Shown: positions 1 to 64,000 of the stretch, one piece after another | How positions within the stretch are numbered: position 1 is the first letter of the stretch | How the letters are laid out: the number at the start of each line of letters is the position of its first letter | NCBI GenBank assembly: GCA_002189035.1 | Contig: NEEC01000004.1 | Span: 4,030,001 to 4,094,000 of the forward strand | Reading direction: 5' to 3' | Origin: Utricularia gibba | Lineage: Eukaryota; Plantae; Magnoliophyta | DNA: 64,000 nucleotides | Position numbers and translations under genes: made by a program | Notes under the pieces: generated by a model | What the model was told of the DNA's origin: nothing | Database searches by the model: none | What the model saw: only the letters and a program-made list of their open reading frames with translations

Positions 1-320
1 AGATGAATATTCCTGGAGAAAATACGGACAAAAGCCCATCAAAGGCTCTCCATATCCAAGGTAATAAACATTCCATCCACCAACACCCCCCGCCATAGCT
101 GGCTTCATTTCCCCTAATTCTGAATCTCGATTTCTGTTTTATCAGGGGGTATTACAAGTGCAGCACAGTGAGAGGATGCCCGGCGAGGAAGCACGTAGAG
201 AGGGCAACAGATGATCCGAAGATGTTGATAATTACTTACGAAGGCGACCACCGACATACACCAGACACTATTCCAGACGGCGGAGCTCCGCCGCAACTGG
301 TGGTGTTCGAATCTTCTTGA
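1..320 (+). CDS. WRKY transcription factor, group IId-like; 3' part only (exons <2-60 and 146-320)
   Basis: Spliced translation [20 protein letters not shown]|[37 protein letters not shown]...VVFESS*. GT-AG intron at 61-145, the conserved R-type position. The 5' part lies outside the window. Confidence 0.95.
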
Positions 321-3300
321 GACTCCCGGGTTGTTGTGTAATTTCTGAACAGTTAGAAATTTGGTACTACCGAAATTGAAATTGTAGCGAAGCCTGATTT
401 CTGGTGCCAGTCCATTAGCTTGCCTTTAATTTTAATTATAATTAATGAGGCTTAATCATTATTTAATATTATATTAAAGCATAGGATTTCTGATTTGGGG
501 TGTAATTTTGATGCATGAGCATAGGATTCCTTTCTCTTTATTTGGAAAATAAAAAAACTGATATAAAAAAAGTCAAAAAGATTGGGCAACTGGAAAGAAA
601 AGAGCGACTTACACGTCACTATCAGCGTGCTGGCTGTCTTTGACCACAACTGCCCGCTTTTACACCCATCTCATTTATTGTTTGTTGTATATGCGGCATT
701 TTTTAACTACAAAAATGGCCACAATTAATATGGGTGTTAAATATCAAATCATCCAAATTTTATCATATTTTATTTTTTTTTTCACATTTTTCAGATTTTT
801 ATTTATTTTATTAATTAAATAATAAAAAATATTTATATGAAATTAATGAAAAATAATTTCGATTGTTGTTATACCTTTGCTTCACCATGGAAATATGTTG
901 TTATGAACACAAATTCATTTATATAAAAATTGTGGATTATATCATAATATTTTTTATTTGATAAATAAAGGTAATTCTAATATAATTTTCTAAATGTTTT
1001 TATAAAGATTATGGAATAATATTTATAATTAAAAATATAAAAAGTGGGATAGCCTGGAAACAAGTCTAAATTTTAATAATATTTTGATAATTTTTAAAAT
1101 AAAAAATTGTGAGCTTCTTGCTAGAGTGTGTTTTAAATTTTAGGATTGAATATAAATTTAATTCGATTTAATTCAAATCCATAATTATTACAGTAAAATT
1201 CAATAATTTTTATAAAAAATATTTTAGTTATTTAAAATATTAATTTTAATTATTTTTAATTTTAGTGAATGAAATCTGACATAAATTATTGTGAAAAAAA
1301 ATGATTTAAAACCTTGAGTAAATCAAAAAATACGGTAAACTTGAAGTGATGCAATTGGGCTTCGTTTGGGCCCTAGAAGATTCTAGATGTTGCGTCGAAA
1401 GCTGCCGTCGCGCCATAGGATGCCCTAATCGGAGAATGGAATGGAAAGATGAAAAGGATGCATTGGCGAGCCAAAACTTTCGGTCTTGCGAAGGTTCTTT
1501 CTGCTTTTTCCATAATAATTTCTTACTTCCTGCCCCTTTCTTATGGTTTTTGGTACGCTTTTTTTTTTCTTTTTCCGGAAGGTATTCTGTGAGCATCGCG
1601 CTCGTGTTGCCACAGGGAGTGCCGCAATTTGCGGGAAGAACAATCGAATAGGATGATGGAGTACGGGTACTGTGAGATCAAGCGCTAGGGGATGCCAAAT
1701 TCGATGTAGAATCATAAGCCAAGCATCTCAATTCCCAGTGATGCTGAGCATCATTAACCTATCATTCTAACCAACTGAGCGATGCCCCTTGCCCAATGCA
1801 GAATCCGGATACTTGCAATCATCGCTTGAAGTTCCATCCTCAGATTCCAATCCGGATACCCAGTCCGCTTTCTCAGGTGATAAGGCGGAAGCTGGGAATC
1901 GAGCTTCTGTCTCAGGTCAGGGTACCGCGGGAGATGATTCATTCAATTTAGATTTGGAATGGGTTCGAGTCAAAATCGCTATTTCGATTTCGCTTTAATT
2001 CCGGAATCTCAGTGTCCGTATGTTTTTTGACCTATTTGATATATTTGAAATAGGGAAATCATGGTTTTAAATGGAATCAATGGTTTAAAATCCATGAATT
2101 GTCAGTTTCATTTTTAAATAATGTCATATAAATTTAATAATTGCTATGAAAATTCGAAAAAAAATTTAAAAGAATTTCGAGTTATAAATTGACTTCTACC
2201 ATCTATATGAATATCTGAAAAATATTTTTTTTTATTTTTAGGATTAGTTTTAAATATTTTTAATAATTGATATGGAAACTTAAAAAATTCTTTAAAAAAT
2301 GTCGCATTTGATAGATATTTATAATAATTCATGTGGATGTCTTAAAATTAATTTATAAAAAAATCATCTGATTTCGATTTTGATTCGATTCAATATTTTT
2401 TTATTTCAATTTCAATTTAATTCAAGTTTTAAAAATCTAATTTTTATTTAAAATTGAAATTGAAGTCAATATTGAGCTACTATTTATATGATTCTAAAAA
2501 ACCATTCAGTTTGGAACTGGCGACAACTCTAATTCAATCTCATGTGGTGATGTCTGCTCCCACGGTCGATGTCGTCAAACATGTAACGCGTGCATCATAC
2601 AAGTCCACGTTGGCTATACATATATAAAATAAATGTTATTATAGTGTACCATGGTCTAAAGTAAATTTGCAAACAGGTCCTTCAAACTTCCGTAATAAGG
2701 GACAAGTCCCTCAATACTTAATAGTCAATGTGTAATTATGTTGACTGAATTACTAAACGACAGAATGGAAGAGTTTAATTTGGGGTTTTGTAATTCAGTT
2801 CTCCTTCTCTGCGGATGGTGGATTTATAATACTGCGTCTGAAAGGATTCGTCGTTGATTGCGTTGCATTTATGAAGAGATTTATAGATTCTACATTCATG
2901 CTACGGATTCTGATGTAGACGTCTCTTTGATCTCTTTTCCGAAATTCACATTTTAGAGACGCACGGGTAAACCGGATGCCTATGTTGGCGCGCTCGTTGT
3001 TAATCGCCGTTATTTTTTTTGGGTGATTGTCCTTTGGTGGCGGATGCGCTGACGATCTCTGACCGTGGACTCGGACGGTTGAAATCGGGTGGCGGAATTG
3101 GAATTCAGAAAAAGGTTGGTTCTCAATTGGTATTGCTTTTTGTTTTGTGGTGAGTGGGCTTCGCTTTGCGGATTCTGTTGGTGATTGGCCTTTTTTTGAA
3201 GGTTGAGTTGAATTTTCTTCCCTTTTCCTCCAAAAGAATGGTTCGATTGTTTCACCCGGGGTGTTGTTTTTTTTGTATCGTATTTGCTTCTATCACACCT

Positions 3301-4001
3301 GCAACAAGGTTTTCGTTTTTGGTGTTCTCGTTATATGGCTGTAGTTTTCTGATGAAATTGATGTTTCCCTCACACACACGCGAAGTGATGCACCTTGTCG
3401 TATATCATTGAAAGTGAGGGCTGTTCTATGATTGTGGTGTGTGGGTTTTCTGGGAATTGTGTGGATAAGCGGTTCTCTTTCTGGATTTTTGGTTTGTGAT
3501 ACTTGGTCTTAGTTTAAATTCTTCGTGAACTCCTCCTCTTGGTCGTCACTTTTGCATCAGGGTTGTGTTTCAGGTGGAGTTCTCGTTCAGTTCTTTTTGG
3601 ATTGCATCATGTTTTAAGCATCAAATAGCATGCCTTCTTCATACGGCTGCCCTTCTCCCAACTTTTGATGAGCATGAGTTCCGGTTTTCTTTCAGTTTTG
3701 AGATTCATTTTCACATCTCTTTTTCTTTTGGTCTGGCTATCTGTTTTCGTGAGGTCGAGGATTTGATAAGCTCATTTTAGGCTTCTGTTCATGATGAAAT
3801 TGGTTCTTCTGGGTACCACGATTGGGCCGCTGGTTCTAGTACTTGTTTTTTGTAAATGTTTTTCTGATAATACGTTGCATATGAGTACACGTACCTTGGT
3901 TTCTGATTGTGTTTCTTTTTTGTTTCTTCTCTGTGATGTTCTTCTTGTTCACAGAAGTATCTTACTCTTCTTTTGCATTGGGGCTCAAAACAATCTGGCT
4001 T

Positions 4002-5846
4002 ATGGATCCACACACCAATAAAAGAAGGCCAAGGGCCCTTGTGGATGCTAAAAAACGCTCTGGTGCTTCTTTCATTGATGGTGATGACAAGGCTCAGTTT
4101 TGTACCAGAATTGGATGCAGTGGAAGAATCAAGTATGCTCAGAGTTCCAAAATCCAAAGCAATTTTCATACTTCAGACTCATCTAATACTTCCCGGATGA
4201 TGACTGCGGCAAAGTCATCTCCTGATTCAAGAAGAAAGTTAGCTTCACAATTGAAATATGCCCACTCCAATCGTAGTCTGTCAACTGACTCAGAGGATGC
4301 ATCTTCAACAAGCAGTCCATCTGAAAGTCAGGGAGAATCACAGCAGGCTGGCGTAACCAAAAGAAGGATATCTGTTGCATCATTGGCTCGACCTCGAAAA
4401 CCTTTTCCTCCTACAGCAAGTTCTATGAATCGGAGCCCTTCATTGGTTTCTTCCACACCATCCTTCTCACGAAGCTCAGATTCTTCCACTCCAGCCACAA
4501 GAAGCTTAGACTTACCGCTGTCAAACAGTAGTGGTGGAGCAAGGTTAGGTCGCAGAAATCTGAAGTATAGTTCAGCATCTGATTCTCGGGGAAGTTATTC
4601 ATCTCCAGGATCCCAATCCTTTAGCAAAAATTCCAAGAAAAAGAACGCTTTTGATGCTGAACGCAATTCTTCAAGATTTGGGGGAAAGGCTGCTGCTGCA
4701 GCATCCACGGATACACGATGCCTTCCTTCCAGCAGTACACTGACCAGCGTAAGAAACAAGGGGAATTCTGCTGCTTGTCAGGGAGGCAGTAGTTCTTCGT
4801 CTTCCAGAGGCAAGATGCCAGTGAGCACAAACACAAGCACAAGAATGAGACCTCCTACCCAGAATGAAGGAAGCCATTCATATGCTGTAACGCCCACTAC
4901 AAGCACTGGAATTCCTGGTAATGCAAGAGTTGTTGGACAGCGTTCGGTCAGTGCAGGCAACCCAAGATCTTGCAGTCTTCCTAGAGGTTGCAGAGATCGT
5001 CAACCCACAAACATGCCCCCTTCTCGCGCTCTTGGTGCGGTGAGATTCACTCCTTCAACAAACCGAGATTGCTTTCACCACTATGACTTCAATGGAGCTG
5101 CTGAGGTATAAACTTTTGCTTCAGTGGCGAAAAGCTTTAATCCTTGCAGACGACTCTTTTGTGTTCAACTATTCTCTTAATCCTTGCAGATGATGTTAGC
5201 ACTCGAGTCAGAATTTGAACAGGATGAAGATATGAGTCCAGAGGTATGCGTTCTTTTCTTGCATTCTTTTAACTCATAAAATTCGGGAATTCCGCCACTC
5301 ACATTTTATTCTCCCCATCTACAGCAAATGCTCCTTGAAATGAGCCTCTTTCTAGGCAGGCTCACTCTCTTTGATCAACACCAGGACATGAGGCTAGACA
5401 TAGATAACATGTCATACGAGGTTTGCCTTTCATGATTTTCCCCTCAATGCCACAGTTCCTTCTCTAGAAGAAACCGATGACATGGATCCTTTTGACAGGA
5501 ATTGTTAGCTTTAGAAGAAAGAATAGGATCCGTGAGCACACCCCTCTCCGACGAAGAACTTTCAAGGTGCCTGAAGAGAAGCGTTTATCAACAAGCCTCA
5601 GGGTCCAGTGGTGACGACACCAAATGCAGCATTTGCCAGGTCTCTCTCCCTTCTTCAATCTCCCTTGGATTCATATTGCAACATGCAGTTTTGTTTGAAT
5701 CGTTGGTTGTGCAGGAGGAGTATGTGATGGGAGACATGATCGGAGTGCTATCCCGGTGCTGCCACCAGTACCATGAAACCTGCATAAGCCAGTGGCTGCG
5801 GCTCAAGAACTGGTGCCCCATCTGCAAGGCGTCCGCTGCAACATGA
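4002..5846 (+). CDS. RING-H2 E3 ubiquitin ligase (MBR/CTL-like, long Ser-rich N-terminus)
   Basis: N-terminal FCTRIGCSGR motif. Short exons give DMRLDIDNMSYE|ELLALEERIGSV. C-terminal RING CSICQ|EEY...CCHQYHETCISQWLRLKNWCPICK. ATG at 4002 is in frame with ORF 3909-5111. Confidence 0.92.
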
Positions 5847-6124
5847 GCAAACCTCGGTCATTTATACCAAGGAAGTTCATTGTCCATACCCCCCCCCCCC
5901 CACCCACCCCTTCTCCCCTCACTCAAGTGCATTAGAATAATAATTCTGTAAATTCCAAAACCCATTATTTTCACTTTGGATTTTGAGTTTCATAATTTAT
6001 ATCAATGCAACTAAATTCAAATTTTTGGACCAAATCCCTAATTCGAACCCCTGATGAGGAGAAATTGATGCATAAGCTTGACTAATTAATTGGAGCTCTG
6101 AGGCGTTGCGGTGATCATCATCAA

Positions 6125-7100
6125 TCACATACCGCAAAGTCTGCCGGGCGGAAGCTTCCTGTAAAGCCCTGGCTCATCCACTTCTTCCACCACTTTCCCG
6201 TAGCTGTACTTCAATGGCATCTTCCTCAAGATCCTGTGGCACTTCCTTATGCAACTCCCTCTCCTGTGTCTGTGCTCTGCTTTTCGACTACTCAGCCCCG
6301 ATCCCGTCGCTCCTCCGCCGTCGTTTCTCAAATCCCCATGATCCCTCACTTCGCCGCCCTTCGCAGCCACCATCACTGGTCCTTTTTCCTGGGGATATTG
6401 CCCTTTGGGGTATTGGTGTGTGAAAAAACAATCTGTGTAAAAATTTGCATGAGAGAGATTGTGAGGGTGGCCATTTTCCCGTCCCCTCCGCTGCCACGAA
6501 ATTCATCAGAATGTTCTCACAGTTGTTCATCATCTCATCCACAATTCGTCGTAGCGGTCTTCGCAGGAGTATTGCTGCAGGTGCTTGATGTGCAGGAGCA
6601 TCATTTTTGTGAGAACGATTTACTTTTGGCGATCCATCACGTATCCCCAAGATCTGGATTCCACGTCATACACGTGGGATCTGGCGAAGAACCCGACGAT
6701 CCGATCCGGATCCGATTTCCCGACGGAGAAGGCGAAACCCGGCGAGCTTCGGTTCGGCTCGATGTGGTCGTCGCAGATGATTACGCCTTCGGTTTTGATT
6801 TTCTCCCATGGGCAGAAGCGGTGGTTGAGGCTCATCGGCGGAGGCGTTGTTCGCGAGGTCAATCAGAACGCCTGGGTATGTGGAGGGGTTGCACCAGAGG
6901 ATTCGAAGCCCAGCGGCCCAAGTGACGGCGGAGTAGGCTTCGGTTATGGCGGTCAGAAGCGGCATCCGCTCCTCCGAGAAACCGTTGATCACCACCGTAA
7001 CCCTATCGGAGTGGAGTGTTAACGGGTCGGTTTTCCACAAATCGGGTTGGGTGGATCCGTGATTAGTCGCGATGAAATTACCGTTAAGGGCATGTATCTT
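6125..7100 (-). pseudogene. Glycosyltransferase family 64 (EXT-like, GT64 'C3' type) pseudogene
   Basis: Family segments lie in different frames: LHSDRVTVVINGFSEERMPLL; SLNHRF...VIICDDHIE...DRIVGFFARSH; K*IVLTKMM (in-frame TAA); NNCENILMNFVAA; GLSSRKAEHRHRRGSCI...KMPLKYSYGKVV. At least 3 frameshifts, 1 stop and an 84-bp insertion. Confidence 0.85.
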
Positions 7101-7259
7101 ACTATGGAGATCGGGAGGACGGACGGTGCCCCTCCAAATGAAAGGGTATTTTCGGAATTCGATACTCACCGTTTTATTTAATAAAACATCTTTCATTGAT
7201 ACAGAAAACGGACAGCACGCAAGTTTTATTGATGCTCCGTACCATTTAGCAGGCAGGGA

Positions 7260-8884
7260 CTACCAGTTCCAAATGTCGGGCAGAGCTGCTCCGGTGACAT
7301 CTCCGTCGTCGTTTCTTCTCTCGGTCTTATCTCCGTTGTTCGCTCTCGCGATCTCTGAGACTGCATTCGGGTTCGCTGCTCCTCCGGGAGCCATCATCTC
7401 CGGCGCAAGACGATTTATAATGGTGTTATTGACGTAGTCCTCAGGCATGTTCAAGTAGTTCTGGAGCAGATGGGTCATGCTGGAAGTGAGGCAGCCTCGA
7501 GCCACCATGTCTTCAGCCAATTTCACCTATTGCAGGAGTTTTACATATGCAGATAAGCCATCGACAGAATGAGCAACAAGCAAACAGAGCATACTTCTGC
7601 TTATTACAAAAGCAATGGCAAATACAACCCATCATTGTACTTTGGCTCGGAGGGCTTCGACATTGGATCTGAGAACTCTGTTGTTAGTAGTAGCATCTTT
7701 GAATTGCTGTGAAGCATCAGCTAGCTGCTTGGCAAGTGAATCGTTCTCACCCCTTAGCTTGTCCACTTGCTGCTCCAGTTCTGCCAGGCGAGCCTGCTTT
7801 CTGATCCGCGATCGTTGAGCGGATTCCCGGTTCGAAACCATCCTGAAATCTTTGCTTATTCATGTCAAATCTTTCTGTAACTTGATCGAAGTCGATCAAT
7901 CAGGGAAAGAATAACTTATCGATGCCTTTTGATTCGCTTGGGGTCGATTGGTTCTATGCTCTGATCGAGGTAACCAGCTTCAGCATCTTGATCCTCTTCA
8001 TCTGATTGATCATGTGATGAGCCACTGTTTGCTCTAATGCCCTGGTTTCCTCCATTGTTAGCTGATGCAGGGCTATCAGCTGCAAAAGCTCAAGTGGTAG
8101 CAAGATTATTGTCTCCGAGAAATCGCGAAATCGCAAAATAGGACTCACCCCAGAGGGAAGAGGTGATGTCAGCTGTAGAGGAAATCTGCGGCTGCTGATG
8201 AAGAAGGTAGAGATTTTGGAGATGATGATGATGATTCTCCGACAAAGAGTTGGTGAATTCGCACACTAATTCCTGAACATGAGTACGTGTAACTGACGTG
8301 GAGACAGGAGTGAAAGTTCGCAACTTTACATGTGCCAAAGACAGATCCAGGCAATTAAGATCCAAAGACTCATAAAGCTAGTCATATGCTTCTTTCTTCT
8401 TTTAACGGTTTCATTCAAATGGGCAAAATGAAAAGTAGAACTTTTTGTTGGAATCTGCCTTTCCTCATCCACAATTCTTATCAGAAGACACCAACAGGCT
8501 TCTTGATTTCCATAGAAAGAAGAACAAGCTTCTCCCAAACCCTTAACCAACAAGCCATTTGATGTAAAAGTGATGAAACCCACCCACATCAGAGAACAGG
8601 GATTCAGAGCAAACCCAGAGAAAAAAGTTATGATCTTGAATGAAGGAACTAAAACAAGGTGCGAGATGTATACATGAACACATGAAGGGCTTCGTAAAAA
8701 CCTGATTTTTGATCGGAAAATGAGGATCTTGGGTGAAGTGAGGGAAGTTGTTGTCTTCTTGTTCTTCTTCGAAAGCAAGATACTCGTCGAGTGCTAACTG
8801 AGAGGGGCTTCGTTTGACACCAGAGGCAGTGAAGTAAAAGGAGTCGTTGCTGCTGCTGAAGTTTGCAGTCTTAGAGCCGTCCAT
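7260..8884 (-). CDS. bZIP9: Group C bZIP transcription factor (bZIP9/BZO2H2-like), multi-exon
   Basis: N-terminal [12 protein letters not shown]. Basic/zipper [33 protein letters not shown]...LRAKV|[11 protein letters not shown]-terminus ends PDIWNW*. Confidence 0.88.
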
Positions 8885-9911
8885 GGAGCCGTTGCTTAAC
8901 GATCAAGATTTTGGGAAAGGGGAAGAAATGAAGTGGAGATGTGATGATATATAGAACCAGAAACCACCAGTGCAGTGACAGGACAATTTGGTAACGCGCT
9001 GCTTTTTTGCTTTTGTTTTTTTAAAGAAAGAGATACAACTTACAAGAGGTATATAACATGCTCATGGAAAAAGTTGAAACTTTCTTTTGATTGATAAGGT
9101 TGCACCGTATACATTTCTTTTCTCCCTTTGATGTGTTCATTCCTACTCAAGCGTTAGGATAAAACACTTTACAGGTCGATTTCTTCCCCATGCTTATCCC
9201 CACCGTTACAAAAAAGCACAAGTCCAACTAAAACGCAACCAACCAACTGCTCAAGTGTATGCCGTGCGAGAAGCAGGCAAATCATTTTGTAGTATACCCT
9301 AATGTGATCGGCCTGTCCGCCTTCCATCTATCAGCTTGTTTTGGTGCTCTAGTTGCTGGTACTTTGACTTCGAGCGACCCATCTGTGTGTGGGGGATGGA
9401 AATAATCCCCCATAATTTTTCAGTTGACTGGAAAAAATTGAACTTCCGTGGGTAATTAATGCGTATTTTAAACCGTGCATCTTCATGTATGGTGTTGATG
9501 GGTTACCTGCAAGAACTGGATCTGCGGCCAAATCTCGGTGGTAATGTTGGGTTACCCACAAGATGTTTAATATAAACCCTCACAAAACTAAAGTAAAAAC
9601 GTCGTCTTGTTGACCTGGTTTCAGGTTCCTCCACGTATTGATCGCTTGAACTGGGCGAAATCTCATAGATCAGTGTATGGTACTTAACTTCGTTCCCGTG
9701 TATTGGCATTATGCTGATTAATTACTCTGATACCGTAGGCGGGCAGTGCCAGCATCGTTCTAGTTTCTACCTTCCTTTATTAGCCTAATCTGTTCTAATT
9801 TCAGTAGCAGGGAATATCAGCCAGCTACACTTGTTTCTTCAGTCAAAAGAGTGCATCACCAATCACCATTCCCATTATCTCGGACCTTTGGCATTGAATT
9901 CTGAACAGGAG

Positions 9912-12900
9912 ATGGAAGACTCAAGGAATCCTCTGGTTTTTGCTTACTATGTCACTGGCCATGGCTTTGGCCACGCAACCCGTGTTGTTGAGGTCTTTTA
10001 TTTTTATTTTTCAAATTTTCTCATTGGATTTGATTCCACAAAAAAGAATGTATAATCAGTCATATGGGTATCTACCAAAAGTTTTCTTCTTAGTTTAATG
10101 CGATTGTGATTCCTGCATGTGGAGAATATCTTATTCACTTATCTCCTTTTTGTGGTTGTTTTATATTCTGTTTAGTCTCCTCAGAATAAGATGACTGGTT
10201 TGAGGAATTGAGTTTGTTAATGTCATTGATCGTTGTCTAATTCAGTTGTGTTCCTTGAGTATAACCTCTAAATGTTGAATACTGTGTGTTTGGGTGTTTT
10301 AACATATAAATATCGATCAGGTTGCTCGTCATCTCATACGTTTGGGGCATGTAGTTCACATGGTCACTGGTGCACCTGATTACATGTATACGACGGAGAT
10401 ACAGTCCCCTCGACTCTTCTTGCGCAAGGTTCTGCTTGGATTTCGTGTCTGCTTGATCTTCATTTTGGCTAAAAGTACTTTTCCACAATTTTAGGTTCTT
10501 CTAGATTCTGGAGCTGTTCAAGCAGAAGCCTTGACAGTTGATCGCCTTGCATCCTTACAGAAGGTGAATGGATTACTCCTAAGTTTGCTTTTTTATGTAG
10601 CCAATGATCATATCTTTTGCTTCTCAAGGTTTACTGCATACTTTTTGTGTGTTTAGTACTCCGAGATGGCTGTAGTGCCTCGAGAGTCCATTTTAAAGAC
10701 TGAAGTCGCGTGGCTAAAAGACATCAAAGCTGATTTTGTGGTAGAGTTTCATATTTTACTATTCTTTCAACGAGCTACCTGAGAAGTTGATGTTGCATCT
10801 GTCATTTATCTTCATATATAAACTCAGTTTGCTGGACTTTAGATTCTTCATGATTGATTCTTCCTTGGAGTTGTCTATCTTTCTCATCACTGAAGCAGTT
10901 GACTGCACATGTTGCTGTTTTAGCAGAGCTTGAAGGCCCAAGAATCCATATGCATTTCCTAGTAATGTGGCTTAAAGCACATCTTTTTCATTATAACTTG
11001 TCATCATAACTTGTAAGTGCAGGTGTCTGATGTTGTTCCCATTGCCTGTCGAGCCGCATCTGATGCTGGAATTCGTTCTGTCTGCATCACGAATTTTAGG
11101 TAACTTTTCTGTATTGTATGCATCCCTTTGCCTATAAAGGAAGACATTCCAGCAAAGCTGCTTCAAACCCCGTTAACTCTGTATATCCAGTTTCTTGATA
11201 GAGTTTTGTTCATTTTATTAGCCATACCGAATTCATAGATGATGAGTTTTATCATTCCCTCCCCATTTTTTCCTGCATATTCATTTGACTCTCTTTGATC
11301 AGTTGGGATTTCATATACGCTGAGTATGTAATGGCTGCCGGTCTGCATCACAGAGCAACAGTATGGCAGGTAAGCTTTGTAAACCCTTTGCTCTTTCTTG
11401 AGATAGAATTTCTAAGAATCTGTCTGATAAACTTTGATGTTATGTTTTGTTACACTAGGTAGCGGAGGATTATTCGCACTGTGAATTCGTTGTTCGTCTC
11501 CCCGGACACTGTCCAAGTACTAGCAGATTAACTTGATGTTCTTTAGAAACTTCCACTTCACTTGCTAGCATTTAGAATTGCCAGCATTTTTGGTAATTTT
11601 TGTGTGCATTTTCATGGCAGTGCCTGCTTTTCGTCACGCCATTGATGTGCCCTTAGTAGTTAGGAGATTGCATAAATCAAGACAAGAGGTAATCCAGAAG
11701 CAGTTTTCCCTTGGAGTGAATGAAGCCATTTGAATTATGCTGTTTTTTGCATTGTACTAAGGTGAGGACAGAGCTCGGAATCCCTCAAGATGCCAGGGTG
11801 GTGATCCTCAACTTTGGTGGTCAGGTGAAGACTATTCTCAACTCTCTGCAGAATGACTGTTGCTGATGTGCCCCATTCTAACGCTTGTTTCCTGGATATC
11901 AAGTTGCAGCCTGTCGGTTGCACATTAAAGGATGAGTTCCTGCCTGATGGATGGCTCTGCCTGGTATGCTGTTCAAACCATCTTAATGCATCATGCCTTC
12001 CTGCAATGCAACACAACAAAAGTGCTTGAATGTTGCGTTCAGGTTTGTGGTGCTTATGAAATGGAACTTCCCTCAAATTTTATAAAGTTGGCAAAGGATA
12101 CTTACACCCCTGATGTAATAGCTGCATCCGACTGCATGCTTGGTACTACTTGAGCTGCTCCTGTCGCTACTTCGGTTAAAAAGTAGACTCCTTTCATCTT
12201 CTGCTTTTTCAGGGAAGATTGGGTATGGAACAGTCAGTGAGGCACTTGCATACAAGATACCTCTCGTCTTTGTTCGCAGGGACTACTTCAATGAAGAACC
12301 ATTTTTGAGAAACATGCTTGAGGTATTTGATTTTTTTTGTTGTCATGGACAGCATCTTCGGATGAATCCTAAAAACCGTTGTCTGTTATCAGCATTACCA
12401 CACTGGAGTTGAGATGATACGGAGGGATTTACTTTCTGGGCACTGGGGACCGTACCTCGAGCATGCCATTTGTCTAAAGCCATGTTACCAAGGGAGCATA
12501 AATGGTGGAGAGGTACCAATTCACTTTGAAGTCTAGCCCTTCGTAGGATGAGGGTCACCAGTTCTTCACTGTTTCTGCTGGCCATTTTTCATTGAATACC
12601 CAGATTGCAGCTCATCTGCTGATCGATACAGCCCGTGGCAAAAGCTATGTCCCTGACAAGGTGATGGCCTCTTGCCTCGACTGGCATTGTTCTGAACAAA
12701 CCGGCTGATTTCCTTTCTATCTTGCTTCAACCGTGCTAGGCTGATGGGTCTCGCAGACTCCGTGATGCTATTGTTCTTGGGTATCAACTACAACGAGCTC
12801 CCGGAACAGATCTCAGCATCCCGGAGTGGTACACAAATGCAGAAAACGAACTCCTGAGATCTCCACTGGCTGAAGCAGAGGACAAAAATTTCAACTCTCC

Positions 12901-15628
12901 GTTGAGTGACTTTTCAACATCAATTTTTGTTTCTCTTATTTGGTTACCTGCTGAAAGCTCTTTCCATATTTTTGGTTAGGTACCCTGGAGATTTCGAGAT
13001 ACTGCACGGTGATGTCATGGGCCTTTCGGATACAGCAAATTTCTTGAAATGCTTATCCGAACTTGATAATGCCATTCACTCCCCTGAGAAACGCCAGATG
13101 AGAGAGCATAAAGCTGCAGCAAAGCTCTTCAATTGGGAGGTATTCTTTTAGTTAGCAGAAAATCAAGTTACAGATGCATGGATAACCATATTTCTTATAG
13201 GAGGACGTTTACATCGCAAGAGCACCAGGGAGGCTCGATGTGGTTGGTGGAATCGCAGACTACTCCGGAAGCCTTGTCCTGCAGGTACTTAATCCATCTC
13301 CACCCACTAACAGAAAATACCAATATAACTGCTGCCATTGCTGCATCTTTGCTTGACGATTTTTCTTCGAATTCGCTGCCTTCAAATACTTACAGTTGCC
13401 CATACGAGAAGCTTGCCACGTTGCATTGCAAAAAACTGATCCAACAAAACATAGACTATGGAAGCATGCACAGGCTCGTCAAGATGCCAAGGGACTTGGT
13501 CCATCTCCTGTTCTACAAATAGTATGTAATAATGCTTCAATGAGCATAGCTTGCTCTCTGTTCCAGTAACTTCGCACGGTTTCACATACCAATATAATCC
13601 TCTTTGTTTTAGGTATCCTATGGATCTGAGTTGAGCAACCGTGGACCAACATTTGACATGGATCTTTCAGATTTCATGGATGGTGAACACCCTATGTCAT
13701 ATGAGAAAGCCAGAAACTATTTTTCCCGTGATCCATCTCAAAAGTAAATTAATCTTTCTCGTACTCATTTTCCACTCAATGGTCTGCTTCTGCTCTTAAC
13801 CGTACTTTTCTCCTAGATGGGCAGCGTATGTAGCTGGAACCATTCTTGTTCTAATGAAAGAACTTGGTGTCCGGTTCGACAACAGTATAAGCATGTTGGT
13901 GTGTGTCAGCATGATTACTCATTACTTTACAAAGCTTCACATCCACTTGAGATTGGAGTTTTCTTTTACTTGTAGGTTTCTTCTGCTGTACCCGAAGGCA
14001 AAGGCGTTTCTTCCTCTGCTGCTGTGGAGGTCGCTACCATGTCTGCTGTTGCTGCATCGCATGGTTCCACAGGCTCTCTTTTATGACTTTTCTAAACATG
14101 TGTATGCTGTGCATTCCACAATAAGTTCGTTGCCATCTTTTCCTGTCAGGATTGGAGATCAGCCCCAGAGAACTGGCTTTGCTCTGCCAAAAGGTTAATT
14201 CTGAGCGCCATTTTGGCTTGCCACTTCATGATATCTGACTGTTTTCTGATGTAAAGGTGGAGAATCATGTCGTTGGAGCTCCTTGCGGTGTCATGGATCA
14301 GATGGCTTCCGCTTGTGGTGAAGCTAATAAACTTCTTGCTATGGTTTGCCAGGTAAATAAGGTCTTCATTCTGAATCATCTGTAACATCATTCTAACAAA
14401 GTGAGACCACTGTGCAGCCTGCTGAAGTCTTGGGGCTCGTAGACATTCCGAGCCACATACGGTTTTGGGGAATTGACTCCGGCATCCGCCACAGGTGCCA
14501 AATAAGAGCTTACCACAGTAGCTTAAGAACTTCATAATCTAATATACTCCAATGAACTATCTGCAGTGTAGGTGGAGCTGATTATGGTTCTGTGAGGATA
14601 GGAGCTTTTATGGGTCGGAAAATCATCAAATCCGTTGCATCAGAGCATTTGTCCAATGGCATCACATCTGATGATCATGAGGCGGATGGTGTTCAACTCC
14701 TTGAGTTGGAGGCTTCTATCCAGTACTTGTGCAACTTGCCACCACACAGGTGACAATGGTAACAAAGGGTTCTTTATCCAGTCTGTAATTGTGTTAAACA
14801 ATCAATGCATCCCGCAGATACGAAGGTCTTTACAGTAACAAGGTTCCTGAGAGTGTAGTTGGAGACAGATTCTTGAAGAAATACGGAGACCATGATGATT
14901 CAGTCACTGTGATCGACAGCAAGAAGAGCTATGGAGTCAAAGCAGCAACAATGCATCCAATTTACGAAAATTTTCGAGCTAAGGTTTAGCCATACACCAC
15001 CATTTCTCAAATCTCTCCTCTGCTACTCCCGTTTTCACAGTTATGCTCCTTGCTATACGAGATTTCAGGCATTCAAGGCACTACTAACATCATCTAGTTC
15101 AGACGATCAGCTCACTGCCCTGGGTGAACTGTTGTATCAAGTAAGACAATTTTCATCTATCTATCCAACTCCAGTAAAGTAGCTGAATGCTTGATAGTAA
15201 TCGAATCTTGCCTGCAGTGCCATTACAGCTACAGCGCGTGTGGGCTCGGGTCCGACGGTACCGATCGGCTGGTTCAGCTAGTGCAGGAGGTGCAGCACAG
15301 CAAGAGCAAATCGGCCGAAGCAACATTGTACGGTGCTAAGATCACCGGCGGCGGATCCGGAGGAACTGTCTGTGTCGTTGGTAGGAATTGCCTCCGTAGC
15401 AGCGACCAAATTCTTCAGGTTAGACTCTCTGGTGATGGAAAATGAATCCATTGATAGGATTAGCATTTCAGAGATGGATTTTTGCTCGTGCAGATCCAGA
15501 AGAAGTACAACGACGCAACGGGGCATATGCCGCTGATCTTCGAAGGATCATCCCCCGGTGCCGTGACATTTGGGTATCTGAAGATACGCCGGTGCCGCCA
15601 GCCCGTGCTGCCGGAGCGAAACACATAA
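9912..15628 (+). CDS. ARA1: L-arabinokinase (glycosyltransferase-like N-domain + GHMP kinase), many short introns
   Basis: [20 protein letters not shown]; [37 protein letters not shown]; [19 protein letters not shown]; [13 protein letters not shown]; [17 protein letters not shown]; ends [29 protein letters not shown]. Confidence 0.95.
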
Positions 15629-15759
15629 AGATCATAGAAAAAGCAATAAACGTCTTCTTTTGTTAACCGCATCAAATTTATGGCGTCCCAGTTGCCACGT
15701 CTCCTTTGTCAGCTTCACAGCTGTGAAAACCGGTACTCTTGAACACCAAGCCGAAAGCC

Positions 15760-18675
15760 ATGGTTCAACTTCAAATCTCTGCATTTGTTTCTCGTCCCAT
15801 ATTTGCACCACTTATTTTTTCTTCAGCTCTCACAGTTGGAAAATCGAAATTTTTGCACTCGTCTTCTTGCGCTATGCATTCTTCTAACACGATCAGAGCT
15901 GGGCGAACAACTGTTCAAAACGTTCCTGATTATGGGTCGGCGGAAATGGAGCTTATAGCTGAACAAGCATTTGCTCGCTACATGTTTGACGGGTTGTCAC
16001 AGAGGAGAGGAAAGGGGGTTGCTATTGTTTGGTTTAGGAATGATTTGAGGATACTTGATAATGAGGTGTTGTTCAAAGCTTGGGCTTCATCTCAAATAGT
16101 ATTGCCTGTTTATTGTTTGGACCCGAGGCTTTTTGGCTCCACTCACTTTGGTTTTCCGAAAACTGGAGGTAACTAAAGCTTCGGTTTTCCTCGATGGAGC
16201 TGAACTGTGTACATACATACCTCAGAATATGAGAATGGGGTAGTGATACGGGAGTTATGAGTGTGTTTTCTGTTTCTTTTCCGGTTTCTTGTGCTTTCTG
16301 TTGTTTTTTGTTTGGCAAGTTCTTACTATTCTTCCTCTTTAGTATTTTCTTCATCTATAATAATTTGTCCTCTATCCTGTGGCAGCTATGAGGGCACAGT
16401 TTATTATTGACTCTCTGTCAAACTTGAAGCAAAATTTGATGAAGAGGGGTCTGAACCTTTTGATTCAACAAGGGAAACCTGAGAATATTCTTCCTTCTCT
16501 CGCACAAGCATATGGTGTTCACACGGTTAAAAATTGTATACCATTGTTACTTCATTGTCCTTTGAGAGAAGGTTTAAATTTATTGTCATGTGGCAGGTTT
16601 ATGCTCAAAAAGAAACCTGCAGTGAGGAGCTGAATGTTGAAAAACTGGTTTCCAAGAACCTACAGAAGGTTAAATTACAGTCAGGTGGGAGCTTATCAAC
16701 TCAGGATGTTTCGACAACTATCGGAACCAAATTGGAATTGATATGGGGGTCTACAATGTACCACATTGATGACCTTCCATTTAGTTATGCTGATATCCCT
16801 GATGTATACACTGTGTTCCGTAAGGTACTTTTCTGGTTTGTGGGGTTTGAGTTCAGAGACGTTACTCATTCAACAATAACATCATGTCAGCATGTAATCT
16901 GAATGATGATCACATTATGCAGGCAGTTGAGGCAAAATCTCGGATCCGTAATTGCATTAAGCTACCATCTTCGCTGGGCCCTACACCAGTGGTTGAAGAT
17001 TGGGGATGCGTTCCGGAGATTTCTTCCCTTGGGCTTACATCAAACACGGTTTGTTTTTTTCATATCAGAATGCAAGTGAAAGGCTGCACTTCAGCCGCTT
17101 CTGGGACTGTATTTTTCTGAACTTGTGATATATATCTTCAGATTAGCAAGGGTCTTTACTTTGTTGGCGGTGAGAGTGCAGCAATCAGTAGAGTTCATGA
17201 GTATTTCTGGAAAAAGGCAAGATGTCTTCAGCATTCTTTTCTTTTTGTTTGAGGATTGAAAACAAATTCTTGTTTCTGTTTACATAGGATCTCTTAAAGA
17301 CATATAAAGTGACTCGAAATGGAATGTTGGGACCTGATTATTCAACAAAATTTTCAGCTTGGCTTGCCACTGGTAGCCTTTCTCCTCGTTTCATTCATGA
17401 AGAGGTACGTTGTATTGACCATTTCTTCTGTGTGCACTCTTAACTACGAAGCTGATGATGCTAAGAATTCAACTTTTAAAGGTGAAAAGGTATGAGAAGC
17501 AGAGGGTGGCAAACGACTCTACATACTGGTATCTTTTCTCCCAGTAACCGCACATCCGTCCATTGTTTTAATGATGCAGAAATCATCCTCTCAATGAATA
17601 TAGGGTTTTGTTCGAACTTGTGTGGAGGGACTACTTTAGATTTCTGTCCATCAAGCAAGGAAACTCTCTTTTCCACTCTGGTAAAAAGAACATTACAATA
17701 ATACCTTTATTGCATGCTTAAGGTCTTTATTACCTGTCCTGATATGAGCACCCGCTGTTCTTAAGGTGGTCCTCGGAATTTAAAGACTAACTGGAACCAA
17801 GATCGAGGACTGTTCGATGCATGGAGGAATGGGGAGACAGGGTATATACTTATACTGTCCTTTGATCTCTCTCCCACTCTCTCTTTTCTGATAAAATAGG
17901 GAAACACAAATCAGAAGAATCCTACCATCAAATTTGTCTTCATGGAGTAATTGAACGGTGATCACTTCCCAGGTACCCTCTAATAGACGCAAATATGAAG
18001 GAACTATCGACTACAGGTTTCATGTCGAATCGTGGGCGACAGGTGAAGAGCTAAAGACCTCACTGTAACTACATACTTCTTCCTTTCTTCAGTCGAATGG
18101 TACCTAAAAAACCCCACCTTTCCTGTTAAGATTGTCTGCTCATTTCTTGTTCGTGACATGGGGATTGACTGGAGAATGGGAGCCGAATGGTTCGAGAGTT
18201 GCCTCATCGATTACGACCCCTGTTCCAACTACGGCAACTGGACCTATGGAGCAGGTAATCTTTATGAAGTTTCACATGAAATATAGCACTATCACTATCT
18301 AGCTCCCCAAGTGACTCTTCTACTGCTTCCATTTACCTCCAAAGCTTTTGCCAATGCTCTAGGTGTGGGGAATGATCCCAGGGAGGACAGATACTTCAGC
18401 ATTCCCAAACAGGTTCGAGTCAGCTGTTTTAATGTCTGCAACTTGTGGCTCCTCATCCTTTTGTGAACTGGTTTTAGGCTCAGAACTACGATCCCGATGG
18501 CGAGTTCGTAGCTTACTGGTTACCGCAGCTGAGACCTCTGCCAAAAGAGAAGCGCCATAGCCCTGGTCTGGTCTACTTGAAGCCCATCGTTCGCCTCAAG
18601 TTTGCCGGAAATGTGAAGCCAACGGGAAAAACCAACAGGGCCGGCAGCCAAGCCAGGGGGATCGGTCGCGTCTAG
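15760..18675 (+). CDS. CRY3: Cryptochrome DASH (CRY3), organelle-targeted
   Basis: Transit-peptide-like N-terminus, then [15 protein letters not shown]...[86 protein letters not shown]|[10 protein letters not shown]. Confidence 0.95.
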
Positions 18676-19886
18676 ACGATTTGTTTTTTAAAGAAAATAA
18701 CAATTGATTTTAAATAAATAAATCAAATTTTAAGAGGGAAAAAAGTTGATCCACATCCCTTCAGAACTGCACATCCAGATGCATATTTTTACCATGGAAT
18801 AATGTATTTTAGTTACGTGAAAATATACACCATTTAGGAAAATTAAAAAATATATTTGATATATAATTTTTTATAAAAATGAGTTTAAAAAAATATTTCG
18901 TTATAATCTATAATATGAAAAAAAATAATTAAAATTCATTTGATTAATAAAACATAGATTAGATAAAAAAATTTAAAAATATGATTAGAAGAGGTATATA
19001 AATGTTTTAGAAATAATGTATATATGAAAAAATATTTTATCAACATGTGATGTGTGTTATGTGTAAACAAATATGTTAATAAATACCTAAAAAATTTATC
19101 TCAATCAAGATTTACATTCACTATATATGATATTTTCCATTTTAAAAATACAATCCTCACTATTTTATGTTTTTTTAAATAAAATGTTTCATAAAAGATT
19201 AATAGTATTCTTTTATTTAAATACGTTATTTTATACATTCGTAATCAATATGATATATTGTTTATTAGGTCTATAGACTTACATTATCCCCTCCTCTCAG
19301 ATACTTGTTGTCCCACTATTGATATACACATGTATCTCATTTTGATATCAAATTTCAAAACTTACGTTTTTCTTATACTATATTATTTCTTTTAAGTACT
19401 AAACTTTCATGGTTGTAAGTTATTTATTTTTGAGTAAAAAATTTCGTACAAGATTAGAAATATCGCTCTATTTATATATATCATTTATTTCATTTGTAAA
19501 CAATGTGTTATATCATTTTCTAGGTTCTTAATTTTACATTATTTTCTAAACAATTTTAATCTTGTATGAATTTTTTTTCTAGAGTAGAATAATATAAAAT
19601 TGTAAAAATTAAATATTGCAAGGAACAACATCACATAAATAAAGTTGAGATTTTCAAGTGAAGAAGAGTGAACTTGGCGGAATGCTAGTAATTTATGAAT
19701 GTAATTTGTTATAATTGTTTTGTATTAAATTCAATCTTAATTTTTTTTTTCAATGGAAAAGAGATGCACACTCTCCACCTCACACTCTCAACTAACTACT
19801 AACGAACATGTACTGCATCTATATAAGCACAGCACACACAAATCCCATCATTACCTTCATCATCGTCACCTATTTGCCTCACCGGA

Positions 19887-20854
19887 ATGAGTCGACTCAC
19901 CGACGCCGCAGCCGTCGTCTTCGTCCTTCTTGTCTATTTCTTCTCCGTCTCCGCCTTCAACATCACCCGCATTTTAGAACAATACCCCGATTTCAAAGAA
20001 TTCAACCATATTTTGACACGAACACAACTCGCCACAGAGATCAACAGCCGGAGAACGATCACCGTCCTCGCGGTTGCTGACGGCAAGCTGGGAGGAATTC
20101 GAGGGAAAGGGGACGATGTTCTGAAGAGAATCCTGAGTAACCACGTCGTTCTTGATTACCACGATGTCTCGAAGCTTAGCAAACTTAAGAGTCAGAGAAC
20201 TGTCGTCACGATCCTGTATGGAGCTAGTGGCATTGAGTATAGCGGACAGGGATTCTTGAATGTCGTGCGTAGAATCGACGGCGCCGTCGTTTTCGGCTCC
20301 GCTGTGAAAGGGGCTCCGCTTAATTGTGTACTCGAGGGCTTCGTTGCTTCTCAGCCGTACAGAGTGTCAGTTCTCAACGTTTCTAACGTTATCGTTGCGC
20401 CGGGGATTGATGGAAGCAGTGATCCGGCATCCGCACCGCCACCGGTTTCTTGGATTTCAATGGATTCAGGGCCTTCACCTGGCGGCGGCAATGCCTTTCC
20501 CACGGATTCAGGCCCATCTCCAGGCGGTGGCAATGGCATTCCTGAGTCTTCGGTGCCTTCTCCAGGAGGCGGCAATGCCTTTCCTGCGGATTCAGGCCGA
20601 TCTCCAGGCGGCGGCAATGACATTCCTGAGTCTTCGGTGCCTTCTCCAGGAGGCGGCAATGCCTTTCCTGCGGATTCAGGCCCATCTCCAGGCGGCGGCA
20701 ATGACATTCCTGAGTCTTCAGGCCCATCTCCAGGTGGTGACAATGGCATTGCCGACGGGAAGGTGAAGCTCCTCCCAGTACCACGGCGGAACGACTACCT
20801 TCCGGCACCTCAGCGGCGGTGGTAGCCTCGTTGGCTCTTCTCGCCCGCATTTGA
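19887..20854 (+). CDS. Fasciclin-like arabinogalactan protein (single FAS1 domain), intronless; main ORF ends 20825, GPI-like tail in a shifted frame ends 20854
   Basis: Signal peptide MSRLTDAAAVVFVLLVYFFSVSA. FAS1 motifs INSRRTITVLAVADG, ILSNHVVLDYHD and QPYRVSVLNVSNVIVAPG. Pro/Gly/Ser repeats follow. Confidence 0.88.
20466..20759 (+). repeat. Coding tandem repeat: 7 x 42 bp (14 aa), alternating A/B units
   Basis: S(G/V)(P/R)SPGGGNAFP(T/A)D alternates with S(G/V)PSPGGGN(G/D)IPES; 294 bp in total. Confidence 0.95.
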
Positions 20855-21312
20855 AAAAGGCGTTTAGGGCCGCCTTAATAACTTATTCGATCCACGAGCC
20901 TTTTTCGTTCATACTTGATTCAAATGCCAACTCCTAAAGTTGTTGAAATTAAGGATGGTATGAATGTAGGCAATTCAGTATATTAAGCCCAATTACAAAA
21001 AATACATGGATTAGTTAAGTATAATCAATTATTAGTAATTAATAATTTTGTATATATTGAATTATATCAATTTTATTTTTTTATTTGTGATTATTTTACT
21101 TTAATTTCAAATCGAACTATTGATCCAATTAAGATTATTTTTAAAATTGTATGTATTATTCAAATCTATTGATTTAATTTTTATTGTCTAACTTAAATAC
21201 ATCTTTTTTATATTTTTTGATCAAAACTCAAATCATTATAAAATCCATATTAACTATCCAAATCGTATTTAAGATAAATAATTCAATAACAAATTGAAAT
21301 TAAAAATCTTAT

Positions 21313-21860
21313 TGTTGTGGTCGGAAATCGGCACTAAAGCAGAAACCGATTTTCAGGTTACGGACAAAGTCGAACAAGTTGGATCCGATTTAGATATTAG
21401 CGTTTTGGATGATGTAATGCAGTTGACATAAATATGAAAATAGACAGATTTTAACGTGGAAACCATCGGAGGACGGAAAAAGCACGAAGTTATTGGAGCT
21501 CGCCCGAAAATGATTTCATTAGATGAAGGTAGAGAAAAGATACAAATTAGAGTGCAAGGAGTTCAAACTTTTCTTCTTCATGTTTTCTCGTATTTATAGG
21601 AAAAGCTAATCTGAGCGAATTCTAAATCATGTAAATGCCGGCTGCTTTCTATACCTGCTAATCGTACAGTTGTCATGCTATCAGGTAACCACTAATTATT
21701 CTGATATCACTGTAATTCGATTACTTTTCAAATTGTTCAAAATGACTGTCCACTATCAAATTCTAACACTTATCGATCTGTCAGTTTATAACAATTTGTT
21801 AGTACACCTTTTAGCTACTTTTCAGTAACCGATTAGTCTTATCGATTTCAGATTCCATCA
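21313..21860 (-). mobile_element. Solo LTR (548 bp) with intact 5-bp target-site duplication
   Basis: Starts TGTTG and ends CATCA (TG...CA). CTTAT flanks both sides (21308-21312, 21861-21865). CCTATAAATA TATA-like motif on the minus strand (~21591-21600). Confidence 0.85.
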
Positions 21861-23239
21861 CTTATGTATTAAGATGAGAACACATATAAAATCTAAGTAA
21901 ATGAAAAAAAAATGAATCATTTAAAAAAAATAGATTTCATATATTATTAATGATTTATAATTCTGATCATTCAATAAAAGATTATTTTACTTTAATAAAA
22001 CTGACTAATCCAAGTATCAATATTAGTTTATTTAAAAGGGAGCAAACTTCATTTTTCAATTTAGTAATATTTAAATTAAATTGAATATAATCTCAAATTA
22101 AACCTATATTTATGAAATACTAGTGATACTCTCAAATACATGTACTTCTCTATTTAATATTTTTGATAAATAAAGAAATACATTAATATTATTTCCGTTA
22201 ATGTTTTATATTTCATTTTCAAATTTTAAAATTCAACCGTTTTTTAAATCATTTAAATAATAAATAAATTACTGCAAAAAAACATTTTTTTAAACAAGAA
22301 ATTGTTTTTTTGAAAGACATATTAAAAATAAATTTTAATATCTACCACCGAAATAAACACATGATACACGTGACTTTATATTGCCGATATTTTACAGTTT
22401 ACACACCCTAAACCTAAATCACAAATACCTTACAAAAATATGTACTAAATAGGATGGAAGTTTGCCGACAACATATATTTCTTCAAAGTTTCTCAGAATC
22501 ATCAGATCCTTTTGATGATGAAATAGCAGAAAAAAAAAACGCCTCATAACGAACATCTGTCAGTCTACGGAGATGGGGGAATCATCATCGTCAAGTATGA
22601 AGAGGGAACGGGGAGAAGAAGATATAACCCTCGTCCATCTGAGCCAATGGTGAATGAATTGTTGGGGTGTTGGATTCTGATGATAGGTAAGGATGAACAT
22701 GAGATAAAACAGCAGCAATCGGAAAGAAACTCACGAAAACCAGAGCATGAAAGCAGGAAGAATGAAAATTTAAAACATAATCTTGAGTTTATTATTTTGG
22801 ACAGTAGTACAACTAAATGGGCCGAGAGAGATGACCTAATACTTGATCCATATCAGTGAAGAATGTCAAGCCCAAAGTACGAATATCAAAGCTGTTTGAT
22901 ACAAGTTAAAGTAACCGCTGATTCCTAGTCTATAAGTAATAGTTGTTTGGTATTCTATCTATAAATACATGTAACTTCTCACAATATGTATGATCTTTTA
23001 GATACAATACTTGAGAATAAATACTTTCAAAAGCATACTACATATTTCTCTTCATGACCAAAACATTCAATTTTATTGAAAGTATACTAGAGAAATGTTT
23101 ATAATAGTACACTCGATGTGCATGGAAGCCAATCAACATAGTCAACCTTCAACATCCTGGTTTGAAACTCACAACATTATTCTTACAAATTTGTTGTATT
23201 GGTGTATTGTTCTTTGCAACTCTACAAGAAGAATTTCAA

Positions 23240-24030
23240 CATGTCAATAATAAATATATCTCTTTCAATATTCGATGGAAATGAATATGATATTTGGGAC
23301 CTAAAAATGAAAATATACCTCCAACTCCATGATCTCTAGAAAATTAAAGTTTCAAATCTTATTTTTGAAGGAATTCTGAGAAATTAACTATAGAAAAGAC
23401 TTATAAAGAAAAGAAAATTCAAATAGATGTTGTGCTAGCTTCTATAGTAGTAGGAGATGCTAGCCGATGCATTATCAAAAAATTTGCAAGAGAAGCATGG
23501 CTTACTCTACAAATAACCTTTGAAGAAATGAAGGAAGATAAAAAAAAGAAAAATTCAAAAATTGTGGAATGAAGTTTGTAAGTTCAAAATAAAAGATGGA
23601 GAAGTTGTTGTTAATATGGAACAACTTTTAAAGAACTAGGAAAAACTGAAGCAACTTAGAGAAGAAGCGGATGAGCTTGAAGAACGCTAACTTAATGCCG
23701 AATCATCCATAGAGCTCCAAACCAATTTGGTACTGTTATTGAGTCACTAGAAGCTATTGGATTTCCTGAAACCCTCAGCCTACAGCAACTACTTAATCAC
23801 TTCAAAAATGCTAACAGCCAAAGAAAGTTTTGCAATGAAGAAAACTTACTAGAGGCTGCTTTCAAAACTTCCTTCTCCTTAACTATTCCCAAAGATGAAA
23901 ATGTGACTCAACCATATGTTGCACCAAGCTTACGACCTGCAAAAAAGGAAAAAAGGGACCACATCTTCCTTGTCGTTATCATGTTTAGAAAAATCACCTA
24001 TCGATGAGTTGTTTTTGACACCATGAGGTG
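23240..24030 (+). mobile_element. Degenerate Ty1/Copia gag
   Basis: FDGNEYDIWDLKMKIYLQLHDL* resembles the Copia gag N-terminus. Many stops and frameshifts follow. Confidence 0.65.
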
Positions 24031-25149
24031 TACTGCATGAACTGCTCAACTAAAGGGGATGTGGAAAGGTTGTGTCCCTCCAAGAAGTCTCAAGCTACTG
24101 GGTATTTTGTTGCACGAATTGTTGAAAGCTCAAAAAATAAAACAAACAATGCATTTTCTTATGATTTGAATATGAAATTGAACCCTTTTGTTTATCCCAT
24201 GCACAGCAAGACAATACTAAGTGCACGTTTGATTGGATGGTTTAGGTGGATTGCAGCGTAGGTTTCAGGCGGGTAAAAATAAACTCACCTGCTGTCTATA
24301 AACCAAGCGGGAACCCACTCAGCTGGGTTTAGCTAAACCCATGGGAGGAGTTCGGTTTAGCTAAACAAGACTCATTGCTTCCAATTTTACCCTCGTGCCA
24401 TCCAACTTTGAACGCAGATCTACAAACTAGAAGCTTTGTTCATTAATTACCGACGGTGTTGCATGTAGTTTGGGTGCAAAGGGTGGGCCTTCCAGTAAAT
24501 GTGTTTTCTGTTCTTGGTGGGTTTGTCCACAGCAACACCGCATAGTGGGTTTTTATCTGTGATTTTCCAATTTCAAAATCAGTGTTGTTGTGTGTGTGGA
24601 TTTATTTTGCTCAATTTTTGCTACTATTAAGGGGACATGGATTTTTCCACGGCCTGGGCTACGCTACACACACCACAACACCGCATGCTGCCTAATGCAG
24701 TGCTTTGTTTTCCAAAAAGAAATGAGATAAAATACTGCAGTTATGCAGTTATGCAGCTACACCGTAACACCGTGCTTGTTTGTATGCAGTGCCTCCCCAT
24801 AGGACGTTGTAACACTGTCTACCCTACGCAGTGCTCATATCATTTATATGTAGTTATTGTTGGGGAAGATTATATTAGTAATTTCATATGAAAATTCATC
24901 ACAAATCCAATTTTATACCCACGTACCAAATGTGTATTCATCTTAAACCCATCAACCAAATACGAATTACACCCTCTAAATCCATAAAATTGGATTATCT
25001 AAACCCAAATAAACTAAATCTAGATTCAGGTCAAACCCAACAACTAAACGCGTCCTATCTCAGTGGGTTTGTAATAGATTTTACAAACCTTTTGATATAA
25101 GTCTGATTGGTTTATCAATTGCACTTGCAGCAACCATTTGACCTAAGTC

Positions 25150-26060
25150 AAAACTATGATTACTACATATGTGATAATATCTAGAAGAACATTTACCATG
25201 TCTGATGTAACACCAATCTCAGTGGAAGGGGATGGATCTATATGTCATGTTCGTCAAGTATGTGACAATTTATTAAGTGCTGGCCATCTATATGACAAGT
25301 ATGTTAGAGAGCGGGCATAATTTGAACCTAGGAAATCGTATGTGCATATTGAAAGGTCAAGCGCATAATATTATGCTGAAATTAACCATGGTAAATAATC
25401 TATTTTCAGTAAATTTTAAATCAACTAACCATGACTTCATCTTTGTGACACAAAAGACTCGAGCATCATCACTTTGAGACATTAAAAACAGCTTGAGCCC
25501 AAGAAGTTATTCAATCTATACCTCAAATAAAAGAATAAAATTATCTTTGTAACATTTGTTTCTTGGGGAAAATGAGTAGAAGCTCGTTCAAAAGAAGAGC
25601 AGAAATTTCAAACTTCAAATTAAAGTTAGTAGTCGATGATATATGTAGATCCAAGCATATGGCTATCCTAAGCAGAAACAAATTCTATGATATATTTATC
25701 GATGACTACTTAAGGTATACATGAATCTATTTTCTTAAACAAAAATCCAAAATCACTAGATAATTCAAGAGGTTCAAAACTATGACAGAATTACAAAATT
25801 GATGCAAAATACTTACAATACACTCAGACAATGATGGAAAATATAAGTCCACCAACCTTTATGATATCTGCAATGAAAATAGTATTGTAAATCAATTCAC
25901 AATGACATACACTCCTCGACAAAATGGTATTTGCGAAAAGAAGAATCAAATAATTATGAATATGGCTAGATGTCTCCTATTAGAGCACAACCTACTAATG
26001 CATTTTTTATAAGAAGTTGTTAAGACACCATTGTTCTTATTAAATAAACCGTCTGCCTCC
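25150..26060 (+). mobile_element. Degenerate Copia pol (integrase Zn-finger and core), interrupted by a hAT element
   Basis: CNICFLGKMSRSSF; FYDIFIDDY; TPRQNGICEKKNQIIMNMARCLL; ends in an NRLPS-like sequence at the hAT junction. Confidence 0.75.
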
Positions 26061-28807
26061 TAGGGGCTATTAATGGAAATGGATCGGATTGGATTGAATT
26101 ACGTTAAATCCAAAACCAAACTAATAAAAATAGTTATATTCAAAACCGATCCAAAATCACAATAATTATTGACATTGAAACCAAATCCAATCAAAACAAT
26201 ATTCCTAAAACTAAATCCAAACCAATCCAATTCGATTTTTAATTGAAAATTAAAAAATATCAATTTGCATTCAAAATAAAATACATAAGTTCACAGTTTC
26301 AATAATTCGAATCGTAGCTTCATTTATTCGATATCTTCATCATGATCTTTGTATAATCATCTAATTCTTTATATGAGAACATGTGGAATGTATAATAAAA
26401 TAAATGAAAACACATTAATATATAATTTAAATAGTATTAATAAGCATAGTGAATATCATTGTTCTTTGATAATCAATCTTTATAGCACAACAAAGCTTCG
26501 ATAATATCTACACTCATTGTATTAGGATATTCATTTAATATTCTCTTTCCCATGCTAAAAGCATATTATACACTATAATTGAACGTATGTCTCTTGCCAT
26601 TTGAACCAATTGTGGATATCTCATTTCGTAACCTTTCCAAAAAGTCAATAGATCGATTTTAGTAGATCTCTCTATTCTCGAATCATCCAAATAAAGTTTT
26701 GGTTGATTTTTTTGAAGTGTTTGTCTACTTTCATTTAAATCGAAACAATCAAATGCCTGAATAATATAACAATTGTTATATGATAAAAGAATACATACAA
26801 TAAAATAATTTTAAAATAAAATATAAAAACTAATAACTTAAATATAACTGTCATGTCATTATTGAAACTCATATTAATGGATTGTGAAGAAATATCTCTA
26901 CTAATTCGTATATAACTCCTTTTTTGAGAATTTGAATAAGCATATTCTTGATAAATCAATCAAGTATAATTTCTCTTTTAGCTTTTGACACTCAGTAATA
27001 TGATCCCCATGAAATGCTGGAAAACACCACTCAACAAATTGATATTTGTATCTTGGGTCAAATACCACTAGAATAGCCAAAAGTATATGAACATTCATTT
27101 CAATACTTTTCAAACTTTGAGTATATTTTATTGGCTATTCTACTCATAAACTCAATTGGACTCTTCAATACATTCATCAATTTCATCTTAATCTTGAAAA
27201 CCAAAGCAAAGTATAAGTGACATGTTAGAGTCTTAATAGCAAAAACAATATAGATAGCTTCATTGAAAACTTGAAATAGCTCACATATTTTTTCAATTTT
27301 CTTTCATTCATCTTGTGCATACATCTTGTCTCAAACTATGTTTTTTTTTATCAAAATCACATATTGAAACACATATTATAAATATTTTCTTTCTTATATG
27401 AGAAACTTTCACATATTTTGCATATTCTTTGATATTATGAATATAAGTATTAATGTCTTTCAACCCTTCTTGAACAATCAAGTTTATAATATGTGCACAA
27501 TAACGAACATGTAAGAAAACACCTTCACTGATAAGATGACATCTTTCAAAATAAAACCTAATTCTTAACTCCATAACTAACACATCATTTGCAGAAGCAT
27601 TATCTAAAGTTATAGTAAACACTTTCTTCACAATTCACCAATAAACTAACAAGCTAAATATTTTATCTACCAAACAATATCCACTATGAGGAGGTGCCAC
27701 GTAAGCATAAACTAAGTATTCGTTTCTTCATCATTTAATTAGAATCAATGTAGTGTATTGTCAAAGCTAAGTAACCATCAGAAATGATTGAAGTCTACAA
27801 ATCACTAGTTAAACACATTATTCTTGACAATTTCTTAGTTCAATTGCAAGCTTCTAACTCTCATTGTAAAATAAATCGATAACATCACCTCTAGCTATCT
27901 TTCTACACATATGTCTTACATTTGGTTGCAAATAATAATAAAACAATCACGAATATCTTCATACTCCACAAATAAAAATGGAAGTTAATGTTGAACAATA
28001 GCTTTAGCCAACAAATCTCGGAATCTGGCTTGACTGAATGTTTGATTTCTTATGCCAATGGATGAGTCGTTTTTACCTAAAAGTAATTGTCCAACATCTT
28101 GGTATTTACATCCTAGGCATTTCTCATAATAATTTTTTTGGGTTTGTTGTGCCATTATGTATATTTTTTATATATTTTCTCACAAGATTTGCATTTAGGT
28201 TTGTCCACCTTATTCTTTTATTGTACTACCTCATAATATTTCCAAATTTTTGAATAAAAATGTCTCTTTCTTTTTCCCGCCTTTGAACTATCAGATTTAT
28301 TTTCTAAAATTTCAATAAAATCGACAGAATGAACCTCTTCATTGTCAACTAGATTACTGATCTCTGCACCTAGTATTACAATAGAATAGAACACCACAAT
28401 AGATATTCATCGATAAACTATAAAGATATGCAAAATAAATGTCTAAACTTTATTTTAAAGTTGACTATATTGTATTATTCTTATTTGGTAAATCGCTAGA
28501 GCAATCTCTTGCAACGTGATCCTTGGAGATTTGTTCAAAGAATCATCACATGGTGGAGGAGGAAGAAGCTTTTTTTAAGCAAATATGCTTTCGTCAACCT
28601 TTTCTATGTTACAGGAGTAGTGAAGAATAAGAAAGTAATGGATCAAATGAGCCAAATGGGATTTATAACAAGTAATCCAAAACCAAATTGGATTATATAA
28701 ATTCAAAAATTAAACCAATCTGAATATTTAATATTATAATTCATATTCGATCCAATTAAGGTTGTTGAGCCAGATCATCCAATTGATCCAACCCATTTAT
28801 ACTCTTA
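26061..28807 (-). mobile_element. Degenerate hAT (RICESLEEPER/DAYSLEEPER-like) DNA transposon
   Basis: BED-finger relic (~28.0-28.2 kb). ORF 27308-27631 has TITLDNASANDV...HVRYCAHIINLIVQEGL. hATC dimerisation relic DLLTFWKGYEMRYPQLVQMARD (~26.6 kb). Imperfect TIRs TAGGGGCTATTAATGG / rc TAAGAGTATAAATGGG, with subterminal aatcc/ggatt repeats. No TSD recognisable. Confidence 0.85.
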
Positions 28808-29654
28808 GTAGGGTGGGTATAACAATGTATGAAATGTGGTATGGAAAAATCCCGAAACTCTAAAATTTGAAAATTTTTGAATTTCTTTGTTATGTGCATC
28901 TTCCAAAAGAAGAGCATAGAAAACTGAAAAATCACTCACAAATAGGTGTAGGGAGTATTCAGAATCTCCTCAAATATATAGAAGATTCATTACAATTAAA
29001 ATAAGTTCAAAGATGTTATGATGGGATAGTAGATAAAGTAGTGATTGAACATTATATATCATTAAGGGGTCAAGAAAATATTTGCATCGAGACTACTTAA
29101 AAAATAATTAAAATTATAGATGTATATTATACTCTTAAGATATCTTGCAACCTCCACAATTCAAGTCAACTACTATGAAAAGGATTGAAAGTGCAACTAG
29201 AGTACGTTGAGTGCATTAACCGTGATATTGACTCCAACTATACTACTCACTATTCCCATGATCATCTGAATATTTCTTGTGATTGTTTCAAAATCAACCT
29301 GGAAAAATGAAATATGTCTATCAACCATTGAAGACTAAGTCATCATCACTATGCATCAATCATATCACTAAAAAAGAAAAAAAAACTTACAAAAGGAGTT
29401 CTTAGTTTTCTCATGAAGAGAAGAATTGTAAAACTTGTTTGATGTGCAAAATAAATAGGAAGGCATTTCCTAAGTTCATTATTTCATTCTTTTGAAAACT
29501 TGAAGTCTTTTTAGATGTGTGTAGAAATATGTCTATTTTTGCACATGCAAAAAAATAAATTCTATGTCATCTTTATCGATGAACACTCAAAGTACACATG
29601 AACCTCTCTTATAAAAAAAAAGTCAAAAGTATTTCGACATTTCAAGAAATCCAA
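28808..29654 (+). mobile_element. Copia continuation (post-integrase, RNaseH relic) and start of a second integrase relic
   Basis: MYEMWYGKIPKL*NLKIF.FLCYVHLPK resumes straight after the hAT end. RNaseH-like SWKNEICLSTIED. KFYVIFIDEHSKYT at ~29.56 kb. Confidence 0.65.
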
Positions 29655-30125
29655 TGTTCTAACTTGTGGGTCCCTCCATGTGGGGCCCACACCAAAATAC
29701 AAAAAAAAAAGAAATGTGCAGAGGTTGGCACACCAACCCTTCAAGGGTGACGTGCACTCCCCTTTATAAATAGAGGGGAGCTCTCCCCCACAGATGACAC
29801 ACAAGAGTAGCTCAAAGTATTTTAGATGTTTTAAGTAAGTTTTTCGGTTTTCGAGGGTAGAATAGGGAAAGGAGAAAGATAGTATTCTTTTCTATTCGTG
29901 TTTCTCACTCGGTAGAGTTTTCGGGGAGAAGGTATAAAGAAAAGGTAAAACCCGATAGTTTACCAAGGTAAATCTCTTTGTATTCACTGTAGTAAATAAT
30001 GAATTTTTCTCAGAGTTGGGTATGGACGTAGCCCTTATTTTAAGGTGAACCACGTTAAATCTTGGTGTCTATTTTTCTTGGTTCTTGCATTCAAATTTAT
30101 TGTCTGGTATTAACTGTGCACAACA
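29655..30125 (+). mobile_element. Copia (Tnt1/Tork-like) LTR inserted in an integrase relic
   Basis: TGT...AACA ends; TATAAATAGAGG; U5-like GGACGTAGCC...GAACCACGTTAAATCTTGGTGTC. Integrase sequence resumes after it (NNGGEYSSMEFK). No matching TSD found. Confidence 0.6.
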
Positions 30126-32030
30126 TAAATGAGGTGCACAATAGATGAAAAATACTTTTCCTTTGCTCTAATAATGGAGGAGAATATAGTTCAATGGAGT
30201 TTAAAAACATCTTTGACATTGATGGCATTATTCATCAATTCATTATCTCACACATCCTTGAATAAAATGAGATATATGATAATAAAAAATGAACCATTAT
30301 AAAAATGACAATATCCTTAATGTATACAAAAGAGGTACCTCTGTGTTTTTAATAAGAGGTTGCTCTATGGACTACCTTCTAAAGACTCTTAAGGATAGCA
30401 AATCTCCATATGAAATGTGGCATGATAGAGTTCCTAATTTGGAGCACATCAGAATTTTTAAATCCTTATGTTGTATACACATCCATAAGAATCATCTGGA
30501 TTATGGAGACACTTACAAAGTCTATAGAAGTCCTCAATTTATGTACAAATCAAGTTGAGCTAATTAGGGATGTGACAATGGATAAGACAAAAATTTATAA
30601 TTGGAGCAAATTTGCATTCAAGTCAATCGACTCTTATTATTTTTCAGCCATATTAAATATGTTTCCTAATACTGAGGAGGAAGAAGAGTTAGAAAATCCT
30701 ACTCATCATTATAATATTATCACTTGAAAGTTTCGGTGGAACTCTCTCTTTCCGATTGTTGAAGAAGAATGCATTGAGGAGGAAGTGTACAACTCCTCCA
30801 ATGGTCTTGATCTTTGCTCATCTCACACTAAAAATAATTGCATTGGAAGAGCAGACATTGATGACTTCTTTTTGGAAGAAGAAAATAGCAATATGAAGGA
30901 GAATGCAGATGATTTTCAGTACTTATATGTCAGACCTAGAAATTTCAGAATTTGATAAAGAAGTTGAGGAAAATATTCACTTCAACCTGCCCAATGGCTT
31001 TGTTTTCAAGATTTTGAAGGAAATTTCAAATTCTAAAAAGATCAATGATAGGCCCTTTCGTCCCTCCCCTTGAAAACTCAACATCTTGGCTGATGTTTGC
31101 ACCACTACTAATTACAAGTACAAGTTGGCTTTGATACCAAATGAAATGACTCATCATCTTCTTAAAGAATATTGTCCGCTTTGAGCATCCATCGTTTATA
31201 ATTTTACACTCTTCTTCTGAAAAAAATGCCTCATATAAGATTAAAGAAGGCCCCTCTATATAAATCATCCCTCTATCCCGTGTGTAGCCGATGTGGGATT
31301 AGAGCCCAGCTTAAGGAAGGGTGCAAAGATCTATGACGAATCCCAAATCAGTTACGAACAGGTTAGAAAGATAGTTTATATTGAGGTACCGTCTCTAATC
31401 TTACATAAGGTTTTTTACTTGAAATGAGAGAACGTAAGCCCATGAGGATTTGATGTCCTAAGTGTATAATATTGTGCAAGGAAATGATGTATCATTACAA
31501 TCATGAAGAATGTGATCAACCTTTGAATGCAAAATCAAGTTATGATATATATTGGATAGGTGTCTATTGACCTATGAACCCATCATCACTTACTAGGCAT
31601 TAAAAGAGCTATGATGAAATGACCTCTATTGAAGAACATGATGTATGGGAAGTGGTGGATAAGCATGAAAAATACTAAAGTTCTTGAACTGAAATGGATA
31701 AGAAAACCAAAACTAACTCCTAACTAAAGACTCAAGGCTGGTGGTTCTAGGATACCCTCAAAAGACTAAAGTAGATTATATGGAGACGTTTGCACCAATG
31801 TCTCAATTAGATACCATAAAGCCCATCATTATAATGGTTGTCAATTATAATTGGAAGTTGTATCACCTTGACATCAAATATTTTTTTCTCAATTAAGAGA
31901 CTCATCAGGACATATATATGTATCCTCCATCTGATTTTGAAATCAAATAAAGAGAAAATAAAGTATTCAAATAAAAAAAATCTGTATGAACTAAAACAAG
32001 CATCCAAAGTTTAAATTACTTAAATGTAAT
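30126..32030 (+). mobile_element. Degenerate Copia integrase to reverse transcriptase
   Basis: GGEYSSMEF; YEMWHDRVPNLEHIRIFKSLCCIHI; EMTSIEEHDVWEVV; SRLVVLGYPQKTKVDYMETFAPMSQLDTIK...WKLYHLDIK (RVT_2-like). Confidence 0.8.
31127..31310 (-). mobile_element. TRIM-like LTR plus primer-binding site
   Basis: Minus strand reads ATCCCACATCGG-N-TTTATATA...CAAAGCGGACAATAT...TCA-TT-TGGTATCAAAGCC (tRNA-Met PBS-like), the layout typical of dicot TRIM LTRs. Confidence 0.6.
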
Positions 32031-33063
32031 ATTCTGAATTAAATTATTTCTCTAATAAATTGTGTTGAATTATTATAAATATTAAAATAAATAAATAAAA
32101 TCACTTAAATTATTAAATTTGAATTGAACTAATATAACTTTGAATTTTAAAATATTTATCCTAATAAGATTGCCACTCGGCACCTATTGTTTCATACTTC
32201 ATTACATTCTGTACACGCACAATTGTTTGAATTAATGGGGACCGGTCTTGACTTTATTTGAAGATTTGACACACCATCCCAAAATTTTGTGTGTTATTCA
32301 TAAAATAATATTATTTTTTTCACTGAATAAAAATATACTGCCTATCTCTTTATGATTTTGAATTTCATTTTCCCTCTTGAGACAAAAAGTGATTTTGTAG
32401 CCTCCTAATACCTTTTTTTACTATTCATAATAATATTTTGACATAACGAATGTCAAATAACCTAAGGATCTCAAAGGATCATGTTATGATCTTTGTCGTG
32501 TTTCGTATACGTAAAAAATTGATAATCGTTGATATTAATTTTTTATTTCCGTTTATGTAATACAAATTTAGTACGAATAGATTTATAAATGATCTTTGAA
32601 TAATAGCGGAGTTTCGGGATCTAAGAAGAGTTGGATCTTCTTCATTGTGGTATGCCAAAGAGGGATTCGTACACATAGGATGTTATAACACAAGGTTTTT
32701 TATATGGTGATGAGATGAATATATAGGGAAGTAAGTAGTGTGTTTCCTTTTTGCGAGTGTGGCATCCCTGGTTTTATCCATTACTGCATGTCCATTCGTG
32801 AGCAGAATCAGGGCCTAGAAATTGCAGCAACGGCTAAAAGGGATTAATGGGTGATAAGCGGAGGAGGGATCGCCTGAATCCACACCGGAGATACCTTATC
32901 CAACCCCTCCGCCGCTCTGAATAATCATAATTACCTCGCTAATCAGATTTTAAGTAACAATAATTTGTTTTTATACATATAGTGAGCAGATACCCTTCAC
33001 TCGCTTACTACAAATACCTCCCCCCACACCACTTCTTCATCTTCCTCATCATTGGCTGCTGCA

Positions 33064-34022
33064 ATGTCGGGACGGCAAACGAGAGGGCGGCAGAGGATTC
33101 CGATACGGAGGATTGAGAGCCAGGACGACTTGTACGCGACCTTCTCGAAGCGCCGTCTGGGTCTGTACAAGAAGGCCAGCGAGTTGTGCACTCTGTGCGG
33201 AGTCGACATGGGGATTATTATTTTTTCCCCTACCGACATACCCTACTCCTTCTTCAGCCCCACCATGGAGTCCGTCATCGAACGCTACCGGAACCCGAGT
33301 CAGCTGACGGAGCCCACCAGGCTGGGGAGGCGCGTTCCCGTGCGGTTATCCACCAATGCAACGCGAGGCTGGATGTGATACTTGATGAAAAGGAGGCGCT
33401 GAGGGAGCGGGAGAGGGCTCTGGATGAAATTGATAGGGCGAGGGAGAGGGGCTGGTGGGAGCAGCCGGTTGAAACCCTGGGGAAGGAGCAGGTCAAGGAA
33501 TGGATCTCGTGGTGGAGTGCTTTCCAGGGCAAGTTGGGGAGGAGGATGCACGAGCTAACGAATGCGGCTGGCTCAAGTTCAAATTTTGCTCAGGGTTTTT
33601 GTTTTTTATGTCGCTTCTTTTGAATCCAGACAGGAAACCTCAACTCTCACTCACTAACTCAGTTTTTGCTCGAATCAGGTTCAGGTCTCATTACTCAGAA
33701 CTGTTTCCCAGGTGATGCACTGCAGGCAGGGCACGGCGGAGGCATGGTGGCTGGAGACCAGTTTCAGTTTCCGACGCAATTTTACGGGGCTCCAGGGGTG
33801 CAGTACGCGCCCGTCCCTGGTAGGAATCTGCAGTTCTATGGCGCTCCGGGGACGCAGGAAGCAGGAGGCGGACCTAGTTTTACAGCGCAATTCAATGAGA
33901 ACCAGTTCGAGTTTCCTGCCGGAGGAAGTAACTTCCAGTACTATTTGCCGGCACCAGGCGAGAATGAGCCCGGAACTGGAAGCAGCCGAACAACAGACGG
34001 TGGCGGATACTTCCCCCATTGA
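33064..34022 (+). pseudogene. Type I (M-alpha, AGL61/62-like) MADS-box gene with a 1-nt frameshift (pseudogene or assembly error)
   Basis: GRQRIPIRRIESQDDLYATFSKRRLGLYKKASELCTLCG...PYSFFSPTMESVIERY. The coiled-coil EARSRAVIHQCNARLD...GWWEQPVETL lies in another frame after 33324-33327. A probable 84-nt intron (33595-33678) joins the G/Q/F/P-rich tail ending GGYFPH*. Confidence 0.8.
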
Positions 34023-34721
34023 ACCAAACCCCAGTATTTCATGTCGTACGTATTTATTTCCCAATTGCTGCTGCGCCGCAGGCGCCTGCTGTCTTGTTTT
34101 TCTTTCAGCATTAACAGCTTAAAAAACACCCAAAATGCGCCACACGTGTTTCAATTTCAAAATTCAGAATAACATTTTAATAGTAAAGAATTTGAAACAT
34201 TATATCATTATTGGAATTTTATGTATTAGAAAAGTGATTACACTTCTTTGAGTGTGTGATAAAAATGAATACCGCATATGGTCTAATATATAGGAGATAA
34301 AGTAAGGATGAATACTTTTCTAAATGTTTAGGAATTGAAATTACGGCATAAAAATATAATAAAAATACAGATATAATATATGGTTTTTCATTTAATAGAT
34401 TTGAAATAAATGCGGAAATGGAGTAGTTATTAACAAACAAATGGCACCGTTGGATTGAGTTGTACGCAAATTCGGCGGTTTGCTCCTACAAAGGGAGCAC
34501 AGTAGGAAACTCAATTTCTTTATTTATGGTATGCTCCTTACAGATGTAGCCGTTACGGTCTCTCTCCGTGTGGGCTGACGTCATCCTTCCCCAACTGCGA
34601 TGCCATGCGAAACTTCGAAGGACGGCGAATTGGTAGGAGTCTTTTTTATCAGGAGCTTGTTTTGCCGGCCGATGGGTGAACTTGATATTTTTTAGGGGTT
34701 TTTGGTGTTTTTCTATGTGCG

Positions 34722-36664
34722 ATGGGTTGGAGGTATAAGGCTGGGTTGGGAATGATTGGTGCTTTTGTTCTCGTATGGGTCGCTGCTGCTGAGGTTACGC
34801 AGGTGGGTCTTTGAAGCTCTGGATTTTGAATTAACATAATCTTTTGGTTGTATTTGAGGTTTTCGCTCCTTGGATGTGTGAAGCTTTGAGTTTGCTTATT
34901 ATCATGATCTTGGACTTGGTGTTTTGCAGAAAATTTTCGTGGAGTACAGGCAGCCTTTTGCTCTTACGTATATTTGGATCTCGATGATGGTTGTCTATAT
35001 TCCTGTAGCGTTATGTAGAGATTATGTGTACAGTTTAGTAGAAAAGAGGTGTCTGAGAAGGTCTGTTAGTGGAACTAGGTGGCTGGATTACTATTTTGGT
35101 GTTGATGAAGCACAAGAAGATTCAGAAGCAGTTCTGAAGGGTTACCTTATGAGGGATATGGGGTTGCATGAAATGGAAGCTGGGCAGACGTTGTTGCTGA
35201 AGGAGGAGGATGAGTTGAGCTTTGGAGGAAGGGGACATGAACTAGGCTGGAAGGAAGTAGTCAAGTGCAGCCTTTATTTAGCACCTCTATGGTTTGCGAC
35301 AGAGGTAGTTCGTCAGCATTCTGGATGATTTTCTCAAATTTTCGGCTGCATGAGGCTCATAAAATAAAGAAATGTACTCATGCTTATTGCAACGTTCTGC
35401 AGTATTTTTCGAATTCTGCTTTGGCGCACACAAGTGTTGCAAGCACAACTGTGTTAACTTCAACGTCAGGCCTCTTCACACTTCTTATTGGAGCAAGTAT
35501 TGGGCAGGAGACGATAAGCATTGCTAAGGTTTCAGCAGTATTGATTACTGTGGTTGGTGTCGCAATGACTACTGTTGGAAAAACTTGGGCCTCGGACGAG
35601 AATCTTCTTACTGATGAGTAAGCCTATGCAATTCTTCTGCAGTAACATTTATGCTCATTTTTAAAATGATATGACGATATTTCCTTACACGGATTGGGGA
35701 TAAAATTATTCAATATTTGATGCATCATTTTCATACGTATAGCAGAACAAACAAGCATTCCATAACTGGAGACATATTTGGTCTGCTCTCTGCGGTGTTT
35801 TATGGCACATTTACAGGTATAGGAATAAGGATTTCTGTTAGTTGCCTTGTTGTAATGTTAGGTATACCTACATTGGTGAAGCATGACCTTTGAGTGCTTT
35901 TACAGTGCTTCTGAAGCGATTCGCTGGATCAGGAGGAGAGCAGGTTGATGTACAGAAATTCTTTGGATATATTGGACTGTTCACACTAGTTGGTTTCTGG
36001 TGGCTTGGTAGGAAACCTTTCATTGATGTACTTTTGTCATGTTTGATCCCCTTGTACACCTGTTCAAGTTGGAACTTCATCAATTTTACAGTTATGCGTA
36101 TAAAGATTGAAAACCCAAAGAATCCCATCGAATTGGTTCTTTTGTGCAGCTTGGCCACTTAGTTCTCTCGGAATCGGGCCAGAATTCAGTCTTCCAAGTT
36201 CAGCATCGATTTTCGAGGCCATTTTGGTCAGTGGCTTTGTAGGAAGTGTTCTTTCTGATTACTTATGGTATGAACCCTCCTCACTTTCCTGACTTTAAGT
36301 ACTATCGCCATCAAAGTAAGATCTTTTGCCTTATGCGGTAGTCATTCAATCTAGACTTGCTTTCTGATAATCAAAACAGGGGTCTAGCAGTCATCTGGAC
36401 AACTCCGTTGGTGGCAACACTGGGCATGTCCTTAACGATTCCAGTGGCAATGCTGGCCGATATGCTAGTCCATGGGCGGCAGTACTCAGCTGTATTCATC
36501 ATCGGTTGTGTTCAGGTGGGTGCTGTTTTGTTCTGGAATCTTGGCCTTCATCATTCGTTTGGCTTTTGTATTAACATTTGCATCTCGTTCAGGTATTTTT
36601 AGGTTTCATCATTGCCAATGTCTCCGACAGGCGTTCATGTACAAGAAGGCAAATGTTATCTTAG
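34722..36664 (+). CDS. EamA/DMT (SLC35F/THI74-like) membrane transporter
   Basis: MGWRYKAGLGMIGAFVLVWVAAAEVTQ|KIFVEYRQPFALTY; YFSNSALAHTSVASTTVLTSTSGLFTL; VDVQKFFGYIGLF; GSVLSDYLW; TTPLVATLGMSLTIPVAM. Confidence 0.9.
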
Positions 36665-36828
36665 AAATGAAGCTGACAAACTGTTTGAAGTTGCAACTCC
36701 TGAATGAAAGAGTCAGCAACCGCGCTTATAATACGTGTAGAAGAGTTGGATGTATAGAAACAAGAATTTTACACAGGAGAATAGAAATATGAAATTTCTG
36801 ACCTTATGTTCTCAGCAAGCCGAAGTTA

Positions 36829-39800
36829 TTACACAACTTTATCAAACAGAATTTTAGATATATGGCTATCGATCTCCTCAGTAGAGAAAAATGCCCTGTA
36901 GTAAGATGTCCGGGCAAACATAAAAAAGCTTTGCTTGATGTGCTTGGAGATGGCATCTGAGTCCTGGAAGGCCAGCTGCACCAGCAACTGCATGTCCTTT
37001 TCTATTGCTTTGATTGCTTCCTTGTTCCCCTTCTCTGTCAGGTAGAAGCAAATTTTGTGGGTGATCCCAGAAATAGCTTTGTATTCCTGCTCCAGAATTG
37101 AGTCTTTGGAGACTGTGTGCCCTCCTACAAGTTTCACCGTCAGAACAATGAGCTCCTCCACTTCGATATCCTTTTTGCTATTGTTTCGGATTGCATTTAG
37201 CCATTCTTCCCACTGCAGCATGATTTCTTGAATGTCATCATGAATGTGAATTTCTAAAATTACAGCACACTGATAGTAGGCTAACCGAATGACGTAAAAG
37301 TTCATGGATTTCGGTGTTGATCCATTTCCTTGCCTCTGTCTCTAGATCTTGTATGCATTCCATGAGGACTTCACCAAGTTTTGTGATGGTGTTTTCCCGA
37401 GAGCTACAAGATAGGACTTGATAGGATAGATTTTAACTAAACAAAGCTACTAAAGTGAACATGTACCATATCTTCGATGATTTTTCATTGAATTCACATG
37501 CTGCTAAGAGTGCTTGGGAGACAGTTTGTAACTTAGCCCATGCCATTCTCTCTGCTGTTCTCTCTTTCTCAAAGATGGTTGCTGCCGCTAAGAAGAAAGC
37601 TAGGAGGAGGTCATTTTTACACACTCCTGTTTCTTCCAGAGCGCAAGAACTGTACCAGCTGTGGGTCGAAAAGATAAAGCGTTTCACAAGTCATTCTTCG
37701 AGACATACTGCTTCCAAAATAAGGTAGCCATTACTCTTGTATGCAGTCCCATTCGATCTGATGTTGAGACTGGCATATGTTGAAGTCCAACTTCCCGAGC
37801 TCTAGGTACGCTTCTTGGTTGATTTCAGGCATCCTTGAAAGATGAAAGCATCATGAGATGACATTTTTATACATGAGTGCTGAAACGTTTGAATGGAAAC
37901 AGTTGAACCTGTACAAGGATTTGGCGATCCATATGTCATCTGGATCATATATCTCAAGATAAAACCGAGCTTCGATTCGAGGTAATGCAGCATACCATGG
38001 CATTTCCAGGCCACGCTTTATCTATGCAAAGAGGCGTATGATTTGAATATGCAGAAACATGTTTGACTAGTACTGTCAAAATGGTAATACCTCATTTGGC
38101 AGATGTTTGGAAATCAACCATTTATCAAGAAGTTGGTTTTTCTGTAGCCTTTGTTTTAGAAACCTCTGAGAAAACTCCCTGGCTTGTTCCAAAACCGATT
38201 CCCCAGGAAATAAAACTTGGGAAGCTCTATAGAGATTGAAAATTGGTGATGGGGATTCGAATCCTTGACCAACGTAGCAAGTAAATTCATCACCCTTCTT
38301 GAAGTTTATCAGTGCCCCTGCATGCAGAGAACATCTCATTTTCAAAGCATTGCCTTTATTCATAATCTGTTTGGTGAATCCTTTTACATGAAGCTTGATC
38401 CATCTTACTGGGAGTAACATCGTATCCGTGCAACCTAAGAAGTCTGAAAGCCATGGAGGTATCATCAATATCTGGAAAATCAGACTCTCTTGCGCTAAAA
38501 ACTCCTTTGTCAGTCCAAAACCTTGAATATTAAAATAGACTGGTTAAAACTCATGCTGACAGTGCGGCTTGTGTATATGGTAAATTGACTTTGCACCTGT
38601 AGACATAATCTAAGCAATTCCTGATCTCTGCTTCGAAGAACCGGGAGATCCCGAGGCGCTGAAGGCGATCAACTAACCAAACCCTTGAAAATATGTCCAC
38701 AGGATACGCAGTTGGTGCTGAATTAAAGCAACATAGTCAGACTTCAAAAGCTCAAGACGTTCAAGTGATGCTGAATGTAATTGTTTCAACCTCCTCCATT
38801 GAATTTGTCCACAACATACTTGATATATTCGATACAGCTTTCATTTTTTGTCTGTGTAATGGCATAGGAAGTTGAAGCGGGGGAGGTCAGGAAGCAGCCT
38901 TTCGGAGTCTGCAACCTGACCAGTTTCGACCACTGTAGTTTTCCAAATGATTCAACGTGCCCCAGCCCTTCCAGGTTGTAAAGTAAGCATGTTGGAACTT
39001 CATAGAGGAGATCCTTAGGCACACTGCAAGCAGTCCAAGCTTATCGAACTAAACAGGAGAATAATATTGTGTATATGCAACATGGCCTGCAGCCTCACCG
39101 TCTCATTTTCTCTTCTCTGACAGAAAAAATCTCTTGAATGGCAGGATCATTATAGGGAATCCCTTCAATGCCAAGTTCCGTAGCTTTGTCAAGAAGGGCA
39201 GGAAATACAACCTCGAATCCGCACGTCATATGCTCAGTCTTCGCCTCAGAAAGCTTGCCCATGTTCTCTTTGATAAACGCCACTCCTGTCAACAAAAAAC
39301 TCAAGGAAATGGATGAGATTGCACCATGCACAAGTATGCTGAATTCCCTAGATTTATCATTGCACCTTTTTCGATTTTATCATGGTGAACATCCCAATGT
39401 TTCAGTGCAACAACACAAGCTAGAGTATTGAGCAATCGATCATACACCAAGAAAAACTGCTGGTCACCCCATGAGCCATCAGAAAGCTGATTGTTGGATA
39501 TCCATGCTAGACTCGATGGGAAGTGTGGAGTATGTGCATCACTTCCCTGAAGATTTTCAATGAGAGCAACCCATGCAGTGTCATAAGGCGATACAGATAT
39601 TCTCCCATCATCCATCGAGCTCAGTAAATTCTTGATAAAGGTGATATACTCCCTCTCCTCCTGTTAACAGGAAACATGCGAGAAGGGATTGTTTCTTCAG
39701 GTAAATAAATTTATACTCTGTTCGCGTGTTTTCTTAGGCAGTAGAAGGTGCTCTTACCTCATTCTTTCCAAGCATTCTATCATCACACACATCTTTCTCT

Positions 39801-40024
39801 ATGTATACTCTTGGCACCTTTACTCTACCTGCAACCAAGTTATATTTAGGACAATATTACGATTCTGAGAACATCCGGAAGCATGCCATACCTTTGAACT
39901 GCCTGAAACAGAGGGAGCTGGTGTTGAGGATTGAACATGGCTTCACGTTCACTGGAGATGGGATAGATTTAGACAGCGAATATGCAAAGCTGAACCCGAG
40001 ATGAGGATTCACAAATGCATGCAT
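36829..40024 (-). CDS. CPS: Class II diterpene cyclase (TPS-c, CPS-like), copy A (LLYNLEG / APTAYPVD)
   Basis: 13 exons by hand. Plastid-type N-terminus; [12 protein letters not shown]; QLSDGSWG; [16 protein letters not shown] (DXDD); no DDXXD; ends KILFDKVV*. No stop or frameshift found. Confidence 0.93.
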
Positions 40025-41545
40025 GCTTGATGGTCACTGATGTCCTGATGCGTCACAGCACAACACAGTTTTCTTCTGTTTATGTTGGGACTGATGGCCC
40101 TTCAACTTTAGATCACTAGCAGAAATGTGCCCTTGTTGAAGAATGTTTTCCTTCGTCTTGAAACTGCAGTAAGAAAAGTTAGAATGCGAAACCTCATATT
40201 TGGCTCTTTGTTGCCATTCAACATCACCTTCTCTAGACAACAATCTTTATCATAAATGCCTACATGCCTTGTAAAAGCAGTTGCGGTGGTGCCAAACACA
40301 TTACTAAACTGGAATATATACAATACAGCACCCGCAACAGCTGATGGCAGAGAAGCTTCCTGCTACAAATCTGTATATACCTTATCTTCAGCAAATCACA
40401 TAACGAGGACAGATATTAGACAGAATTTGGAAGTTGGATAGAAGTATAAACCTGATAAGCTTCCTGAAGCAGTCACCAGAATCCCCTTTGCGTTGGTGTG
40501 TCACTGGCTTCTTCTCTTTGGAACTATACTGAATCCAAGAGAAACATAAAACTTGAGAGGTTCTGAAAAACTAAATTCTAATACAAAAAGAAGTCTTTTA
40601 TATATTTACTAAATTCTAGTTAGGATGTGACTGTCCCCCATTTACTGGTTGCCCATTCCCTTCACTGTTTTTTACACGTGACCGGTGACCCTACCCAAGT
40701 CCGGCGGCTGTTGGTTTCCGCATAGTCCAGTCCTTGTTACACAAAGTCGGTGTTTGATAGGTATATTAATATATATTATCTCGATATAAATTTATCTTGA
40801 TTTAAGATATAAAAATAAAGAATAATGACAAATGGATATATTTGAAAAATACTCATCTCTCTGCTTTTTATTTTGAAAATAATTATTCTTTCAAAACATT
40901 TTTGGACCAACAAATTCCTAGATATTCATTCCATCATATAATTTATTTAAATTAAAATATATTTAATCTTGAAATTTTTATTAAATAATTATTATTGTAT
41001 TCGAAAAAAAATTTCATATAAAGTATACATTTAGCAGTTATAGCTTTGTTTTAATAATATTCTTTTTTTGTGTTGGTCCATTTGGCACGTGTATTGTAAT
41101 TATTTATATAAGGTTGTGACACTTAATAGATCATGGTATTCAATGTGCGTGTCCCTTTGAATAATAATTTTAGTCAATATGCTGGTTATGTTAGGTGCTA
41201 TTTTATATTAAGATTTCAATTTTAGTTTTGAGTTGCTTGTAACAATCCATTGAATCAATACTTTCGGAATTTTGTAGTAAATCATCGTTGAAATCCGTTG
41301 AACTAGAGTTGAAACTAATCAAATTATACATGACTTCAGAAGGAGATGCTGAATGGGAACAAAGAGCCAAATATGAGGTTTGGCATCCTAACTTTTCATA
41401 CTGCAGTTTCAACACGAAGGAAAACATTTTTCAACAAGGGCATATTTCTGCTAGTGATCTAAAGTTGAAGAGTAATCAGTCCCAATATAAACAGAAGCAA
41501 ACTGTGTTTTGCTGTTATGCATTAAGACATCAGTGACCATCAAGC
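40025..41545. promoter_or_regulatory. Divergent intergenic region of the two cyclases, with two G-boxes
   Basis: ATGs at 40024 (-) and 41546 (+). CACGTG at 40675-40680 and 41086-41091. Function inferred only. Confidence 0.5.
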
Positions 41546-44500
41546 ATGCATGCATTTGTGAATCCTCATCTCGGGTTCAGCTTTGCATATTCGCTGTCTA
41601 AATCTATCCCATCTCCAGTGAACGTGAAGCCATGTTCAATCCTCAACACCAGCTCCCTCTGTTTCAGGCAGTTCAAAGGTATGGATGCTTCCGGATGTTC
41701 TCAGAATCGTAATATTGTCCTAAATATAACTTGGTTGCAGGTAGAGTAAAGGTGCCAAGAGTATACATAGAGAAAGATGTGTGTGATGATAGAATGCTTG
41801 GAAAGAATGAGGTAAGAGCACCTTCTACTGCCTAAGAAAACACGCGAACAGAGTATAAATTTATTTACCTGAAGAAACAATCCCTTCTCGCATGTTTCCT
41901 GTTAACAGGAGGAGAGGGAGTATATCACCTTTATCAAGAATTTACTGAGCTCGATGGATGATGGGAGAATATCTGTATCGCCTTATGACACTGCATGGGT
42001 TGCTCTCATTGAAAATCTTCAGGGAAGTGATGCACATACTCCACACTTCCCATCGAGTCTAGCATGGATATCCAACAATCAGCTTTCTGATGGCTCATGG
42101 GGTGACCAGCAGTTTTTCTTGGTGTATGATCGATTGCTCAATACTCTAGCTTGTGTTGTTGCACTGAAACATTGGGATGTTCACCATGATAAAATCGAAA
42201 AAGGTGCAATGATAAATCTAGGGAATTCAGCATACTTGTGCATGGTGCAATCTCATCCATTTCCTTGAGTTTTTTGTTGACAGGAGTGGCGTTTATCAAA
42301 GAGAACATGGGCAAGCTTTCTGAGGCGAAGACTGAGCATATGACGTGCGGATTCGAGGTTGTATTTCCTGCCCTTCTTGACAAAGCTACGGAACTTGGCA
42401 TTGAAGGGATTCCCTATAATGATCCTGCCATTCAAGAGATTTTTTCTGTCAGAGAAGAGAAAATGAGACGGTGAGGCTGCAGGCCATGTTGCATATACAG
42501 AATATTATTCTCCTGTTTGGTTCGATAAGCTTGGACTGCTTGCAGTGTGCCTAAGGATCTCCTCTATGAAGTTCCAACATGCTTACTTCACAACCTGGAA
42601 GGGCTGGGGCACGTTGAATCATTTGGAAAACTAGAGTGGTCAAAACTGGTCAGGTTGCAGACTCCGAAAGGCTGCTTTCTGACCTCCCCCGCTTCGACGT
42701 CCTATGCCATTACACAGACAAAAGATGAAAGCTGCATCGAATATATCAAGTATATTGTTGACAAATTCAATGGAGGAGGTAGAATCAATCACGTTCAGCA
42801 TACATTTAGCATCACGTGAACGTCTTGAGCTTTTCAAGTCTGACTGTGTTGCTTTAATTCAGCACCAACAGTGTATCCTGTGGACATCTATTCAAGGCTC
42901 TGGGCAGTTGATCGCCTTCAGCGCCTCGGGATCTCCCGGTTCTTCGAAGCAGAGATCAGGAATTGCTTAGATTATGTCTACAGGTGCAAAGTCAATTTAC
43001 CATATACACAAGCCGCACTGTCAGCATGAGTTTTAACCAGTCTATTGTAATATTCAAGGTTTTGGACTGACAAAGGAGTTTTTAGCGCAAGAGAGTCTGA
43101 TTTTCCAGATATTGATGATACCTCCATGGCTTTCAGACTTCTTAGGTTGCACGGATACGATGTTACTCCCAGTAAGATGGATCAAGCTTCATGTAAAAGG
43201 ATTCACCAAACAGATTATGAATAAAGGCAATGCTTTGAAAATGAGATGTTCTCTGCATGCAGGGGCACTGATAAACTTCAAGAAGGGTGATGAATTTACT
43301 TGCTACGTTGGTCAAGGATTCGAATCCCCATCACCAATTTTCAATCTCTATAGAGCTTCCCAAGTTTTATTTCCTGGGGAATCGGTTTTGGAACAAGCCA
43401 GGGAGTTTTCTCAGAGGTTTCTAAAACAAAGGCTACAGAAAAACCAACTTCTTGATAAATGGTTGATTTCCAAACATCTGCCAAATGAGGTATTACCATT
43501 TTGACAGTACTAGTCAAACATGTTTCTGCAGATGCAAATCATACGCCTCTTTGCATAGATAAAGCATGGCCTGGAAATGCCATGGTATGCTGCATTACCT
43601 CGAATCGAAGCTCGGTTTTATCTTGAGATATATGATGCAGATGACATATGGATCGGCAAATCCTTGTACAGGTTCAGCTGTCTCCATTCAAAACATTTCA
43701 GCACTCGTGTATAAAAATGTCATCTCATGATGCTTTCATCTTTCAAGGATGCCTGAAATCAATGAAGAAGCTTACCTAGAGCTCGGGAAGTTGGACTTCA
43801 ACATATGCCAGTCTCAACATCAGATCGAATGGGACTGCATAAAAGAGTAATGGCTACCTTATTTTGGAAGTAGTATGTCTCGAAGAATGACTTGTGAATC
43901 GCTTTTTCTTTTCAACCCACAGCTGGTACAGTTCTTGCGCTCTGGAAGAAACAGGAGTGTGTAAAAATGACCTCCTCCTAGCTTTCTTCTTAGCGGCAGC
44001 AACCATCTTTGAGAAAGAGAGAACAGCAGAGAGAATGGCATGGGCTAAGTTACAAACTGTCTCCCAAGCACTCTTAGCAGCATGTGAATTCAATGAAAAA
44101 TCATCGAAGATATGGTACATGTTCACTTTACTAGCTTTGTTTAGTTAAAATCTATCCTATCAAGTCCTATCTTGTAGCTCTCGGGAAAACACCATCACAA
44201 AACTTGGTGAAGTCCTCATGGAATGCATACAAGATCTAGAGACAGAGGCAAGGAAATGGATCAACACCGAAATCCATGAACTTTTACGTCATTCGGTTAG
44301 CCTACTATCAGTGTGCTGTAATTTTAGAAATTCACATTCATGATGACATTCAAGAAATCATGGTGCAGTGGGAAGAATGGCTAAATGCAATCCGAAACAA
44401 CAGCAAAAGGGATACCGAAGTGGAGGAGCTCATTGTTCGGACGGTGAACCTTGTAGGAGGGCACACAGTCTCCAAAGACACGATCCTGGAGCAGGAATAC

Positions 44501-44752
44501 AAAGCTATTTCTGGGATCACTCACAAAATTTGCTCCTACCTGACAGAGAAGGGGAACAAGGAAGCAATCAAAGCAATAGAAAAGGACATGCAGTTGCTGG
44601 TGCAGCTGGCCTTCCAGGACTCAGATGCCATCTCCAAGCACATCAAGCAAAGCTTTTTTATGTTTGCCCGGACATATTACTACAGGGCATTTTTCTCTAC
44701 TGAGGAGATCAATAGCCATATATCTAAAATCCTGTTTGAGAAAGTTGTGTAA
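41546..44752 (+). CDS. CPS: Class II diterpene cyclase (TPS-c, CPS-like), copy B (LLHNLEG / APTVYPVD)
   Basis: 13 exons splice in frame at GT-AG sites. Same motifs as copy A, including DIDD at ~43108-43119; ends KILFEKVV*. Confidence 0.94.
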
Positions 44753-44931
44753 TAACTTCGGCTTGCTGAGAACATAAGGTCAGAAATTTCATATGTCTAT
44801 TCTCCTGTGTTTGTTTCTATACATTCAACTCTTCTACAGGTATTATAAGAGCGGTTGCTGACTCTTTCATTCAGGTCTTGCAACTTGAAACAGTTTGTCA
44901 GCTTCATTTCGAAGATAACATTTGCCTTCTT

Positions 44932-45566
44932 GTACATGAACGCCTGTCGGAGACATTGGCGATGATGAAACCTAAAAATACCTGAACGAGATGCAATTGT
45001 TAATACAGAAGCAAAACGAATGATGAAGGCCAAGATTCCAGAACAACACAGCACCCATCTGAACACAACCGATGATGAGTACAGCTGAGTAGTGCCTCCC
45101 ATGGACTAGCATATCAGCCAGCATTGCCACTGGAATCGTTAAGGACATGCCCAATGTTGCCACCAACGGAGTTGTCCAGATGACTGCTGGACCCCTGTTT
45201 TGATTATCACAAAGCAAGTCTAGATTGAATGACTACCACATAAGGCAAAAGATCTTACTTTGATGGCGATAGTATTTAAAGTCCAGAAATTGAGGAGGGT
45301 TCATACCATAGGTAATCAGAAAGAACACTTCCTACAATGCCACTAAGCAAAATGGCCTCAAAAATCGATCCTGAACTTGGAAGACTGAAAAATTCGCGCC
45401 CGCTTCCAAGAGAACTAAGTGGCAAGCTGCACAAAAGAACCAAGCCGATAGGATTCTTTGGGTTTTCAATCTTTATACGTATAACTGTAAAATTGATGAA
45501 GTTCCAGCTTGAACAGGTGTACGAGAGGATCAAACATGACAAAAGTACATCAATGGAAGGTGTCCT
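44932..45566 (-). pseudogene. 5'-truncated duplicate of the EamA transporter (last exons only)
   Basis: Mirror of 36010-36664: GSVLSDYLW, TTPLVATLGMSLTIPVAMLADMLVHGRHYS. It begins inside an intron and has no ATG or promoter part. Confidence 0.9.
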
Positions 45567-45919
45567 CTCCCCTCCAGTGGGGAGATGGGAATGCTAATAA
45601 ATTGTGTTAAGACGGGTAAAATGCTAATAAATTGTGCTAGTAGGGTAAATTGCATATTAAATACATTTGAAAACAGTAAAAGACCGACTGTTGAAAAATA
45701 CTCATCTCTCTTTTTTCTAGTTTGAAAATACACATACTCTCAAAACACTTTTTGATAAATACCTATACTTAATATTTGTTTAAAATTGAATACAAAAAAA
45801 TTAAATACATTGACAATCTATATTCATATTCATTATTTTATTAAAATTTTTAAAAATAAAAATAAATGTTATATTCTTTGTATTTAAATGTTATATCTAT
45901 ATAATATTGTGCCGCTAAT

Positions 45920-46230
45920 GAATCACCATGCTTAACATTTCAACCAACTTTGCCATGGTCTTTACTTCCTTAGTTCCATTGTTGCCATTGGTTTGGCGTT
46001 GTCCACGTCCCTATGTTCCGGCTTCCCTCCTTGAACTAAGCTAGCACTAGTTCTAACCATTTTGCCAGCACAATACTCTGGTTAGTTCTCGTTAATTCAC
46101 GTGTTACCTTGACCTTACAGATGGCGGGGATGGTCTGAGCAATGATATATCCTCCTATGTGGTCCGCCACGAACCTAACTCTAATACCATTTGTGACGGT
46201 CCGTCAAGACACCTAGTCGAGCAACCATCA
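45920..46230 (-). mobile_element. Ty3/Gypsy (chromovirus-like) 5' relic
   Basis: Minus-strand PBS-like TGGTATTAGAGT (46178-46189) next to an LTR end (TGTGACGG on + at 46192). ATGGTTAGAACT (MVRT gag-start-like) at ~46060. Confidence 0.45.
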
Positions 46231-48094
46231 TCAAAGACACAAAAATGTATGAGACGCTATCAATAATAAAGTTTGCTAGTATTGAATGTCTATTAAAGAT
46301 AGTTGTATCAACTTATGGTTGAATAATGAAAAAATGTAATTGTTCAATAAACTAAGAATAAGATTTAAGATTTTCATCATTCACAATAATATAAACAGTT
46401 GATATAATAAACAATAATAAATAATTTACGATCATAAAAAATTAAATTTAGATAACAAAAAATAACAATTCATTATTTCAGAGTATAAATATTATCATGC
46501 ATAAAAATGAGTTACATCAATTGAAAGGATGAGATTACACAATTTGGATTCGATTGTATATCATAAACTGATTATTCTACAATTGTATTTGAATTTATCT
46601 ATTGGAGCACAAACATATGGCAAGACAAGTTATTCATTAATGATTCCTAAGATACCTGAATAAATTCAAATCCATGTTGAACACTGAATCAAACCTTTTC
46701 ATAATCAATGATATAATTGTATTCGATTTGTATCTCAACAATTACCTTACGAATCCTTAACTCTAAAATAAATAAATAAATATTTGAAAATAATGCTAAT
46801 AGAGAAAAAAAATAAATAATAAACAATTATATTATCTTGTATATTTTAAACATAGTCTATCAAATCTCATTCAATGAAAATCACATAGATATTTCTATAT
46901 TTGAATCCCTCAATTCTACTTCAACAAGTATGAAGATAAAAAAACTTTAAATTATTAGAACTCATCTCTCTATGATTTATAAAGACTAATATGAAACTCA
47001 TATTGCATTATTGAAGTAGAATAGCATTTTAATACCAAATGCTTTGATTTACTTTCAATAACACAAAATTAAAAATGTTTTTTTATGTGCCAATGACAAA
47101 AAAAAATCTTCTTCTTTGGATTTAAATTCAATCCTATTTCTCAAACAAAATTATCAAGATCCTAGCTAATATACACTCATTTGTCTACAAATTCATTGGC
47201 CAACATTAGTTCCCCCACTTTGAAATAAATAGTCAATCATTTAGAAGCATTGTTTGAAATTGATATCTAAACTTGATGTATGTAAAATAGAAACTTATGA
47301 TAATTGATTTTTTATATTAAAATATTCTTAAAACCTATCTTTATCTATGTTTCCAATTGTTGTTGACTTATGTTTTGATTCAAAAGACGAAGAATCAGAA
47401 TCGTATATTAGTAGTGAATTAGATGTTATTGTACTATCAAACTTTTCAATTGAAAAAGTAAGGAAATTATAAAACTAAATGAATTATATTTGATTGAAAT
47501 ATGTATTTATCTAAAATTAATCTAATTTTTAATTTATTCCATGAACACCATATCAATTTAAAAAAAAAAAAATCCGCCCCTCAATTATTGGATCTCAAGC
47601 ATCTAATTTGATTGTGGATTGAGTACTAATCTAACCCAATAAATAATCGGACTAGAACCATATTATTAATGACTATATGTAATTGAGGTTTAGCTCGACC
47701 TTAATCCAAAACTTGGCGATAATACTTTGAAATAGGGTTGGGCTAGCTTGGTGCAACCCAATTTTCATTTCTAGTGACGAGAGTATTAATTATTAGGTGA
47801 GTCTTTCGGTTCTCAAGCAATATTCTTTATTAGTAGATATAAAGAAACTCAATTTCTCCAATACACCACATCACAACTTATTTTGTCATTACACCATGGG
47901 AGAGGAGGGCTTTACAAGCCAAATGAATTTGAATTGGACTCCTCAGGTTCCATTCGTGATTTTATAATGTTTCCTCTGCAAATTGGTGTTCACAGAGTGC
48001 TGTTCTTGCCAGCGAAGCATGCCTTCAACCTCATCGGATAATGGGTAAGCCTTAGATATAACGAGTGGCGAAGGGGGCAGCCAAGAAATTCAGG

Positions 48095-48999
48095 ATGGAG
48101 AGCGCCTTGCTATCATCCTGTCCCTCGGTCGCCGCCCAGCTATTCCTTTCCACTCCATTGCCATTCCGGCGGAAGAGCCTGCGTCTGCTCTGCTCGGCTT
48201 CTCCGTCTACATTAGGAAGGCGGGCGCTTCTCCTTACGGTGTCTACGCCGTTTCTGCTACCTTCTTCGGCCCTGCCGTTCCGGAATGTCGACTGCCGATA
48301 CTACAGGAAGAGATAAGGAAGCTACTGTCCAAGAACCGGGCTCCTGGTTTACTCCGCCTGGTCTTTCACGATGCTGGGACTTTCGATCTCGCCGACCAAA
48401 GTGGCGGAATGAACGGCTCTATTGTTTACGAACTCGACCGGCCTGAAAATTCCGGCCTCGCGAAGCCAGTGAAGTTTCTGGGGCTAGTGAAAAGTCAATT
48501 GGACGCAATTTGCCCCGTCTCCTGGGCCGATTTGATCGCAGTCGCCGGAGCAGAGGCGGTTTCAATCTGCGGAGGCCCTCAAATTCCTGTTCAATTAGGA
48601 AGAATAGACGCAAGTTCGCCCGATCCCGAAGCCAAACTTCCAGAAGAATCACTCGATGCTTCAACAATGAAGCGGCTATTTCAAACCAAGGGGTTCTCGG
48701 TGCAGGAAATGGTTGTCTTGTCCGGAGCGCACACCTTGGGCTCCAAAGGCTTCGGAAACCCGGTGGTGTTCGACAATTCGTACTACAAGATTCTTATGCA
48801 GAAGCCATGGGTGTCTTCTCCAAAGGGAGCGATGTCGAGCATGATCGGGCTTCCTTCAGATCGTGCACTTGCCGATGACCGAGAATGCGTCCGGTGGATA
48901 TCAAAGTACGCCGATGATCAGAACACGTTCTTCGATGATTTCAGGGATGCGTACATCAAACTTGTGAATACGGGAGCAAAGTGGAAGACCATGGCATGA
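48095..48999 (+). CDS. APX6: Ascorbate peroxidase-related (APX6/APx-R), catalytic domain intronless; the transit peptide and catalytic domain are in different frames
   Basis: LQEEIRKLLSKNRAPGLLRLVFHDAGTF...GGMNGSIVYELDRPEN...VSWADLIAVAGAEAV...LSGAHTLGSKGFG...GLPSDRAL...YIKLVNTGAKW is contiguous. MESALLSS...RRALLL is in another frame. Confidence 0.88.
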
Positions 49000-50285
49000 A
49001 CAGCATGCTGTTGATAGAGATTTTGCAGTAGTTGGGTGCTAGGAAGTTGCAGGTTTCTGGTGCATTGTACGATCACATTCTAAACCATAAAAAATACAAT
49101 TACCTGGATTCTGATCACCGCCGGTGACCTTGCTCCTCCGCCGTAGGCGTCACCGCCTCACCAGGGGCAACTGCGGTGAGCCTTAACTAAACGTTGAGGG
49201 CGTAATTGTCATTTCCACGATAAACAGTAATTTAGCCACGATTAAAAAAAAATCAATTTCCACAGTCCTGGAGTCGTTGTTTACAATTGTGAATTGCATC
49301 TGTGAGAAATCAGAGAAGCAAATGTACGGCCCATGAGATCTCATTTCTCACATCCCATGCACTCATTAGCTTTGAGCACATTTTCGAAAACTAGCCTTTT
49401 GGACTGAATCTGGCATTCGTTTATCCATCGATCTTCTTATCATGTGATAATTGTTGGTATTCTGAAACAATTTGCAGTTAAATATGCTGATTGGGTGAAA
49501 TTTGTAGCTGCTGTTGACTTGTTGCTGTTAGAAGTAAAGCAAATTTGTGGGATCAATACGCCTTTATGGGTGCTATTTCGGACATACCTTCAGGCTAAAA
49601 AGCTCAAAATCTCGTTGTCGTCTAAGAATCCCAGCTCAATATCTGGTTTTCTTCACTTCCCTGATCCACTTATTTTCTCTATCGTCGATACTGTGGAGAG
49701 ATTTCTGTTTATTTTTCATCTATTGCTTCAGTTACTACCGAAGGTTTGAGCTATTTGTTTTGTTGAGAATTGGGATTTGCTGGGTTCAGGTGGGCAGATC
49801 TAATGCTTTTTTTGTTGGTTTGTATCAGGAAGGGAAAAAAAATCCGCGTTTTCTTACAATTTGTGGTCTGATTGTGATCCTGATCGCTGCTTGCTGTCCC
49901 TAGTTATTTTGCAATTGATTTTATTTTTGTCTTGTATTGTGGTGGGGCTTCAGCTTGTAAAGAGAGATAGATAGGCTTGGTGTAATAGTCTGACCGAATT
50001 ATATGCAGAAAATGACTGCAGTGACCTTGATAGATTTGGTGTTTCTGGTGCATTTTAGGGAGTGTTTTTGTTTTCTCCTAATATTTTCTGTCGCTGAAGT
50101 GTGATGGCATGTACAAATCCAGATTTCATTGTTTCCATCTATGACTTTTGCGAATCCTAATCTTTAAGCCTAAGGAAGCTCGATAGAATTCTGTTCAGAA
50201 TCAGACTGAGAAATCACTTATGAGGTCTTGCGTTTGTAGATTTTCTGATTTATTTGATCCTGCATCCTTCTCGTTGTAGTTTGAG

Positions 50286-52472
50286 ATGGGTGTATACCTC
50301 AGTACTCCAAAAACGGACAAGTTTTCAGAAGATGGCGAGAATGATAGACTTAGGTTTGGTGTGTCATCCATGCAAGGATGGCGAGCTACAATGGAAGATG
50401 CTGTATGCTACACCTTACTTTCTTGAATGAATTTCTCTGGCTCGTGTTTTGTTTTGTTCTTAGTCCTAAATTTATGCTTTTAAGTGATTTTTTTCTTGTC
50501 GCTTCTTCTCCAGCATGCAGCTATTCCGCACTTGGATTCATTTACATCCTTCTTTGGTGTGTATGATGGCCATGGGGGTACGTACATCATGTAATTCACT
50601 TTTAAACAGCGCACATTAGGCAAATCTTCTAGAGTGCATCTGTGTCACCATTTTAGTTCTGAATGATTATGCATTCCATTAGCCATTCTCTGGTTTGATA
50701 ACTGTAATGGAAGCCATTCTCTTTGCAATTTATCATTTTTATCCCTATTGGATGGTTTTGTTTTCGGTTCGCAGGGAAGGTGGTTGCAAAATTCTGTGCC
50801 AAGTACCTTCACCAGCAAGTGCTCAAGAATGAAGAATATTCATCGGGAGATGTAGGGACTTCCATTCATAAAGCATTTTTCAGGTATACAATACCCTGTT
50901 AATAGTATGCTGTTTTCAGGAGCTGTCCCCTTCTTCTGAGCCTTTAAAGAGTAATTTGTCAACTTTCTAAACGCCTCTGCGTCTTTGTTTTTTTACCTTG
51001 CATATTTGTACCCTTACTTTCTTAGAACAAGCTGTTTGAAGCGCAATTCTCTCTCTTTGTTTGTTCCTTCTAGTCAATATCTTTTAGTCTTTAGGCTATA
51101 TTGATAAGTAAACGAAACGCCCTCTAAATGTTTATTCTTCTGGAATTGAATACCTTACAATGATTGAACATTCACGATTCAGGATGGATGAGATGATGCG
51201 TGGTCAAAGAGGTTGGAGGGAGTTGGCAGTTCTTGGAGATAAAATTAACAAGTTCACCGGTTTGATAGAAGGTTTTATTTGGTCCCCAAAAGCTGCGGAA
51301 AAGAATGACCAAGTTGATGATTGGGCATTTGAAGAGGTATCTGAATGAACAGCCAGATACATATGCTCTTCTCTTCTTAAAACTCGTTTATTTATAACTT
51401 CACAAAGTCTTCTGGAGCCAGATACATATGCCTCTATCCTTAACTCGTTTCTATTACTCAGTTTTTGCTTGATATTGTGTGCAGGGACCACATTCCAATT
51501 TTGCTGGGCCGACATCTGGTTGTACTGCTTGTGTTGCTCTTGTTAGGGAGAACCAACTTATTGTAGCTAATGCCGGAGATTCTCGTTGTGTGATCTCCCG
51601 TAATGGCCGGGTACTTGACCATACACTACATTTCAAAGATCCACTGAGCTGAGTTGATGGGACCAAATACCATGCTTCTGTTTCTTTTTTAGGCCTACAA
51701 TCTGTCGAGAGACCATAAACCCGATCTCGAAGCTGAAAAGGATAGAATCCTAAAAGCAGGTGGATTCATCCATGCAGGCCGTGTGAACGGAAGCTTGAAT
51801 CTCGCTAGAGCTATTGGTGCATGGCATTTTCCATCCCTGGTTCTTCCTTATGATCGTAGCTAACAACTGATTTGCTTGACTTCATTGCAGGTGATATGGA
51901 ATTCAAGCAAAATAAGTTTTTGCCTGCTGAAAAGCAAATAGTCACTGCAAATCCAGATATAAACACTGTATGCATGCTGTCCCCTTAAGCTGTATTCTGC
52001 AGGCCGCATTATCATGTACCGCTGTCTTTTTGTATCAGGTGGAACTCTGCGAAGATGATGAATTTCTGGTTTTGGCCTGCGATGGTGTTTGGTAAGCAGC
52101 AATCCTGGTCATTGTTTGAGTAGTTCAAGTGTCCTATGGTAAAGCATATCTGGTCCCTTTCTCAGGGATTGCATGTCAAGCCAGCAACTAGTCGATTTCG
52201 TAACAGAGCAGCTAAAATCTGTAAGTTGTGCATCAATTCTCACCCTCTCCACAGCAGGGGAGTCACTCACTGGGTGGCAAATGCAGGAGAGTAAGCTTTC
52301 TGTAGTCTGCGAACGGGTGCTCGATAGATGCCTCGCACCATCGACTGTAGGAGGGGAGGGCTGCGATAACATGACCATGATTTTGGTTGAGTTCAAGAAA
52401 AGCAGCTGCGCATCCGTTGATTCTACTACAGCCACTAGTTGTTTGGTTGAGAAAGAAACCACCTCAAGTTGA
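50286..52472 (+). CDS. Protein phosphatase 2C (PPM1G-like, [10 protein letters not shown] type)
   Basis: [39 protein letters not shown]; FFGVYDGHG; [10 protein letters not shown]; [14 protein letters not shown]; LACDGVWD; GGEGCDNMT. Confidence 0.95.
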
Positions 52473-52838
52473 AGCAGCTGATAAAGCAAGTGCGAAACCT
52501 GGTTTTCTGGGGTGCACTGTACATAAATATGCAGGATTTGGTGCACCCCATTTTGACTCTTGGCCTGTGAGTTCTCTTCCTGATGGCTGCCTGGTTTAAC
52601 CTGCTTTTGCATAAACTCCGATTCACTTCGAAGTAGTTTGAGCGTTTTGGATGTTATAAGTTCCAGTCGGATGTAAGATCTGAACAATGCTATCTAGAAA
52701 CCATTTAGTCAATCAAATTCTCAAGATTCCGCAATGACTAAGAAGCAAACATGAGTGCCCCTCGAGGCAGAAAGCAGGAAAAAGAACAGACACCATTTGA
52801 GAATCTGAAGGGGTTCCCATGGGGATGAAATCCATTGC

Positions 52839-54638
52839 CTAGTCTTTACGGAGCTCCATATACTCACGTCGTACTCCACTTCCGTTCAAGACGAGGATTT
52901 CCAGCCTATCTCCCTGTGAGGAAAAGGAAGTTGATAAGACATTTCTTTCGAAAAGAGTGGTGAGGCAAGGCTCTATCTCATCTAAGGAGAAAGGAGCTCG
53001 AGCTACAAAATTTGAAGGATGACAGTGCTTCGTGGATATTAAGCGGTCAAGAATGACAGTCAAATACCGTATAAATATCCCTTTCAGTGGCAGATGCAAA
53101 GCACGTTTTCACCAAGTCAATGGCCTCCGTTTCAGAGAGAGGAGTAATTGCATCCTGAGATAATTTATAGTTTTCAGACCATGAAACTAAGGAACTTATG
53201 CAGATGGAAAGAGTCTCCATTTAATGATAGTGGACGCACCCTTGCAGGTAATAAGAGAGGACTTGGAGATTTGAGTTGGTTGTCCAAAAATGGAGTGATG
53301 AGAGTAGCTCCGGAACCTTGAGCACTGTATCCCACCCTCTCATAAGACCCCACAGCATCATAGGTAAAAACACAACCCTTACCTTCATTAGTCGAAACAA
53401 GAAGCATGTAAATAAAAGAAAGATTTGTTCTCTACGACCGAATGCATGTTGCCATCCTTACCTTCACTGTCAAGGCCACCCAATACATTGAAAGCATAGT
53501 AAGGGAAGAAACGCTTGTGGTACAGGGTGTTTGAGAGAAGCTGCGCCATTGCAGGGCAGCTCATTTGCTTGTTATGCTGGTGTTGGTAGAGCTGTGATTT
53601 GCAACATTATTATATCATGAGAAAAAGGGAATTACAAGTAATTTCGGATATCAGATAATGATTTAAGAAAACAGCTCATTATCTATTTCTATGAAGCTAA
53701 CAAGTTCCAATGTATAACATTGTTGAATAACTCACCAAGTGCCTAGCAGACAACACCTTTTGTAGAGCTCTAACATCAGCCTGGAACCCTGAGGATGCCA
53801 TCACCGATTTGTCTGCTCTGTATTGTTAACACAAAGAAAATCACTACAACGAACAAAGGTTGACATGAGAGATTGCTAGAAAAAAATACATCAAATTAAA
53901 CAAGAAGCGCCAAATTCATACTTCCTCAAAAATAACATGGATCCTACAAAAATTATACTCTGAACAGAAGCACCAAATCAGCAGGATTGAAGGAACGTGA
54001 GTTCAAATAAATTCACTTTTTTCTTAAACCGCATAAAGCCCATAGTAGTCGAACAGCACTTTAAGGAGTTTATACACTGCGTCTTGTAGAGAATCATAGA
54101 GGCAAAACTTAATAGATCCCTATGATGAAGATCTTTTTTTTTTCGCATTTTTTTGGTCTTGTGGTGGACTATAATTCTGCACCAAATTAAGGAAGGCTTC
54201 TCACATTTAATCAAAAACTCTTGATAACATAACACACAAAGAAGTTTAACGGAAACCTGACTCTCCTGTGATACCACCCCACTAAAGGCAATCAGAAAGA
54301 GCACACAGAAAACGCCAATCAGATGCCCTTGACCACAAATAATGAACCCAAAAATTAAATTCGTGAGTAATCAGCACCAAATTCGAAACTTTACAGCTGA
54401 ATAATTTTAGAGTAGTCCCGAGTAAGAATGTTATAGCCAGTGGACATTCGAGTATCGGACGCGATCACGCAGTAGTCAGCTCCAGCAATCGCAACGCAGG
54501 TCCTAAATACAACAACAGCCTTATCAACACCGTAAGCACGCCTTCGAATCTTTTCCATCAAGAAAAAAAAAAAAACTGGGATTCAGCTTACCCGCCATTG
54601 TTATCGTAAGGAGACCAATTTGCTCGTTGCTTTGTCAT
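52839..54638 (-). CDS. PBF1: 20S proteasome subunit beta type-1 (beta6)
   Basis: MTKQRANWSPYDNNGG|TCVAIAGADY...; KQMSCPAMAQLLSNTLY; GKGCVFTYDAVGSYERVGYSAQGSG; GDRLEILVLNGSGVRREYMELRKD*. Confidence 0.96.
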
Positions 54639-55859
54639 TGGAAAACTTCGAACAGAAACCAGATCCTCAAGAGACAAAGAAAACACGCGATTTAGGGTTC
54701 CAAAATCTGTATACAAATCCTCACCAAGTATGAATATTTATTTTTTATTTTTTATTTTAACAAAAAGGCTCTTCTCGTGATGTCTTTTCTTTTCTCTCAA
54801 GAAATTGGACGACAGGCGACTTGGGAAATATTGTCGTGTAATAATAGAAATAAAAATTAGAAAAATAAAATAAAATAGCGGTTTATAAAATTAATTTGTA
54901 TTGAATTATATGTATTAATATTTAATTTGATAATAAATTATATTAATATTATAGATTAATTATTAATATACGTTTCTCTTATTATTTGATTCATGATGAA
55001 ATACAATTATACAAACTCATAATTTATATATATTTCATTAATCCTATAATGTAAAAATTATCCTCAATCATCTATTTCACTTTCCATTTTTTATTCACAA
55101 ATTTGTTGTTAATATCAATTTAATTTTTTATTTTTATTAACAAAAAATTATTTATATTTAATATCAAACAAATTGAAATATAGTACAAAATGATTGTTAA
55201 ACAGTTTGTTGAATCAATCTGATAATGATATAAGCTCAGGGCCAGCCCAATAAGAACGGCCTTATTGAGTATTCAATTCGGCCCAGTTCTGTAAAAGGCC
55301 AGCCCAACATTTAATAATTACACAAATATTAATCATATATTTATATATAAAAAGGTTGTCCTCTATGAAGATGTTCGGTTTTTTTTTCTCCGCCTTGGTT
55401 CGTCATGCAATCAACAGGTGGCGGCTTCGTATCTCCATGAACGGAATCTCCAAGGTTTTCGGGTGTTTCCTGAGCCGCTGAACATTGGAACCAGCGTCAC
55501 CCATCGGTCCTCCATGGAAACTACTGTGTGTGGAGACCACAATGATTTTCAACTTATATTCAAGTTTTACCGGTGGCTGCTGCTTCACCCCTTTCTGCAA
55601 TGGCTTTCAACAAAGGGTTTATACTTACCAAAGTGAGCATTAGAGAAAAAGAGTAGGAGAAGTGTTTTATTGAATTTTGAACCACACGATAAGATACAAG
55701 AGATGATATTCAAATAGAATCTTCAAGATGATTAAAAATTCATTTTTTTTCTTCCTTGATTGATAGACTACTTTGATTTTATCCTTTAAATTAAGGGATA
55801 AGCACGTGGCTCTCTTTCAATAGCATGTGACTTAATTACTTCATTGACACAAAAGATGA

Positions 55860-56640
55860 TCTTTGGACTATTCTTCTCCTCATCACATCTTGGTAGAGGT
55901 AGTGTCTTGCCTTGTGAAAGTGAGATACTGCAAAGCTCTAATCAAGACTCTAAAAGGTGTAGGACTTGCAAGAGTTTCAGCCTTTGTTGGAGGTGTGACC
56001 TTAGTTGCTTGGAGAGTTAGTGCTGATTTACAATCTTGTAAAACAAACTTATCAAAAATAGATAAGGCATAGGACTTTTGTGTTTTGTACCACTTGTACA
56101 CCAAGAAAATAATGCAAGAACCCAAGATTCTTCATAGCAAACTCTGAGGATAGTCACTCAATTAGTTTAGTTACATTGCGCATGGCATACCGTTTCGAAG
56201 TTCGTTTCGAGATGATCATCTTTCCTGTTGAAAGCTTCTTCATCATCCTTGGACGAAGACGCTTTCAACAGGAAAGATGACCAGCTCGGAATGAGCTTTG
56301 AAACGGTATGCCGTGCGCATAGTAATAAAACCAAAGTATCATTACCAATATATGAAATGAAGAGTGAAAGATCCACAAGACTGTACAAGAAATCAATATG
56401 TAAGAGAAATGAACTAAATCAATCATACCATGGCTTTGGTGCTTGTTTTAACCCATATAATGTTTGAGTAAGATTGCAAACATGTGTTGGAAATACCTTG
56501 TTTTTCATACTTGGAGGATGTTTCATGAAAATATCCTTATAGATATGATCATGCATAAAAACATTCTTAACATCAAGTTGATATATCTTCCATCCATTAC
56601 TCAATCCAATAGACATGATACGACCTATGATGTTTGGTTG
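55860..56640 (-). mobile_element. Degenerate Copia reverse-transcriptase fragment
   Basis: WKIYQLDVKNVFMH...LYGLKQAPKPWYD; DLSLFISYIGNDTLVLLL; EFAMKNLGFLHYFLGV; RVLIRALQYLTFTRQD. Confidence 0.85.
56177..56319 (+). ncRNA. Candidate hairpin RNA / MIRNA-like foldback (68-bp stem, 7-nt loop)
   Basis: 56177-56244 pairs with 56252-56319: 59 Watson-Crick pairs, 5 G:U (on +) and 4 mismatches. The inverted repeat is certain; expression is unknown. Confidence 0.4.
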
Positions 56641-56913
56641 AATAACATGAGAAAAAGTTTCAGTATAATTATTTTATTGAATTTTGAACCACACAATAAA
56701 ATACAAGAGATAGATGTTTAAATAGATTGTTAGAATTGATTATAGATCCATTTTTTTTATTCTTTAAATTATAGATCCATTTTTTAAAAAATACAAAATA
56801 TACTTTGACTTTATTCCTTAAATTAAGGGATAATAATGTGCCTCTATTTCAACACCACAACACCATATTAAACCTGCATTAATTCCTTATATTCATGTTT
56901 GATCGGTGGCTGC

Positions 56914-57088
56914 CAGAGGCGGATCTAAGCAGGGCTAAACTGGGGTTCAGCCCAGTCCAAAAAAAGTTTAAAAAATCAATATTAAAATATAAAAGATTTA
57001 ATATATTTAAAATTTGTTTTACTATTGAATTTTATTTTATTAATTTTAAATTAGCACCCCCCATAAATTTGATTAACATCCGCTACTG
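56914..57088. mobile_element. hAT-type MITE (175 bp) with 8-bp TSD
   Basis: TIRs CAGAGGCGGAT / ATCCGCTACTG. GTGGCTGC duplicated at 56906-56913 and 57089-57096. AT-rich core. Confidence 0.9.
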
Positions 57089-58257
57089 GTGGCTGCTGCT
57101 TCACACCTCTCTGCAATGGCTTTCGAGCATAGCGTTTATGGGTACCAAAGTGAGCATTATTCAGGTCATCCCAGGATTTGGCGCCTGAATATCGCGACGG
57201 ATATCGCCTCTCGCCACGAGATACACCCTTGGTCATATGAATGGATCCGGGTTCTGTGGTTGGCGACTTCTGCCTTCAATTTCATCCCACTCACTCCAGG
57301 AGAAGTTCATCTCTCGCAACCTCCGTCGGTCGACGCCGTTTGCTCTCGGGAATCCCGACAGAGACTCAATATTCAGACCGTCTTGAGACTTGTGTCGAGG
57401 GACCTTTCACTCATTTTTGTGGGTCGTGGCTTTTAGACTCGGTCGTCCATGTCGTCTGCATTAAACAGCAGAGGGACAACTTCTTCCGGAATTCAGAGAG
57501 CTTCACTTTCTATCTTCAGTGACCCCCACACGAGCACCAATAAAAAATAAAGCGGTGAAAAACAGACACCCCCGAGTCCCCCACCCGACGACCACATTCA
57601 TTCATGAATTGGGAGCATGAGTAATCGCAGGTTCAAAGAAGATATCTTTGTAAATCGGGAGGAGTAATGTCAAAGGCGGCTGGGAACATTTAACTCCTTT
57701 AATTCCTCCTCCGAGGTCGGTGGGCCATCAGCATGAACTCCTCTTTCGTATTAATGTCGTTGGTGTACCCATATAAATACGTAAACAACTGCACGCTACA
57801 CAGGCTTTGGTTTGGTTTGGCATCGGGAGAAAGCTCTGAGAGCACCGGCTATGCGCATTGCCGAGTAAAGATTGAAGAGTAAGGGTAGTTTGACTCTTGT
57901 GATTATTCATGTCTTGTTGCTTGGTTGATGTTTCCTGGGCTCATCAAGGGCACGTTTTCAAGGGTGTAGTGCTGGAAAAAGCTGTTACAGTGTTTCCTGC
58001 TGTTTGTTCGTGGGTTTTTTTCTCCTTGTGCTCGTGACCTGTTGACAAGTTGACAAGCTGAAGCCAAATGTCATTTCATGCAGCGTAGCATGAACCTCCA
58101 TTGTTCTCTGGTTTTGCAGATTCCTCCTTTAGTTGACGTTTTGCACCATTTCCGGAGTTAGCTTCTCAAGTGTGATTTGGAGAAGCTTGACGAGGTGCAA
58201 GCCTTTATTCTTTCGGCATCTTGGAGAGGCTAATTTTGCACTCTCCTACCTTCAAAG

Positions 58258-60780
58258 ATGAAGTTCATGAAACTGGGATCAAAGCCCGATTCATTTGAGA
58301 AAGTTGACGGCTGCGTGAGGTAACTCATCTGCCCACCCTTCTGCAATTCATCTGGTGGATCTTCTTGCAATTATATACCGGAAACCTGAGCAAATGTTCC
58401 AGTGTTTGCATTTTTTTTCGATTTCACTAAACACTGAAGTGGCTTGAATCCTGATAACATCCTGTCAAGCACGAACATATCAATTCTTGATTGCAGACCC
58501 TTGATCTTAGGTTCTTTTCTATACTCCCTGTAAAAGAAACCAAAAGTCTGGCGATCACGAAGGTGGTCCAACATGGTTTTATTGCCCGTAGACCAGAATT
58601 TGTGGTCAATTCTTGTGATCAAGACCGGATTTTCATGTTCTGTAGTGCTATAGGTAGCATTTATGATTAAGGGTCCATTGCAGCTGTAAAGCTAAATACC
58701 AAATTGGGCTTGGTGAAGATGATAACTTCAGTAAATGACTATAACCCGTTGGATTAATTTTATGGTCCTTTGTAGCTTGTCGACTACTTACAGCTTTTTG
58801 AGAACAATTTTGCAGGTGTGTGTCATCCGAATTGGAAGCTGATGTTATCATAAAAGTTGATGACCATAAGTTCTACCTGCACAAGGTGATCATTTTTGTT
58901 GTTGGATTCTGATTGGTTTAGTCTTCAAGGTCTTCTTCTAAAAAAACCTGTTGTTTGATGGTTTAACAGTTCCCTCTTTTGTCAAAGAGCAACATATTAA
59001 GAAGGCTTTTTCGTGAAGCTAGTGAAGAAAAAAATGATGAAATCCACTTGGTTGATTTTCCGGGAGGGCCTAAAGCATTTGAACTGTGTGCTAAATTCTG
59101 CTATGGCATAACTGTGACCTTGAATGCCTACAATGTTGTTGCCATTCTCTGTGCGGCAGAGTATCTTGAGATGACAGAGGAGATGGACAGGGGGAACCTC
59201 ATCTTAAAGATTGAGGTGTTCCTTAATTCGAGTGTTTTACGATCATGGAAGGATACCATCATTGTTCTTCAGACAACCGGTTTTCTTCTTCCCTGGTCAG
59301 AACATCTGAAAATAGCAGGCAGATGCATTGATGCCATTGCATCTAAAACTTCAGTTGATCCTTCCTTGATCACATGGTCTTATACTTACAGCCGGAAAAC
59401 AGCAAGATTGAGTGAGATTATGCAGACCGGAATAAAGTCGCCAAAGAAAATGGAGTCTGTGCCTAAAGATTGGTGGATTGAAGACATTTGTGAACTGGAC
59501 ATTGATCTTTACAAAAGAGTGATGGTTGCAATAAAAGCAAAAGGTCGTATGGATGGAGTCCTCATAGGGGAGGCACTCAAGGCCTATGCAATCAGATGGT
59601 TGCCAGACACAGTTGATGCATTGGTTTCTGAAAGCCATGTTCTCAGGAACAAATCTATAGTACAGACCATGATTTGCTTGCTTCCTTCTGATAAGGGTAT
59701 GGCATGTTCCTGCAGCTTTTTGTTGAAATTGCTTAAAGTTTCAATCTTGATTGGTGTTGATGGTTCGTCCATTGAAGATCTGGTTGATGCTATCGCTTTG
59801 AACTTAGAGGAGGCTTCTGTCAATGATCTACTGATTCCTGCAAGGCCACCGCAGGCTACAACATACGATATCGAACTTGTCCTGCAACTATTGGAGAAGT
59901 TCGTGGCATCACGGGAACAGAACTGCGAAACAAAGGCGATTAAGAACAACACAAATGAGAGTGATTTGGTTCTGGGTCATGGATCCTGGTTGAAGGTTGG
60001 GAAACTAATTGACTGCTATCTAGAAAAAGTGGCTCGTGATCAGAATCTCTCAGTGGCTAGTTTCACCAAGTTATCCCAGATGGTTCCAAAGTCCGCTAGG
60101 CCTGTTCACGATGGACTGTACAGAGCCATTGACATCTACTTGAAGGTATATATATGCACGAGTGTTGCTTGCTATACAGAGTGGTTGCACTCGAAAGCTT
60201 TTCATTCTTTTCCTGTATTATGCCGGTTTCTTCACTCCTGCATGTATTGCTTGTGTAGGAACACAGGAATCTAACGAAGGTGGAGAGAAAAAGCCTATGT
60301 GAGCTTATGGATGTGAAGGCTTTAACAACAGAAGCAGCTATGGATGCTGCACAAAACGAGCAGCTCCCTCTCCGTGTAGTGGTTCAAGTTCTCTTCTTTG
60401 ACCATGCAAGGGCAGTAGCAGCTGCTCTTTGTGCTGCTAAAAACGCCAGTAAAAGCATGAGTGAACCTGTGCAGATCGACGAGAAAACAGAGCCTGATTT
60501 GTTCAGAGATGAAATGAGCAATCTAAAAATCGGAGAGGAATCACTTCCAGATGCAAAGCTTTCTAAGAAGGGTAGCATGAACAGAGGAGCAGGGCCACGG
60601 TTGCTGCCGTTGCGATCTGGTAGAATTCTTGATAACTTGTGGCTTGTCCGTAAAGGGGTCACTGCAAGTGTAGAGAACAAGAGCTCTGAGACTTCTATCA
60701 GCTCACAGAGCCCAACTTCTGTGGTCCGTGGTGCAGTAAAATCCTCTGTTGAGAGAAACCGAAGGCATTCTATATCATAG
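58258..60780 (+). CDS. NPY1: BTB/POZ-NPH3 protein of the NPY/MAB4 family
   Basis: MKFMKLGSKPDSF; FYLHK|FPLLSKSN; FPGGPKAFELCAKFCYG; KDWWIEDI; HDGLYRAIDIYLK; QNEQLPLRVVVQVLFF; C-terminal RRHSIS*. Confidence 0.92.
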
Positions 60781-61056
60781 AGGCTCCTCTTTCAAGGGAA
60801 TTCTCCTACTTGTAAATATAGAGCTTAGGATTGTTTCCCTAACACATTAATTCTTCTTACAATGTCTGGTAGGACTAAGTTCATTTCAACATATTGAAAG
60901 AACAGGATCAAGTTCTTTGTATTCTGTTCCATTTCGAATCACACAGCTTGTTATGTATTGAATTGAATTTGAATTTGATACTCTATAAATAAAATGCGAA
61001 TCAGTTACAATCTAGAAGCTACACCATAATGATATGATTTCGACATGAGGTATTAG

Positions 61057-64000
61057 TTATGCCAAAAGCTGAGAAACCATGGATTTCTGAGACTGGGGGC
61101 TGTGATTGTTGACGCTTGGGATGATCTCTGCCGGGGAGATGAACTTGACGAAATCCTTCAGCTCTGTGAAACTGCTGTGCTCGCTGTATGGGACCTCGTA
61201 CCTTTTATTAACAAGGAAAAAATTCTCTATCACGATCAACTGAACGGAGAAAACGAGATGCTCTAGGAGTAGAGCACAAGGCTGCTTGAGTTTTGGCTGG
61301 GGCAGAAGAGCTCACCTGATTATGGTTCCCTGGCGCCATTTCTTGCCAGTCGATTGCTTTCCTTTTCCAAAGGACCAGCCGGTTGGTGAAAAAGAAACTA
61401 CCAAATTGAATCTTCCCTGTTAACGAAAACAACGCAGGAAGGAAGCAGAATGAAGCTTACTGTTTTGTGACATCCAACAAGGGAAATATTTCTATTACCA
61501 TATAATGGTTTGCCATTTGCTTCAGCCGTTTGAAGGTAGCGATGGTCCACATTGGGACAACATGAATGTGGCTCTCCTCCTCGTTTAGAGTGAACCACTG
61601 CAAATCTTCTTCGGGCAGTTCTAGACATTCAAGAAGGCGTAGTTTGGCAGCAGAGACGTAGACCTTCTTGCCAAGAACTCTCGCAACTTCGAGAAAAAGA
61701 CGCTCTTTTCCTGTTCTCGAATGTACAGCAAGGACATGGGTGATTCGCAATTATGAAAATAGTGCGGGGCAAACAACCTACGAAAAAAAAATGTTACCAA
61801 TTGTATAGCTGCCGATCAGGAACAATGTACGTGAGTTGAAGGCTTCAGCTTGTATTGCATCAATGACAAACTGTATAATCATGTCTTGTTTCGGAAAGGT
61901 GTACTGTGATACCAAACGAAGCAACAGAGATCAGAAACACCGGAGCAAATTTGTAGAATCCATCACAGTATTTAATACCTGGGAATCACAGTAAGTTGTA
62001 TCAAGAATGAGTGTGTGGATACGGGAAGCTTGCAAAGCTGGAATTTCTGTCATTTGCTCACAGAAACGGAAATCTCCAGTATGTAGCACAGGCTGGTAAA
62101 CGTGAAAAGCTGTATCAATGCCAGAAACAAAATGCAAAGGCAAGAATTTGGAAAGCAGCTTTCACTGATTTTTTGACAGACCTTACCGTTAGGAGGCTCA
62201 AACAGGATTATGATTGCACCAGGGCAGTGATTTGCATCGAAGCATGTTACATCGACTCCTGCAATGTTAATCTTTTGGTTGAGAGGTAGAACATGTATTC
62301 TCTGCATTGGTATCCCGATTTTCAGATTAACTAGCTTCGCTGTGATTGAGGAACAGTACACCATCCCATGGCAGAAGGACTTGGTGAGGCCTTGATAATC
62401 TATGGAGCAACAAAACAGTGAATGTTTAGTTACTGTCATTTCTTTGCATGAGTGAGAGTGACGAAGAGGTAATATCCTTAACATCAGAATACGAAACCAT
62501 ACACAACCAAATAATGCAATTTCTGAGGTGTAATGGTAACAGACGTACGATCTAGATGAAAGTGAGACAGAAACCAGTGTGAGCAATCTCTTCTCAGATG
62601 CTTAAAGGCGTCCTGCAAAAAGAACACATTATACCAGAAAAAAAAAAGGACAAATGGATCAGGTAGATGGAGACTATTGGCAGTCAAAGAGAGTAATTAG
62701 ATCATGTTAATCGAAAGTTCACCACTCGAAATGGGGTCCCTGGAATACAACACCACGATGGGACATCCTTCTGCTTGCTGTTCCTTAAACAATCTCCTCT
62801 TTGAGATCTCTTATTAGCGGGTTGTGGCTGACTTCTTACAGGATTATTTTTTCACTTGTCACAATGCACCGTTTTTTTGTCTCAAAGTTACAACCTGAAA
62901 AGAAATCAGTTATCAGCTTGTTTCCTCCAGATTTTGCTTCACATGACGGTATTTTCGAAACTTCTGTCCTTGTTTCAACTTCTCGGGCGGTATCATTCCT
63001 CAAATCATACATAGCATGGAGAATTTTTTTTCTTGGACCAAGCGCTGTAATACCAAGAGTGCATAAATCCTTCAAAAACAAGTATAACAATAAATTTTTG
63101 TGCTATAGTTCTGATAAAACATAGGAAAAGATGCAGCACAGATACTATTTTTACAGTTCACAACACAGCATTGGAGCCTATATAATTAGCCTGAAGGAGG
63201 CAAACTTTAAACACATAGGAAACATCTGCAAAATGAAGAATCAGGATCTTAAAGTGGTACCCAAAAAAATGACACACATTCAAACCTCTTCAGTGAGCCA
63301 CTGCAATGCAACCATATCAATCTCATGAGTCGTGAAAACTTCTTCATATTTCGAAAGACCCAAATTGCGTAGCCACTCAGCGATCGGGGATGATTCCTTG
63401 ACATCTTCAGCCAAAGGGAAATCCACTACTTGCCCTTGGCAATGCTCCATTTTTTCATCATCATGATGTCTAACCTACAGGATTTAGCCAGTAAAATTTA
63501 GAGCCTAATCCCCTTCCAATTCTCCAATCAATTCCCAAGATTATGCATCAGAAACTCTAATCTCCATTTTCTATATTACGGAAATCGATATTACAACAGT
63601 ACAGATATTTCCACTAGCTGAAACCAAAGCGGAAGATGAAGATAAAACAATGAACCTCAAAACATGCCAAAGAAGAAATTGTAATTTTACAGTGCTTACA
63701 CCATCCAGACCCTCAAGTTTGTCAAGGCACTCATTACTGTGAGCCAGCCTTTCCTCCTCCATTAGACGAGAAATATCAGCCCCGCAAAGCGGACAACAAA
63801 TCAAGATACCGTTTTCACATTCCTGATCGCCCCTTGAATCCCCGTCTCCCATTTGATCCACATTGTCGCACAGCCTGAGCAACTCATCAAGACCTTCATC
63901 GCCTAAATTTTCACCATCCTCCTCTTCTACCCCCTTCACATTGAACACATCCATGGCCGGCTCAATCGAATCCAACCCACAATCCCAATCCGCTTCCCCA
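61057..64000 (-). CDS. SNM1: DNA cross-link repair nuclease SNM1 (UBZ finger + SAM + metallo-beta-lactamase/beta-CASP); 5' end outside the window
   Basis: CPLCGADISRL...HSNECLD; SAM-like LGITALGPRKKILHA; WFLSHFHLDHYQGL; DANHCPGA; LHTGDFRF; LILDTTYC; YEVPYSEHSSFTEL...IIPSVN. Confidence 0.92.

Follow-up and report, generated by a model that had tools for sequence, protein, structure and literature searches.

Do two nearly identical class II diterpene cyclase genes that lie head-to-head in the Utricularia gibba genome make the same product, or has one of them acquired a new one? The question arises in a window of 64,000 nucleotides, the whole stretch of DNA analysed here, in which a first-pass annotation had proposed that a young duplication gave rise to two enzymes whose products are set by a single His/Tyr difference. 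Thousands of labdane-related compounds owe their scaffold to class II diterpene cyclases, whose products still cannot be predicted reliably from sequence. The reading towards which we lean, with modest confidence, is that an inverted duplication within a specialised Lamiales lineage (clade c.2.1) was overlaid by a mosaic of gene conversion, that copy B would have kept the ancestral activity and that copy A would form an altered product.

Two cyclase genes on the arms of a palindrome

The coding sequence of copy A runs on the minus strand (36829..40024) and that of copy B on the plus strand (41546..44752). Each gene model has 13 exons, encodes 761 amino acids and has GT-AG boundaries at all introns, and internal stops are absent from both. 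The DIDD catalytic-acid motif is found at codons 364-367 in each model (38461-38472 on the minus strand in copy A, 43108..43119 on the plus strand in copy B), in agreement with the first-pass description of two intact class II copies that keep this motif. The motifs QLSDGSW, SPYDTAW, DKW, FTCY and WIGKSLY/WIAKSLY were also found in the two copies (for the definitions of the active-site motifs DKW, FxC(F/Y) and WxxKxxY, see PMC12410513), and a search of both for the class I motifs DDxxD and NSE/DTE found neither. Judged by these motifs, copies A and B are monofunctional plant TPS-c class II diterpene cyclases, with cyclisation of GGPP as their predicted activity. Their coding sequences differ at 22 amino acids and 39 nucleotides.

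The two genes are transcribed divergently, one from each arm of a palindrome with 4.2-kb arms. In a single blastn alignment of 4238 bp, arm A (36010-40239, minus) and arm B (41331-45566, plus) form an inverted duplication with 96.5% identity, 124 mismatches and 9 gaps; as features without strand, arm A was defined by inverted-repeat pairs I1-I6 together with blastn to arm B, and arm B by the inverted-repeat search and blastn. Between the arms lies a unique spacer of 1.09 kb (40240..41330, likewise without strand), and both of its junctions with the arms are bridged by DNA contigs of X1 and X7. The spacer and the diverged inner ends of the arms make up a common 1.5-kb divergent upstream region, and the CPS-A 5'UTR exons are located in the spacer. 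An RNA contig from X9 spans 40557-40452 and 40370-40268 and continues into arm A, with one GT..AG intron (40451-40371) and one GC..AG intron (40267-40164) on the minus strand.

The arms also include part of a neighbouring gene. An EamA-like transporter gene, with a weak Pfam EamA match that falls under the gathering score, occupies about 34924..36800 on the plus strand, as judged from open reading frames. Its 3' part (36010-36800) falls within arm A, where RNA joints on the plus strand are of the GT..AG type. Arm B carries a truncated, inverted copy of this 3' part (44797..45566, minus strand), in which one splice donor reads AT versus GT in arm A; the repeat extends no further than 45566 and leaves the 5' part of the transporter gene unduplicated. 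We propose that a segment containing the cyclase gene and the transporter 3' end was duplicated in inverted orientation, which would have created the palindrome. The Genlisea contig, checked for synteny that could tell which arm is the original, is without the transporter gene and was uninformative. Window neighbours include MADS, EamA-like, peroxidase, NPH3 and fasciclin genes. The open reading frames of at least 90 amino acids include no P450 and no class I terpene synthase, and a biosynthetic gene cluster was rejected on that ground.

Long-read assembly is known to produce foldback artefacts, and a palindrome of this kind could in principle consist of two haplotypes of one locus, or of a chimeric foldback read, joined during assembly. 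The X1 depth of the identical tracts is about twice that of the form-specific contigs, which two alleles of one locus would match. Even so, such an origin is extremely improbable here. The arms are 3.5% different, neither the spacer nor the outer flanks are symmetric, and a full transporter gene lies on one side with only a fragment on the other. Furthermore, de novo contigs assembled from the raw DNA reads of the 2013 run X1 and of the separate 2019 study X7, which represent two studies and genotypes, bridge both junctions of the spacer, with arm A and with arm B, as well as the outer end of arm B. The artefact was rejected on these junction-spanning contigs.

At 43656, 44401 and 44485, the letters of both forms occur in RNA contigs. 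One A-form contig is spliced across 43669>43746, and RNA also joins the end of exon 5 to the start of exon 6 of the A form (CACCAACTGCGTA). A B-form contig is spliced 44113>44177, and introns 4-9, 11 and 12 of copy B are backed by RNA contigs, either as joints or as loose ends. The Tyr codon of copy A was followed by a word search over a 61-nt stretch (38950-39010) in which every 31-mer includes the codon. These words were present in the 2013 and 2016 DNA runs and in four RNA runs of a 2020 study, and partly present in a 2017 RNA run and in the 2019 DNA runs, which brings the RNA runs to five in all. Correctly spliced transcripts of copy A come from two independent RNA studies. The first-pass annotation had itself raised the prospect of an artefact or of a silent copy; junction-bridging contigs from two studies, and both forms in spliced RNA, speak against each. 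Copies A and B are real, intact and expressed paralogues.

Gene conversion and the unequal evolution of the copies

When the two arms are compared, near-identical tracts (0-0.2% difference) and diverged ones (4-10%) alternate. The tract at 41526..42499 of arm B has no substitutions in 974 bp and one 1-bp indel, and is read as a recent gene-conversion tract; two further tracts of this type in arm B (42906-43530 and 43915-44362) have one substitution each. None of 20,000 permutations produced difference-free runs as long as the observed 975 and 484 bp (P < 5e-5). The alternation of tracts is beyond chance and characterises a palindrome with arm-to-arm gene conversion; run X7 hints at a further mosaic. 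At the codon level, stretches 1-229 (exons 1-4), 331-455 and 536-640 are identical, which bears out the first-pass remark that exons 1-4 and 7-8 are essentially the same in both copies. This identity is the pattern left by gene conversion. The claim of a young duplication is doubtful, with unconverted tracts that are 4-10% different and dS up to 0.137.

The most diverged internal tract (42500..42905 in arm B, 38675-39069 in arm A) takes in exon 5 and intron 5 and reaches into the start of exon 6. It shows 6.4% substitutions and an 11-bp intron indel, and contains 8 of the 22 amino-acid differences; for codons 230-330, dS is 0.137 and dN 0.040, and the copies are 92% identical even within this tract. 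Repeated arm-to-arm conversion would have homogenised parts of the palindrome; the catalytic-base region lies in the internal tract that has diverged most, and the escape of this tract from conversion could be due to chance. A codon-based dN/dS comparison had been named in the first-pass annotation as a check on its model, and the ratio came out at 0.4-0.5 for the pair as a whole and at 0.29 for the active-site tract, with pairwise values below 1 everywhere and without a signal of positive selection.

The changes that could be polarised fall very unequally, about 13 of 15 being on copy A (13:2 split, binomial P = 0.007). Copy B has the outgroup state at codons 244, 259, 289, 310, 316, 319, 321, 487, 493, 504, 661 and 737, copy A only at 530 and 749, and the end branches are 0.029-0.033 for copy A and 0.001-0.002 for copy B. 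The active-site residues of copy B (His244, Thr309-Val310, Tyr316, Leu319, Ala321, Gly493) match those of H-type orthologues from Genlisea, Erythranthe and Sesamum, and its signature of LHN, PTV, Tyr at the AtCPS-329 position and WIGK is also found in Oleaceae orthologues. Copy A has Tyr244, Thr309-Ala310, Phe316, Val319, Leu321 and Ala493 instead; codon 493, in the WIGKSLY motif, lies at 43655..43657 (plus) in copy B and at 37923-37925 in copy A. The 24 positions of the catalytic motifs hold 6 of the 22 differences, a concentration with P = 0.004 even when unconverted tracts only are counted. The combined evidence supports the conclusion that copy A is evolving asymmetrically, with its changes concentrated in catalytic motifs.

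Several of these differences occur at positions with a recognised role, namely those of AtCPS H263 and V323, the active-site residue F329, the flanks of W333, and WIGKxLY (for the roles of the last three in the active site, see PMC12410513). OsCPS4 residues I311 and Y317, near C17, have a role in stereocontrol (PMC10628199). Copy B evolves under strong constraint and would have kept its ancestral activity, and copy A has taken nearly all of the replacements, six of them in active-site motifs (H244Y, V310A, Y316F, L319V, A321L and G493A). From these replacements we infer that copy A probably has an altered active-site contour and makes another bicyclic diphosphate, in place of the original one or alongside it. 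Such a change of product is plausible but unproven; the new compound could be a double-bond isomer, a rearranged product of the halimane or clerodane type, or a different stereoisomer.

Copy A could instead be a redundant duplicate under relaxed constraint, nearing loss or partitioned in expression, which makes the same product as copy B or is a poor enzyme, and whose changes reflect drift. We take this to be a serious possibility, though not the one we favour; if both enzymes make the same product, the locus is an ordinary duplicated gene. The dN/dS values of 0.3-0.5 contain no replacement excess. L319, A321 and an aromatic residue at 737 are invariant in all homologues retrieved and are changed in copy A (L319V, A321L, Y737S), which relaxed constraint fits as well as adaptation. 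Relatives also provide examples of loss. The second copy of a head-to-head pair in Erythranthe is degenerate, with in-frame stops, and a tandem array in Sesamum radiatum consists of one H/TV/Y gene followed by Y/SA/F and Y/TV/F genes. Both of these Y/F-type copies have apparent frameshifts in exon 3, one of them also in exon 6, and may be decaying. Drift sits less easily with the intact reading frame and 12/12 intact splice sites of copy A despite silent divergence up to 0.137, with the correctly spliced transcripts from two independent studies, or with the significant concentration of changes in catalytic motifs. Moreover, the His-to-Tyr and Tyr-to-Phe pair arose independently in Sesamum, and Tyr/Phe is also seen in Coffea and Oldenlandia homologues, a recurrence that is hard to obtain by drift.

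Clade assignment and the His/Tyr site

In the trees, copies A and B are sister to a fragment from Genlisea aurea, P0333 (node value 98), and then to Erythranthe and Sesamum 'TPS3-like' genes. Together these form the sister group of the (+)-CPS clade, outside the ent-CPS clade (100 for the split). The trees were built without VacTPS3 and SdCPS2, and the link to VacTPS3 is made by percent identity via the Genlisea fragment: P0333 is 73.8% identical to copy B, 70% to VacTPS3, 58% to (+)-CPS, 53% to AtCPS, and at most 58% to every other Swiss-Prot cyclase. Syn-CPP synthase activity has been verified for VacTPS3 and SdCPS2, which share 63% identity (PMC5838521, PMC9824296); the clade that holds them, c.2.1, has the Lamiaceae (+)-CPS/peregrinol-PP synthases as its sister clade (PMC5838521). 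By tree position and identity, copies A and B probably belong with VacTPS3 and SdCPS2 in this specialised Lamiales TPS-c lineage; they do not belong to the ent-CPS lineage. On the basis of its clade, copy B is most likely a syn-CPP synthase that retains the ancestral activity.

Three other origins were considered and rejected. A fast-evolving gibberellin ent-CPS is contradicted by the trees and by the separate gene that Genlisea has in the ent-CPS clade (P0349). When the motifs of gibberellin ent-CPS were checked, the copies were found to have LHN/LYN rather than LHS and PTV/PTA rather than PNV, and Arg occupies the position of the regulatory His (AtCPS H331) in both. The two copies are also not ancient paralogues common to Sesamum or Erythranthe, in that copies cluster by species, the Sesamum array is a direct tandem, and copies A and B still show 92% identity where they have diverged most. 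Finally, derivation of the diverged tract of copy A from a (+)-CPS-type paralogue is at odds with its derived residues, which match c.2.2 states only at Phe316.

Codon 244 reads CAC (His) in copy B (42589..42591, plus) and TAC (Tyr) in copy A (38978..38980, minus), the same two codons that the first-pass annotation had singled out. The phmmer alignment pairs His244 of copy B with AtCPS PTTLLHSLEG at chain index 180 of 3pya, and with a construct offset of 83 the residue is therefore the equivalent of AtCPS H263; as a cross-check on this offset, AtCPS N322 is chain index 239 of 3pya. The proposed correspondence to His263 of the His/Asn dyad thus survives for the His but not for the dyad, the Asn position being occupied by Thr in both copies (PTV in copy B, PTA in copy A). 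The later differing segments that had been pointed out, a cluster in the next exon and DADDIWIGK versus DPDDIWIAK, were recovered as well.

In the model as first written, His versus Tyr at the H263 position is itself the switch, so that copy B would make a labdane-type CPP and copy A a clerodane (kolavenyl-type) or halimane diphosphate. The precedent it invoked is sound: AtCPS H263Y does give ent-kolavenyl-PP (PMC11795633). More generally, AtCPS H263Y/F yields ent-KPP, native KPP synthases have Phe or Tyr at this site, and the reverse substitution yields ent-CPP (PMC11795633, PMC6349103, PMC6779861). Copies A and B show just this contrast of Tyr and His, and the syn-type enzyme OsCPS4 can be pushed to a halimadienyl product by H501D/F (PMC10628199). 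We nevertheless consider this model improbable. The AtCPS result is of limited bearing because ent-CPS uses a His/Asn-water base, whereas the copies have Thr and lie outside the ent-CPS clade. The precedent cases are derived from ent-CPS and keep Asn322 or its neighbourhood (VacTPS5 FS/NA, Callicarpa TPS2 YS/NV), whereas the copies belong to the c.2 lineage and share Thr at the 322 position.

In syn-CPP synthases, no product-determining role is known for this residue. The product of OsCPS4 is unchanged by H251A/D, and likewise by Y317F (PMC10628199), and SdCPS2, which reads LFN (Phe) at the 263 position in a machine-read alignment, makes syn-CPP. GrTPS2, with the same Tyr/Thr pair as copy A, makes the labdane 7,13-CPP and not a clerodane; its Y209L substitution only lowered activity, and the product was changed neither by Y209L nor by T268H/N/V (PMC11599460). 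The residue that steers deprotonation in GrTPS2 is Y457 (PMC11599460), which aligns with Tyr497 of the copies and with H501 of OsCPS4. The unchanged products of the equivalent single substitutions in OsCPS4 and GrTPS2, and the syn-CPP made by SdCPS2 with Phe at the site, also count in favour of a redundant copy A.

A broader conjecture, which we offer tentatively and would not expect to hold in full, is that His263 and Tyr329 form one catalytic configuration in the VacTPS3-type clade. This configuration would have been swapped for Tyr/Phe at least twice independently (in this genome, in Sesamum and perhaps in Rubiaceae), often with Val-to-Ala at 323, making a second scaffold from a syn-CPP synthase, and selection would shield the active-site tract from gene conversion. 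The locus provides a natural pair of enzymes with minimal divergence (22 residues) from a little-studied Lamiales lineage of syn-CPP synthases. With clear ancestral and derived states and an independent replicate in Sesamum, a coupled 263/323/329 switch outside ent-CPS becomes addressable. As a small system, the palindrome also lends itself to the question of whether functional differences can be maintained by selection in the face of gene conversion.

Comparison with characterised cyclases

Like VacTPS3 and SdCPS2, the copies are monofunctional class II enzymes with DxDD, and the reported tree position of those two synthases is that of the window clade. SdCPS2 shares with the copies the Tyr of VDIY..RLW and a lengthened LEGLEDLGLDW loop. 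It differs in having Phe (LFN) in place of the His of copy B and the Tyr of copy A, and the loop insertion of the copies is longer; a palindromic pair has been described for neither VacTPS3 nor SdCPS2.

The AtCPS H263Y/F variants and the kolavenyl-PP synthases SdKPS, TwTPS14 and VacTPS5 show a His versus aromatic contrast at the same alignment position. They belong, however, to the ent-CPS or ent-CPS-derived clade c.1 with LHS/PNV, whereas the copies belong to clade c.2 and have Thr for Asn. As to the traits of clerodienyl synthases, an aromatic residue at the H263 position is found in copy A only (Tyr244), copy B having His, and descent from ent-CPS is absent: VacTPS5 and Callicarpa TPS2 lie in the ent-CPS-derived clade and copies A and B do not.

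GrTPS2, the labda-7,13E-dienyl diphosphate synthase of Grindelia robusta (PDB 9B99), resembles copy A in its Tyr209/Thr268 pair and in WIAKTLY, the Tyr/Thr/Ala/Tyr pattern of copy A. It comes from another family, the Asteraceae, and another lineage, and has F269 and T272 where copy A has Ala310 and Val313. [quoted passage not shown] This enzyme arose independently in monocots and is only some 40% related; its key residue H501 is Tyr, and its H275 is Leu, in both copies.

The Sesamum radiatum locus (L002) is arranged as a direct rather than an inverted tandem, and its Tyr/Phe copies are apparently frameshifted. It nonetheless belongs to the same orthogroup and displays the same coupled His/Tyr and Tyr/Phe change that separates copy A from copy B.

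Structure and origin of the palindrome

Inverted-repeat detection placed arm A at 36010-40239 and arm B at 41331-45566, with a unique spacer of 1.09 kb between them and 96.5% identity end to end (4238 bp, 124 mismatches, 9 gaps). Each arm carries one cyclase gene, modelled from three-frame translation and splice signals: copy A on the minus strand (CDS 40024-36829) and copy B on the plus strand (CDS 41546-44752), with the start codons head-to-head and 1.5 kb apart. Both CDSs have 13 exons and encode 761 amino acids without internal stops, and all introns are GT-AG and 62-97 nt long, so the first-pass annotation was right to call both genes intact. The CDSs differ at 39 nucleotides and 22 residues (97.1% identity). 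Both proteins contain DIDD, as first reported, along with QLSDGSW, SPYDTAW, DKW, FTCY and WI(G/A)KSLY, and a motif search found neither DDxxD nor NSE/DTE in either, which makes both of them monofunctional class II diterpene cyclases.

A haplotype or an assembly artefact could in principle mimic such an arrangement, as the first-pass annotation recognized. Public contigs were placed on 40250-45650 for DNA and RNA support. The junction of the right spacer end with arm B is bridged by DNA contigs from run X1 (2013) and from run X7 (2019, another study), the latter of a visibly different genotype. In each run a contig also crosses from the left end of the spacer into arm A sequence in inverted orientation (an "opposite strands" joint), and the outer end of arm B is spanned by an X1 contig without difference. 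These bridging contigs, together with the asymmetric flanks, rule out both a haplotype and a foldback.

The differences between the arms are strongly clumped. In arm B coordinates, substitutions amount to 10.1% in 41338-41525, 0 in the 974 bp of 41526-42499, 6.4% in 42500-42905, a single one in 42906-43530, 4.4% in 43531-43914, again a single one in 43915-44362, 4.0% in 44363-44740 and 5.5% in 44741-45566. Difference-free runs as long as those observed arose in 0 of 20,000 permutations, and such clumping is what repeated arm-to-arm gene conversion over an older duplication produces. Silent divergence between the copies is 0.137 in codons 230-330, 0.045 in 456-535, 0.068 in 641-761 and 0 elsewhere, and "young duplication", the original description, is therefore not the best one. 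The X7 genotype has a single contig over 42925-45389, with a depth about 2.8-fold that of the spacer, the A-form at most A/B differences and the B-form at 43047, 43531, 43566, 43707, 44535, 44731, 44740 and 44887, which suggests that genotypes differ in their conversion mosaic.

Besides the cyclase genes, the duplication took in the 3' end of an adjacent EamA-like transporter gene. Because the whole gene is present only beside arm A and arm B has a fragment, arm A is the original locus and arm B the inserted copy. The arm B fragment lacks a canonical splice donor (AT at 45058 versus GT at 36516 in arm A), a change consistent with decay of a duplicated piece.

Transcription of both copies

RNA contigs from runs X6 and X9 (two studies) have GT..AG joints exactly at modelled introns 6, 7, 8, 9, 11 and 12, and loose ends that agree with introns 4 and 5. 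These contigs carry letters of the A-form and of the B-form (e.g. at 43656, 44401 and 44485); intron 9 is spliced in an A-form contig, one exon 5 end runs on into the A-form start of exon 6, and intron 11 is spliced in a B-form contig. Silence of one copy, also considered at first pass, is thus contradicted by spliced RNA of both forms. The Tyr codon was checked with a 61-nt query (38950-39010) in which each 31-mer covers that codon. Every sampled word occurs in four RNA runs of a 2020 study and in DNA runs of 2013 and 2016, two thirds of the words occur in a 2017 RNA run, and one third in two 2019 DNA runs. The Tyr allele is real, and it is transcribed.

One RNA contig contains a copy A 5'UTR in the unique spacer and the inner end of arm A (40164-40557, minus strand), with introns at 40451-40371 (GT..AG) and 40267-40164 (GC..AG). 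Since it reaches 40557, copy A transcription starts at or beyond that position; no similar 5'UTR exons were seen for copy B in the RNA contigs. Three further joints in arm A (37724-37828, 39334-39405 and 39701-39911, plus strand) are CT..AC when read along the cyclase gene and canonical GT..AG when read against it; one of the three goes with A-form letters. Copy A appears, from these joints, to be crossed by an antisense transcript that is spliced and may be read-through from the transporter gene upstream.

Lineage and direction of the active-site changes

The proposed His/Tyr difference is present, as CAC at 42589-42591 in copy B and TAC at 38980-38978 in copy A, as are a second difference in a 14-residue segment and a later one, DADDIWIGK versus DPDDIWIAK. 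Comparison with solved structures by phmmer aligned the segment around the first site with AtCPS PTTLLHSLEG; the copy B His falls on 3pya chain index 180, which is AtCPS H263 at offset 83. The same offset places AtCPS N322 at index 239, where both copies have Thr. Hence the equivalent of H263 stands as annotated, while the Asn partner is missing and the His/Asn dyad is incomplete in both copies. Compared with AtCPS, OsCPS4 and GrTPS2, the LEG motif is followed by an extra six residues (GHVESF or similar) in both copies (codons about 248-253; 42600-42617 and 38952-38969) and in the orthologues from Genlisea and Erythranthe. The insertion is shorter in Sesamum and SdCPS2 and may mark this subclade.

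When the His exon was used in an exhaustive profile search, no close full-length relative came up and the best match was an Erythranthe guttata fragment (70%); word-indexed searches added about 380 named homologues. The copies are 44-48% identical to ent-CPSs and 50-53% to Lamiales (+)-CPS-type enzymes with LFS/PHT motifs. In maximum-likelihood trees the pair is sister (support 98) to a Genlisea aurea fragment that is 73.8% identical to copy B, followed by the Erythranthe copies and the Sesamum genes, which the depositors named after VacTPS3, and then by Oleaceae fragments. The sister of this group is the (+)-CPS/peregrinol-PP synthase clade, and the ent-CPS clade is well separated from it; both of those clades also contain separate Genlisea genes. 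When the Genlisea fragment was folded (pLDDT 75) and its predicted structure searched against Swiss-Prot models, the top match was VacTPS3, the Vitex syn-CPP synthase (70% identity), ahead of (+)-CPSs (58%) and VacTPS1 and AtCPS (53%). Heskes et al. placed VacTPS3 sister to the (+)-CPS clade (PMC5838521), Johnson et al. named it as the sole characterised member of clade c.2.1 (PMC6349103), and Scoparia SdCPS2, 63% identical to it, is a verified syn-CPP synthase (PMC9824296). From the tree position, the VacTPS3 identity of the Genlisea orthologue and the activities of SdCPS2 and VacTPS3, we infer that the pair belongs to the Lamiales syn-CPP synthase lineage. A Lentibulariaceae source genome is suggested by the gene tree, the compactness of the genes and the metadata of the sequencing runs.

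The copy B states (LHN, P(T/A)V, Tyr at the AtCPS-329 position, RLWAVDRL and WIGK) are common to Genlisea, three Erythranthe sequences, the Sesamum H-type gene, and Oleaceae and Cinchona homologues. Among polarisable differences, 12-14 are derived in copy A and two (530 and 749) in copy B; a 13:2 split has P = 0.007. End branches in both trees are 0.029-0.033 for copy A versus 0.001-0.002 for copy B. Six copy A changes lie within the 24 positions of the L(H)N, PxxYPxDxFxxxW and WIGKxLY motifs (P = 0.004, unconverted tracts only), which line the AtCPS active site (PMC12410513); OsCPS4 I311 and Y317, positions 310 and 316 of the copies, shape the syn conformation and are located close to C17 (PMC10628199). 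The dN/dS test suggested at first pass, run pairwise on A versus B, stayed below 1 (0.38-0.53 overall, 0.29 in the active-site tract).

Recurrence and comparison with known enzymes

Sesamum radiatum has three VacTPS3-like genes of the same orthogroup in direct tandem (JACGWJ010000022.1, about 2545-4600, 9435-12657 and 21182 to the locus end), with a Ty1/copia-like element between genes 2 and 3. Gene 1 is His/Thr-Val/Tyr; the others are Tyr/Ser-Ala/Phe and Tyr/Thr-Val/Phe and share an apparent frameshift in exon 3. In the tree these two cluster with the Sesamum H-type gene, away from copy A, and the change therefore arose independently. Coffea and Oldenlandia homologues are Tyr/Thr-Val/Phe, and Cinchona is His/Ala-Val/Tyr. 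Tyr at the 329 position is rare among the retrieved homologues and, where both motifs are readable, occurs only with His at 263, namely in H-type members of the clade and in one fragment (P0366) with the LHS/PCI pattern of OsCPS4. This coupling, which at two or three events cannot be significant, suggests a functional link, with the apparent frameshifts of the Sesamum Tyr/Phe copies as a caution. In Erythranthe guttata (KI632217.1) the orthologous cyclase (1645-5783, minus strand) lies head-to-head with a degenerate second copy (about 9990-14800, plus strand), in which exons are missing and in-frame stops occur; the states are His/Thr-Val/Tyr in both.

The AtCPS literature behind the original proposal of two scaffolds is sound for ent-CPSs: AtCPS H263Y/F produces ent-kolavenyl-PP (PMC11795633), and native kolavenyl-PP synthases have Phe or Tyr at this position (PMC6349103, PMC6779861). 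In OsCPS4, however, the equivalent His lies at a greater distance from the substrate, H251A/D, Y317F alone and I311V alone leave the product unchanged, and a five-site mutant yielded some ent-CPP (PMC10628199). A machine-read alignment hints that SdCPS2 has Phe at the H263 site, yet its product is syn-CPP. GrTPS2 has the Tyr/Thr pair and WIAK of copy A; it makes labda-7,13E-dienyl-PP under the control of Y457 (PMC11599460), whose equivalent is Tyr in both copies. The ent-CPS rule for H263 is therefore unsafe in this lineage.

We read copy B as most likely a syn-CPP synthase, and copy A as a derived form, intact and expressed, in which the active site has been remodelled; the chances that its product differs from that of copy B are about even, and a clerodane is only one among several possible products. 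Catalytic-base divergence among duplicated class II cyclases is well known in Lamiaceae, Tripterygium and grasses, and palindromes with gene conversion are already known. The interest of this pair lies in its syn-CPS-type lineage, which has few characterised members, in the clean polarity of the A/B changes and in the independent replicate in Sesamum.
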